64,000 nucleotides of DNA from Macrostomum lignano. Taxonomy: Eukaryota. Positions 1 through 64,000 of this stretch are shown piece by piece. Within the stretch, counting starts at the first letter, position 1, and every line of letters begins with the position of its first letter. The stretch covers positions 17,611-81,610 of the forward strand of contig NIVC01003704.1 of assembly GCA_002269645.1 (NCBI GenBank). Reading direction: 5' to 3'. Both the position numbers and the translations under genes were made by a program. Under the pieces are notes generated by a model. That model did not search any database, was not told where the DNA came from, and worked only from the letters and a program-made list of their open reading frames with translations.

Positions 1-1068
1 TTTTGGCTTCAGTAATGTACGGCAATCGCATCGGGTATATGCAGCTTAAATTCTCGCAAAAGAAGAATTGATTTGCATTTCACAGCTGGCTACATTATGA
101 ATTTCTCATGTTCCCAAAAACCCGATACAGTCTTACTAAGGTTACTGGGCTTCAATTTTAATCCTCATTCGGCCCCTGTATTGATTTCATTCGGCTGAAA
201 AAAGCAGAAAAAGAAACCAATCAAGTCGGGCAATGCAGATATTCGTCAAGAGCTCCAAGTCTGTGGATGCTGCTTGCTGTTTAGCAATATTTGTACTTTT
301 ATTAGCAAACTCATTTTACCTGCAATGCTTGTTTTAATAGCACACAAAATTGTCCATTCTCGTTAGCAATAAATAAGCCACGTCATTATAGTAAGGCTGC
401 AAAAAGCTCCGTAAGAAGCATGAAATGCAAAACTACAGCCGTGCAGCTGTTGATAGGCTGAAAGTGGAAACTGCTGAAGCGTGAGCTGAGCTCTCTATAG
501 CACTTTTGCCGGGTTGTGCATGTACAGCGCAGCTCAGGAAAGGTATGAAGTGCCAACTCATAGAGGGAGGCACTGGAGAGAGCTAGAATCGATTGAATTT
601 CTGCAGAACTCCTGGAGCATGAATTGCTGATTAGCTGCTTCTGTCCCGGCAGGTGAGACTGCGCTAGGCGAGAGAGTGACATTGCATTGAATTGGCATCA
701 TAGCCTGCATGGGAACATGATGAAGGAGAAACTGGCATTAGATTAGTGAATGGGGATGCTTCTTTGAGGATCGGGGCCGGTTGCTGCTACAAGCTATAGC
801 TGGACCAGTTGCATGACAATGCAGCCTCGCTTTGTCGAGCCTCCGGGCAGTTTGAGATGAAACATTTCCAGCTAAAAACTCATAAAATTTTCTGCGAACG
901 AACTCTGAGAAAGCTGACGCGAATTTCAATTTTATCCAACAAAAAACGAGAAAAAGAGCCCCGAAAAGGAAACACACTTTTCCTTTGAGAGCATGATGTA
1001 TTATTTTTAAAATTATGCTTCTCTAAATTTTATATTTTCTCTACTTTTTTGTCCGTCTTTTCTTACTA

Positions 1069-1174
1069 GTGCCTGTCTGCCTGTCTTCTTAGTTAGCGTC
1101 TGTCTGTCTGTCTGTCTGCCTGCCTGTCTTCTTAGTGTCTGTCTGTCTGTCTGCCTGTCTGCCTGTCTTCATAG

Positions 1175-1215
<41 letters not shown>

Positions 1216-1738
1216 GCCTGTCTTCTTAGTGTCTGTCTGTCTGTTTGTCTGTCTGTCTTCTTAGTGTCTGTCTGTCTGTCTGTTTGTCTGCCTGTCTTCT
1301 TAGTGTCTGTCTGTCTGTCTGTCTGTTTTTCTGCCTGTCTTCTTAGTGCCTATCTGCCTGTCTTCTTAGTGTCTGTCTGTCTGTTTGTCTGTCTGTCTTC
1401 TTAGTGTCTGTCTGTCTGTCTGTCTGTTTGTCTGCCTGTCTTCTAAATGTCTGTCTGTCTGTCTGTCTGTCTGCCTGTCTTCTTAGTGTCTGTCTGTCTG
1501 TCTGCCTGTCTGCCTGTCTTCTTAGTGTCTGTCTGTCTGCCTGTCTTCTTAGTGTCTGTCTGTCTGTCTGTCTGCCTGTCTGCCTGACTTCTTAGTGTCT
1601 GTCTGTCTGCCTGTCTTCTTAGTGCCTAACTGCCTGTCTTCTTAGTGTCTGTCTGTCTGTCTTCTTAGTGTCTGTCTGTCTGTCTGTCTGCCTGTCTTCT
1701 TAGTGTCTGTCTGTCTGCCTGTCTGCCTGTCTTCTTAG

Positions 1739-1819
<81 letters not shown>

Positions 1820-1832
1820 TAGTATCTGTCTG
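1069..1832. repeat. (GTCT)n compound microsatellite with tcttcttagt interruptions
   Basis: Visible directly in the sequence. Confidence 0.95.
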
Positions 1833-2411
1833 TACACGTATCAGCCTTCATCTCTGTTTCCTTCAGCCTCTCCATTTTGGCCTATTCCAGGGTAGGCTGG
1901 CTCGCCATCGCTAATTTTCTTTTTATTCCTGTTTCCTCTCAGCCTGACCTCTACTTACTTGGCTTTTCTTATTTGTTGTTGCTGTCATTGCAATTTGGCG
2001 AATTCATTTTTCTTATCCACCCTCCCTTATTATTGCATTCGGATTTCATCGCTTGTCCCCCCCTCTGTCTGCCCCGCCCCCTCCAAGACTGCTGCCGCTG
2101 CCTCCAGCTCATTGCCATTATGGTGGCTGCTGATTGGTGCCTGGCTCAGGGGCGGAAGCCATAGGCCAAAATAGCTGGGAAAGAGGAGTTGTAGATGGAA
2201 GATTGAGGGGAATATATAGCTGGTGAAGTTTTGGGGGATTGTTCCGATCGATACTCTTGGTAGCTTTACGAGTAGTCTTTGACAACCGTTTTACACTGAC
2301 TGGAAAGGAAAGCTGGCTTACATTTAACTGCCCGTGAGTTCGGTGAGTTGCCTGCTCGATGTTGACAAGTTGCGTTCGGATGAACCAGCGGATATACGCC
2401 AGTCCAGCCCT

Positions 2412-2640
2412 TGAGTCCCGACTCTACCTTATCTCAGGCTGGTGGACTCTCATCTTCTATTCCCGACTCTACCCCATCTCAGGCTGGTGGACTCTCATCT
2501 TCCATTCCCGACCCTACCCCATCTCAGGCTGGTGGACTCTCACCCTCTGAGTCCTGACTCCCCATCTCAGGCTGGTGGACTCTCATCTTCCAGTACCGAC
2601 TCTACTAGATCTCAGACTGGTGGACTATTATCTCTGGTCA
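2412..2640. repeat. 45-bp tandem repeat, about 5 copies (core tctcaggctggtggactctc)
   Basis: Core recurs at about 2434, 2479, 2524, 2567 and 2612. Confidence 0.85.
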
Positions 2641-3897
2641 AACTTCTTCCTACCCTCAAGAGTCGCGACTGGTCTGCCTCATCTCTGGTCAGACTCCTTC
2701 CTACCCACAGAGTCGCGGCACAAATCGCTGAAATGTTGAACAGTAGCAAATCGAAGCAATCTGAGATCATATTTTTCCTGGAATCAGCTCCCCGCATTCT
2801 GGGAATCTGATACTCTCGATTCAGTAACAGAAATAGGCGGAGGCGGCAGGGAGAAGCGGCTTTGGCTGTCAGTTGCTTCTGTTCGTGCTAAGCGAAATGT
2901 CAGTTGCTTGGCCCTGTTCTGTTGTCTTTTGCGCGCTCCGCTCCGCCAGAATTCCTCTAGTTACACACTCGGCATGGCTGGGAGGCGGTTCTCGTACGCA
3001 GCCAGGCGTGAGAGCATCGGGTGTACAAATCCCGCTTGCCTGATGCGGCTGGGGTCGCACTTCAAGGCTACCGGGGGGGGGGGGCTGGAACGGGCAAGCG
3101 GCACACAGATAAAGCCAATGGGTGAGGATCGGAGGCCTCGTTTCGGTACAGAGAAGTGGCAGGTTCTGTTTTTTCTCTCTAACCCCCCCCCCCTAAGGAG
3201 CTACTTCACCTTGAAGCTTTGGCAAGCTGTGGGGCGGACTTTTAACTCCATCCTCCGCTTACATTTTACGCAGCTGTGCCCCGGCTGGTGTAACTACAGT
3301 CGAACTGGGGTCCCCGATAGACAGCTGATTGGAATTGGCCCAGAAAGGGGACACTGGCCGTGAGGAAACGGGAAGATGGAGAACGCGCTAGGCGAGGAGA
3401 TTTTGTGAGGCTTGAAATATAGGGAACTGTGGCTGCCTAGTTGGGATAATGTTTCTCATTAAGAATCCCACACTGGAGAAAGTGGCAAAGCGCGACTCCG
3501 ATATTGGAGTTCACTCGGGACGAATCCAGTTAGCTTCACGTGCTCAGAGGCAGCCAGAGAGAGGGGGGTTCTCAAGAACAAATCGATTCTCCTCGTTGTT
3601 TTTCTTATCCCAACTCAGAATTGGGGGTTTCTCGGCTGGAAAATGAAGCCAATTTCCTTTTTTGTGGAGGCTGCGTGTGTGCGAAGCGATAGTGTCTTTA
3701 GGATGATTGTTAGCAAAGTTGCGTGTACTTTTGACAGCCTGAGAAGCCGACTGAAACAAGCTGTGAAGGATTCGCAGCTGCCATCTGTTGAGATGCATCA
3801 GGTGCAATACTTGAATTGTTCATGCTGCTTGAGAACTGCTTGAAACTGCTCCGCTGAGATGAGTGCATCTGCTTGCTAGTAGATCTGTGAGTGGGAT

Positions 3898-4802
3898 CTG
3901 ATAGGATAATCTACAGAAAAAATCTGCTGGCTGGGAGAATCTACAGAAAGAATCTGCTGGCTGGGAGAATCTACAGAAAGAATCTGCTAGCTAGGAGAAT
4001 CTACAGAAAGAATCTGCTAGCTAGGAGAATCTACAGAAAGAATCTGCTAGCTAGGAGAATCTACAGAAAGAATCTGCAGGCTGCGAGAATTTACAGAAAG
4101 AATCTGATAGCTAAGAGAATCTACAGAAAGAATCTGATAGCTGGGAGAATCTACAGAAAGAATCTGATAGCTGGGAGAATCTACAGAAAGAATCTGATAG
4201 CTAAGAGAATTTCCAGAAAGAATCTGATAGCTGGGAGAATCTACAGAAAGAATATGATAGCTAAGAGAATTTACAGAAAGAATCTGATAGCTGGGAGAAT
4301 CTACAGAAAGAATCTGATAGCTGGGAGAATCTACAGAAAGAATCTGATAGCTAAGAGAATCTACAGAAAGAATCTGATAGCTAAGAGAATCTACAGAAAG
4401 AATCTGATAGCTGGGAGAATCTACAGAAAGAATCTGATAGCTGGGAGAATCTACAGAAAGAATCTGATAGCTGGGAGAATCTACAGAAAGAATCTGATAG
4501 CTAAGAGAATTTCCAGAAAGAATCTGATAGCTGGGAGAATCTACAGAAAGAATCTGATAGCTAAGAGAATTTACAGAAAGAATCTGATAGCTGGGAGAAT
4601 CTACAGAAAGAATCTGATAGCTAAGAGAATCTACAGAAAGAATCTGATAGCTAAGAGAATCTACAGAAAGAATCTGATAGCTGGGAGAATCTACAGAAAG
4701 AATCTGATAGCTGGGAGAATCTACAGAAAGAATCTGATAGCTAAGAGAATCTACAGAAAGAATCTGATAGCTAAGAGAATCTACAGAAGGAATCTGCAGG
4801 CT
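3898..4802. repeat. 30-bp minisatellite (gagaatctacagaaagaatctgatagctgg), about 30 copies
   Basis: Visible directly; explains the RIYRKNLIAG pseudo-ORF. Confidence 0.97.
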
Positions 4803-5530
4803 TAAGAAACTGCCGGGAGGCATTGCCTGTTTTAACTGCAGCAAAAATATTCAAACCAATCTGGCGCGACAGTCTGCCATCTCAAGCAGAAATCTACTTA
4901 AATAAAAGAAAAAAACTAGGTCACGCAGTCAATACCAGATTAGCCAGCCGAATTAGGAATAATATTTTGTTTTGCTCTGCTAACCCCCCCGGACTCCTCA
5001 GAGTCCTGGCCGGCATCTTGAATCTGCAGGCCCAGCACAAGTGTGGTATTTCGCTTCGGCGAGATCCTCACAGCTACCTGAAATATTGATGAGGCTACAG
5101 GGCGGCCCAATCTATCGGAAAACTCAGCACTACCCGCACAGTTCAGAGGCAGAATTTCGCTGGGCCACTATCCTATACTAGTATACCAGGGTCAGTATAC
5201 TGTGCTGCGGGACCTCATTCTGAGGAATAAAATCCTCGAGCTGCTTCGAATGAGCCCAAAAAGTTTTCTGTCCCTCCCTCCCTCTGCGAGGGCTCAAATA
5301 AATCCCCCCATGCCAGTCCCGAAATCCCAGAAACTGATAGAGAAATAGAAAAACTATAATTTAATCCCCTCGCTAAGCTGGAGGCTGACGGGCTGGGAAG
5401 CTGCCGAATAATGGAGATGGGGATCAGGGGATCGAGGCGTGCCGCCGGATATTGTATTTTATGGCGGCTTTGGCGACCGGCTCTTTTAAATCCCCATTTT
5501 CTAATCATCATAGATCACTTCGTCATCCAT

Positions 5531-5780
5531 CCCATCTGTGTCCGATCTCTATCCCATCTGTGTCCGATCTCTATCCCATCTGTGTCCGATCTCTATCCGA
5601 TCTCTATCCGATCTCTATCCGATCTCTATCCGATCTGTATCTGATCTCTATCCGATCTGTATCCGAACTCTATCCGATCTGTATCTGATCTCTATCCGAT
5701 CTTTATCCGATCTCTATCCGATCTCTATCCGATCTTTATCCGATGTCTATCCGATCTCAATCCAATCTATATCCGATCCA
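5531..5780. repeat. 11-bp minisatellite (ccgatctctat), short array
   Basis: Visible directly. Confidence 0.92.
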
Positions 5781-6516
5781 TATCATTGTTTTTTCTCTAA
5801 CTGTGTGAAATAATTCTAGAACTTTTTGGAATTTATTTACCTGATTTCTAAGCTAAACTAACAGTAATTTTTATCAAGCACACAAATGGCTTTCCAATAT
5901 CAGCTGGCCCCAAGTCTGATAGGCAGCCGCAAAAGTGCACACGCTGTATACCCAGGGGACTCGCCGAAGGTTGCAACTCCAGCAGCTCCCAGCAGTCAAG
6001 CGCCGTCATCCTACTTGAGGAGCATAGCAACTGTCGATTGCTATTTTATAGGCCAAGCAAAAATTTGCGGTAGAACTGAACAACTTCGACCAACAAGGCA
6101 CAGCTCAGTAGTTCATGAGTTGCGATAAAAGTGCATCCCTGCTCACCCCCTCTCGCTTGAGCGCTCAACTTCCCGCTGCTAAGAGCCTAAAGGACGGGCA
6201 GCTATCAGTCTGCGGAACATGCAATATTTCTACTGCTATCTGCTTATTAAAAGCAGCAATAAACCAATAAAAGTACAAATTCCAATCGAGTCTTATGGAG
6301 AAAATTTTCGACTCATATTTCGGACCGGACATCAAATCTGTTTGCTATGCTGCGCTACGGCTCGCGAATTTTGCAGCTTGATCAAAGAGTTTTTCTCTGC
6401 CCGTAGCAACAAATGAGGACGGCAACGATCAATAAGCAAGCACTTTATCGACGCTGCGGCCAAGGACCACTAGACAATAGTAACTGGACGGGAATATAAC
6501 ATTGCTGAGCGCGATC

Positions 6517-7706
6517 ATATCCAATCTCTATCTGATTTCTATTTGATCTCTAACCAATATTTATCCAATCTCTATACGATCTCTATCTGATTTCTATCCG
6601 ATCTCTATCTGATCTGTATCCGATCTGTATCCGATCTCTATCTGATCTCTATCCGATCTCTATCCGATGTCTATCTGATCTCTTATCCGATGTCTATACG
6701 ATGTCTATCCGATCTCTATCCGATCACTATCTGATTTCTATCCGATCTCTATCCGATCTCTATCCGATCTCTATCTGATCTCTATCCGATCTCTATCGGA
6801 TCTCTATCCGATCTCTATCGGATCTCTATCCGATCCCTATCCGATCTTTGTCCGATCTCTATCCGATCTCTATCGGATCTCTATCTGATCTCTATCCGAT
6901 CTCTATCCGATCTCTATCTAATCTCTATCCGATCTCTATCTAATCTTTATCCGATCTCTATCCGATCTCTATCGGATCTCTATCCGATCTCTATCCGATC
7001 TCTATCCGATCTCTATCCGATCTCTATCCGATTTCTATCCGATCTCTATCCGATCTCTATCCGATCTCTATCGGATCTCTATCCGATCTCTATCCGATCT
7101 CTATCCGATCTCTATCCGATCTCTATCCGATTTCTATCCGATCTCTATCCGATCTCTATCCGATCTCTATCCGATCTCTATCCGATCTCTATCCGATCTC
7201 TATCCGATCTCTATCCGAACTCTATCCGATCTGTATCTGATCTCTATCCGATCTCTATCCGATCTCTATCCGATCTCTATCTAATCTCTATCCGATCTCT
7301 ATCCGATCTCTATCCGATCTCTATCCGATCTCTATCCGATCTCTATCCGATCCCTATCCGATCTTTGTCCGATCTCTATCTGATCTCTATCGGATCTCTA
7401 TCTGATCTCTATCCGATCTCTATCCGATCTCTATCTAATCTCTATCCGATCTCTATCTAATCTCTATCCGATCTCTATCCGATCTCTATCGGATCTCTAT
7501 CCGATCTCTATCCGATCTCTATCCGATCTCTATCCGATCTCTATCCGATCCCTATCCGATCTTTGTCCGATCTCTATCTGATGTCTATCCGATCTCTATC
7601 CGATCTCTATCGGATCTCTATCCGATCTCTATCCGATCTCTATCCGATCTCTATCCGATCCCTATCCGATCTTTGTCCGATCTCTATCTGATGTCTATCC
7701 GATCTC
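6517..7706. repeat. 11-bp minisatellite (ccgatctctat), long array
   Basis: Same unit as 5531-5780. Confidence 0.97.
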
Positions 7707-9059
7707 AGACTTTCCAACTATTTTCTTGTTAACTTTTCATACATCGGCCGGCACAAACGGGCACAAAGACAAAAAAATCAAATATAAAAGATTGCAGTAA
7801 TTTTATATGAGTTGATATTAAAGCTTTCAAAAAATATTTGAAAAAATGTTAAACTATTGTTAATTTTTTCATTTCGAGCTAAGGATTTTGCAGCAGTCTA
7901 CTTACATAGTAGTGTAAACAGTAAAGCGCTTCTTTATAAGGCTGTATAAAAATCACTATTTTAGCAAGTTTTAACGATAGTTTCAAGGGTCTAAAATGCT
8001 ACTAATTTGCTACACAGATAACGATAGCTATACAGACGTATTGCAATATTTTCTCCCATATCCCGTCGCAGCTACCAATGCGGATATGCCCCCATCATTC
8101 TTGCCCTTCTTTGTCCTTCTGCCAGACCGCGTCTGCAGGATGATGTGGAAGGAATCCCATTTTGGGAAGTATAGCTGGACCTTAACAGCCGTGCGGCTTC
8201 TGAACTCCCCCTTGCATCTTTTCTCCCGTTTCTTTCTCTCTCCTATACATCCCAATTTGTAGTCGGTTGGAAGAATGCGAGGCAAAGCAAAGCTAAAGAA
8301 GATCAGAGGGTAACAATGCACTCTGTATGCTTAAATTTACGACCGATTTTACAAGCTTGGAAGTAATAGAAAGCAAGAAATGCGGATTTGCAAAGAAGCG
8401 ATAGAGGGCATTAAATCCTCAGCTGCTGTTCCGTTTGTTGCCCCCGAAAAATCTCCCCTTTTGCGCTGTGATTGGGAAAGGGGTGGATTTTGAATCCGAT
8501 CCAGGGCCGCCTCCCCCCACCGCAATCTCCCACACGATCGCGGCGCGACAACTCCGCTTAATCCGGTCGCATTTTCCCAGCAGTCGGATTTCATAGGAAT
8601 AATCCTAGCCTAGCCCCGCCTCCCTCCCCCAGCCTCACCCCACATCAGACACGGGACGGCAATAGTGATGCTGGGGCAAATGATGAGGCGGGAACTGCCA
8701 TGCAAACAACATTCTTCGTTTCTCGGTAGCTTCGCTGAATCGTCTTTTGAGATGCGGATCGAGGGATGAAGGAGGATTCTGTGGGGCAGAGATGGAGAAA
8801 GGAAAGACAGACATTCGGCAAAATTCAGCAGCTCAGAGCGCGGGCTGAATTGTAAATTCGTCAGATTCTCAGTTTTCGCTAGTGAATGGAGGTTAAGAAT
8901 TCGAAATTGGTCAGACAGGGATTATTGACTGGGCTTCGGGACGGAATTGGCGCATGCGGGTCACTTCTCTTTTTTTGTATTAATTGCTTTGAAAATATGC
9001 TTTCTTTCAAGGATTGCATGCAGAGTATTTGTAGTAGAGATATGGAGAGAGAGATAACG

Positions 9060-9362
9060 AAGAGATAGCGGTGGAAGTAGAATAGATAGGAGTGAGGAGT
9101 AGAAGAGATAGCAGTGGGGAGTAGAAGAGATAGGGGTGGGGAGTAGAAGAGATAGCAGTGGGGAGTAGAAGAGATAGCAGTGGGGAGTAGAAGAGATAGG
9201 GGTGGGGAGTAGAAGAGATTGGGGTGGGTGGGGAGTAGAAGAGATAGCGGTGGGGAGTATAAGAGATAGCGGTGGGGAGTAGAAGAGATTGGGGTGGGTG
9301 GGGAGTAGAAGAGATAGGGGTGGGGAGTAGAAGAGATAGCGGTGGGGAATAGTAGAAGAGAA
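9060..9362. repeat. 22-26-bp purine-rich minisatellite (gagtagaagagatagcggtggg)
   Basis: Visible directly. Confidence 0.92.
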
Positions 9363-9837
9363 TAAGGACAACAGAGCCCTAGAAGCAGTAAAAATTGCAT
9401 ATATAGATCAGTGCATACAGTGCTGAATTCTGAAATCGTTGAGTTAAATCCAGCGCCCAGTTAATAATGATGCACCAGAGCGAAAATCCTGCCGCATGCA
9501 AATGAGCCGGGCTGGCGAGCAGCGCTGAGCTGTGATAGAGCAATTTTCTGTATTCTGAACTCTGTCAAAAATGGAAGGTGCGAGGTCCAGGGGAGCTAGC
9601 GGTTCCGCTGTTGATCGATGAGAGTCATTTCCGCATCTCCACCCGCTCCCCCTGGTTTCCCTGACAACGAACAATTCGAGGTTCTCACGGAGGGTGTCGG
9701 GGTGGGGGAGGATTTTGCCACCAAATTTCCCTCCCGAGGAAGGGGAAGGCGCAAATTATGGATCGCGGGTTGGTGCGGCTCTGTTCCGCTTGGGAGCTTC
9801 GCGGGCGACGAGTAATTATGGCTTACTGAAATAAAAT

Positions 9838-10460
9838 GGAGATGGATACAGATTAGACACGAGATAGATACAGATTAGACACGAGATGGATACAGAATAG
9901 ACACGAGATAGATACAGATTAGACACGAGATAGATACAGAATAGACACGAGATGGATACAGAATAGACACAAGATAGATACAGAATAGACACGAGATGGA
10001 TACAGAATAGACACAAGATAGATACAGAATAGACACGAGATGGATACAGAATAGACACAAGATGGATACAGAAGAGACACGAGATAGATATAGAATAGAC
10101 ACGAGATAGATACAGAATAGACACGAGATAGATATAGAATAGACACAAGATAGATACAGAATAGACACGAGATGGATACAGAATAGACACGAGATGGATA
10201 CAGAATAGACACAAGATGGATACAGAATAGACACGAGATAGATACAGAATAGACACGAGATAGATATAGAATAGACACAAGATAGATACAGAATAGACAC
10301 GAGATGGATACAGATTAGACACGAGATGGATACAGATTAGACACGAGATAGATATAGAATAGACACAAGATAGATACAGAATAGACACGAGATGGATACA
10401 GAATAGACACAAGATGGATACAGAATAGACACAAGATGGATACAGATTAGATAGGATATA
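9838..10460. repeat. 22-bp minisatellite (gatggatacagaatagacacga)
   Basis: Visible directly. Confidence 0.96.
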
Positions 10461-11106
10461 GATCAACAGTTGATACAGGATAGATAGAGAATAGATGTGA
10501 GACACACAGACAATGGACACGAGATCTATAGTAAAAATATATGGAGATCAATTGAGATCCAAGAAAGTCGAGACATTTTTGCGTGATTTTCTGCAAATAT
10601 CGATTTTTTTCATGTCGGGTCACGGGGGCTCCCTTCAGCTCGCAAAGCAAAAAAGAAAATTGTAGAACACATCTGCCTCAAGGAGAGAATTTTTGCTCAA
10701 GCAAAAAAGGAGCCAGGTAGACAAAAAAGCACCGCTAGCTAAGCTGCTTTTTTTCTCGCCAAAGCAAGGCATGCAAAAGCAGGCAAGTGGAGCGGCCATT
10801 TTTCATAAAACAGGCGACCCAACAACTGTCAGCTATTGCAATCAAAGAGGGAGAGAGAGAGAGAGGGTACACGAAGAAGAAAGTCCACTGCTGAACCGGT
10901 CCAAGTCCAACTCCTCTCTCTGTTTCCCCATTGCAGCAACAGCCAGGCTATAAGGTGTGTCGCAGTCGGCGTCCCACCCAAAACCGGTCCTGCTAGACGG
11001 TTCTACGCACCCCCCGCCCTATCCTGTTGGATTCCTTCCCATTCTCCGCTCTGCCCCCGCTGCTACCCTCCTCCTCCCCCCTGTCGTCTCCCGTCCCCTC
11101 CTCTGC

Positions 11107-12169
11107 ATGGCCTCCCCCCGGCGCAGCGGGGCCAGGCGGGCCACTGTACACGCCGAGAGCCGCGGCCAGCTGCTGTTGGCCGGCCGAGGTCACGGCGACG
11201 ACGGCTCCGACGAATTTGATTTGTATTGGCGCCTGGCCAATCGCCCCGCCGCTGCCGCCGCCGCTACCGGAGGATTAAGACCGGCCGCGGAAGAGCGAGT
11301 GGGCGAGTGGGTCCAGGACTTGCAGCAGGCCACGGCATCGGCGGCATCGGCTGAAGCGGCCCCGACGGCGGCAGACAGGAAGCAGCAGCTACAGCTACAG
11401 CAGCCTCAGCAGCAACTCTGCAGGCACAACCGCTCGGCTTCCTGCAGGCACAACAGGAGGCGTTCGGCGTTTCCCGAGTCCACAGCTTCGGTAGCGGCCA
11501 ACGCATTCGCCACTTCATCAGCTGCGGCAGCAGCGGCGGCGGCTTCAACCGCAGAGGCACCAGCCGAGGAATCTGACAGGCCCCGAGCCAACAGCATGTC
11601 CGGCCGGCGGCTGCATGGCAGCGTCAAGGAGCGGATGGGCGGTCCGCGCGAAGGTGAAACTCTGGAGCTGCCGGAGCCGCGGGAGCAGCTGGTCAGGGTG
11701 CGCAGCTTCAAACGGACGAAGCACGGCCTGGTGAACCAGGGCGACGAGGTGCGCAAAGCTCGCAGCAACTGCAGCTTGAATAACAGCTCCGCCGGAGGCA
11801 GCGAGCTGGAACTCCGGCCGGCTCAGCAGCCTCAGCAGCAGCCGCAGACGGCCTTCATGGAGGTGCCAGCGGTAGCCATCGGGTCAGGGGGCTCCGACTC
11901 TCGACTGCACCAGCAGCTCCAGCAGCAGGACAGGCGGCGCAGCAGCTCGGCGGCCTCTGGCGGAGCCGGCAGCGTCGGCAACTGCGGCTGCGCGGCTGAA
12001 GGCGGCGCGGCCGCTCCGCCGGTGAGCGCGGTGCCCATCCTGTACACCCTGCCGTCCTGCAGTCCCTGCCAGTCCTACAGAGTGCAGGTGATGGGCGCGC
12101 CGCGAGTTGGCAAGACAACAATGTGCGAACAGTTCATGTCCTCGGAGAACAAAGTGCTGGATTCGACTG
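11107..12169 (+). CDS. Rgk: RGK-family small GTPase, coding exon 1 (long Ala/Gln-rich N-terminal extension plus G1 P-loop)
   Basis: ATG at 11107 is the first ATG in the long ORF (in-frame TAA at 10951; candidate acceptor ttgcag at 10936). Encodes YRVQVMGAPRVGKT (GxxxxGKT). Donor G|GTGAGC at 12170, phase 1. Confidence 0.85.
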
Positions 12170-12310
12170 GTGAGCAGTGCGCGAGTCCTGAATGCTGGCG
12201 TGCCAATATAGCCACTGCTAATGCGTGAAAGCAGAAACCCTCGAGCAGTTGCGTAAAAGTGCTTAATGCATTTTTTAAGTAATAAAGCACCTTTTAGACT
12301 AACTGCAACC

Positions 12311-12785
12311 TGTCCCCATACCGAGGCCTGTCCCCACACCGAGACATGTCCCCACACCGAGGCCTACTGTCCCCACACCGAGGCCTACTGTCCCCACACT
12401 GAGGCCTACTGTCCCCACACCGAGGCCTACTGTCCCCACACCGAGGCCTACTGTCCCCACAATGAGGCCTACTGTCCCCACACTGAGGCCTACTGTCCCC
12501 ACACCGAGGCCTACTGTCCCCACACCGAGGCCTACTGTCCCCACACCGAGGCCTACTGTCCCCACACCGAGGCCTACTGTCCCCACACCGAGGCCTGTCC
12601 CCACACCGAGGCCTACTGTCCCCACACCGATGCCTACTGTCCCCACACCGTGACTTTCCCCACACCGAGGCCTACTGTCCCCACACCGATGCCTACTGTC
12701 CCCACACCGTGACTTTCCCCACACCGAGGCCTACTGTCCCCACACCGTAAATGTCCCCACACCGTAACGTGTCCCCACACCAAGG
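12311..12785. repeat. 21-bp minisatellite (gaggcctactgtccccacacc) in RGK intron 1
   Basis: Visible directly. Confidence 0.96.
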
Positions 12786-13519
12786 CCTGTTTTTCTGCTT
12801 ACTAACAACAGTACAATAAGACGGCAAGTCAGTCAATTTTTGCTTCTCAACTAAAGTACAATCGCACAGATTGACAACTCGCTAGCAGATTGAGCTACTA
12901 AGCACAGCTAGGGATTTAGAAGCCACTACTAGCTGCTAAGCTGGAGTGCTGAAAGTGGAGAGGAGAAGCGGAGGCAAAATTGAAGGATTCGTGAAATGGA
13001 ACTTGCTAAATACGCAACACACCAAATAGCTGAGACCTGCTCCCCAGCTCTCTTCCCTTCCTCCCTGTCTCCCTCTTGCCTGGCCATCCGAGTGGAAGAG
13101 AAAAATCGGGGGGGGGGGGGGTTCCCTAGAAGCAGCTCGCTTGCGGAGGAGACACTGAATGGCTTCGACTTCTGCAGGTCGAGATCTAGAGGAAAAGTTT
13201 CCCACAGGGCACCAGCAGCAGCAGCAGCAGCAGCAGGACGCCTGACAAAATCCCACGCCAAAGTGAAGAGGATATCGCTGCATCGTCGGGTTGGGAGAAT
13301 TATCCTGCATTGGTGGACCTCCGGAGAGCTGCCCCCCCCCCCGGCTGAGGGCATTAATAATTTAACAAATAACCGCCGGGCCTCAGGCCAAGGAGAACTT
13401 CCATGGGAATCTGGAGTTAGCAACTCTTCATCAACTAGGCGAGTTTATGCAACTGCTGGATTCAACCAATGCTTGTAAGCCAGGTATCATTAAAAACCCT
13501 TAATTCTGGATTTTGAAAC

Positions 13520-14636
13520 TTGCCACCCCGAGACTTGCCCCCACCGAGATTAGCCCCCCTCACCGAGACTTGCCCCCCCCACCGAGACTTGCCCCCCTCA
13601 CCGAGACTTGCCCCCACCGAGATTAGCCCCCCTCACCGAGACTTGCCCCCCCCCACCGAGACTTGCCCCCCTCACCGAGACTTGCCCCACCAAGGCTTGC
13701 CCCCCGAGACTAGCCCCCCCCCACCGAGACTTGCCCCCCTCACCGAGACTTGCCCCCACCAAGGCTTGCCCCCGAGACTAGCCCCCCCCACCGAGACTTG
13801 CCCCCCTCACCGAGACTTGCCCCCACCAAGGCTTGCCCCCCGAGACTAGCCCCCCCCACCGAGACTTGCCCCCCTCACCGAGACTTGCCCCCACCAAGGC
13901 TTGCCCCCCCACCGAGACTCCCCCCGAGAATTGCCCCCCCACCGAGAATTGCCCCCCCACCGAGACTCCCCCGAGAATTGCCCCCCACCGAGAATTGCCC
14001 CCCACCGAGACTTGCCCCCTCCCGAGAATTGCCCCCCCACCGAGACTCCCCCCCCCGAGAATTGCCCCCCCCACCGAGACCCCCCGCGAGAATTGCCCCC
14101 CCACCAAGGCTTGCCCCCCCACCGAGACCCCCGCGAGAATTGCCCCCCACCAAGGCTTGCCCCCCGAGACTAGCCCCCCCACCGAGACTTGCCCCCTCCC
14201 CGAGAATTGCCCCCCACCGAGACTCCCCCCCCCGAGAATTGCCCCCCCACCGAGACCCCCACGAGAATTGCCCCCCACCAAGGCTTGCCCCCGAGACTTG
14301 CCCCCCCCCACCGAGACTCCCCCGAGAATTGCCCCCCACCGAGAATTGCCCCCCACCGAGAATTGCCCCCCCCCACCGAGACTTGCCCCCTCCCCGAGAA
14401 TTGCCCCCCCCACCGAGACTTGCCCCCCGAGAATTGCCCCCCCCCACCGAGACTCCCCCCCCGAGAATTGCCCCCCCACCGAGACCCCCCCCGAGAATTG
14501 CCCCCCACCGAGACTTGCCCCCCACCGAGACTTGCCCCCCTCACCGAGACTTGGCCCCCTCACCGAGACTTGCTCCCCCACCGAGACCCCCCCCCGAGAA
14601 TTGCCCCCCAACCGAGACTTGCCCCCCCCCGAGACT
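13520..14636. repeat. C-rich ~19-21-bp minisatellite (cccccaccgagacttg / cccgagaattg)
   Basis: Visible directly; the opposite strand has G-runs compatible with G-quadruplexes. Confidence 0.96.
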
Positions 14637-15354
14637 TTCCGTTGGAGACTGATTCTTCTCATTTTAATTTTAGCACAGAAAATAACTAATGCCTATAAAC
14701 TTACTTCAGAAAATGTCTGAAAATGATGATCTTCGGGGAAGACTTGGCATTCCATATTCTAGTTTAAGTTCTTCTTGAACGCCTAAGGGAGGTAGGAAGG
14801 GGATAACGGACAAAACCTACTGGGAGATTTCATGCACGTTCCACTTCTAACCATGCAGATCTCCGCCCGTCTGTCTATCTGGAAGCTGGTTGGGGCTGCA
14901 TCGCACCTATCCAGCCTCTCTTATCATCCCCATCATAAAGCCCAATAAGGTACAATGTGCTTGGGTTGCGGACAAATTATTTAGAAAGCTACAACGCAAC
15001 GAACGTGAATCCGCGTTCGCGGCAAAGATTGCAAGAAGATTTTGACTTTGAAGGCTACCCGGTCAAAGGATGGGTAGTTCTCAACCTGTGCCTGCCTCTC
15101 AACAGCTCGAGAGATTAACCTCATGAGATTAACTACTCAGCAACAGGTTAAAATAGGGCTGTCATTGGGATTACTGTCCCTTCCCGATAGCCTTTGCTCC
15201 GATAGGGTTGATCGATTGGAATCGCGAGCACCTTTGAAGCTCCTAAAGTTAGTCGAATTTCAAGTATTGAGTACTCGGAATTGGACTTGAAAGTTGAAAG
15301 CTGGGTTGCATCTACCTGTGTACTGAGTTCGGCTGCAATTTGCGGATTGAAAGA

Positions 15355-15418
15355 TAATCAATCAATCAGTCACCAATCAACCAATCAACCAATCAAACAA
15401 ACTATCAATCAATCAGTT

Positions 15419-15488
<70 letters not shown>

Positions 15489-15606
15489 GCAGTCAATTAA
15501 CTAAACAATCAATTAACTAATTAATTAATCAATCAATAAGTAAATAAATAAATCAACCAATCAATCAATCAATCAAGCAGTCAATTAACTAAACAATCAA
15601 TTAACT

Positions 15607-15641
<35 letters not shown>

Positions 15642-15690
15642 CAATCAATAACTAAATAAATAAATAAACTAATCAATCAATCAATCAATT
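15355..15690. repeat. (AATC)n degenerate microsatellite
   Basis: Visible directly. Confidence 0.92.
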
Positions 15691-15768
15691 GATTAACATG
15701 CAAACAGCTAAACAAGCCACTCATTTATCCGTCTATCATCTACCTAACCCACCCACCTGCCAATCAAG

Positions 15769-15875
15769 ATGACGACCAGCTGGACGAGTCGCAGGAGAAA
15801 TTCGTGACGGTGCTGTTGGACAGTGAAGAGTACCACATGACCTTTCTGGACACGGAGCGGGCCGACGATCCCAAG
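15769..15875 (+). CDS. Rgk: RGK-family GTPase, exon 2 (switch I/II region)
   Basis: AAG acceptor at 15768, phase 1 matches exon 1. Translates DDDQLDESQEKFVTVLLDSEEYHMTFLDTERADDPK, resembling the RGK 'EKTVSVLLDGEE.EL.FID' segment. GT donor at 15876, phase 0. Not in the ORF track. Confidence 0.85.
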
Positions 15876-16319
15876 GTTCGCCAATACGATTACATGTAGT
15901 TCGCTTTACTAAACAGATTGCCTGAAAAATGAAGTAGTATCCAAGCCTCATATCGCATACTTTTAACGGTGCTCAATCATTTCAGTTAAACAAGGTTCGA
16001 CAGAGTTGCTCTCTGTACTAAGATGCAGGGGTTTCTAATCTACTAGCTGTTTGCCTCTCGATGTTTCCTTTGTCTTCTTGTCTGTGCAACTCGACTGTCA
16101 CTGAACTCTTTCAGTTTCAGTTGTACAGGCTATGAAAACAATTAATAATTTAAAGTTAAGATTAGTCAGTTGGAGCGAGAAACTTTGAACCAAAATTGAT
16201 CCTCTTTATAAATTCACCGACAAACTCTATCAATTACTTTGCTAACCTTTTCTGGTGCCGTAGGAACATTCTGCACTTTTATTTTCAGCCTTCCCTCTGT
16301 GCAAAGCTTGGGTAGGCAC

Positions 16320-17012
16320 TGAGACAGGCAGACACGGACACTAAAACAGGCAGACATTAAGACACTAAGACAGACAGATAGACTCAAAAGCAGACAGGCA
16401 GACTCAAAGACAGACAGGCAGACTCAAAGACAGACAGGCAGACTCAAAGAGACAGACATGCAGACTCAAGACAGACATGCAGACTCAAAGACAGACAAGC
16501 AGACTCAAAGAGACAGACATGCAGACTCAAGACAGACAGGCAGACTCAAAAGCAGACAGGCAGACTCAAAGACAGACAGGCAGACTCAAAGACAGACAGG
16601 CAGATTTAAAGAGACAGACATGCAGACTCAAGACAGACAGGCAGACTCAAAAGCAGACAGGCAGACTCAAAGACAGAAAGGCAGGACTCAAAGACAGACA
16701 GGCAGACTCAAAGACAGACAGGCAGACTCAAAGCAGACAGGCAGACTCAAAAGCAGACAGGCAGACTCAAAGAGACAGACATGCAGACTCAAGACAGACA
16801 GGCAGACTCAAAAGCAGACAGGCAGACTCAAAGAGACAGACATGCAGACTCAAGACAGACAGGCAGACTCAAAAGCAGACAGGCAGACTCAAAGACAGAA
16901 AGGCAGGACTCAAAGAGACAGACATGCAGACTCAAAGCAGACAGGCAGACTCAAAAGCAGACAGGCAGACTCAAAGACAGAAAAGCAGGACTTAAAGACA
17001 GACAGGCGGACG
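16320..17012. repeat. ~20-bp minisatellite (cagacaggcagactcaaaga)
   Basis: Visible directly. Confidence 0.95.
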
Positions 17013-17609
17013 GACAGCCACAAAAAAGTTATTTAACTGGCCGCAAAGCTTCAATCGCTCGGACAGAACTTCGGCTTGCTCCAGGCTCCCTATTTCCCTG
17101 TTTTGCCTTCGTTACCAATAAAGAAAATTCCTGGCGCAAATTGCATTTCTGAAGAGGCCCCACTCTGATGCAAAAGAATTATAGAGAGACTAAAGTCTCT
17201 TTTAGTCAGAAGAGTCAGAGGAAAGAAAAGAACAGAAGACGGCGCGCACGCAGAGACAAGAAGACAGGATTCTGCAGTCAGAAGATATTTAGATAAGCCT
17301 CTTTTTCTCTCCTCTTGAGTCGAGCGAGCAGATGCGACTCAACGGTAATTAGTTACTGATTTGAGATCCCCCGAACCCCCACCGCCTTTGCGCCACTGCT
17401 CAGCTTTGAGCTTGCCCCCCGAGACTTCAAGCTCGGGCTTCAGTCTGAAGAGTGAGTTGATGAAAAATCTCTTTCAATTCGATGGGGGCAATGGAGCGAA
17501 AGTTTCTCTAAAGAGCTTCGCTAGTTTGGATTTTTTAATAACTGTAATAGCTCGCACCTTGTCTCTTCGGTTCACTTTTATTCTGCTCTGCTAAAAGGTG
17601 CTCTCTAAT

Positions 17610-18200
17610 TGAAACTGAACATTCGCTTCAGGTAAATCTGAAGATTCTCTTCAAGTAAATCTGAAGATTCTCTTCAGGTAAATCTGAACATTCGCTTCAA
17701 GTAAATCTGAAGATTCGCTTCAGGTAAATCTGAAGATTCGCTTCAGGTAAATCTGAAGATTCGCTTCAGGTAAATCTGAAGATTCTCTTCAGGAAATCTG
17801 AACATTCGCTTCAGGTAAATCTGAAGATTCTCTTCAGGAAATCTGAACATTCGCTTCAAGTAAATCTGAAGATTCGATTCAGGTAAATCTGAAGATTCGA
17901 TTCAGGTAAATCTGAAGATTCGATTCAGGTAAATCTGAAGATTCGCTTCAGGTAAATCTGAAGATTCGATTCAGGTAAATCTGAAGATTCGCTTCAGGTA
18001 AATCTGAAGATTCGATTCAGGTAAATCTGAAGATTCGCTTCAAGTAAATCTGAAGATTCGCTTCAAGTAAATCTGAAGATTCGCTTCAAGTAAATCTGAA
18101 CATTCGCTTCAGTTAAATCTGAAGATTCGATTCAGTTAAATCTGAAGATTCGATTCGGGTAAATCTGAAGTTTTCCATCAAGTAAATCTGAAGATTCACT
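17610..18200. repeat. 23-bp minisatellite (caggtaaatctgaagattcgctt)
   Basis: Visible directly. Confidence 0.96.
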
Positions 18201-18310
18201 TCATGCTAGGTCACTCTGGATGTTGTTCAAGGTTAACAAGGTTATTTTCACAAGAAACACTGTACACTCTCCCAGAAGCAGATTGTTGCAATCATCCATC
18301 ACCTCCGCAG

Positions 18311-18491
18311 AGCGTCATAGTGATGGATGTCGACGCCTACATGATTGTCTTCGCTGTAGACAGCCGGCGTTCGTTCAATTTTGCCAAGCAGATCCTCAAC
18401 GAGCTGGTGAGCGAAGCCAGAAAATCGGCCGCACTCATCATTGTGGCCAACAAGTCCGACTTGGTGCGCAGCCGCGAGGTCACCAGAGATG
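18311..18491 (+). CDS. Rgk: RGK-family GTPase, exon 3 (G4 NKSD motif)
   Basis: CAG acceptor at 18310, phase 0. Encodes SVIVMDVDAYMIVFAVDSRRSFNFAKQILNEL...IIVANKSDLVRSREV, with the RGK signature NKSDLVRSREV. Donor G|GTAATT at 18492, phase 1. Confidence 0.92.
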
Positions 18492-18519
18492 GTAATTAAA
18501 TGCGCATTGATATCTGTGC

Positions 18520-19690
18520 TTTCTGGGCAATTCCCCCTGAGTCCACAGTCTATCTGAGCAATCCCCCCTGAGTCCCCCAGTCTATCTGACCAATTCCCCA
18601 TGAGTTCCCCAGTCTATCTGAGCAATCCCCCCTGAGTCCCCCAGTCTATCTGACCAATTCCCCATGAGTGCCACAGTCTATCTGAGCAATCCCCCCTTAG
18701 TCCCCCAGTCTATCTGACCAATTCCCCATGAGTGCCACAGTCTATCTGAGCAATCCCCCCTTAGTCCCCCAGTCTTTCTGAGCAATCCTCCCTTAGTCCC
18801 CCAGTCTATCTGAGCAATCCCCCCTTAGTCCCCCAGTCTATCTGAGCAATCCCCCCTTAGTCCCCCAGTCTATCTGAGCAATCCCCACTTAGTCCCCCAG
18901 TCTATCTGAGCAATCCCCCTTAGTCCCCCAGTCTATCTGAGCAATCCCCCCTTAGTCCCCCAGTCTATCTGAGCAATTCCCCGCGAGTCCCCCAGTCTAT
19001 CTGACCAATTCCCCATGAGTGCCCCAGTCTATCTGAGCAATCCCCCCTGAGTCCCCCAGTCTATCTGACCAATTCCCCATGAGTGCCACAGTCTATCTGA
19101 GCAATCCCCCCTTAGTCCCCCAGTCTATCTGACCAATTCCCCATGAGTGCCACAGTCTATCTGAGCAATCCCCCCTTAGTCCCCCAGTCTTTCTGAGCAA
19201 TCCTCCCTTAGTCCCCCAGTCTATCTGAGCAATCCCCCCTTAGTCCCCCAGTCTATCTGAGCAATCCCCCCTTAGTCCCCCAGTCTATCTGAGCAATCCC
19301 CACTTAGTCCCCCAGTCTATCTGAGCAATCCCCACTTAGTCCCCCAGTCTATCTGAGCAATTCCCCGCGAGTCCCCCAGTCTATCTGAGCAATCCCCCCG
19401 AGTCTCCCAGTCTATCTGAGCAATTCCCCCTGAGTCCCCCAGTCTATCTGACCAATTCCCCCTGAGTCCCCCAGTCTATCTGACCAATTCCCCATGAGTC
19501 CCGAGTCTATCTGACCAATTCCCCATGAGTCCCGAGTCTATCTGACCAATTCCCCTGAGTCCCGAGTCTATCTGACCAATTCCCCCTGAGTCCCGAGTCT
19601 ATCTGACCAATTCCCCCTGAGTCCCGAGTCTATCTAGGCAATTCCCGCTGAGTCCCCCAGTCTATCTGAGCAATTCCCACTGAGTCTTTC
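18520..19690. repeat. 32-bp minisatellite (gtcccccagtctatctgagcaatcccccctta)
   Basis: Visible directly; starts about 28 nt after the exon 3 donor. Confidence 0.96.
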
Positions 19691-20366
19691 GCAATCTTGA
19701 GCAATTCTGATGAACTTTTCTCCCAATTTGATCAATAACTTTTTGAGAATTTATCAGGGATCCGAATTAATTGTCGTAAGATGAAGCTACCCAAAAATTA
19801 ACTTCGACAGCTGCTTTTCTAACAGAATAATTTATTCTATAAAAAACCGCCAACCCCTCGGAAATCTAACCCGCGAACCGACCTTCCTCACCCATCAATT
19901 TAATTTTTTCTGCTTCCGCTTCCACAGCCGATGCAAACGGACAGGCTGTGGGAAACCCAGCAGCCGTGTTTGCCCCAAGCCGCTTGGCCCAACGCTTCCT
20001 GCTCCGCGAGCTCATCTGATTTTTCCCGGGGAACAGACGCTGAGCTGACACCATCGGGGGGGGGGGGTCGCAATCAAGTTTGTCAGTCAGTCAGAGGGGC
20101 TTCATCTGGGTTTAGTTAGCGATTCCGAGCGCGGGGCAGACAGTCAAAAACTCGACTCTGTTGGAAACCCAATCACAGCTCTGACTGGGCGTCCTTTCCG
20201 ACTGCTGCTGTTGCTCGCGCTGGAGTAACACTGGCAATCCAAGAAGTGCAAGGGAGATGAAAAACAGCGATTGCAGTCTGGCTATTGGGTTTCAATGGGG
20301 TACTTGCTCTGAGTGCAGGCGTTCTGAGTGCTGACTGCCATCTGCTGGCTTTATTGTGTGCCTGCT

Positions 20367-21319
<953 letters not shown>

Positions 21320-22034
21320 CGCCGGGCAGACAGACAGGCATAGGCGGGAGCTGCTGCGGTGAAAAGTTCACAGCCTCTCCAGCTCGCTCCCGTTCCTCTC
21401 CATTCCCAGCTGACCTTGAATTGGCATTTTCCGTGCGGCCAAACTCCGCAGCCCCGTCCCCCCTCTTTGATGAGGCTGGGGCGGCCGCATATTTCGCCGG
21501 GTTAAACCGGACTAAATAGATAGATGGAGAAGAGCGGAGGCTGGGAGGGAAACAAGTTTAAGGGTCGGGAGGGGGGGACGAGGAGCGCCAGAGCGAAGCC
21601 GAGTGAAAACACGTGGCGCCTGAAGTGCTCGCGCTCTTTACCTGGCTGGCTGTCTGGCTCTCCAATTCCGCCACTTCCCTTTTCCCTATCTCTCTGAATT
21701 CTCCCGCTCGTAATCGCTCTCTCGCGGCCATACAGGGGCCGCTGGTTCGCCCCTCCTATTAACCTGCGTGTACTAATGTGCTCTCCAAGCTTCCCATATG
21801 TATCTGTTTACTTCGTAGCTATAAGACAGAGTGAAGGACATGCAACTGACCAGATTTCATTACCGCGTGCCTCTGTGTCAGTCCATTTCGTCCGGAACGA
21901 GTGACTTAATGAGCCATGAGTTCTTAACGAACTTTTCACGGACACGCAGCTAACTGACAATTTGTCATTCTTGTCGAGTCTGGAGTATCGGCATGATAGT
22001 GAATTAAGCAAGCTTTTTCCACGGTTCTTAATCT

Positions 22035-23800
22035 CATCATCACCCGAGTCCCCAATCTCATCATCACCCGGGTCCTCATTCCCATCATCACCCGAGTCCC
22101 CAATCTCATCATCACCCGAATCCCCAATCTCATCATCACCCGAGTCCCCAATCTCATCATCACCCGGATCCTCAATCTCATCATCAGCCTGGTCCTCAAT
22201 CTCATCATCACCCGAGTCCCCAATCTCATCATCACCCGAATCCCCAATCTCATCATCACCCGGGTCCCCAATCTCATCATCACCCGAGTCCCCAATCTCA
22301 TCATCACCCGAGTCCCCAATCTCATCATCACCCGAGTCCCCAATCTCATCATCACCCGGATCCTCAATCTCATCATCAGCCTGGTCCTCAATCCCATCAT
22401 CACCCGGGTCCTCAATCCCATCATCACCCGAGTCCCCAATCTCATCATCACCCGAGTCCCCAATCTCATCATCACCCGAGTCCCCAATCTCATCATCACC
22501 CGAGTCCCCAATCTCATCATCACCCGAGTCCCCAATCTCATCATCACCCGAGTCCCCAATCTCATCATCACCCGAGTCCCCAATCTCATCATCACCCGGA
22601 TCCTCAATCTCATCATCAGCCTGGTCCTCAATCCCATCATCACCCGGGTCCTCAATCCCATCATCACCCGGGTCCTCATTCCCATCATCACCCGAGTCCC
22701 CAATCTCATCATCACCCGAGTCCACAATCCCATCATCATCCGGGTCCCCAATCTCATCATCACCCGGGTCCTCATTCCCATCATCACCCGAGTCCCCAAT
22801 CTCATCATCACCCGAGTCCCCAATCTCATCATCACCCGAGTCCCCAATCTCATCATCACCCGAGTCCCCAATCTCATCATCACCCGGATCCTCATTCCCA
22901 TCATCACCCGGGTCCTCAATCCCATCATCACTCCGGTCCTCATTCCCATCATCACCCGGGTCCTCATTCCCATCAACCTGGGTCCTCATTCCCATCATCA
23001 CTTGGGTCCTCAATCCCATCATCACTCCGGTCCTCATTCCTATCATCACCCGGTTCCTCAATCTCATCGTCAGTCTTGTCCTCAATCCCATCATCACTCC
23101 GGTCCTCAATCTCATCATTACCCGGGTCCTCATTCCCATCATCACCCGGGTCCTCATTCCCATCATCACCCGGTTCCTCAATCTCATCGTCAGTCTTGTC
23201 CTCAATCCCATCATCACTCCGGTCCTCAATCTCATCATCACCCGGGTCCTCATTCCCATCATCACCCGGGTCCTCATTCCCATCAACCTGGTCCTCATTC
23301 CCATCATCACCCGGGTCCTCATTCCCATCAACCTGGGTCCTCATTCCCATCATCACTTGGGTCCTCATTCCCATCATCACCCGGGTCCTCATTCCCATCA
23401 TCACCCGGGTCCTCATTCCCATCAACCTGGGTCCTCATTCCCATCATCACTTGGGTCCTCATTCCCATCATCACCCGGGTCCTCATTCCCATCATCACCC
23501 GGGTCCTCATTCCCATCAACCTGGTCCTCATTCCCATCATCACCCGGGTCCTCATTCCCATCAACCTGGGTCCTCATTCCCATCATCACTTGGGTCCTCG
23601 TTCCCATCATCACCCGGGTCCTCAATCTCATCATCACCCGAGTCCTCGTTCCCATCATCACCCGTGTCCTCAATCTCATCATCACCCGTGTCCTCAATCT
23701 CATCATCACCCGGGTCCTCATTCCCATCATCACCCGGGTCCTCATTCCCATCATCACCCGGGTCCTCGTTCCCATCATCACCCGGATCCTCATTCCCATT
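22035..23800. repeat. 24-bp minisatellite (cccaatctcatcatcacccgagtc and variants)
   Basis: Visible directly; ends about 28 nt before the exon 4 acceptor. Confidence 0.97.
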
Positions 23801-23828
23801 ATCAGTCCCGCCTTTGGCTCACCCGCAG

Positions 23829-24102
23829 ATGCCAAGAACCTGGCCGGGGTGTACAATGCCAAGTTTATCGAGATTTCCACCGCGTTAAATCACAACGTCG
23901 ACGAACTGCTGGTAAGCATTCTCGGCCAGATCAAGACCAGCAGCGCAAGATGGAGAAGGAACGGAGCAAGCTCATCAGCAAGGAGAAAGACGGTCGCGGT
24001 CTGCGAGCGTCGATGCGGCTCCGGTCGCCGAGAACAATGATTGGCAACTTTATTAAAAAGCACTTTACATCCAAGTCCTGCGAGGAGGGCGACCACAGCT
24101 AG
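23829..24102 (+). CDS. Rgk: RGK-family GTPase, last exon (G5 motif and C-terminal tail), with a 1-nt frame break near 23933
   Basis: CAG acceptor at 23828, phase 1. First frame gives DAKNLAGVYNAKFIEISTALNHNVDELLVSILGQIK. The -1 frame gives ...RTMIGNFIKKHFTSKSCEEGDHS*, with SKSC and Cys seventh from the end as in RGK proteins. Confidence 0.82.
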
Positions 24103-24109
24103 GCTGGTG

Positions 24110-24338
24110 GTGTCTGTCCTGTCTGATCTGTGTTGTCTGTCCTGTCTGATCTGTGTTGTCTGTCCTGTCTGATCTGTGTTGTCTGTCCTGTCTGATCTGT
24201 GTTGTCTGTCCTGTCTGATCTGTGTTGTCTGTCCTGTCTGATCTGTGTTGTCTGTCCTGTCTGATCTGTGTTGTCTGTCCTGTCTGATCTGTGTTGTCTG
24301 TCCTGTCTGATCTGCGTTGTCTGTCCTGTCTGGTCTGT
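24110..24338. repeat. 23-bp minisatellite (gtctgtcctgtctgatctgtgtt) just after the RGK stop codon
   Basis: Visible directly. Confidence 0.96.
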
Positions 24339-24937
24339 CATGTATTGGCTTCTTTGTCTGACCTATCTTTTCCGAAATCTACGTCTGTTCTTGTCCACTC
24401 GCTATTCACACATTGTCCTCTCTTTTCGTTTCTATTTCTGCTGCTTCTGGAGATATTTTAATTTCCGAATGACTAGTTACTAGCGACTCTAGAAAAAGCT
24501 AGCAGTCAGTTAATCATGCAGTCGATCATTAATCTTCTATCCATCATTTCGTGTTGGGGTTGGCCATGCCATTATATTTGCGCAGAGCAGCGCCTGAACC
24601 TCCAATCCATGCACATCCGCTTGCACCTGTCTTAATCCGCAGCAATTACTCTATGCTATGGGCACTCTAATAAAGCGTGTGTAACCATGCAAATTGCCAG
24701 GTTGCCCAGCCCAGGTTTTTCTTTTTTGAATAATATTCCTTGATAATGATGATTTTTCCTCAAGCCCAGGTCTTGCGTCAGTCCGCCATAAGATTTGAGT
24801 TTCCTGCTGATAATGTACGCGCCTTCGAGGTCTAAATAGTGTACTCATAATATTGTCCAATGCTGCTTAGCGACTGAGAATGGCAAGCTTTTAAATCAAT
24901 TTTGCTTTGTTTCATTGTGTCACTTTCTGCTATTCTC

Positions 24938-25375
24938 ACTTGTCCACTCTCCAATCAGTCTTTTCCACTCTCCATTCAGTCTTGTCCGCTCTCCATTCAG
25001 TCTTGTCTGCTCTCCATTCAGTCTTGTCCGCTCTCCATTCAGTCTTGTCCACTCTCCATTCAGTCTTGTCCGCTCTCCAATCAGTCTTGTCCACTCTCCA
25101 ATCAGTCTTGTCCACTCTCCAATCAGTCTTGTCCACTCTCCATTCAGTCTTGTCCGCTCTCCATTCAGTCTTGTCCGCTCTCCAATCAGTCTTGTCCACT
25201 CTCCAATCAGTCTTGTCCACTCTCCAATCAGTCTTGTCCACTCTCCAATCAGTCTTCTCCACTCTCCAATCAGTCTTGCCCACTCTCCAATCAGTCTTGT
25301 CCACTCTCCAATCAGTCTTGTCCACTCTCCATTCAGTCTTGTCCACTCTCCAATCAGTCTTGTCCACTCTCTCCA
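24938..25375. repeat. 21-bp minisatellite (cagtcttgtccactctccaat)
   Basis: Visible directly. Confidence 0.96.
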
Positions 25376-25929
25376 GTTCAATTCTTGTCCTCGCCTGACA
25401 TTACAAATTATACGCGAAATCAAAATTTTACCGAGAAAATATTACTTTGTTTAAATTTGACTGTGAAAGTTTTCGACTCTTGGCGCCCAGCTTTGCGTGG
25501 CAGCCTCCACGCCGACCCGAGGACACCTTTGCTGCTGACTCAAACTGAACTTAATAGAAGTTGAACGTGTCCAGTTCAAAACTTCCCAACACGCTGCTTG
25601 CCCCTGTGCGCTTTGGTTCCGCTGTCAAAATCTTTTTTTCAAAACTCCGCTACTTTTTAGACATTAATTCTGTTTGCAATTCAATAAGCTTCTTGCGAAC
25701 CTGTTCTATTAAGCAGCACTGTTATCCCTATTACTTTTTGTTAAAGTCTGTCTGCATTCTTGCACGCCTCCTATGCGCCGTGAGTACTGTTACTCGTAAT
25801 TACTGAAAGTGAGTGCACACTCTTAATCGTATATATACGCGCTTAAGCTAAATCTTTCTGAGATTTAAAATTGTCTTGTGAAAACTTAACTGTTCTACTG
25901 CATAAATAGATTATAACAGACCCTTAACT

Positions 25930-26345
25930 CTCCACCACCCCACTCCCCACCACCCAATCCCCACCACCCCACTCTCCACCACCTCACTCCCCACCACCGG
26001 CCATTCCCCACTACCCCACTCCCCACCACCCCACTCCAAACCACCCCACTCCCCACCACCCTAGCCCCCACCAACCCACTCCAAACCACCCCACTCCAAA
26101 CCACCCCACTCCACACCACCCCACTCCAAACCACCCCACTCCACACCACCCCACTCCAAACCACCCCACTCCCCACCACCCTAGCTCCCACCACCCCACT
26201 CCCCACCACCCTAGCCCCCACCACCCTAGCCCCACCACCCTAGCCCCCACCACCCTAGCCCCCACCACCCTAGCCCCACCACCCTAGCCCCACCACCCCA
26301 CTCCCCACCACCGCACTCTCCACCACCTCACTCCCCACCACCTCA
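25930..26345. repeat. C-rich ~15-bp minisatellite (ccaccccactccaaa / ccaccctagcccca)
   Basis: Visible directly. Confidence 0.92.
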
Positions 26346-26979
26346 CCCCACAGAAATCGATCCACACTTGTCACACCAACGGATGCCTGGCCCTGAACAG
26401 CAGATATCGTAATTAGTTTAGTCTTTAATTAGTCTAATCGTATCTTCTTTTTATAAATTTAGAGTCTGAATTAAAAAAAGAATTTCAATAAAAAGAACTG
26501 TATCAACTGGCTGCATTTGGCGGCATTACTAATAAATTATTCGTTAATCAAATAAAAACGAGTATATGAAAGTTAGAGTCACAGTGGGATTTCGGCGCAA
26601 ATAATAACAAAGGCTTGCCTTGAAGCAGCAGGAAAGTTTGCAATGGACCTTGAAAGCAAAGAGAAGCGGGGTTATTTTATTTTTACGTGAAAATAATCTA
26701 TCATCGCGACTTTCTTTTGTTAATCTTTCAAAGAATAATTTCAATAGTCGCATGACGGATTTAAATGAAAAGTAAGTCGCAGTCCGCTTTTCAATACAGA
26801 TTTTGCTTCAATATTTTCAGATCGTAAATGTCTTCATTTTAAAACTTTTTTCCCATTTACTGGCAGGGCATTGAACTTTTGATCTTTTACCGTATATCTT
26901 CTGAATACTTCAAAAGAAGTGAAATCCTGAACCAGTCAACGATTCCACCCTCACCGCCACAATGCCGCCATTCCTACAC

Positions 26980-27630
26980 GTATCACCCACCTCACTCCAT
27001 CACCTACCTCACTCATCACCCGCCTCACTCCATCGCCCACCTCACTCATCACCCGCCTCACTCATCACCCGCCTCACTCCATCGCCCACCTCATTCCATC
27101 ACCCACCTCACTCATCACCCGCCTCACTCCATCGCCCACCTCATTCCATCACCCACCTCACTCATCACCCGCCTCACTCCATCACCCACCTCACTCCATC
27201 ACCCACCTCACTCATCACCCGCCTCACTCCATCGCCCACCTCATTCCATCACCCACCTCACTCATCACCCGCCTCACTCCATCGCCCACCTCATTCCATC
27301 ACCCACCTCACTCATCACCCGCCTCACTCCATCACCCACCTCACTCCATCACCCACCTCACTCCATCACCCACCTCACTCATCACCCGCCTCACTCCATC
27401 ACCCACCTCATTCCATCACCCGCCTCACTTCATCACCCACCTCACTCATCACCCGCCTCACTCCATCACCCGCCTCACTCCATCACCCGCCTCACTTCAT
27501 CACCCACCTCACTCATCACCCGCCTCACTCCATCACCCACCTCATTCCATCACCCGCCTCACTTCATCACCCACCTCACTCATCACCCGCCTCACTCCAT
27601 CACCCGCCTCACTCCATCAACCGCCTCACT
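26980..27630. repeat. C-rich minisatellite (catcacccacctcactc variants)
   Basis: Visible directly. Confidence 0.94.
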
Positions 27631-27718
27631 CCTGCAACCACGCCTTTCCAGGTGAAATCCCAAACTTTGAAGCAGAAATATCTACAGGCAAAACAGATTG
27701 TCTGTGTCAGTAACGCAG

Positions 27719-28306
27719 TCAAACAGCCGACCAGACCCTCCTGTTGGCAGTTAGCGAGTGTCGCCTCATTGACACTCGGGTCTTTCCAGGAATCAGCGCG
27801 TTCCGGCCGACGCCGGTGTAAGCTTTGAACCGGTTCTGCTCCCTGGTGACATCGATAACCGAAGCGTCTCGCAGCTGCTCTGAAAAGTTCACCGAAGTCG
27901 GCTGCCGCCCGGCCGGCTGCCTCTGTCGCTGCTGGCGCTGTTGACGAATTTCAACAGATTTCGGCCGTTTACTTTGCGCACTACTAGAATAAGTAGGCAG
28001 TTGCGAGCGCGGTCTGGACAATAAGCCGACGCCGACATTTCCGCCTTGCTGACGCTGGCGCGACACCACCGGGGGCCGGCTGGTCACTTCGCATGGTTTG
28101 CAAAACTTCGACGGTAGCAACGCTTGAGAATTCTTGCGCTGCGGCTGCTGTTGCTGCGGCTGATGCAGCTGAGAGTCTGGAGCCTCCCGAGCCCGATCGT
28201 TGTACGTCCGGCGAAGGCAAGCCCCGTCAAGGCACATTGGCTGCCGACAGTGCAGGCAGATCTTGTTGGGCGCTCGCTTCAGCGGACAGTCGCCAGAGCA
28301 GCCCAC
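27719..28306 (-). CDS. Probable last exon of the FAM217-like gene (VGCSGDCP...CLHCRQPMCLDGAC, then a basic low-complexity tail)
   Basis: AAAG acceptor at 28307, phase 0. Completes the CxxCxQxxCxGxC motif begun in exon 5. Stop at 27721-27719. Confidence 0.68.
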   Translation of the reverse strand: MGCSGDCPLKRAPNKICLHCRQPMCLDGACLRRTYNDRAREAPDSQLHQPQQQQPQRKNSQALLPSKFCKPCEVTSRPPVVSRQRQQGGNVGVGLLSRPRSQLPTYSSSAQSKRPKSVEIRQQRQQRQRQPAGRQPTSVNFSEQLRDASVIDVTREQNRFKAYTGVGRNALIPGKTRVSMRRHSLTANRRVWSAV

Positions 28307-28526
28307 CTTTGAGCACAATATTAATTATTGCATTGTAATATGGTTAGGCTAGGAAACTTTTGAATTGGCAAATGGAATTGGTCGATTTATCAATTCATTC
28401 TAGCCGGTGTGCTTAAGGTTTTAGATACCTCGATTTATTACGTAGCGGCACCCCCATTGTTTAGAGGTAAGCACTTCTAGGCAAGAAGAATGGTGGCCTT
28501 TTCTGTTCATAATCCATGGGAAACCT

Positions 28527-29170
<644 letters not shown>

Positions 29171-30045
29171 GATATCTCGCTTCGCTCGCTCTTTCTCGCT
29201 ATCTACCATCTATAGCCAGGACCTGCACCGGAGCGGTTACGAAAATTAGATTTCTCGGTAGTTGCACGTACTCTTTTGCACTACTTGAGTAGTCTGATTT
29301 TCGTTCGGCATGGCTGGTTCCAGCAGGTAGTTCCTCTGGATAAAAGCGCTTACCGCGCCCATTGGCTTTCCAGCTGCCTTAATCGTTTCCGGTGATCTTG
29401 TGTGCGTGCATTCAGCTTGATTTGCTTCGCTCGCTCTTTCTCGCTATCTATTATCTATCTATCTACCTATCTATCTACTGACTGAAACTTGTTCATAACA
29501 TTTAAAGTGCACATTGACCCCTGTGTCAGAAAATGGGAAATTTCATATATGATTGTTTCTAAAGTTGACTTTTATCTTTTAAAAGCTTCCCTAACAGAGG
29601 TCATTGAGCGTAGCTCGTCCAGTTGATCCTCGCTATCCCCTGCCATGTTCATCGGAAAACTGACTCGCACCGCTTCCAGCGTTGTGTTGACTTGAGGCAA
29701 ACAGACACCTGCAGAGCTGATTGTGTCAACTGTGTGAGTCAACTGCGTGAGAAGCCAGTGAGTATCCTTCAGTTTTTATGATCTCGCTGGATAACTAAAC
29801 TGAAAACTGAAATTCGCTTTTCTGCTCTGTTTGCTTTTTGTAGATCATTTTTCTGACAAACACTGCTTTCAGTTGGCTTCCTGCTTTCATTCCTACCGGG
29901 ATGGCAACCCCATCAAACTCGAGGATGGCAACCCCATCATACTCGAGGATGGCAACCCCACCACACCGGGAGGGCAGCCCGCCTTAGGAGGCAGCCCCAT
30001 CATAATAAAAAATCTTCCACTTGAAAAACTTCCAATTTCGCCAAC

Positions 30046-30330
30046 CTGAAGGCAGCCCCGGCAGCAGTTTTGACTTCTTAATCGGCCGCCGCCTGTAGCG
30101 GGACTCGAACCCGCGACTGACGCCGACGTTGCTCGCCTAGTCGCCAATGCCGCGCTGCCAGCTGCGCCAAAGCGGGCCGCCTCCATCCGGACGGTGTGCA
30201 GCTGCAGCCGCTCCATGGCGATCAGGCGGTCCATGAGGCCGGCCAGTCCCGGCTCGGACTCGGCCAGGGCCTCGGGGAAGACGCTGCGCCAGCCGTTTTC
30301 GCACTCGGCCAGCGAGCGAAACGAAGCGTT
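30046..30330 (-). CDS. Exon 5 of the FAM217-like gene (SFRSLAE...[19 protein letters not shown]; first Cys motif CCRGCLQ)
   Basis: CCCAG acceptor at 30331, phase 0. 285 nt open. Donor CAG|GTTGGC at 30045. DRL..(L/M)E.LQ..T...E is the motif I recall from FAM217 proteins. Confidence 0.75.
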
Positions 30331-30364
30331 CTGGGAATTGTTTTCGAGGGGAGAATAAAGATTT

Positions 30365-31420
30365 GGGGATGTGGGATGGGGATATGATGTGCGATATATT
30401 CAATATGAGATGGATAATGTGGGAAGTTGGTTGTGGGATGGGGATATGGGATGGGGGATGAGGATGAGGGAAGGGGGTGAGAGATGAAGGATGGAAGGTG
30501 AAGGATTGGGGATGAAGGATGGGGGATGAAGGATTGGGGATGAAGGATGGGATGAAGGATGGGGGATGAAGGATTGGGGATGAAGGATGGGGGATGAAGG
30601 ATGGGGGATGAAGGATGGAAGGTGAAGGATTGGGGATGAAGGATGGGGGATGAAGGATGGGGGATGAAGGATGGGGGATGAAGGATGGAAGGTGAAGGAT
30701 TGGGGATGAAGGATGGGGATGAAGGATGGGAGATGAAGGATTGGGGATGAAGGATGGGGGATGAAGGATGGGAGATGAAGGATTGGGGATGAAGGATGGG
30801 GGATGAAGGATGGGGACGAAGGATGGGGGATGAAGGATGGGGGATGAAGGATGGGAGATGAGGGATGGGGGATGAGGGATGAGGGATGAAGGATGGGGGA
30901 TGAAGGATGGGAGATGAAGGAGGGGGATGAAGGATGGAAGGTGAAGGATTGGGGATGAAGGATGGGGATGAAGAGATGGGGGATGAAGGATGGGGGATGA
31001 AGGATGGAAGGTGAAGGATTGGGGATGAAGGATGGGGGATGAAGGATGGGGGATGAAGGATGGAAGGTGAAGGATTGGGGATGAAGGATGGGGATGAAGA
31101 GATGGGGGATGAAGGATGGGAGGTGAAGGATTGGGGATGAAGGATGGGGGATGAAGGATGGAAGATGAAGGATGGGGGATGAAGGATGGGGGATGAAGGA
31201 TGGGAGATGAAGGATGGGGGATGAGGATGGGGGATGAAGGATGCGGGATGAAGGATGGGGGATGAAGGATGGAAGATGAAGGATTGGGGATGAAGGATAG
31301 GGATGAAGGATGGGAGATGAAGGATGGGGGATGAGGGATGGGGGATGTAAGATATGGGATGAAGGATGGGGGATGAGGGATGAAGAATGGTGGATGAGTT
31401 ATGAGGGATGGGGGATTTAG
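30365..31420. repeat. G-rich minisatellite (ggatgaaggatggg variants)
   Basis: Visible directly. Confidence 0.95.
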
Positions 31421-31623
31421 GATGTTAAATATCAAATGCTCACTCAGGGATGTGAGATGCGTGATTCGGGATGCCGGATATCGGATGTGGGAAGCTGTAT
31501 GAGAGGAATGTTGGATGTTGGATTTAAGAGTGTTAAATTTGAGATGCTGGATTATGAGGGACGGGGTGGTGGTGGGGGATGAGGTATGTGGAATGGGGGT
31601 TGTGACCTTCAGACACGGCTCAC

Positions 31624-32158
31624 CGAAAACGGATCGGGCAACGCCGTCCCGAACTCGAATCTCGGCAAATCCAGAACCAGTTTCGCGGAGAATTCAAATT
31701 TATCCGGCTCCAAGCAGCTGCTGGCCAGCAGGAACTGCGGCTCCCGCTCCGGCGGCAGGTTCAAATCCGGCGCCCGAAATCGGCGACGTCGCTGCCGGTG
31801 GGCATCGGCACGGGAATCGGCAGCGGCGGCGGTAGCGGCGGCGGCGGCGGCGGTGGTGCGTTTTGGCGACGATTTCTCCTCATTGTCGACGTCATTGTCG
31901 TCCGCGGCGTCGCTGTCATCGCCGTCGCTGCTGCTGACGCCGTTGGCCGTCGTCGCCGCCGCTTTGTCGCCGTCGTCATTGCCGCCGCTCTGCCAGTCGT
32001 AGAACCGCGGCGTGAAGGCGGGCGCGCAGTCTTCCAAGCGCAGCGGCCTTGGTGGCGGAGGATCTTCCGGATCTTTTGCCGCTGCTGCCGCCGCCTCCTC
32101 CGCGGCCGCCTTCGACGCTGCTCGACTTTTGAGCGCCTCGGCCGGAACCGACTTGGGT
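31624..32158 (-). CDS. Exon 4 of the FAM217-like gene (first half of the FAM217-like domain: APDLNLPPE...FEFGTALPDPFS)
   Basis: CAG acceptor at 32160-32159, phase 2. Open frame continuous with track ORF 31609-32037. Donor TCG|GTGAGC at 31623, phase 0. Confidence 0.75.
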
Positions 32159-32378
32159 CTGCGACGACTTTTTTGGGCGCAAGATAAAAATTATAAGATT
32201 GTAATGTACTATATTATTGACATAAATTTGCCCCACTATGCCTGCATCCTCATGCAGGGTGTACAGTGGCCCTGGCTTTCTTCAGGAGTTACACAGAGTT
32301 GGCCCTCATGGGCGCGAACTCGAACTCCGGCTACTCTGGCTCGGGAGTCAAAGGCGTTAACCGCCGGGCGACACTCAC

Positions 32379-33018
32379 GATGGCGCCGGGAATCTCGCGG
32401 CTGAACCGGCGGCTGACACCGGCCGCGAGTTGCCACCGTCGCCGCCGCCCCTGCCGAGCCGGCAGCTGCGCCTGTCGATGTCTTCGGGATCGCGCGCCGC
32501 CTCGAGCGCTTCAACGTCCAGAGGACGCCATTGGCGGCGCCGGAAGGCGCGCAGGCTGACGCGCAACGACTCCCGATAGGCTGTTACCGGGTCGCCGCTC
32601 AACCGGACGTCCGGCACCCTCGCTGAGCCGTACAGGCCGACTGGCCGGCTGACAGACGATGACGACGGCGGCCTCGGTGGCCGGCGCTGCAGTCGGCGCG
32701 GCGTGGCCTCGGTCTCCGCTTCGTCGCCCCGGTCGTCGTCCTCATCGTCAGGTGCCGCTTCGGCCAGCAGGTCGCGCTCCTGCAGCACGGAGGACCTGCA
32801 TTGAAGGCAGCGGCTCAGTCTGTACAGCAGCAGCTCCTCCACTCTGGCGGCCGCCACTGAGGCCTCCGGGCGGCGGCGGCGCTGCCTCATTTTCGGCGGA
32901 GGAGGCGGCCGAGCCGTCGAAATTGTCGTTGTTTTCGACGACGCGGTTTCCGCTGGCGCCGCCGGGGCGGGCACGGGGATGCGACAGAAGATGGAGCCCA
33001 GCATCCCGAGATCTCGAG
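32379..33018 (-). CDS. Exon 3 of the FAM217-like gene (5' boundary uncertain)
   Basis: ORF 32375-33004 (VEELLLYRLSRCLQCR..., acidic and Pro-rich). Consensus donor TC|GTGAGT at 32378, phase 2, joins exon 4 in frame. The acceptor at 33019 is tentative. Confidence 0.65.
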
Positions 33019-34164
33019 CTAAGCCCTTCTTGCGCCTCCCAACGGCTCCCAGTGTGGCTTGGTTTGCTTATTAGCACACAGAGCCCGGCGGGTTTTGGAC
33101 TGCCATTGGCTCCCATTGTGAACTGGCGTCATTTACCTTTCCCATGGGAGGTGGGCAGCTATAGAATTCCTCCTCTATTCTACTCTGCGTATGCAGACTG
33201 AGGCTCAGGCCGCTATGTCAGAGGCCCTCATTTCCTGAAGCGCCGATGCGACTCTCACTCAGTTTTTAATGCCGTCTATTTTAGCATAATTACCGCCAGG
33301 TGCCTTGGGATGCACCCGACCCGCTCAGGCGTTGATGACACAGGAGGAGGCAAACAAAGTTTCAACAGAAGCTTGGGGCGCCGGTCATTGTGTGGTTATT
33401 AAAATTCAAGGGTTCTTATTAGTTAAAGTACTAATTAGATGACGATGCATTTAAGTCTTAAAATAAACGTATAGTTACTCTTGCCGTTTACCCACTTGAA
33501 AAATTACAACTTAAACTTGAACTTAGAATTCAATTCGCTACAGTAAATTTGTTTACCCTTTTAACTAGTTTAGTGCTTTCTTTTGGTGGATCAGATTATT
33601 GGCATGTAGCTCAATCCGCCATCGTCAAGGCGTTGCTATGGAGCTTGGGCTTGGCCTAAGAAGCTGCCCCCTGCTCTTCCATGCCATCCAAGGTCTCTCA
33701 ACTTCTGTCTCGTCTCCAAAAAGATCCCCAGCCTCTGTCTCCAGTGGCGCAGTCAGAAATCCCAAACTGCTTGCATTGTGAAGCAGTGTGGCGGAAGTTC
33801 AGAGAGGAGGGAAGCGCACTCCCGCATGGCCTCTCAAAGCCCTTCTTGTGCTGTCTGCCCTTCTTTCGCTCTCGACACTGAAGCGCTCATCGACCCGGGC
33901 AGGACTGATCGCGGGGCTGGGTCACAGGGACTTCTAGAAATAGCACCCGGTGGACTGGAAGCCGGAATAAGGCACGGCCTCAACTTTGGTAGCGCCTTAG
34001 CGAAATCAAATTACTTGAAAACGGTAAAAAGGGATCAAAACAAGCACCTTGAAGGTTTTAGTTTTGGGTCCTTAGTCTTCCTTAAATTTGAATAGACTTC
34101 GAAATAGGTCTTTGATTGTTCCGATTTGTTTTACCGTTTTAACGTTATTTAGGAGTTTCTTAAG

Positions 34165-34590
34165 ATGCTTAGCGTAAATTGGATGTAACGCTTAGTGTAA
34201 ATAGGATGTAACGCTTAGTGTAAATAGGATGTAATGCTTAGTGTAAATAGGATGTAACGCTTAGTGTAAATAGGATGTAATGCTTAGCGTAAATAGGATG
34301 TAATGCTTAGTGTAAATAGGATGTAATGCTTAGCGTAAATAGGATGTAACGCTTAGTGTAAATAGGATGTAATGCTTAGCGTAAATAGGATGTAACGCTT
34401 AGTGTAAATAGGATGTAATGCTTAGTGTAAATAGGATGTAACGCTTAGTGTAAATAGGATGTAATGCTTAGTGTAAATAGGATGTAATGCTTAGTGTAAA
34501 TTGGATGTAACGCTTAGTGTAAATTGGATGTAACGCTTAGTGTAAATTGGATGTAACGCTTAGTGTAAATTGGATGTAACGCTTGTGTAA
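34165..34590. repeat. 23-bp minisatellite (aatgcttagtgtaaataggatgt)
   Basis: Visible directly. Confidence 0.96.
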
Positions 34591-35184
34591 ATAGTGTTGC
34601 ATCCCAGGCAAAAAATTCAAAATACAATATGAGCTGTCTATTGGCCTCCAAATGGGGAGGTTGTTTTATTCAAGTTTCCAGTCCACATGTGCTATGTCTA
34701 GAAGTCCATGGCTGGGCACAGACCCAGACTATCTCTATAGTAGCTAGGTAGCTATTGATTCAGTTTTACACTTCACTTTTGGCCACTTCAACAGAATTGC
34801 CTCCTGCCAACCCAAAGCTGCAAAATATTTAAATATGTATTTAAATGCATCTGCAACTGAGGCTTCTAAGAGTTTGCCGAGTTTGGAGTCAACAATCGAT
34901 TCAAACTGAGGAACGTATTGATTGGTACTTTGCTTAATGCAACTTTTGAGTATACTGCTCTAAAGTTTTGAAAAGTTATTACAGCATAGGTCCTCTTTTG
35001 ACGTTTTGATTTGATCGATTGTTACTTGAACTTTTAGGCGTATTAAATAAATATTTTTAGAAAACTTTTGATCTGGAGTAATTAAAACGTATTAAAACTA
35101 TTTAACTACTCAATCAGTAGTATGCAGCAAATAGCAAATAGTAAAGAGCTAGTAAATCCCAGCTCATGGGAGTAATAGCTATTA

Positions 35185-35910
35185 AATTCCAGCTCATAGC
35201 TACTCAAAGCTAGCTCATAGCTACTCAAAGCCAGCTCATAGCTACTCAAAGCCAGCTCATAGCTACTAAATGCCAGCTCATAACTACTAAATGCCAGCTC
35301 ATAGCTACTCAAAGCCAGCTCATAGCTACTCAAAGCCAGCTCATAGCTACTAAATGCCAGCTCATAACTACTAAATGCCAGCTCATAGCTACTCAAAGCT
35401 AGCTCATAGCTACTCAAAGCCAGCTCATAGCTACTCAAAGCCAGCTCATAGCTACTCAAAGCCAGCTCATAGCTACTCAAAGCCAGCTCATAGCTACTCA
35501 AAGCCAGCTCATTACTACTAAATGCCAGCTCATAGCTACTAAATGCCAGCTCATAGCTACTCAAAGCCAGCTCATAGCTACTCAAAGCCAGCTCATAGCT
35601 ACTCAAAGCCAGCTCATAGCTACTAAATGCCAGCTCATTACTACTAAATGCCAGCTCATAGCTACTAAATGCCAGCTCATAGCTACTCAAAGCCAGCTCA
35701 TAGCTACTAAAATGCCAGCTCAGAGCTACTAAATGCCAGCTCATAGCTACTAAATGCCAGCTCATAGCTACTAAATGCCAGCTCAGAGCTACTAAATGCC
35801 AGCTCATAGCTACTAAATGCCAGCTCATAGCTACTAAATGCCAGCTAAGAGCTACTAAATGCCAGCTCATAGCTACTAAATGCGAGCTCAGAGCTACTAA
35901 ATCCCAGCCC
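35185..35910. repeat. 21-bp minisatellite (gccagctcatagctactcaaa)
   Basis: Visible directly. Confidence 0.96.
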
Positions 35911-35944
35911 ATAGCTTCAGGAACAAATCACCAAGAACCCTCAC

Positions 35945-36136
35945 CACTCAGCGGCTGCAGGATACTCAGCAGCCTCAAACTCAGTCACAGGTAGCGCCGC
36001 GGACACCATAGCAACGGCATAGCAACCGCCGGCGCTCGAAATGGCCGGACTGTCGCCAAGCAGCAGATGGCGAGTCAGGCTGGCCGCCAACTCCGCGCTG
36101 GAAAATTCCGGCTTGTAGAAGTCCATGCTGGGCCGC
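35945..36136 (-). CDS. Probable exon 2 of the minus-strand gene (RPSMDFYKPEFSSAELAASLTRHLLLG...)
   Basis: TAG acceptor at 36138-36137, phase 2 matches exon 1. 192 nt open. Donor TG|GTGAGG at 35944. GC-rich island in AT-rich/repetitive sequence. Confidence 0.65.
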
Positions 36137-36480
36137 CTATGATGCTTCACAAAAGCAGACACAGGCAGCGCATCTCAGGCCTACTTTTGAAATCTTCATA
36201 GAAAACGCTACTTATATTAATAGCAAAAGGTGCATGACATTATGAGCACAGCTAAGTGCTGGGTTTTTGTGTATATAAAGAGGGTAAGAACAGACAGTCC
36301 ACTGCCAGTACAGCTCAATGCAGCTGGGTGACAGAAAACAGTACTTGCACATTTTGGAGCCCTGCTCTGCGTTTTGCTCTGCTGTCCATTGTAACCTCGA
36401 TTTCACCCCACTCTGAGCTGCCATGAGTAAAGAAGAGCTGCCTGAGATAGGGGTATGAAGAGATAGAATGATGCTGTGAA

Positions 36481-36862
<382 letters not shown>

Positions 36863-37289
36863 GATAAATAATTGAATAGCTAGATAAATTATACTCTTAG
36901 ACTAATGTTTCATTGGAAGTGAAAAGTGTAAAGTACGCAAAAATATTGTATTTCCAGAAGCATGTAGCAGTAAAAAGCAGGCATCGCTACTTACAAGTAG
37001 AAAAGCAAAGATACGCGTTCAAAAGTTAGCCGTATTTGAACTTATATTTTAGACGGCAAACGGATAATAAAATCTGTACATTATGGAAGCAAGAGGTAAA
37101 TAAAAAAATATCATGTGCTTCTACTGGTCAGGTAATCTACTGTAAAATGATAGATTTTTTGTTCCAGAATATTGCTGGTTATATGATTCGTATAGGCTTG
37201 GATCTCATTTGTATCATTTGTGTCAGCTTATGTCAAATTTAAGTGTAATTTGTGTTAGATTGTGTCATGAGTTGTGTCAGTTATGACAG

Positions 37290-38205
37290 GGGGAATCGTG
37301 AAATTTGTGTCATATTGTGCCCTTTGTGTCAGTAATTGGGACAATTGTGTCAGTCTGTGTCAGATTGTGTCAGCTTGTTTCAATTTGTGTCAGTTAGTAT
37401 CAGATTGTGTCAGTTTGTATCAGATTGTGTCAGATTTTGTCAGATTTTGTCAAATTATGTCAGTTGAATTGTGTCAGTTTGTATCAGCTTAAGTCAGCTT
37501 GTTTCAGCTTGTGAATTTTGTCATCTAGTATCAGATGCATCATTTGTGTCCGTTTTTTCCGATTGTCAGATTTTGTCAGCTTATGTCTTCAGTGTCATTT
37601 GTGTCAGATTGTTTAACTTCTGTGAGATTGTGTATCAGCTTGTTTAACTTGTGTCAGCTTGTGTCAGTTTGTGTCAGTTTGTGTCAGCTTGTGTCAGTTT
37701 GTGTCAGCTTGTGTCAGTTTTTGTCAGCTTGTGTCAGCTTGTTTCAGTTTGTGTCAGCTTGTGTCAGATTGTGTCAGCTTGTGTCAGCTTGTGTCAGCTT
37801 GTGTCAGTTTGTGTCAGCTTGTGTCAGATTGTGTCAGATTGTGTCAGCTTGTATCAGCTTAAGTCAGCTTGTGTCAGCTTGTTTCAGTTTGTGTCAGTTT
37901 GTGTCAGATTGTGTCAGATTGTGTCAGATTATGTCAGCTTGTATCAGCTTAAGTCAGCTTGTGTCAGATTATGTCAGCTTGTATCAGCTTAAGTCAGCTT
38001 GTGTCAGCTTGTTTCAGTTTGCGTCAGCTTGTGTCAGCTTGTGTCAGTTTGTGTCAGCTTGTGTCAGCTTGTTTCAGTTTGTGTCAGCTTGTGTCAATTT
38101 GTGTCAGCTTGTGTCAGCTTGTGTCAGCTTGTGTCAATTTGTGTCAGCTTGTGTCAGCTTGTGTCAATTTGTGTCAGCTTGTGTCAGCTTGTGACAGCTT
38201 GTGTC
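37290..38205. repeat. 10-bp minisatellite (tgtgtcagct), degenerating leftwards
   Basis: Visible directly. Confidence 0.95.
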
Positions 38206-38387
38206 AGGGCCAGTCACAGTATCGCGCAAGCCCTCGAACTGCCAGTCTTTGAAGCCTCCTCGCGCCCGTTGCTCTTGCGCGGGCTGCCACTGTGGTACCT
38301 GAGAAGAGAAAATTGTCCAATTATTCTTTGCTCAGGTGCTAAAAATTTCACAAGCTAAAAATCAGCACAGTGGTGCTCAATAATCAC

Positions 38388-39145
38388 CTATCAGCTTCCC
38401 GATCTTCATCCGAATCGTCGGCCACCGCCTCGAACCGGCCCCGCTCCTTGGGTGCGCTCTGGCGCGGCCGTCTTGGAGTTGGCGCTGGTCGGAGATCGCG
38501 GCCTCCGCCGACGCCGCCGAACTCCTTGTAGAACACGGCCTCATTCTCGTCCTGGACAATGATTTCCGGAGGCGAAGTTGGCGGCTGACGCTGAACAGGT
38601 GGCTCTACAGAAGAAGCCGGGTCGTCGTCAATCACGAAGGTGGATTGCTGCGCCTGGCCTGGCTGATAGGCGACCGCGGCCGCGGCCACCTCCTCCGCGC
38701 TGATAGCGTCTCGAGTCTGTCGCCGATTGAGCCGCGGCGCCAGCTGGCTCGGCCCGGCTTCAATCGGCTGTCCTTCGTCCAGGCTGAACCGGACAGACTT
38801 CGGGCCGCCAGGCTGTTTGAGAATCGACACCGGCTGCTGCCGGGGCACCAGCTCCCCTGTTGGAGTCACCACGTAGCTGCCCAGCTGCTGCTGAGCCTGC
38901 TGCCGCTGCTGCTGCTGTTGCTGCTTCCTCGGCGTCCCGGCGGGCGATGAAGCTGCCGACCCGCTGGCTCTCTGGCGCCACCGGCTGATCACGGGATCGT
39001 TGTAGAAATGGTACTTGTCCAGCGAGCTGGCCGCAGGGCCGCTGACTGATGCGGCGCCGTCTGGAGCCTGGACTAGGACCACCTGCGGCTGCTGCTGCTG
39101 CTGTAGCTGTGCTGCATAGTAGTGCTGAGGAATCTGGTAATCCAT
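38388..39145 (-). CDS. Uncharacterised Gln/Pro-rich protein, probable exon 1 of the FAM217-like gene; carries SILK and KSVRF motifs
   Basis: 253-aa ORF from ATG 39145 with coding-like poly-Q/A composition. Donor AG|GTGATT at 38387, phase 2. Confidence 0.7.
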
Positions 39146-39734
39146 TCTGCTCGCCTCACCGGCTTGTTCTCACTGCACCTGTCTGCCTGAGCATTTCTAT
39201 ATAGGCTCGTGTGCGTGTGCGCGTCTGTGTGCTGCTGCTTTTCCTGATTCTATCAAGCCGACTCTTCTAAACTAACAGACATGTTGTTTGACGTCTGTTA
39301 AACTTCTCCCCCGCTCCCTCTCCATTGTGTGCACAAATCTTAACTTTCTCTCTGTCTACCGCATTAAGCTAGCGGCTCTGTTGAGAAGCAGACTATTTTT
39401 TTAGATGAAGAAATTGGCTCTCTTAGCCGTGTAGTTTTTTGAGTTGCTCGTCTCAAAAATCTCGCTTCTTTCTCATTGCTTCAAGTTAGTGGCTATTACT
39501 ATTTGATGATGAGCGTGAGCCTGCGAACATGTCAGTCATTAATATAGTTATGGCGAGAGTTAGCTGGGTGCTCCATGTCCTCCATAGTTTTAATCTGTAT
39601 GAACAAAAGATTAAATTCCATTGAAACTTCGATTTTTTAAGAGCGTAAATTCAAAGTTTAGGGATACAGACAGGCTTTCTGTTAATTTTAATGTTTAATG
39701 TGTCCAAAGTTGAGTTGAAAATTTGGATTCCTAT

Positions 39735-41300
39735 CCGTTGGAAGTTTATCTAGCTATCCATTGGAAGTTTATCTAGCTATCCATTGGAAGTTTATCTAGC
39801 TATCCATTGGAAGTTTATCTAGCTATCCATTGGAAGTTTATCTAGCTATCCATTGGAAGTTTATCTAGCTATCCATTGGAAGTTTATCTAGCTATCCATT
39901 GGAAGTTTATCTAGCTATCCATTGGAAGTTTATCTAGCTATCCATTGGAAGTTTGTGTAGCTATCCATTGGAAGTTTATCTAGCTATCCATTGGAAGTTT
40001 GTGTAGCCATCCAATGGAAGTTTGTGTAGCTATCCATTGGAAGTTTATCTAGCTATCCATTGGAAGTTTGTGTAGCCATCCAATGGAAGTTTGTGTAGCT
40101 ATCCGTTGGAAGTTTGTGTAGCTATCCATTGAAAGTTTATCTAGCTATCCATTGGAAGTTTATCTAGCTATCCATTGGAAGTTTGTGTAGCCATCCATTG
40201 GAAGTTTGTGTAGCTATCCGTTGGAAGTTTGTGTAGCTATCCATTGAAAGTTTATCTAGCTATCCATTGGAAGTTTATTTAGCTATCCATTGGAAGTTTA
40301 TGTAGCTATCCATTGGAAGTTTGTGTAGCTATCCATTGGAAGTTTATCTAGCTATCCATTGGAAGTTTATCTAGCTATCCATTGGAAGTTTATCTAGCTA
40401 TCCATTGGAAGTTTGTGTAGCTATCCGTTGGAAGTTTGTGTAGCTATCAATTGGAAGTTTGTGTAGCTATCCGTTGGAAGTTTGTGTAGCTATCAATTGG
40501 AAGTTTGTGTAGCTATCCATTGGAAGTTTGTGTAGCTATCAATTGGAAGTTTGTGTAGCTATCCATTGGAAGTTTGAGTAGCTATCCAATGGAAGTTTGT
40601 GTAGCTATCCATTGGAAGTTTGTGTAGCTATCAATTGGAAGTTTGTGTAGCTATCCATTGGAAGTTTGTGTAGCTATCCATTGGAAGTTTGTGTAGCTAT
40701 CAATTGGAAGTTTGTGTAGCTATCCATTGGAAGTTTGAGTAGCTATCCAATGGAAGTTTGTGTAGCTATCCATTGGAAGTTTGTGTAGCTATCAATTGGA
40801 AGTTTGTGTAGCTATCCATTGGAAGTTTGAGTAGCTATCCAATGGAAGTTTGTGTAGCTATCCATTGGAAGTTTGTGTAGCTATCAATTGGAAGTTTGTG
40901 TAGCTATCCATTGGAAGTTTGTGTAGCTATCAATTGGAAGTTTGTGTAGCTATCAATTGGAAGTTTGAGTAGCTATCCAATGGAAGTTTGTGTAATCCAT
41001 TGGAAGTTTGTGTAGCTATCAATTGGAAGTTTGTGTAGCTATCAATTGGAAGTTTGAGTAGCTATCCAATGGAAGTTTGTGTAGCTATCCATTGGAAGTT
41101 TGTGTAGCTATCAATTGGAAGTTTGTGTAGCTATCAATTGGAAGTTTGTGTAGCTATCAATTGGAAGTTTGAGTAGCTATCCAATGGAAGTTTGTGTAAT
41201 CCATTGGAAGTTTGTGTAGCTATCCACAGAGAGTTTATCTAGCTATCCCCTGAGAGTTTATCTAGCTATCCCCTGAGAGTTTATCTAGCTATCCACTGGA
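39735..41300. repeat. 23-bp minisatellite (ctatccattggaagttt[atc/gtg]tag)
   Basis: Visible directly; variant blocks change along the array. Confidence 0.97.
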
Positions 41301-42099
41301 AGATTATCGCTGACTATTGAAAGTTTCTAGCTATCATTAGAAATAATCAGGGAAATAATTAAACTTCCATACTGCTATTGTTTATCTTAGTTGAGGCATG
41401 CTAACTTCCATATAAGGTTAAAAGTTCGCTACAAGTGCTAAAATATTTATAAGGCAGTCAATTATCGAGGGACTCACAAGCCGCTAGTTACTGTTGAAGC
41501 TATTGTGCGCCTTACTCCTTACACTTTAGGGTCGTTCTCAAAACTTCGGTTCAATGTAGTATAACAAATCTCAGCAACTTATTAAAATATTGCACTGTTC
41601 TGCGACTTTTTAGGAAATAATTGTTAACAAAAATAAATAAAAGCAAAGGTTTTATACGGGAAAAATCTAATAAAGAAGCTGTTATCAGCTTTAATATGCC
41701 AAATTGAAGTTATCGCGCTGTCAAATCATACGTTTTTGTGAATGAAGCCAATCAAGTTTTTGCAAAAAGAGTCAATTTTCTTAGCCACAGCAAAAACTTT
41801 TGCAGCAATTGTATTTTTAAGAAGTAATGCACATCCTAAATATCCATTTGGTTCCTTTTCACTGCTTAAGTTGGCTAAATAACATTAAAAATTACGAATT
41901 TGTAAATTTCCAAATTCAGACAGCATGTGATAAACCGGTTGATAAATTAATGGAAACGAATCTTCATTGAAAATATTTTTATTAGTGAAAGCATTAGTTC
42001 AAACATTTATGCTTTCAGCCTTATTTAAAGTATAGTCTAGTGTTTAGAAAGCCTTTCATTAAAAAGTATTTTGATAATTTACAAAAAATATCCACTATC

Positions 42100-42760
42100 A
42101 GAGAGCACAGTTTTCATTCTATAAGTGCACTATAACTCAGACCTCGAAAATCATTTGAAAACAAAACTTCACACACATAAGGCACCCATCCTGAGGTGGT
42201 GCAAAAGTAATAATTTTAAAAAAATTGAATAACCGTATTGGTATAGTAAGCAATAATGTCAATATTTAAGCATTTTTTTCATAAATTTAGTCTATAAGTG
42301 CAGTATAACTCAGACTTGGACAAACAAATCAAGACAAAACTTCACACACATAAAGCACCCATCCTAAGGTGGTGCAAAAATCCGCATTTTCTAAAATTTG
42401 AATAATTGTATGGGTATAGTAAGCAATAATGTCAACATTTAAGCATTTTTTCATAAATTTAGTCTATAAGTGCAGTATAACTCAGACTTGGACAAACAAA
42501 TCAAGACAAAACTTCACACACATAAAGCATCCATCCTAAGGTGGTGCAAAAGTTATACTGTTTTAAATTGTGAATAAGTATCTGGGTAATAATAAGCAAT
42601 AATGTCAATATTTAGGCTTTTTTATTAATTTTGTCTATAAGTGCAGTATAACTCAGGCTTGAAGAACTAAATCAAGACAAAACTTCACACACAAAGAACC
42701 CACCCTAAGGTGGTGCAAAAGCTATAATATTTTGTATTTTTAAGATGCAATTGTGTATAA
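42100..42760. repeat. Diverged ~172-bp tandem repeat, 4 copies
   Basis: ctataagtgca recurs at 42119, 42292, 42464 and 42635. Shared aaaacttcacacaca...aggtggtgcaaaa motif. Confidence 0.88.
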
Positions 42761-43008
42761 GAAGTATAAATAATATCATTATTTAGGGATTTTTTAGATT
42801 TTTCAATGTGAAAAAAGTCAGATTGTACAACTCTTTTAATAACAGGACTTCTCTCGCATAAAGTAGCTAATCTTGAAGCTTTAAATTCAAAATGATCTGC
42901 ACGGTTTCTGTTTTCATTTAAGTTTATATTATGTTGGTGTTCTTTAATAAACTATCTGTGCACATACCCCCTGGTATGTGATTCGTTATCTTTTTAAGTA
43001 GCCTCTGT

Positions 43009-43210
43009 AAATATATTGGGACGCTAGATTTCGCGTGACTGGATTTCACGTGATTGGATTTCGCGTGACTGGATTTCACACGACTGAATTTAAATACATT
43101 TACAACAACAAATACTTCCATCTAAACCTTCTAGTCTAACTCGAATCCAGTCGCGCGAAATCCAGTCGCTCGTAATCCAGTCCCGCAATTTCTAGCGTCC
43201 CAATATATTT
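43009..43210. mobile_element. MITE, about 200 bp, with a 20-bp perfect terminal inverted repeat and inverted subterminal repeats
   Basis: aaatatattgggacgctaga (43009-43028) is the reverse complement of tctagcgtcccaatatattt (43191-43210). Internal GACTGGATTTC repeats on the left mirror GAAATCCAGTC-like repeats on the right. TA/TATA flanks. Confidence 0.8.
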
Positions 43211-43409
43211 TAAAACTCATTCAATGATGAACTCCAGCAGGAAATAGAAGGAAAATAGGAGAGAAAATCAGGCAACCAGCACTTTCAGATAAGAATATGG
43301 GGGATCCCGCACGATTTAAGCTAGAGGCGGCAATCCTGCGGACCAAATAAGGCCCTCAAAGCCCTCGGGTTCCTTAAAACTTCACAATAGAAATCCGGCC
43401 CGCTCAAGT

Positions 43410-43690
43410 TTTGTGTCTCTTTTCAGCTCTCTTCTCTCCTCTCTTCTTCTCTCCTCTCCTTTCCTCTCACCTCTCTCTCCTCTCCTCTCCTCTCTCCCCT
43501 TCTCTCCCTGCTTCTCTCTTCTCTCGTCGCCTCTCCTCTCGTCTTCTCTCCTCTCCCTTTTCTTTCTTCTCCTCTCCTCTCCTTTCCTCCTCTCTTTTTC
43601 TTCTTCCTTCTCTACTCTCTCCTCTCCTAATTCATTTCTCTTCTCTTCACCTCTCTTCTCCTTTATTCCCTTGCCTCTGCTTTCTCTCAG
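43410..43690. repeat. CT-rich polypyrimidine low-complexity tract
   Basis: Visible directly. Confidence 0.9.
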
Positions 43691-44599
43691 CATTGCGTGC
43701 AACATTGTGTGCAGCATTCTGCTCGTTCAATGGAAGAGAAATGACTTGAAATAATTTTATAAACAATCGGTGGATGATGATGTGGAGCAGCTTCTCCCAG
43801 ATTACAGTCCAGTCCTGCAAGATTTTATATAAACCAGACCTAAGCTCCGAGCTAAGAACGGAAAACTGTAGATTGAGATTGACTATCTGCAAAATTGATT
43901 TATATGGTGCCAGTAATGTAAGTTCCCATTATTCTGACACATGAAAAACTACGATTACTCCTAATGCACAACTGCAATGAAATTGCCATGTTGTCGCTTC
44001 TAAACGTATATATATCTCATAAAATATGCCACATTATGAATTCACCAACCATGTTGGTAATTTTGGCATTAAATTTAATCTTAGAAGCATTGTGATCATT
44101 TTTAAATCAAATTTTAATCAGTATTGGTGCTTCTTATTGAGCATATAAATGTATCTGAAATACAATTTGAAAATTCTGGTTGAGGCGATTTTTGACACGC
44201 GAATTTTTTCAGTTTTCAGCCTTTTATTATACAAAATACTTTACAAATACATTACAATTGGTTTTTAATTGAGTTTCTCATTCAATTTTACCTAATTTAA
44301 ATCGAAGATTCGAAATTGCTACTTACCAAATTGATACCTGCAATAAGATATATTTAAAAGAGCATAATATATCATACAAGCTGTTGAAACCCGCGGATTT
44401 TGAACCCGGGGAACTCCATTCCCCGGAATTATTTTTGCATGTATTCTAAAATCTGAGGTAAAACTCAAACAAAAATTTGTTCCCTTGTTAATAGTTAGGA
44501 TAGAGTTAGGATCATGTAAAATTAGGATTTGAGGCAAACATTGATATTGTTGGCTGGGGTGCTGCGCAGAATGTCAGGCAAACTCTGGCCTCTACGTAC

Positions 44600-46085
44600 C
44601 TCTGCCTCTCCCTATGTCATTTGCATCCTTTGAAACTTCCATCTTCTTTTCTGTTTCCTATCTTCTCTCTCGTCTCTTCTCTCTCTCCCCTCTTATCTTT
44701 TCTTTCTTCTCTCCTCTCTCGTCTCTTCTCTCGTCTCTTCCCTCTCCCCTCTATTCTTTTCTCTCTCTTCTCCTCTCTTCGCTCTGGTCTCTCATATCTC
44801 CTTTCTCCTGTTTTATCTTTTCTCATTTCTCTCTGCTCTCTACTCTGTCTTCCCTCTGCTCTCTCTTCCCTCACCTCTCTTCTCACTCCTTACTCTACCT
44901 TCTCTCAACACTTTCCTTATCTCTACTCTCTCCTTTTTCCTCTCTTCTCTCAACTCTTTCCTCTCCTCTATCCACTCTCTCCTCTCATCTCTCTGCTCTC
45001 TCCTATCCTATCTCTCTTCTCTCTCTTCTCTCCCCTCTTTCCTCTCCTCCCTCGTCCTTTTCACCAATTTCCCCTGTCCTCTCGATTCTCTCCCTTCCCC
45101 TCCTCTCTCACTTCTCATCTCTCCCTTGTCTACACCTCTCATCCCTTATTTCTTATCTCTCCTCTTTTCTCTCTACTCTCCCATCTCTCATCTGTTCACT
45201 CTCGTTTCTGCTCTCTCATCTCCCCTCTCTTATCAGTCATCTTTACTCTCATATGTTCTCTCACCTCTCCCCTTGTACTCATCTCTTTTCCCTTTTTGAC
45301 TCAGGAGGACTCGATCCTTTCTTCTTTCTTCTCGTCTCTTCTCTTCTCTCTTCTATACTCTCTACCTATCTTGTCTTCTCTCTTCTCTCTCACTCTCCTC
45401 TCTCCTCTCTTATATCGTCTGTTCACTCTCATCTTTGCTCTCTCATTCCCCTCTCTCTTCTGTCATCTCTACTCTCCTCTCTACTGTGTACTCTTCTCTT
45501 TCCCCTCTTCTGACTCCTCTCTTTCTAGCTTACTCCTCTCTTCTCTTCCCTCTTCTATACTCTCTCCCCTCTATTCTCTTTTCTCGTCTCTCCGCACTCT
45601 GCTCTCTCTTCCTTCATCTCTCATATTTCCTTTCATCTCACTTATCTCTACAATCTCATCTCTTTCCTCTCTCCTCCTCTTCCCTTTACTCTATCATCTC
45701 TCCTTTGTCCTCTCTTCTTTCTAAACTCTCTCTCATATCTATCTTCTCTCTTCTCACTCGTCTCTCCCCCTCTTATCTCCTCCCCTCTATCCTTTCTAAT
45801 CCCCCTCTCGATACTCTCATCTCCTCTTTGTTCTCTCATCTCACTCTTCTCTACTCTCCTCTCTCATCGATCCTCTGTCTTATCTCTCCCCTCTTCTCTC
45901 TCCATCTTCTCACCTCTACTATTTCCTCTCCCTTCTCTCTCCCCTCCTCTCGCTTCTTCGTCCCATATTCTCTGCTCTCTCCTCAACCTCCTCGTACGTC
46001 TCTCCTGTTATCTTCTATCTTTTCTTTTATCCCCTCTCGCCCCTCCTCCCTTTCAAATAGTCTATTCCTTTTCCTTTTCACTCTC
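44600..46085. repeat. CT-rich polypyrimidine low-complexity tract, about 1.5 kb
   Basis: Visible directly. Confidence 0.93.
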
Positions 46086-46599
46086 ATCTGGCCCATAGCC
46101 ATGAGCTGGATTCTTTATCTGGCCTTTGAGATAAAAATCTGCCGATCCCTGCTTCGAAAGCCAGTTTGTAGGACGTAGTACTATCGTGGTTGTTATCATT
46201 TCTCATGCTTTAATCACGTCATCTTTCTGGTCAATTAGCAGCCCTGAGAGAAATTTGTATATCTCCAGCTCCACCACCAGTCTGCAGCAGTCTAACAAAC
46301 AACCATGGCAATACGCATTTCTTAGGAGGCCATTTAAATTTTAAAGTACCTTATGCGAATCTTAATGTTAAAATTTTCATGGTGCAAGTGTAACTAATTT
46401 AGTAGGATTGCATTGTAATCAGTTATTCATTAATTTTTCGATATTTTTTACAAACCCCTTGATTTGCCATCCTTGTTTAACTGCTGCAGACTTGTCTATT
46501 CAGAGGACAGTGGTTTGAAATTGAATCTCTCGCTAAACTCTCTCCTCTCTACGCCTCTCCACTTGCGGGGGTACAGAGAAGGCTATTAAAAAGTTATTC

Positions 46600-47310
46600 C
46601 AAAACACTGTACATTCGCTATGTACATTGAGCCCTATCGCCTGACCCTTCGTCTGGACTGGGGGATTGGGGGAATGAGTGAGTTGAGCGCCACAAACAAC
46701 AGAAAAAGCAGACAAACTTCACATGCTTACAGTTTCTTTTTCGGTTGAGTTACAGAGTTGAAACTTTACATTTAGACAGAGAATGAGTCAATGAAGAATT
46801 GTGTCAAGTTTGAAGTCAATCGCTTTACGTGGAGCAAACTTATGGCAGCTGAAAGTTAGTCAATTTTGAAACCCTTTTACACATCTGGGTCCAGATCGGG
46901 AAAGAGAGGCAGGCGGGCGGAGGTTGGGGTGGTTGCTACGCTGAAAAAAACAGCCTAACTTTAAAAGTGCACAGCACCGCTCAGGATTAACTTTGAGATT
47001 TGAAATTTTACACGATTGTGTCAAAATAGTTGAAAATTGTCTGTGTCAAATTTGAAGAGAATCGGTAGAAGTGGAGCGGCGCTATGGAGAATTTAGTGAA
47101 AAAATCGCGCATTTTGAGCAGTTTTTTGTACTTTTAGGTAGGAAGACTTGAGTCTAGGAAATTAAAAGGTAGCCTAAGACATTCTCCGTAGTAAGTTTAG
47201 GGTGGGTGTAAAGTATGGTGTCATTTGGTTGAGCGGTTTGGGAGTCCATAGCGATCAAAATTGTCCACACACACACACACACACAGAGTTTTGATTTTTA
47301 TATGTAGAGA
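46600..47310 (-). mobile_element. Possible non-autonomous Helitron/Helentron-like element (3' end not located)
   Basis: Minus strand starts A|TCTCTACATATAAAAATC, followed by a (TG)n tract and ...AAACCGCTCAACCAAATG.... This resembles 5' ends of invertebrate non-autonomous Helitrons. Internal duplicated tgtcaa.tttgaag..aatcg motif. Confidence 0.45.
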
Positions 47311-48148
47311 TTGAAAGTCAGTATGAGAGTTGAGGTATAAGTGTTTTAATTTTTCCTCAATTTTCCATATAAATCTGGCTGCAATATCAGTAATAAATAT
47401 CGATATCCTGAGAAACCTTATATTGCTTATGCAACAGTTGCCTATTATTTTGCCTACTTTGCCTATTTTTGTCTATTTTGTCTACTGATTTCACGTATAA
47501 TACGACTATTTTTTTATATTCGATTGAAGAATTCTGTGCCTAATAAATATATGTTTTTAATATTGTTAAGTAGTAAAATAGCATCAATAGTAGCTTTTAG
47601 CCTAATTCTGTATGTTTAATTAGTTTTAATACGTACGCCATTTTTGCCTGTAATACTATAAAAGAGAGAGAGAAAAATAAACGAAGGAGATCTTGCGCTC
47701 GTTGGTTTCCTCCGCCTGCCAATTTTAGACTCCGGTCTTGGCCCCAGCGGTTGTAATTGTTCCAAAAATAGATCTGAATTGGTCTTCAGTTTATGGCCGC
47801 CCGTTAGCGGAGCCCATCCCACGCTAAAAATAGCCCGTTAGCGGGGTCCGCCCCACGGTGGGGTGGGCTCCCTTAGCGCGGGCCAGCCCACAATTATTAG
47901 GATATGCCATTACGGGGCTGTGGAGAAGCAGACGCCAGAACTTGACTCGCATTGGTTGTCAAGATACATGGCACTAATTCAAAAAAGAAAAAAAACTCTT
48001 TTTTCGGCTCCATTGCGTGAGAACTAAATGCAATGACCTTGCCAGGGCGCTAAAATGGGCGCCGAAAGGCTAAAATTGGCGCCGGTAAATTAAAATTGGC
48101 GCCCAAAAGTAGCAAGCTGATATATGCTGCCACTTCTACGCCCGTTGG

Positions 48149-51100
48149 CACATTCCAGCGCTGATTAAGGGATCCTGGCGCCGATTTGGTGATCCTGGCG
48201 CCAAATTTGACTTTCGGCGCCAATTTGAGCTTTCCGCGCCAATTTGAGCTTTCCAGCGCCGATTTGAGCTTTCCAGCGCTGGTCCGGGCTTTTTAGCGCT
48301 GTTTTCAGCATTCCGGCGCTGATTTGGCGATACTGGCGCCGATTTGGTGATCCTAGCGCCAAATTTGACTTTCGGCGCCAATTTGAGCTTTCCGCGCCAA
48401 TTTGAGCTTTCCAGCGCCGATTTGAGCTTTCCAGCGCTGGTCCGGGCTTTTTAGCGCTGATTTCAGCATTCCAGCGCTGATTAAGGGATCCTGGCGCCGA
48501 TTTGGTGATCCTGGCGCCAAATTTGACTTTCGGCGCCAATTTGAGCTTTCCGCGCCAATTTGAGCTTTCCAGCGCCGATTTGAGCTTTCCAGCGCTGGTC
48601 CGGGCTTTTTAGCGCTGTTTTCAGCATTCCGGCGCTGATTTGGCGATACTGGCGCCAAATTTGACTTTCGGCGCCAATTTGAGCTTTCCCGCGCCAATTT
48701 GAGCTTTCCAGCGCCGATTTGAGCTTTCCAGCGCTGGTCCGGGCTTTTTGGCGCTGTTTTCAGCATTCCGGCGCTGATTTGGCGATACTGGCGCCGATTT
48801 GGTGATCCTGGCGCCAAATTTGACTTTCGGCGCCAATTTGAGCTTTCCCGCGCCAATTTGAGCTTTCCAGCGCCGATTTGAGCTTTCCAGCGCTGGTCCG
48901 GGCTTTTTAGCGCTGATTTCAGCATTCCAGCGCTGATTAAGGGATCCTGGCGCCGATTTGGTGATCCTGGCGCCAAATTTGACGTTCCGCGCCAATTTGA
49001 GCTTTCCGCGCCAATTTGAGCTTTCCAGCGCCGATTTGAGCTTTCCAGCGCTGGTCCGGGCTTTTTAGCGCTGTTTTCAGCATTCCGGCGCTGATTTGGC
49101 GATACTGGCGCCAAATTTGGTGATCCTGGCGCCAAATTTGACTTTCGGCGCCAATTTGAGCTTTCCCGCGCCAATTTGAGCTTTCCAGCGCCGATTTGAG
49201 CTTTCCAGCGCTGGTCCGGGCTTTTTAGCGCTGTTTTCAGCATTCCGGCGCTGATTTGGCGATACTGGCGCCGATTTGGTGATCCTGGCGCCAAATTTGA
49301 CTTTCGGCGCCAATTTGAGCTTTCCGCGCCAATTTGAGCTTTCCAGCGCCGATTTGAGCTTTCCAGCGCTGGTCCGGGCTTTTTAGCGCTGATTTCAGCA
49401 TTCCGGCGCTGATTTGGCGATACTGGCGCCGATTTGGTGATCCTGGCGCCAAATTTGACTTTCGGCGCCAATTTGAGCTTTCCGCGCCAATTTGAGCTTT
49501 CCAGCGCCGATTTGAGCTTTCCAGCGCTGGTCCGGGCTTTTTAGCGCTGATTTCAGCATTCCAGCGCTGATTAAGGGATCCTGGCGCCGATTTGGTGATC
49601 CTGGCGCCAAATTTGACTTTCGGCGCCAATTTGAGCTTTCCGCGCCAATTTGAGCTTTCCAGCGCCGATTTGAGCTTTCCAGCGCTGGTCCGGGCTTTTT
49701 GGCGCTGTTTTCAGCATTCCGGCGCTGATTTGGTGATCCTGGCGCCAAATTTGACTTTCAGCGCCAATTTGAGCTTTCCCGCGCCAATTTGAGCTTTCCA
49801 GCGCCGATTTGAGCTTTCCAGCGCTGGTCCGGGCTTTTTAGCGCTGATTTCAGCATTCCAGCGCTGATTTGGCGATACTGGCGCCGATTTGGTGATCCTG
49901 GCGCCAAATTTGACTTTTGGCGCCAATTTGAGCTTTCCGCGCCAATTTGAGCTTTCCAGCGCCGATTTGAGCTTTCCATCGCTGGTCCGGGCTTTTTAGC
50001 GCTGTTTTCAGCATTCCGGCGCTGATTTGGCGATACTGGCGCCGATTTGGTGATCCTGGCGCCAAATTTGGCTTTCGGCGCCAATTTAAGCTTTCCGCGC
50101 CAATTTGAGCTTTCCAGCGCTGGTCCGGGCTTTTTAGCGCTGTTTTCAGCATTCCGGCGCTGATTTGGCGATACTGGCGCCGATTTGGTGATCCTGGCGC
50201 CAAATTTGGCTTTCGGCGCCAATTTAAGCTTTCCGCGCCAATTTGAGCTTTCCAGCGCTGGTCCGGGCTTTTTAGCGCTGTTTTCAGCATTCCGGCGCTG
50301 ATTTGGCGATACTGGCGCCAAATTTGGTGATCCTGGCGCCAAATTTGACTTTCGGCGCCAATTTGAGCTTTCCCGCGCCAATTTGAGCTTTCCAGCGCCG
50401 ATTTGAGCTTTCCAGCGCTGGTCCGGGCTTTTTAGCGCTGATTTCAGCATTCCAGCGCTGATTTGGCGATACTGGCGCCGATTTGGTGATCCTGGCGCCA
50501 AATTTGACTTTCGGCGCCAATTTGAGCTTTCCGCGCCAATTTGAGCTTTCCAGCGCCGATTTGAGCTTTCCAGCGCTGGTCCGGGCTTTTTAGCGCTGAT
50601 TTCAGCATTCCAGCGCTGATTAAGGGATCCTGGCGCCGATTTGGTGATCCTGGCGCCAAATTTGGCTTTCGGCGCCAATTTGAGCTTTCCGCGCCAATTT
50701 GAGCTTTCCAGCGCCGATTTGAGCTTTCCAGCGCTGGTCCGGGCTTTTTAGTGCTGTTTTCAGCATTCCGGCGCTGATTTGGCGATACTGGCGCCGATTT
50801 GGTGATCCTGGCGCCAAATTTGGCTTTCGGCGCCAATTTAAGCTTTCCGCGCCAATTTAAGCTTTCCAGCGCTGGTCCGGGCTTTTTAGCGCTGTTTTCA
50901 GCATTCCGGCGCTGATTTGGCGATACTGGCGCCGATTTGGTGATCCTGGCGCCAAATTTGGCTTTCGGCGCCAATTTAAGCTTTCCGCGCCAATTTGAGC
51001 TTTCCAGCGCTGGTCCGGGCTTTTTAGCGCTGTTTTCAGCATTCCAGCGCTGATTTGGCGATACTGGCGCCGATTTGGTGATCCTGGCGCCAAATTTGAC

Positions 51101-54100
51101 TTTCGGCGCCAATTTGAGCTTTCCGCGCCAATTTGAGCTTTCCAGCGCCGATTTGAGCTTTCCAGCGCTGGTCCGGGCTTTTTAGCGCTGATTTCAGCAT
51201 TCCGGCGCTGATTTGGCGATACTGGCGCCGATTTGGTGATCCTGGCGCCAAATTTGACTTTCGGCGCCAATTTGAGCTTTCCGCGCCAATTTGAGCTTTC
51301 CAGCGCCGATTTGAGCTTTCCAGCGCTGGTCCGGGCTTTTTAGCGCTGATTTCAGCATTCCGGCGCTGATTTGGCGATACTGGCGCCGATTTGGTGATCC
51401 TGGCGCCAAATTTGACTTTCGGCGCCAATTTGAGCTTTCCGCGCCAATTTGAGCTTTCCAGCGCCGATTTGAGCTTTCCAGCGCTGGTCCGGGCTTTTTA
51501 GCGCTGATTTCAGCATTCCAGCGCTGATTAAGGGATCCTGGCGCCGATTTGGTGATCCTGGCGCCAAATTTGACTTTCGGCGCCAATTTGAGCTTTCCGC
51601 GCCAATTTGAGCTTTCCAGCGCCGATTTGAGCTTTCCAGCGCTGGTCCGGGCTTTTTGCGCTGTTTTCAGCATTCCGGCGCTGATTTGGTGATCCTGGCG
51701 CCAAATTTGACTTTCAGCGCCAATTTGAGCTTTCCGCGCCAATTTGAGCTTTCCAGCGCCGATTTGAGCTTTCCAGCGCTGGTCCGGGCTTTTTAGCGCT
51801 GATTTCAGCATTCCAGCGCTGATTTGGCGATACTGGCGCCGATTTGGTGATCCTGGCGCCAAATTTGACTTTTGGCGCAATTTGAGCTTTCCGCGCCAAT
51901 TTGAGCTTTCCAGCGCCGATTTGAGCTTTCCATCGCTGGTCCGGGCTTTTTAGCGCTGTTTTCAGCATTCCGGCGCTGATTTGGCGATACTGGCGCCGAT
52001 TTGGTGATCCTGGCGCCAAATTTGGCTTTCGGCGCCAATTTAAGCTTTCCGCGCCAATTTGAGCTTTCCAGCGCTGGTCCGGGCTTTTTAGCGCTGTTTT
52101 CAGCATTCCGGCGCTGATTTGGCGATACTGGCGCCGATTTGGTGATCCTGGCGCCAAATTTGGCTTTCGGCGCCAATTTAAGCTTTCCGCGCCAATTTGA
52201 GCTTTCCAGCGCTGGTCCGGGCTTTTTAGCGCTGTTTTCAGCATTCCGGCGCTGATTTGGCGATACTGGCGCCGATTTGGTGATCCTGGCGCCAAATTTG
52301 ACTTTCGGCGCCAATTTGAGCTTTCCGCGCCAATTTGAGCTTTCCAGCGCCGATTTGAGCTTTCCAGCGCTGGTCCGGGCTTTTTAGCGCTGATTTCAGC
52401 ATTCCAGCGCTGATTTGGCGATACTGGCGCCGATTTGGTGATCCTGGCGCCAAATTTGACTTTCGGCGCCAATTTGAGCTTTCCGCGCCAATTTGAGCTT
52501 TCCAGCGCCGATTTGAGCTTTCCAGCGCTGGTCCGGGCTTTTTAGCGCTGATTTCAGCATTCCAGCGCTGATTAAGGGATCTGGCGCCGATTTGGTGATC
52601 CTGGCGCCAAATTTGGCTTTCGGCGCCAATTTGAGCTTTCCGCGCCAATTTGAGCTTTCCAGCGCCGATTTGAGCTTTCCAGCGCTGGTCCGGGCTTTTT
52701 AGCGCTGTTTTCAGCATTCCGGCGCTGATTTGGCGATACTGGCGCCGATTTGGTGATCCTGGCGCCAAATTTGGCTTTCGGCGCCAATTTAAGCTTTCCG
52801 CGCCAATTTGAGCTTTCCAGCGCTGGTCCGGGCTTTTTAGCGCTGTTTTCAGCATTCCGGCGCTGATTTGGCGATACTGGCGCCGATTTGGTGATCCTGG
52901 CGCCAAATTTGGCTTTCGGCGCCAATTTAAGCTTTCCGCGCCAATTTGAGCTTTCCAGCGCTGGTCCGGGCTTTTTAGCGCTGTTTTCAGCATTCCGGCG
53001 CTGATTTGGCGATACTGGCGCCGATTTGGTGATCCTGGCGCCAAATTTGACTTTCGGCGCCAATTTGAGCTTTCCGCGCCAATTTGAGCTTTCCAGCGCC
53101 GATTTGAGCTTTCCAGCGCTGGTCCGGGCTTTTTAGCGCTGATTTCAGCATTCCGGCGCTGATTTGGCGATACTGGCGCCGATTTGGTGATCCTGGCGCC
53201 AAATTTGACTTTCGGCGCCAATTTGAGCTTTCCGCGCCAATTTGAGCTTTCCAGCGCCGATTTGAGCTTTCCAGCGCTGGTCCGGGCTTTTTAGCGCTGT
53301 TTCAGCATTCCGGCGCTGATTTGGCGATACTGGCGCCGATTTGGTGATCCTGGCGCCAAATTTGGCTTTCGGCGCCAATTTAAGCTTTCCGCGCCAATTT
53401 GAGCTTTCCAGCGCTGGTCCGGGCTTTTTAGCGCTGTTTTCAGCATTCCGGCGCTGATTTGGCGATACTGGCGCCGATTTGGTGATCCTGGCGCCAAATT
53501 TGGCTTTCGGCGCCAATTTAAGCTTTCCGCGCCAATTTGAGCTTTCCAGCGCTGGTCCGGGCTTTTTAGCGCTGTTTTCAGCATTCCGGCGCTGATTTGG
53601 CGATACTGGCGCCGATTTGGTGATCCTGGCGCCAAATTTGGCTTTCGGCGCCAATTTAAGCTTTCCGCGCCAATTTGAGCTTTCCAGCGCTGGTCCGGGC
53701 TTTTTAGCGCTGTTTTCAGCATTCCGGCGCTGATTTGGCGATACTGGCGCCGATTTGGTGATCCTGGCGCCAAATTTGGCTTTCGGCGCCAATTTAAGCT
53801 TTCCGCGCCAATTTGAGCTTTCCAGCGCTGGTCCGGGCTTTTTAGCGCTGTTTTCAGCATTCCGGCGCTGATTTGGCGATACTGGCGCCGATTTGGTGAT
53901 CCTGGCGCCAAATTTGGCTTTCGGCGCCAATTTAAGCTTTCCGCGCCAATTTGAGCTTTCCAGCGCTGGTCCGGGCTTTTTAGCGCTGTTTTCAGCATTC
54001 CGGCGCTGATTTGGCGATACTGGCGCCATTTGGTGATCCTGGCGCCAAATTTGACTTTCGGCGCCAATTTGAGCTTTCCCGCGCCAATTTGAGCTTTCCA

Positions 54101-55458
54101 GCGCTGGTCCGGGCTTTTTAGCGCTGTTTTCAGCATTCCGGCGCTGATTTGGCGATACTGGCGCCGATTTGGTGATCCTGGCGCCAAATTTGGCTTTCGG
54201 CGCCAATTTAAGCTTTCCGCGCCAATTTGAGCTTTCCAGCGCTGGTCCGGGCTTTTTAGCGCTGTTTTCAGCATTCCAGCGCTGATTTGGCGATACTGGC
54301 GCCGATTTGGTGATCCTGGCGCCAAATTTGACTTTTGGCGCCAATTTGAGCTTTCCGCGCCAATTTGAGCTTTCCAGCGCCGATTTGAGCTTTCCATCGC
54401 TGGTCCGGGCTTTTTAGCGCTGTTTTCAGCATTCCGGCGCTGATTTGGCGATACTGGCGCCGATTTGGTGATCCTGGCGCCAAATTTGACTTTCAGCGCC
54501 AATTTGAGCTTTCCGCGCCAATTTGAGCTTTCCAGCGCCGATTTGAGCTTTCCAGCGCTGGTCCGGGCTTTTTAGCGCTGATTTCAGCATTCCGGCGCTG
54601 ATTTGGCGATACTGGCGCCGATTTGGTGATCCTGGCGCCAAATTTGACTTTCGGCGCCAATTTGAGCTTTCCGCGCCAATTTGAGCTTTCCAGCGCCGAT
54701 TTGAGCTTTCCAGCGCTGGTCCGGGCTTTTTAGCGCTGTTTTCAGCATTCCGGCGCTGATTTGGCGATACTGGCGCCGATTTGGTGATCCTGGCGCCAAA
54801 TTTGGCTTTCGGCGCCAATTTAAGCTTTCCGCGCCAATTTGAGCTTTCCAGCGCTGGTCCGGGCTTTTTAGCGCTGTTTTCAGCATTCCGGCGCTGATTT
54901 GGCGATACTGGCGCCGATTTGGTGATCCTGGCGCCAAATTTGGCTTTCGGCGCCAATTTAAGCTTTCCGCGCCAATTTGAGCTTTCCAGCGCTGGTCCGG
55001 GCTTTTTAGCGCTGTTTTCAGCATTCCGGCGCTGATTTGGCGATACTGGCGCCAAATTTGGTGATCCTGGCGCCAAATTTGACTTTCGGCGCCAATTTGA
55101 GCTTTCCCGCGCCAATTTGAGCTTTCCAGCGCCGATTTGAGCTTTCCAGCGCTGGTCCGGGCTTTTTAGCGCTGATTTCAGCATTCCAGCGCTGATTTGG
55201 CGATACTGGCGCCGATTTGGTGATCCTGGCGCCAAATTTGACTTTTGGCGCCAATTTGAGCTTTCCGCGCCAATTTGAGCTTTCCAGCGCCGATTTGAGC
55301 TTTCCATCGCTGGTCCGGGCTTTTTAGCGCTGATTTCAGCATTCCGGCGCTGATTTGGCGATACTGGCGCCGATTTGGTGATCCTGGCGCCAAATTTGAC
55401 TTTCGGCGCCAATTTGAGCTTTCCGCGCCAATTTGAGCTTTCCAGCGCCGATTTGAGA
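48149..55458. repeat. GC-rich satellite, 158-bp and 138-bp monomers built from 18-21-bp GCGC-core subrepeats, about 7.3 kb
   Basis: Unit cagcattccggcgctgattt-ggcgatactggcgccgattt-ggtgatcctggcgccaaattt-gactttcggcgccaattt-gagctttccgcgccaattt-(gagctttccagcgccgattt)-gagctttccagcgctggtcc-gggctttttagcgctgtttt. Confidence 0.97.
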
Positions 55459-58138
55459 TATCTCATAGTATTTTTTTATTCTATTTTGTATTTTCATGCA
55501 CATTAATCATAGTTTTCGTAGCAATGATTTTCATTTTTATCCATTTGGGATTAAAATATCAAAAGTGTCGTTTTTGGACAAATGTTCTAATCGTTTATAA
55601 AACAAGTCTACTATTAGTATACTCTTGAGCCCCATTCATTGGCAATGGAAATTAATACATCAAAAAGTGACTAAAGTACTTACTACAGCAGCGATAGCTT
55701 TAAAATGATAGTAAGCAACTTCAAATGCTGATTTGGGGATTCTGTCGCGAAATTTGCATGGCTTCCGCGGCGGGTTTATCGTTAAAGATCGTTTGAAGTT
55801 TCGTAGAAAAAAATATTAACACTCTTTCAAATACTATATTATTGCCGAATTAGCCGCTCATATCTAGTTTATCTATTGAATTATTATTAATAATAAATAC
55901 ACTGACATATACTGGCCAAACAGGCTTCTTGCCTGAGCCAAGCTTACTTACTTACTATTAGATATACTTGCATACATACAGACACTTCATTTTTAGTTTC
56001 GTGGATAATTATACAGTTACTTGCTTCTGCTTACTTCAATTTTTGGACTCATGTCTGGAAAGCCCTTTTGGAAAATTTAGTATCTAGCCAAGTTGCAGGT
56101 GGGTTTAAATTGTTCGAGCATATATTTATTGCCTTTTTAACTTAAAATATTGAGTTTGCAAATAGTGGATCTTGATCTTTATTTAATCTTCATGTTAAAA
56201 CTTGGCTTATAGTTATAGGGCAAATAAGACACAGCTCTCACAGACATACCTTAAGACCAATTGTGACCAATTATAATAAGGAAATGAGCATCATATTATC
56301 TATTTAGACATTTTAATAAACTGTGGCCATCTTGGTGTGTGGCCATCTTGGTCATGCACCCCCTGGCCAAGACTTATCACTAATATTAACAAGATGAATA
56401 AGTGGCCCAAAACTATTGCAAGTCAACCAAGGCAATTTTAACTATAAGCTTATGGTTAAAATTGCAAGGCTAAATTGCAATTGCAAGCCTTGCAAGGCTA
56501 TACACTATAGTCTATAGGCTATATCTATATTCTTCCATGATATTCATGATTAATTTTTTTCACTTTTTTGTCCTTTTTGAATGCTTTGCCCTGCAGCCCT
56601 TAGAGAACATGCTATACAAAAATAGTATAGGCCTAGTATAGATATTTAGTATATTTGATTCAATAGAATAAGTGGATAAATGCAGGGTGCCTACACCTTC
56701 CTTTATCTCCTTTATCTCCTGGCTTTATTTGGAAGATTTTTGAGACTTTCTCCTTTATTTTAGCCACTTTAGCTCCTAGGATTTTTAGCACTTGTATTTA
56801 ATGTATTGTTAGTGGTAACAGTCCATTTTGGTAACAAGGGAGGAGATATAACAATATGTATCTTAATGTGCTCTAAAAAATAATTTCAAATAGTTTTTGA
56901 GACAAAAAATAATGTTTTAGGCCTAGACAATGATTTAGCCAACAATGATAAAATTGTTTTAATGTGTTTTGATCAATCTATTTAAATTTCCAGGTGCGCT
57001 TGATACTCAAGATATGTTATGATACAACCTATAAAACTTGTAATTACCAAAGTATTGTGTAATTAGAATTACTTTGAGTTAGAAATGTGAAATTTCAGTA
57101 TTTACTTTAATTTATTTGTCATTAATTACTTTCATTGATCTCTCTAAGTCTCCGCTGTTATATATTCTATCTGTTCAAGTTGAAACAAATTACATGTATA
57201 ATATATCCTAATCAGAAAAAATTGAATGGTAATCAGCAATAAAGTACTAAACAAGTTAATGATTAATTTAATTAATAGTTACTAAAAAATTAACATAAAG
57301 AAAAAGTGCTAAAAGTCATAAATCTGCTTTACCGAAGTGGCTGTTACCAAAGTGGATTGTATTCTTGTTAGTTTAGGGTCCTTTTAAATAATCATTCATT
57401 TTTAAAAAGACTATTTCATTGACTTGTATTATTTTCTTAGGCAAAGGTTTATATATATGATTAGTTACTAATTAAACAAACTTTAAAGCATCAGCCCTAG
57501 GTTAGCCACAATATCAGATATGTGGCACTGTGGAGCTAAAAATGTATACATGTAGTTTTTCTCAAGACTGAAAAATTGGCTAGAAAGATGATGCAATCAA
57601 AGCAGTCAACAAGTAGGCCATAGAATGAAACAACTATGAGAGTACTATGTCCCTTAAGAGCACAACTGGGAGAGTATATGAGAGAGAGCCAGATAAAGGC
57701 TGAGGGGCAGATAAGAGTAGAAAGAAGAATGAATAGGCAATAAGAGAAAGGAAAGGTAAGAGAAAGGATTAAAGAATAGATAAAATATAAATATATAAAA
57801 ATATAATAATTAATACTGAATCTTTTTTCACATACATTGCACTCACACATTTTTATATGCTATAAAGTAGACAAATATATCAGAATAGTAATGCATACAT
57901 AATAAGCTTAAAGTTACTACGTATTGGTTTTGGTAGGTACAAAAGTAATTTATAACAATGATTTACATCAGTGTTTATTCATTATATCATACAAATCCAA
58001 AGTGTCATTTTTGGACAAATGTGTGTTCAGATATGTATGAATCTGTATGAATAAATACGTCTAATAGTATAATATTGAAGTCATACATACATACATACAT
58101 ACTCTTGAATTACAATTTGCATTAAAACATTTCAGGTC

Positions 58139-59474
58139 ATGTCTCGCCGCAGAACATTGTTTTCTAATACAGATTCTGATAGTGATGTCGAAGCTGTATT
58201 GCGGACAAGCCGTCGAGGACGTCCAAGAAAGCTCCAGAAATCTTCTGGTTTTGGTGCCACCCGTCGTCCTAGCTCAAGCTCTGCTTATGGTTCTCATCAG
58301 GATCAGTCGGTAGGGAATTATTTTTTTCCTGAAATGCCTGATAATGCAGCCGAAATGCCGCCTGAAAATTCTACTGAACCTTCAAATCCGCCTGAAGAAA
58401 CTGAGTGGGAGGATCATTCCATGTTTTCGGATCTTCACAGCAATGCGTATGAAAATTATTTCAACTTGGGTTCATGCATTCGTTGCAGTGATGCGCCTGG
58501 AATTTATCGGTGTGTCACTTGTAGGCTGGATTTCTGTGAAGACTGTAAAGAAATCACACATGGTGATTTTGCACCACACAAATTTGAACAGTGGAATTCT
58601 GAGACGCTTATGTTTGCAGATCCAGTGCACGTGCCCATGGTTGCTGCACTTTTCTGTTGTGTGGCAAGCAGAGAGGCTCGCGAATTGTCGGCTGCATCAA
58701 CTGTTGAGCTAATCGATTTGTCGGGAATCGTTCAAGCTCAGATGTTTACGTGTAGTTCATGTGACAAAGTGGATGCGCTTCTCTCAATGGGTTACTTCCC
58801 GTCTTATGATGCAACCGCAACCGCCACAGACTGCACAGCCTATTTCGCCATAAGTTTATTAACACTTCTCGACAATTTGACTACTGTAGGTCGACTACCG
58901 GCTCACAGGGCAATCAAAGCCCTGTTTTTAGGTGCTACTGTTGGCCAAGGAATCTGCAGAGATAAATTAGCATCAAGTTTGTATCAACGTCTGCAACGCC
59001 ACTGTGTTCTGCTAAAATTTAGACAATTACAGATCCGCTCAGCAAAATGGCCCAAGTCGTGTCTCTTGTGTCCCGATCAGCATAATGATCGCCAGACTGT
59101 TGTTTGTGCTGATGCGCTTTTCGGCTGGCAAAGATTTTCTTCAATGGGATTCAGGCAAGCTCTAACTCCGTCAGATGGTCGTCCGCTTCCTGTTCCATTA
59201 GTGAATGTAGATGTCAAAGCAGACGCGCCAAAAAATCGCTTAGAAGAACAAAACTGTCCAAGTTGGAAAGCTGGGGCGCTCGAGCCACCATCCCGAGGTG
59301 CTGGTAGACATGATGTGTATGGCTTTTTTGGACTTTTTTGCCGGCACAATCGTCTATTGAATGGTTGTAACATTACTACGACAGGAGAGCGGTTCTGCTA
59401 CATAGAACAGTGCCTTGAGCATTTTCTAAGAGACACGTCTGTATCGAAGAAATTGCTTCTTATCTATGACGTTG
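58139..59474 (+). CDS. KDZ (Kyakuja-Dileera-Zisupton) transposase, exon 1: Cys-cluster (CxC-type) domain and N-terminal catalytic region
   Basis: C..C...YRC.TC....CEDC....H....H..EQW, then C..C....L...GYFPS....YFA..LL (CxC-like). Also CADALFG, C..WKA, D..GFFG.FCRH, GERF.Y and YDV. Donor G|GTAAGT at 59475. Confidence 0.85.
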
Positions 59475-59559
59475 GTAAGTGCATCTTTTGCATACTATGT
59501 CCGTATAATTTAGCGGGATCAAAATAAAGTACATACATTTTTCTCACATCTCACTGCAG

Positions 59560-60650
59560 GCTGCCGCGTTTCAGCTCGCGTACAATCCGCAGTTACTAAA
59601 TCTGGTGCTAACGTACAGGCCTCTTCATGTGCCATCAATGCATTCCACGCACTTGGCCACAAACCAAGCTGCCAAAGAAGGTTCTCTGTGCGTGTCACTC
59701 CTGGAGCGGGCTTGTGTGATGGCGAGAACACAGAGAGAGCTTGGGCACAACTTCGCCCATATGGGCATTCACTAAAGTACATGCGACCTGATCGTAGGAG
59801 CACCTGTATGTCTCAAATTCTGTTTCATTTCAATGCGAATCAATTGTTTAACACACCCCAGTGGTTCCAGCAACGTCTCAGACTTTTGGACAGTACGATA
59901 AAAAACATGTCTTCGGAAATGAACTCACTTCTTGATGATGCACGAATACAGCAAGCTTCCGGAATTTTAGACGGAAGCTTAGTACTTTCGGAGGTTCAAA
60001 TTCGGAATCTCGGCCGTCAGTGGCATCAGAACTCTCTTATAGGCGCAGTAGAAAACTCTGAAAACGACCTTCTATCTAATATTCGTTCGCTTGCAGTTCT
60101 CAGAGAACATTGGCTGCGACAGTCTGGACTAAATATGGGCCAAGGTCATAACAGAGCTTGCTTGCGCCGTGTACAAGGTTTGACTTCAGAAATGAAAGCT
60201 GATATTAATCGTCTGCCGGAAGAGACCCGGGGTTCTTTTGATCAGTATCGGAAGCCAAATAGTTCAAAGTACGATGGTTTATCTGAATCAGCTACTTCTG
60301 TCCGTTTCCGTCGGCGTGCAATCGATCTCTATCATAAGTACGACAGAGTGAATGAGGAACTGCATATCGTATCTGAGGAATGGTATGACTTTATTGTAAA
60401 AATGGACATGGTTTGCAAGAGTCTAGATAATCAGGCTGGTTTGGCGGCTCAGTTTCGAAAACTATTTCGATCAATTTTAGAAAGAGTTGTAAATCTTGAC
60501 GTTCCAGCAAGGGCAGAATATTTTCGACTCATTTTGGGCGGCGCAGAACAAAGCATTGAAAATGTTCCTCCTATTAGCAACGACTCGCCAACTGAGTCGG
60601 CGACTGAGTCTTCAGCGTCTGAATCGGATGATTCAGAAGATACTTTTTGA
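59560..60650 (+). CDS. KDZ transposase, exon 2
   Basis: 85-nt GT-AG intron 59475-59559. Splicing restores YDVGC, followed by NAFHALGH..SCQ..F and PGAGLCDGENTERAWAQL (KDZ signature G.G..DGE..ER.W). Spliced CDS is 2427 nt (808 aa) with no stops. Confidence 0.85.
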
Positions 60651-61180
60651 GCAAGTTTAAATTTTTTAGTTAGCTGAACACTTCAATTACACAGTGATTT
60701 ATTGTGTCGGCTGTTTCCAAAGCACTTGCAATAAAATTATTCAAAAATTGCTGTGCCAATAGATGTCATTTTTAACCTCACTTGCACACAATAGCTCAAG
60801 TGTGCTGTGAATTCGCTGCTCAGCTGTATCATTCCTGGGTCCATGTGCTCTGCTTACACGTAGCGGACCTGTTAACGTTAATTAATTCAGTTTAATGCAG
60901 TGATGAACTGTCACTCAGTTTATAAACTGGCGCTAAATTGTTTTGATTAACGGAGCCAAAGAGCACTTATTTATTTCGTTACCTTTTATACTACACTTCA
61001 TTGCATGAAAATTAAACTGCCGTTAAGTTGACATTTTCGCCCGTTATGGTGTTATTAAACGATATGTTGGTTGCTTTTTCTCATTTTTAAGTCGTCAATA
61101 TTAGTTAGGACTCAGTTTTCGATCCCGATTGCCATTCTCAAATCCATAGAATCGACTCAAGACCCTAGCTGTAGTCCTAA
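60604..61180 (+). repeat. Direct repeat copy 1 (last 47 nt of the transposase CDS plus downstream region)
   Basis: No difference seen by eye from 62437-62989 over about 553 nt (offset 1833). A short diverged tail follows. Contains AATAAA near 60730. Confidence 0.95.
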
Positions 61181-61372
61181 GTTTTTAGTATCACAAAGAT
61201 TTAGTACTCAATCAATCTGTCTTTCATGTCGACATGTGTCCACCTTTTTACAGATTTCTTATTGAAATCCGAAAGTGATTGTGTTATCTGAAACGAGTCG
61301 GCAAAAATCAATTAATTTACTCTTTTTTGTGGTAATAATCTATCAATCTTTGGCTACGATCACAAATCTACC

Positions 61373-61776
61373 ATGACGACTGAAAAGTACGAGTGCCCTC
61401 TGTGTCTTCCTGGTTTAAGTACCTATAGTGCTCGAGCTGATCGACTTCTTTTGCATGCAACTAAAAAGCATGCTTTAGACGCTAAAAGAGCAAGTTGCAT
61501 AATTCAATATCTTCGTTGGTCCAGAAAGTCAGATGTAAAATTATGCGCGCTATGTGATCAGTTTGCTGTAAATTTGCGAGATCACTACGCTAAATGTCAT
61601 GCGGGCGATTACAGGCGTCTTAACTCCTTATTAACTGGACAACCAGCTATCAGGTTGGCGAGAAAACGTGCTCTGCGGCGATTCGGAGAACTGTACTGGT
61701 GTTTTATTGCCGACCAGCCTTTGCCACGGTATCCGGATTCAAGTTACGAGAACGAAAAACAGGGATTGCACGAGAG
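61373..61776 (+). CDS. Zinc-finger/SET protein, exon 1: two C2H2-like fingers
   Basis: ATG 61373. CPLC-x16-H-x4-H and CALC-x9-H-x4-H. Donor AG|GTGAGT at 61777, phase 2. Confidence 0.75.
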
Positions 61777-61872
61777 GTGAGTAATGTTATTGCCTATCCT
61801 GCTTTTCAAGATTTGATCAGACATGTAAACGGTTGTATAAACCTAAAAATATCTTTGTATATCCTCCCACAG

Positions 61873-62371
61873 AGAACAAGAGTCGCGGGCTGGTAAACAG
61901 TCTTGTCTCCGAATCTATACAAAAGCCTCAAAACTTCTTCCGGCAAAAGTTACAGTTCAGTTAGCGGGTGAGAAGGGTTATGGACTGTTTTCTGATGAGA
62001 ATATCAAGGCGAAGTCATTCGTCTGTTTCTATGGTGGAGCAGTTTTATCCAAAAAAGAAGGGGCGGCTAGGGAAGAAAAGCGATCTCGCGAAGGAGATTC
62101 GCCCGCATTCGCCTTTTTTCTATTTTTATGGTTCAAAATCATTATGCGAAGACGCTACCCTCACTGATTCTGTAGGTCGCTATATTAATCATAGTCGACT
62201 GAACCCAAACTTGGTTCTAGTGTCATATCACCTTGCAAAGACATTGGACGCCACACAAGCCGAATAGGATTTTTTGCATTACATAATATTCCCAAGGGAA
62301 TTGAGTTGCTTTATGATTATGGTGAACGAGATGAAGAGTGTTTGCAAAAGTTTCCGTGGCTAAACTCTTAA
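61873..62371 (+). CDS. PR-Set7/SETD8-like SET-domain lysine methyltransferase, exon 2; reading frame changes by -1 between about 62204 and 62264
   Basis: CACAG acceptor at 61872, phase 2 matches. First frame: GEKGYGLF...FVCFYGG...KSLCEDAT...GRYINHSRLNPNL, then TAG at 62265. The -1 frame: RIGFFALHNIPKGIELLYDYGERDEECLQKFPWLNS*. Both halves align by eye to SETD8 (GRLINHS; EELLYDYGDR...HPWL). Confidence 0.85.
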
Positions 62372-62436
62372 TTTTTTCGCATGTCGTTCGCACTGTCTAC
62401 ATTCCTAGGTTACTGTCCTTCGCACATCTGCTTTAC

Positions 62437-63027
62437 CTGAGTCTTCAGCGTCTGAATCGGATGATTCAGAAGATACTTTTTGAGCAAGTTTAAATTTTTT
62501 AGTTAGCTGAACACTTCAATTACACAGTGATTTATTGTGTCGGCTGTTTCCAAAGCACTTGCAATAAAATTATTCAAAAATTGCTGTGCCAATAGATGTC
62601 ATTTTTAACCTCACTTGCACACAATAGCTCAAGTGTGCTGTGAATTCGCTGCTCAGCTGTATCATTCCTGGGTCCATGTGCTCTGCTTACACGTAGCGGA
62701 CCTGTTAACGTTAATTAATTCAGTTTAATGCAGTGATGAACTGTCACTCAGTTTATAAACTGGCGCTAAATTGTTTTGATTAACGGAGCCAAAGAGCACT
62801 TATTTATTTCGTTACCTTTTATACTACACTTCATTGCATGAAAATTAAACTGCCGTTAAGTTGACATTTTCGCCCGTTATGGTGTTATTAAACGATATGT
62901 TGGTTGCTTTTTCTCATTTTTAAGTCGTCAATATTAGTTAGGACTCAGTTTTCGATCCCGATTGCCATTCTCAAATCCATAGAATCGACACCTTAGAATC
63001 GACTTAAGACCCTAGCTGTAGGCCTAA
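62437..63027 (+). repeat. Direct repeat copy 2
   Basis: Starts ctgagtcttcagcgtctg like 60604. Has a 14-nt duplication-type insertion near 62990, then diverges after gaccctagctgtag. Confidence 0.95.
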
Positions 63028-63507
63028 ACTTTGCGCTATCTATAAGAAGTCAGCATCGAATACTTGATCAGTCTTGATGTCATACTTGATACGGACCCCT
63101 CAGCCAGGAGTGCTGTTATCTTTTCTCCAGGCCATTCAGTCATACTAATCTCTTTTTGTATAATGGTACCCTATGGTTATTTAGTTATACTTACTAATAT
63201 TATACAGTGCAACCCTGTCCCCATAATTCAATCAGCTTTAACTAGATGTAACTTTTGCTACTGACTTTCTTCAGTTACTAAAAAAAAAAATGCTATACTT
63301 ATTTCAGCTAGCCACTCGACGCATTGAAATTAAGTCTTCTAAAACACCAATCCAATTATTCAACACTGTTTTAGCCATGCCTAATAACACGCAAAAATCT
63401 GTTGCTTTTTGTGCTCATGACTGGTAGAACGTACCAATTGTGGCGACATCGGGAAAAGTTTCACCCTACCACAACTGATGAGCAGATTCAGGCCATGATT
63501 GATCTGT

Positions 63508-63939
63508 CTAAAGCCAATTCGAAGGCCAAGTCTGTGGCTCTCTGCCCTCTCTGCAGGATATGATTTCTTGCCCTAGAATGCACTTTCGAAACAACCATGC
63601 TTCCGAATTTTCAAACTCCAAGTCGTAGAAAAGACCTGGCAGGTCGGGCTGGCTACTAAGCGAATGAGAAAACAAGCTTCCGTACGTCTGGCAGAGCTTC
63701 GCGACTTGGCAGTTGTAAAAGAAGTGCCATCCACTATGCTCCATTCGATCAAGTAGTCCTGGACATTCAACATCTGGTTTATAAATTACGAAATAAGCGA
63801 GACAGACAAGCGTTGCTCCACTCCGTGCAGCTTCACAACGTGTTGCAGCCTCAACTTCTACTGCGGCATCTAGTCCTAAGCAATCTGATCGGCATTGCAA
63901 CATTTTCTGGGTGCAACTGTGGTGCACCAAGACTGCCTT
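63508..63939 (-). CDS. Possible exon of an unidentified gene running off the window end
   Basis: About 140 open codons of non-repetitive, globular-looking sequence with a possible AAG acceptor near 63937. No family recognised. Confidence 0.3.
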   Translation of the reverse strand, partial: KAVLVHHSCTQKMLQCRSDCLGLDAAVEVEAATRCEAARSGATLVCLAYFVIYKPDVECPGLLDRMEHSGWHFFYNCQVAKLCQTYGSLFSHSLSSQPDLPGLFYDLEFENSEAWLFRKCILGQEIISCREGREPQTWPSNWL

Positions 63940-64000
63940 GTGCTACATCAACAAAAGAATTGCCAATTGTATTCCTAGATGCTCACTAGGAATTTAAAAA

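What the first reader, a model, noticed from the sequence alone, without database searches (positions are those of the whole stretch)
58139..62371. KDZ transposase linked to a zinc-finger + PR-Set7/SETD8-like histone methyltransferase gene
Seen: an intact spliced KDZ transposase (CxC-type cluster; DALFG, FCRH, YDVGC, FHALGH, DGENTERAW) followed about 720 bp later by a co-oriented 2-exon gene joining two C2H2-like fingers to a SET domain of the SETD8 type. Established: SETD8/PR-Set7 monomethylates H4K20, and fungal KDZ transposons are known to travel with chromatin/DNA-modifying genes (TET/JBP). Inference: this is an animal KDZ element carrying its own sequence-targeted H4K20 writer, which could mark its own copies or insertion sites or counter host silencing. 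I cannot confirm whether this pairing has been described.
Basis: partly seen in the sequence, partly recalled or inferred. Interest (0 to 1): 0.92.

Follow-up and report, generated by a model that had tools for sequence, protein, structure and literature searches.

The report
Flatworm KDZ transposon carrying a SET gene
A large, very recently copied DNA transposon of the flatworm Macrostomum lignano carries, next to its KDZ transposase gene, its own zinc-finger/SETD8-like histone-methyltransferase gene, a pairing kept by selection in two anciently separated lineages of the element.

Summary
The window is the last 64 kb of Macrostomum lignano contig NIVC01003704.1.

**Observation:** the KDZ transposase gene is real and intact (808 aa, one intron; Pfam KDZ E=1.6e-31). 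A co-oriented two-exon gene with C2H2-like fingers and a SETD8-like SET domain starts 722 bp downstream. In this window its exon 2 carries two 1-bp indels. These are probably consensus errors near the contig end, because other copies are intact.

**Evidence for a mobile element:**
- Both genes lie inside a dispersed element of at least 16 kb with a precise 5' end at window 47787 (CAGTTTATGG...).
- That end is joined to six unrelated flanks in the assembly.
- 5.7 kb of the element shows no mismatch among seven assembled copies.

**Evidence the pairing is maintained:**
- A second lineage (KDZ 47% identical, synonymous sites saturated) has the same gene set: KDZ, ZnF-SET and a ZnF-only paralogue.
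- The SET domains are only 27-37% identical to canonical flatworm or human SETD8, so they are not the host PR-Set7.
- One copy has lost exactly the SET cassette between 553-bp direct repeats.

**Not established:** the right end, target-site duplications and enzyme activity.

**Verdict:** the transposon-carries-SET reading is supported, but the H4K20 and self-targeting function is inference. It is a new variant of a known kind (transposon-borne chromatin enzymes).

The parts
47787..48176 (+). 5' terminus and unique leader of the element (begins CAGTTTATGGCCGCCCGTTAGCGG)
   Evidence: The same first base is joined to six unrelated left flanks in the window, L015, L016, L018, L021 and L022. The leader is 99.7-100% identical among copies. 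From 47916 onward it is 92% identical to the family-2 leader.
48177..55457 (+). Subterminal satellite array built from about 20-bp units (GGCGCCRATTTGAGCTTTCC; higher-order periods 138/158 bp), one orientation only
   Evidence: TRF; repeat families; motif counts. It is present in every copy of family 1 with variable length, and in family 2 at L004 5476-7170.
55458..58138 (+). AT-rich spacer between the satellite and the KDZ gene (GC about 0.30); no ORF of note
   Evidence: It is identical among family-1 copies and not conserved with family 2.
58139..60650 (+). KDZ transposase gene, 808 aa: exon 1 58139-59474, intron 59475-59559, exon 2 59560-60650
   Evidence: The YDVG|C intron position is shared with the family-2 paralogue.
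60604..61156 (+). Copy 1 of the 553-bp direct repeat: last 47 bp of the KDZ CDS plus 3' region, with AATAAA at 60730 and the palindrome CAGTTTATAAACTG at 60916
61373..62371 (+). ZnF-SET gene (two C2H2-like fingers plus a SETD8-like SET domain): exon 1 61373-61776, intron 61777-61872, exon 2 61873-62371. In this copy there are 1-bp indels at 62114 and about 62216
62437..62989 (+). Copy 2 of the 553-bp direct repeat (100% identical to copy 1); it starts 66 bp after the SET stop
   Evidence: Spacing is the same in family 2. Copy L015 has lost exactly one repeat plus the SET cassette.
63377..64000 (+). 5' part of the third gene, a ZnF-only paralogue of the ZnF module. It is a 272-aa open frame in L001 12005-12823. 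Here it is cut by the contig end and riddled with 1-bp indels

Best explanation
The finding lies inside a large, recently mobile DNA transposon of the KDZ (Kyakuja-Dileera-Zisupton) superfamily in Macrostomum lignano. The part seen in the window runs from 47787 to the contig end, more than 16 kb.

Order of parts:
- 5' terminus (CAGTTTAT...) and a 390-bp leader;
- a 5-7 kb array of 20-bp subterminal repeats;
- an AT-rich spacer;
- the KDZ transposase gene;
- two accessory gene cassettes, each followed by a copy of the transposase gene's 3' region: a ZnF-SET gene (two C2H2-like fingers plus a SETD8-like lysine methyltransferase domain) and a ZnF-only paralogue.

Shown:
- The unit has one exact 5' end attached to six unrelated flanks.
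- Its copies are identical.
- The three-gene set is kept under purifying selection in two lineages whose synonymous sites are saturated.
- The SET is of the SETD8 type but is not the host PR-Set7.
- The SET cassette can be lost by recombination between its flanking repeats.

Inferred:
- The ZnF-SET protein is an active lysine methyltransferase (about 0.6).
- Its fingers bring it to DNA of the element itself, the 20-bp repeat array being the obvious candidate.
- There it monomethylates H4K20 on local nucleosomes, shaping the element's chromatin to the element's benefit (staying expressible and transposable, or self-limiting). I put about 0.3 on this specific mechanism.
- The ZnF-only paralogue would bind the same sites without catalysis, as partner or competitor.

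The confidence given is for the core claim: a mobile KDZ element with a selected ZnF-SET accessory gene.
For: Identity of the genes:
- KDZ Pfam E=1.6e-31.
- SET Pfam E=2e-16, and best PDB sequence matches are SETD8.
- AlphaFold model has pLDDT above 90 over the SET domain; the top 16 Foldseek hits are SET8.
- GxG, NHS, ELLYDYG and C-terminal PWL motifs align with human SETD8.
- The family-2 fingers match CTCF C2H2 fingers at E=1e-6.

Mobility:
- Six different left flanks are joined at the same base.
- There are 0 mismatches in 5699 bp among seven assembled copies, the differences being 1-bp indels near contig ends.
- Five contigs break inside the element.
- There are many annotated copies with consecutive KDZ and SET accessions.

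Linkage under selection:
- A second lineage on NIVC01000910 and related contigs has KDZ (47% identical), a ZnF-only gene and ZnF-SET (38-39% identical).
- pS is 0.75-0.78 (saturated) against pN 0.40-0.46.
- The acidic motifs DALFG, YDVGC and DGENTERAW are invariant.

Not the host gene: 27-37% identity to flatworm and human SETD8, which are 53-71% identical to one another.

Expression: the Mlig_3_7 gene models come only from RNA-seq transcriptional units, and KDZ and SET carry the same unit prefix in both lineages (Mlig001681 g7/g4; Mlig022522 g1/g3). Under the paper's naming rule this implies at least one transcript spanning both (PMC5730564).

Precedent: TET/JBP genes in fungal KDZ elements, and SET genes in HarbingerS and MuDR elements of Phytophthora (PMC12730594).
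Against: - No right terminus, terminal inverted repeat or target-site duplication was found.
- The six flanks could come from as few as three sites if every site is a tail-to-tail pair.
- All family-2 copies fetched share one site.
- Perfect identity among copies could partly reflect assembly polishing or gene conversion.
- The ZnF Pfam matches are below threshold, and the N-terminal model is of low confidence.
- No activity, substrate or DNA-binding data exist.
- The fingers differ by about 62% between the two lineages although the leader and satellite are about 90% alike. This does not fit a simple 'fingers read the satellite' model.
- One copy (L015) lacks the SET cassette, so the SET gene is not needed in cis for that copy to exist.
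- No KDZ+SET pair was found outside M. lignano.
Confidence: 0.72

Rival explanations
1. DNA-break repair helper. The SETD8-like enzyme does not mark the element as such. Instead it methylates H4K20 (or a repair protein) around the double-strand breaks made by the KDZ transposase, promoting 53BP1-type end joining at donor and target sites. This would resemble what has been proposed for the SET domain of SETMAR/Metnase. The fingers would help it to sit at the element's ends.
For: - The gene is linked to, and probably co-transcribed with, a cut-and-paste transposase that keeps its catalytic motifs (PMC5730564).
- The fold is SETD8-type.
- From general knowledge: SETD8 and H4K20me1/2 act in 53BP1 recruitment.
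Against: There is no direct evidence. It does not explain why a ZnF-only paralogue is also kept, nor the huge repeat array. The host presumably has its own SETD8.
Confidence: 0.2
2. Domesticated or immobile gene cluster. KDZ, ZnF-SET and ZnF-only are now host genes. Their many copies arise from the recent genome duplication, extra chromosomes and segmental (including inverted) duplications of M. lignano, and from redundant assembly, rather than from transposition.
For: [quoted passage not shown]
- All family-2 copies and several family-1 copies share flanks and are collinear over 15-18 kb.
- The genes passed a filter that removed transcripts overlapping annotated repeats.
- No TIR or TSD was found.
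- Both lineages are under purifying selection.
Against: - Six unrelated flanks meet the unit at one exact nucleotide, which segmental duplication does not produce.
- Copies at different flanks have no substitutions over 5.7 kb.
- Contigs break inside the unit, as they do at long identical repeats.
Confidence: 0.12
3. Functionless passenger. The ZnF-SET cassette is a captured gene that rides along (as in Pack-MULE or CACTA gene capture) and does nothing for the element. In this window it is simply a pseudogene.
For: - This copy has two frameshifts and three in-frame stops.
- One copy has lost the cassette.
- The cassette is bracketed by direct repeats, like a recombination product.
Against: - The frameshifts sit in a stretch where 1-bp indels pile up towards the contig end, and the other copies are intact.
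- The same architecture is intact in a lineage with saturated synonymous divergence and pN well below pS.
- Catalytic motifs are kept.
- The gene is transcribed.
Confidence: 0.08

Closest known systems
Fungal KDZ (Kyakuja/Dileera/Zisupton) transposons that carry TET/JBP dioxygenase genes (Iyer et al. 2014, from memory; PMC12730594)
   Same: Same transposase superfamily (Pfam KDZ). A separate, co-oriented accessory gene for an enzyme that writes or edits an epigenetic mark, kept in more than one lineage. CA...-type terminus: Kyakuja ends in 5'-CA..TG-3' with no TIRs, and here the end is 5'-CAG.
   Different: The host is an animal (flatworm), not a fungus. The accessory enzyme acts on protein lysines (SET), not on DNA bases. 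It is fused to C2H2-like fingers and comes with a finger-only paralogue. There are kilobase-scale subterminal satellite arrays. The TSD length and the right end are unknown here.
SET-carrying DNA transposons of Phytophthora: HarbingerS and some MuDR families (Kojima & Jurka, Repbase Reports 2014, as cited in PMC12730594)
   Same: DNA transposons that have incorporated a SET histone-lysine methyltransferase gene.
   Different: Different transposase superfamilies (Harbinger, MuDR) and a different host kingdom (oomycetes). I could not read the original reports, so the type of SET domain and any finger fusion there were not compared.
SETD8 / PR-Set7 / KMT5A, the H4K20 monomethyltransferase
   Same: Best sequence and structure match. 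No Cys-rich pre-SET or post-SET domains. The NHS and ELLYDYG motifs, both tyrosines of the Phe/Tyr switch region, and the C-terminal PWL motif two to three residues from the end are all kept.
   Different: Only 27-37% identical to canonical flatworm and human enzymes. The N-terminus is a pair of C2H2-like fingers instead of the disordered, PCNA-linked regulatory region. The gene is multi-copy and transposon-linked. The substrate is untested.
SETMAR (Metnase), the primate SET-mariner fusion
   Same: A SET methyltransferase functionally coupled to a DNA transposase and a sequence-specific DNA-binding module.
   Different: SETMAR is one fused host protein made by a transposon landing next to a host SET gene, and it is immobile. 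Here the SET and the transposase are separate genes inside a mobile element. The SET families also differ.
VANC anti-silencing proteins of Arabidopsis VANDAL (MuDR) transposons (cited in PMC12730594)
   Same: An accessory gene of a DNA transposon that changes the element's own epigenetic state in a sequence-specific way. This is the model for the proposed mode of action.
   Different: VANC is not an enzyme of known fold and acts on DNA methylation. No sequence relation.

Membership tests
KDZ transposase superfamily / KDZ DNA transposon | Transposase domain matching Pfam PF18758 above the curated threshold | tested here: met
   110.2 bits against a cut-off of 26.6, E=1.6e-31, covering profile positions 3-216 of 217. 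The paralogue P0005 scores 118.7 bits.
KDZ transposase superfamily / KDZ DNA transposon | Conserved acidic catalytic residues of the RNase H-like fold | tested here: inconclusive
   D325 (CADALFG), D444 (IYDVGC) and E501/E504 (DGENTERAW) are invariant between two paralogues that are 46% identical. Assigning them to the catalytic triad rests on memory of the family description, not on a structure or an alignment to characterised members.
KDZ transposase superfamily / KDZ DNA transposon | N-terminal CxC-type cysteine cluster | tested here: inconclusive
   CxC1 scores 17.4 bits, below the 26.9 cut-off. B-box-like scores 17.3 bits, below 24.1. UniRef names a fragment of the same cluster 'CxC2 domain-containing'.
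KDZ transposase superfamily / KDZ DNA transposon | Dispersed copies with defined termini | tested here: met
   Met for the 5' end only: one exact terminus with six unrelated flanks.
KDZ transposase superfamily / KDZ DNA transposon | Target-site duplication of 7-8 bp and a matching second end | tested here: inconclusive
   No copy was available with both ends. There was no inverted copy of the 5' end in the fetched DNA and no convincing TIR.
SETD8 / PR-Set7 / KMT5A | SET domain whose closest characterised relatives by sequence and fold are SETD8 | tested here: met
   PDB phmmer top 12 hits are all SETD8/KMT5A. Foldseek top 16 hits are all SET8.
SETD8 / PR-Set7 / KMT5A | Catalytic and cofactor motifs (GxG, RxxNHS, ELxYDY) and the C-flanking PWL helix, without Cys-rich pre-SET or post-SET domains | tested here: met
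   Alignment with human SETD8; invariant columns in the 36-sequence alignment.
SETD8 / PR-Set7 / KMT5A | Orthology with the host's single-copy PR-Set7 | tested here: not met
   27-37% identity to Schistosoma, Calicophoron, Hymenolepis and human SETD8, which share 53-71% with each other. It falls outside their clade in a neighbour-joining tree with weak support. It is multi-copy and transposon-linked. M. lignano's own PR-Set7 was not retrieved.
SETD8 / PR-Set7 / KMT5A | Monomethylation of histone H4 lysine 20 on nucleosomes | not testable with these tools
   Needs an enzyme assay.
C2H2 zinc-finger DNA-binding proteins | C-x2-4-C-x12-H-x3-5-H fingers recognised by curated models | tested here: inconclusive
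   Family-2 finger 1 has canonical spacing. zf-C2H2 scores 21.5 bits (cut-off 25.2) and zf-H2C2_5 scores 24.4 bits (cut-off 27). It matches CTCF fingers at E=1.3e-6. The window's first finger has a 16-residue spacer and only weak matches. The model of this part has low confidence.

The most novel reading that the evidence does not exclude
An active animal DNA transposon encodes its own sequence-targeted histone writer. The ZnF-SET protein binds the element's 20-bp subterminal repeat array and lays down H4K20me1 (or another lysine mark) on the element's own nucleosomes, with the ZnF-only paralogue tuning it. This would give the transposon control over its own chromatin state (escape from piRNA/H3K9-type silencing, or licensing of transposition). 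It would be a histone-level counterpart of the TET/JBP genes of fungal KDZ elements.
Probability: 0.22. Interest if true: 0.85.

Novelty: new variant of a known kind. Interest (0 to 1): 0.64.

Why it matters
Transposons that carry enzymes acting on epigenetic marks are known from fungi (TET/JBP) and oomycetes (SET). They are read as weapons in the conflict over silencing. In the literature I could search I found no animal case of a cut-and-paste transposon with its own histone methyltransferase.

This case has three useful properties:
- The element looks recently active: copies are identical and flanks differ.
- The accessory gene has been kept through a very deep split of the element lineage, which argues that it does something for the element.
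- The host is a laboratory flatworm with transgenesis, RNAi, and piRNA and neoblast data, so the function can be tested directly.

The case also bears on how new chromatin regulators with DNA-targeting modules arise, and on the function of SETD8-like domains outside the canonical cell-cycle enzyme.

Tried and rejected
Searches that found nothing useful:
- Two scans of metagenome contigs with KDZ patterns found nothing.

Leads that turned out not to be transposon contexts:
- P0003, a 37%-identical SET protein, sits among housekeeping genes of an unrelated compact eukaryote.
- The closest SET-only relatives, P0013 and P0015, lie on marine metagenome contigs without KDZ.

Element ends:
- Searches for terminal inverted repeats in 10-16 kb around both loci gave only short AT-rich chance pairs.
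- There are no inverted copies of the satellite motif or of the 5' terminus downstream.
- I tried to pair left flanks as reverse-complement target-site duplications by inspecting the flank ends printed, and to match the right flank of L003 to any left flank. Neither gave a result.

A reading I abandoned: I first read the 3-4 near-identical copies as one locus assembled redundantly. I dropped this when more copies showed six different flanks.

Other rejected ideas:
- A simple tandem duplication as the origin of the 553-bp repeats. The repeats are 100% identical while the genes they follow are only about 28% identical in the finger region. Concerted evolution or recent recombination fits better.
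- The leader-plus-satellite as an unrelated neighbouring repeat. It is collinear with the KDZ gene in all six copies that have distinct flanks.

Not informative: the bacterial promoter/terminator scan is not meaningful for this eukaryotic sequence. The Iyer et al. 2014 paper is not held in the library, so what I say about it is from memory.


Full report
**Where the window comes from**

The ZnF-SET and KDZ proteins match annotated proteins of the flatworm Macrostomum lignano. The window aligns base for base with the last 64 kb of contig NIVC01003704.1 of assembly GCA_002269645.1 (Mlig_3_7). That contig ends 3350 bp after the KDZ gene, exactly as the window does, and both give the same alignment to L001. 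So window position 64000 is a contig end. The first 47 kb of the window are mostly micro- and minisatellites with scattered host exons.

**Checking the observation**

- The KDZ gene is as described. Exon 1 is 58139-59474, the GT..AG intron is 59475-59559 and exon 2 is 59560-60650, giving 808 aa.
- Pfam KDZ scores 110 bits (E=1.6e-31). The CxC1 and B-box-like matches are below threshold.
- The second gene starts 722 bp after the KDZ stop. Exon 1 (61373-61776) encodes two C2H2-like fingers. After the intron (61777-61872), exon 2 (61873-62371) encodes a SET domain.
- As written in the window, the spliced frame has three stops.
- Alignment with three other assembled copies shows an extra T at 62114 and a missing C near 62216. 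There are no other differences from 55458 to 62113. After 63364 there is a crowd of about 20 single-base indels and only three substitutions.
- A rise of 1-bp indels towards a contig end is typical of poorly covered long-read consensus, and contig L003 shows the same at its own start. I therefore read the two frameshifts as probable errors, not as decay of the gene.
- The corrected protein equals the annotated 300-aa P0001.

**The SET domain is of the SETD8 type**

- The best PDB sequence matches are all SETD8/KMT5A (E about 3e-13).
- An AlphaFold model built with 36 relatives has pLDDT above 90 over residues 160-300. Its top 16 structural matches are all SET8, with TM about 0.8 on the target.
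- The GxG, NHS and ELLYDYG motifs, and a PWL motif two to three residues from the C-terminus, align with human SETD8.
- It is not the host PR-Set7. Canonical enzymes of Schistosoma, Calicophoron and Hymenolepis are 53-55% identical to the human one and 66-71% to each other. The two Macrostomum SETs are 27-37% identical to all of these and 35% to each other.

**The linkage is conserved in a second, old lineage**

- A paralogous KDZ protein (P0005, 47% identical) lies on another contig (L004).
- It is followed, in the same orientation, by a small ZnF-only ORF and then a ZnF-SET gene of 409 aa.
- The ZnF-SET proteins of the two lineages are 38-39% identical in both the finger region and the SET domain.
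- Between the lineages synonymous sites are saturated (pS 0.75-0.78), while non-synonymous differences are 0.40-0.46. All reading frames are intact, and the acidic motifs of the transposase are invariant. Both genes have therefore been under purifying selection since an old split.
- The intron within YDVG|C is shared.
- The window lineage also has a third gene: a ZnF-only paralogue of the finger module. It is a 272-aa open frame in L001 12005-12823. In the window it starts at 63377 and is cut by the contig end.
- Gene order differs: KDZ, ZnF-SET, ZnF-only in the window; KDZ, ZnF-only, ZnF-SET in L004.

**Repeats around the cassettes**

- In the window a 553-bp segment (60604-61156) recurs with 100% identity at 62437-62989, 66 bp after the SET stop. 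It begins 47 bp before the KDZ stop and contains AATAAA at 60730.
- A third, partial copy (250 bp, 97.6%) follows the ZnF-only gene.
- The second lineage has its own 295-bp repeat after the KDZ gene and again 66 bp after the SET stop.
- One copy of the window lineage (L015) goes straight from the KDZ gene and one repeat to the ZnF-only gene. It lacks exactly 1833 bp, which is one repeat plus the SET cassette. This is the expected product of recombination between the repeats.
- The SET cassette is present in six assembled copies with sequence at that place (window, L001, L002/L016, L003, L018, L021) and absent in one (L015).

**The pair lies inside a mobile element**

- A look-up of cluster members showed many more annotated copies than the first searches did, with KDZ and SET under consecutive accession numbers.
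- After fetching them, six copies of the window lineage (window, L015, L016, L018, L021, L022) are collinear from a common first base at window 47787 (CAGTTTATGGCCGCCCGTTAGCGG).
- To the left of that base the six sequences share nothing with one another.
- Over the spacer, KDZ gene and first repeat (5699 bp) seven assembled copies (window, L001, L015, L016, L018, L021, L022) show no mismatch, only 1-bp indels near contig ends.
- Five contigs start or stop inside the unit, as assemblies do at long identical repeats.
- One exact end on unrelated flanks, together with identical copies, is the signature of a recently active transposable element, not of segmental duplication.
- The element's parts in window coordinates are: 5' end and leader 47787-48176; array of 20-bp units 48177-55457 (5-7 kb in other copies); AT-rich spacer; KDZ; and the cassettes.

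**What remains open about the element**

- I found no second end, no terminal inverted repeat and no target-site duplication.
- Downstream of the third gene all copies with sequence share a LINE fragment and a 387-bp tandem array.
- On two contigs a second copy follows in inverted orientation, tail to tail. If all sites are such pairs, the six flanks stand for at least three sites. The pair itself, with the CAGTTTAT end at both extremes, might even be the transposing unit.
- All fetched copies of the second lineage sit at one site. Its 5' end reads CAGTTTCCCACGCTAAAAATAG.
- Oddly, the leader and satellite are about 90% identical between the two lineages although the genes are saturated. This points to exchange of ends between lineages or to strong constraint on these cis sequences.
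- A 14-nt palindrome, CAGTTTATAAACTG, sits in every copy of the 553-bp repeat and shares its first 8 nt with the 5' terminus. The second lineage has CAGTTTATAAAC 29 nt after its KDZ stop. Whether these are alternative ends is untested.

**Expression**

- The Mlig_3_7 gene models derive only from RNA-seq-based transcriptional units. Units that cluster at 95% share a name prefix, and genes are cut out of units at trans-splicing and poly(A) sites (PMC5730564).
- KDZ and ZnF-SET share the prefix in both lineages: Mlig001681 g7 and g4; Mlig022522 g1 and g3; Mlig004599 g2 and g4.
- By that rule at least one assembled transcript spans both genes. This is an inference from the naming rule, not a check of reads.

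**Distribution elsewhere**

- An exhaustive HMMER search with the ZnF-SET protein found only three proteins below 1e-30: the query P0001 itself, an unrelated sea-cucumber protein with tandem SET repeats (P0007), and the family-2 protein (P0008).
- One further protein has the same fingers-plus-SET architecture (P0009, E=6e-22). It lies on a 1.7-kb contig from run SRR19430222, organism unknown.
- The other hits are SET-only.
- No KDZ relatives outside M. lignano could be recovered with the tools available, so I cannot say whether KDZ elements of other animals carry SET genes.

**How it most likely works**

- Shown: a mobile KDZ element with a selected, transcribed ZnF-SET accessory gene of SETD8 type.
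- Inferred: the protein is an active lysine methyltransferase. Its fingers bind DNA; those of the second lineage match CTCF fingers at E=1e-6.
- The most economical model, by analogy with TET/JBP genes in fungal KDZ elements and with SET genes in oomycete transposons (PMC12730594), is that it acts on the element's own chromatin. The dense 20-bp repeat array is the obvious landing pad.
- I put about 0.3 on that specific mechanism and about 0.2 on a break-repair role of the SETMAR kind.
- Against the simple landing-pad model: the fingers have diverged far more than the repeats between the two lineages.

**Comparison with what is known, and novelty**

- Transposon-borne epigenetic enzymes are a known kind.
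- I found no paper describing a KDZ element with a SET gene, or an animal DNA transposon with its own histone methyltransferase. This is absence within the searchable library only.
- I therefore class the finding as a new variant of a known kind.
- It is of real interest because the element looks active and the host is experimentally tractable.

Noticed in passing
window 62114, ~62216 and 63364-64000: Single-base indels relative to other assembled copies pile up towards position 64000, which is the end of contig NIVC01003704.1. Substitutions are almost absent. Reading frames in the last 2 kb of this window should not be trusted.
   Followed up: yes
window 47916-55457 and L004 5216-7170: The leader and the satellite of 20-bp units are about 90% identical between the two element lineages, although their genes are saturated at synonymous sites. 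This suggests exchange of ends between lineages or strong constraint on these cis sequences.
   Followed up: partly
window 60916-60929 and 62749-62762; L001 13139-13152; L004 12874-12885: The palindrome CAGTTTATAAACTG occurs in every copy of the 553-bp repeat. Its first 8 nt equal the element's 5' terminus. A 12-nt version lies 29 nt after the KDZ stop of the other lineage. These may be internal or alternative ends.
   Followed up: partly
L015 (NIVC01001431.1) versus L001; L002 19045-20999: On two contigs, two copies of the element lie tail to tail in inverted orientation around a 387-bp tandem array and a centre of about 250 bp. One arm (L015) lacks the SET cassette. This could be a real palindrome, the natural form of the element, or an assembly artefact.
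   Followed up: partly
L001 ~13570-13712 and 14959-18005: A fragment of a LINE reverse transcriptase (..NGFRPRRGTVTQILALR) and a 387-bp tandem array are shared by all copies with downstream sequence. L003 leaves the shared sequence at 9477, inside the array.
   Followed up: partly
L014 5330-8659: A 3.3-kb insertion that is absent from the otherwise 99% identical L004. It is flanked by a duplicated TACTAG (L004 8660-8665) and is probably another transposon.
   Followed up: no
L004 119-4237: A long ORF with a Ty3/gypsy-type integrase lies just upstream of the second-lineage element.
   Followed up: no
L006 (Logan SRR19430222, 1683 bp): An intronless ORF (P0009, 349 aa) has the same two-finger plus SETD8-like architecture. 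A tRNA-like SINE sequence lies upstream. The organism is unknown and the contig is too short to show neighbours.
   Followed up: partly
P0007 (Holothuria leucospilota KAJ8048607.1): A sea-cucumber protein annotated 'set-1' consists of eight tandem partial SET-domain repeats.
   Followed up: no
L007-L013 (marine metagenome contigs): The closest SET-only relatives (40-45% identity) are short proteins of 139-182 aa on marine metagenome contigs. One 21-kb contig is full of small unannotated ORFs and may be a giant virus or a protist.
   Followed up: no
window 1-47786: This stretch is almost entirely micro- and minisatellite arrays (GTCT, TAGA and units of 11-50 bp). Scattered host exons include the C-terminus of a Ras-like GTPase within ORF 21962-24040.
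   Followed up: no
window 55558-55585 and 57995-58022: A 28-nt direct repeat (93% identical), with copies 2437 bp apart, brackets most of the AT-rich spacer upstream of the KDZ gene.
   Followed up: no
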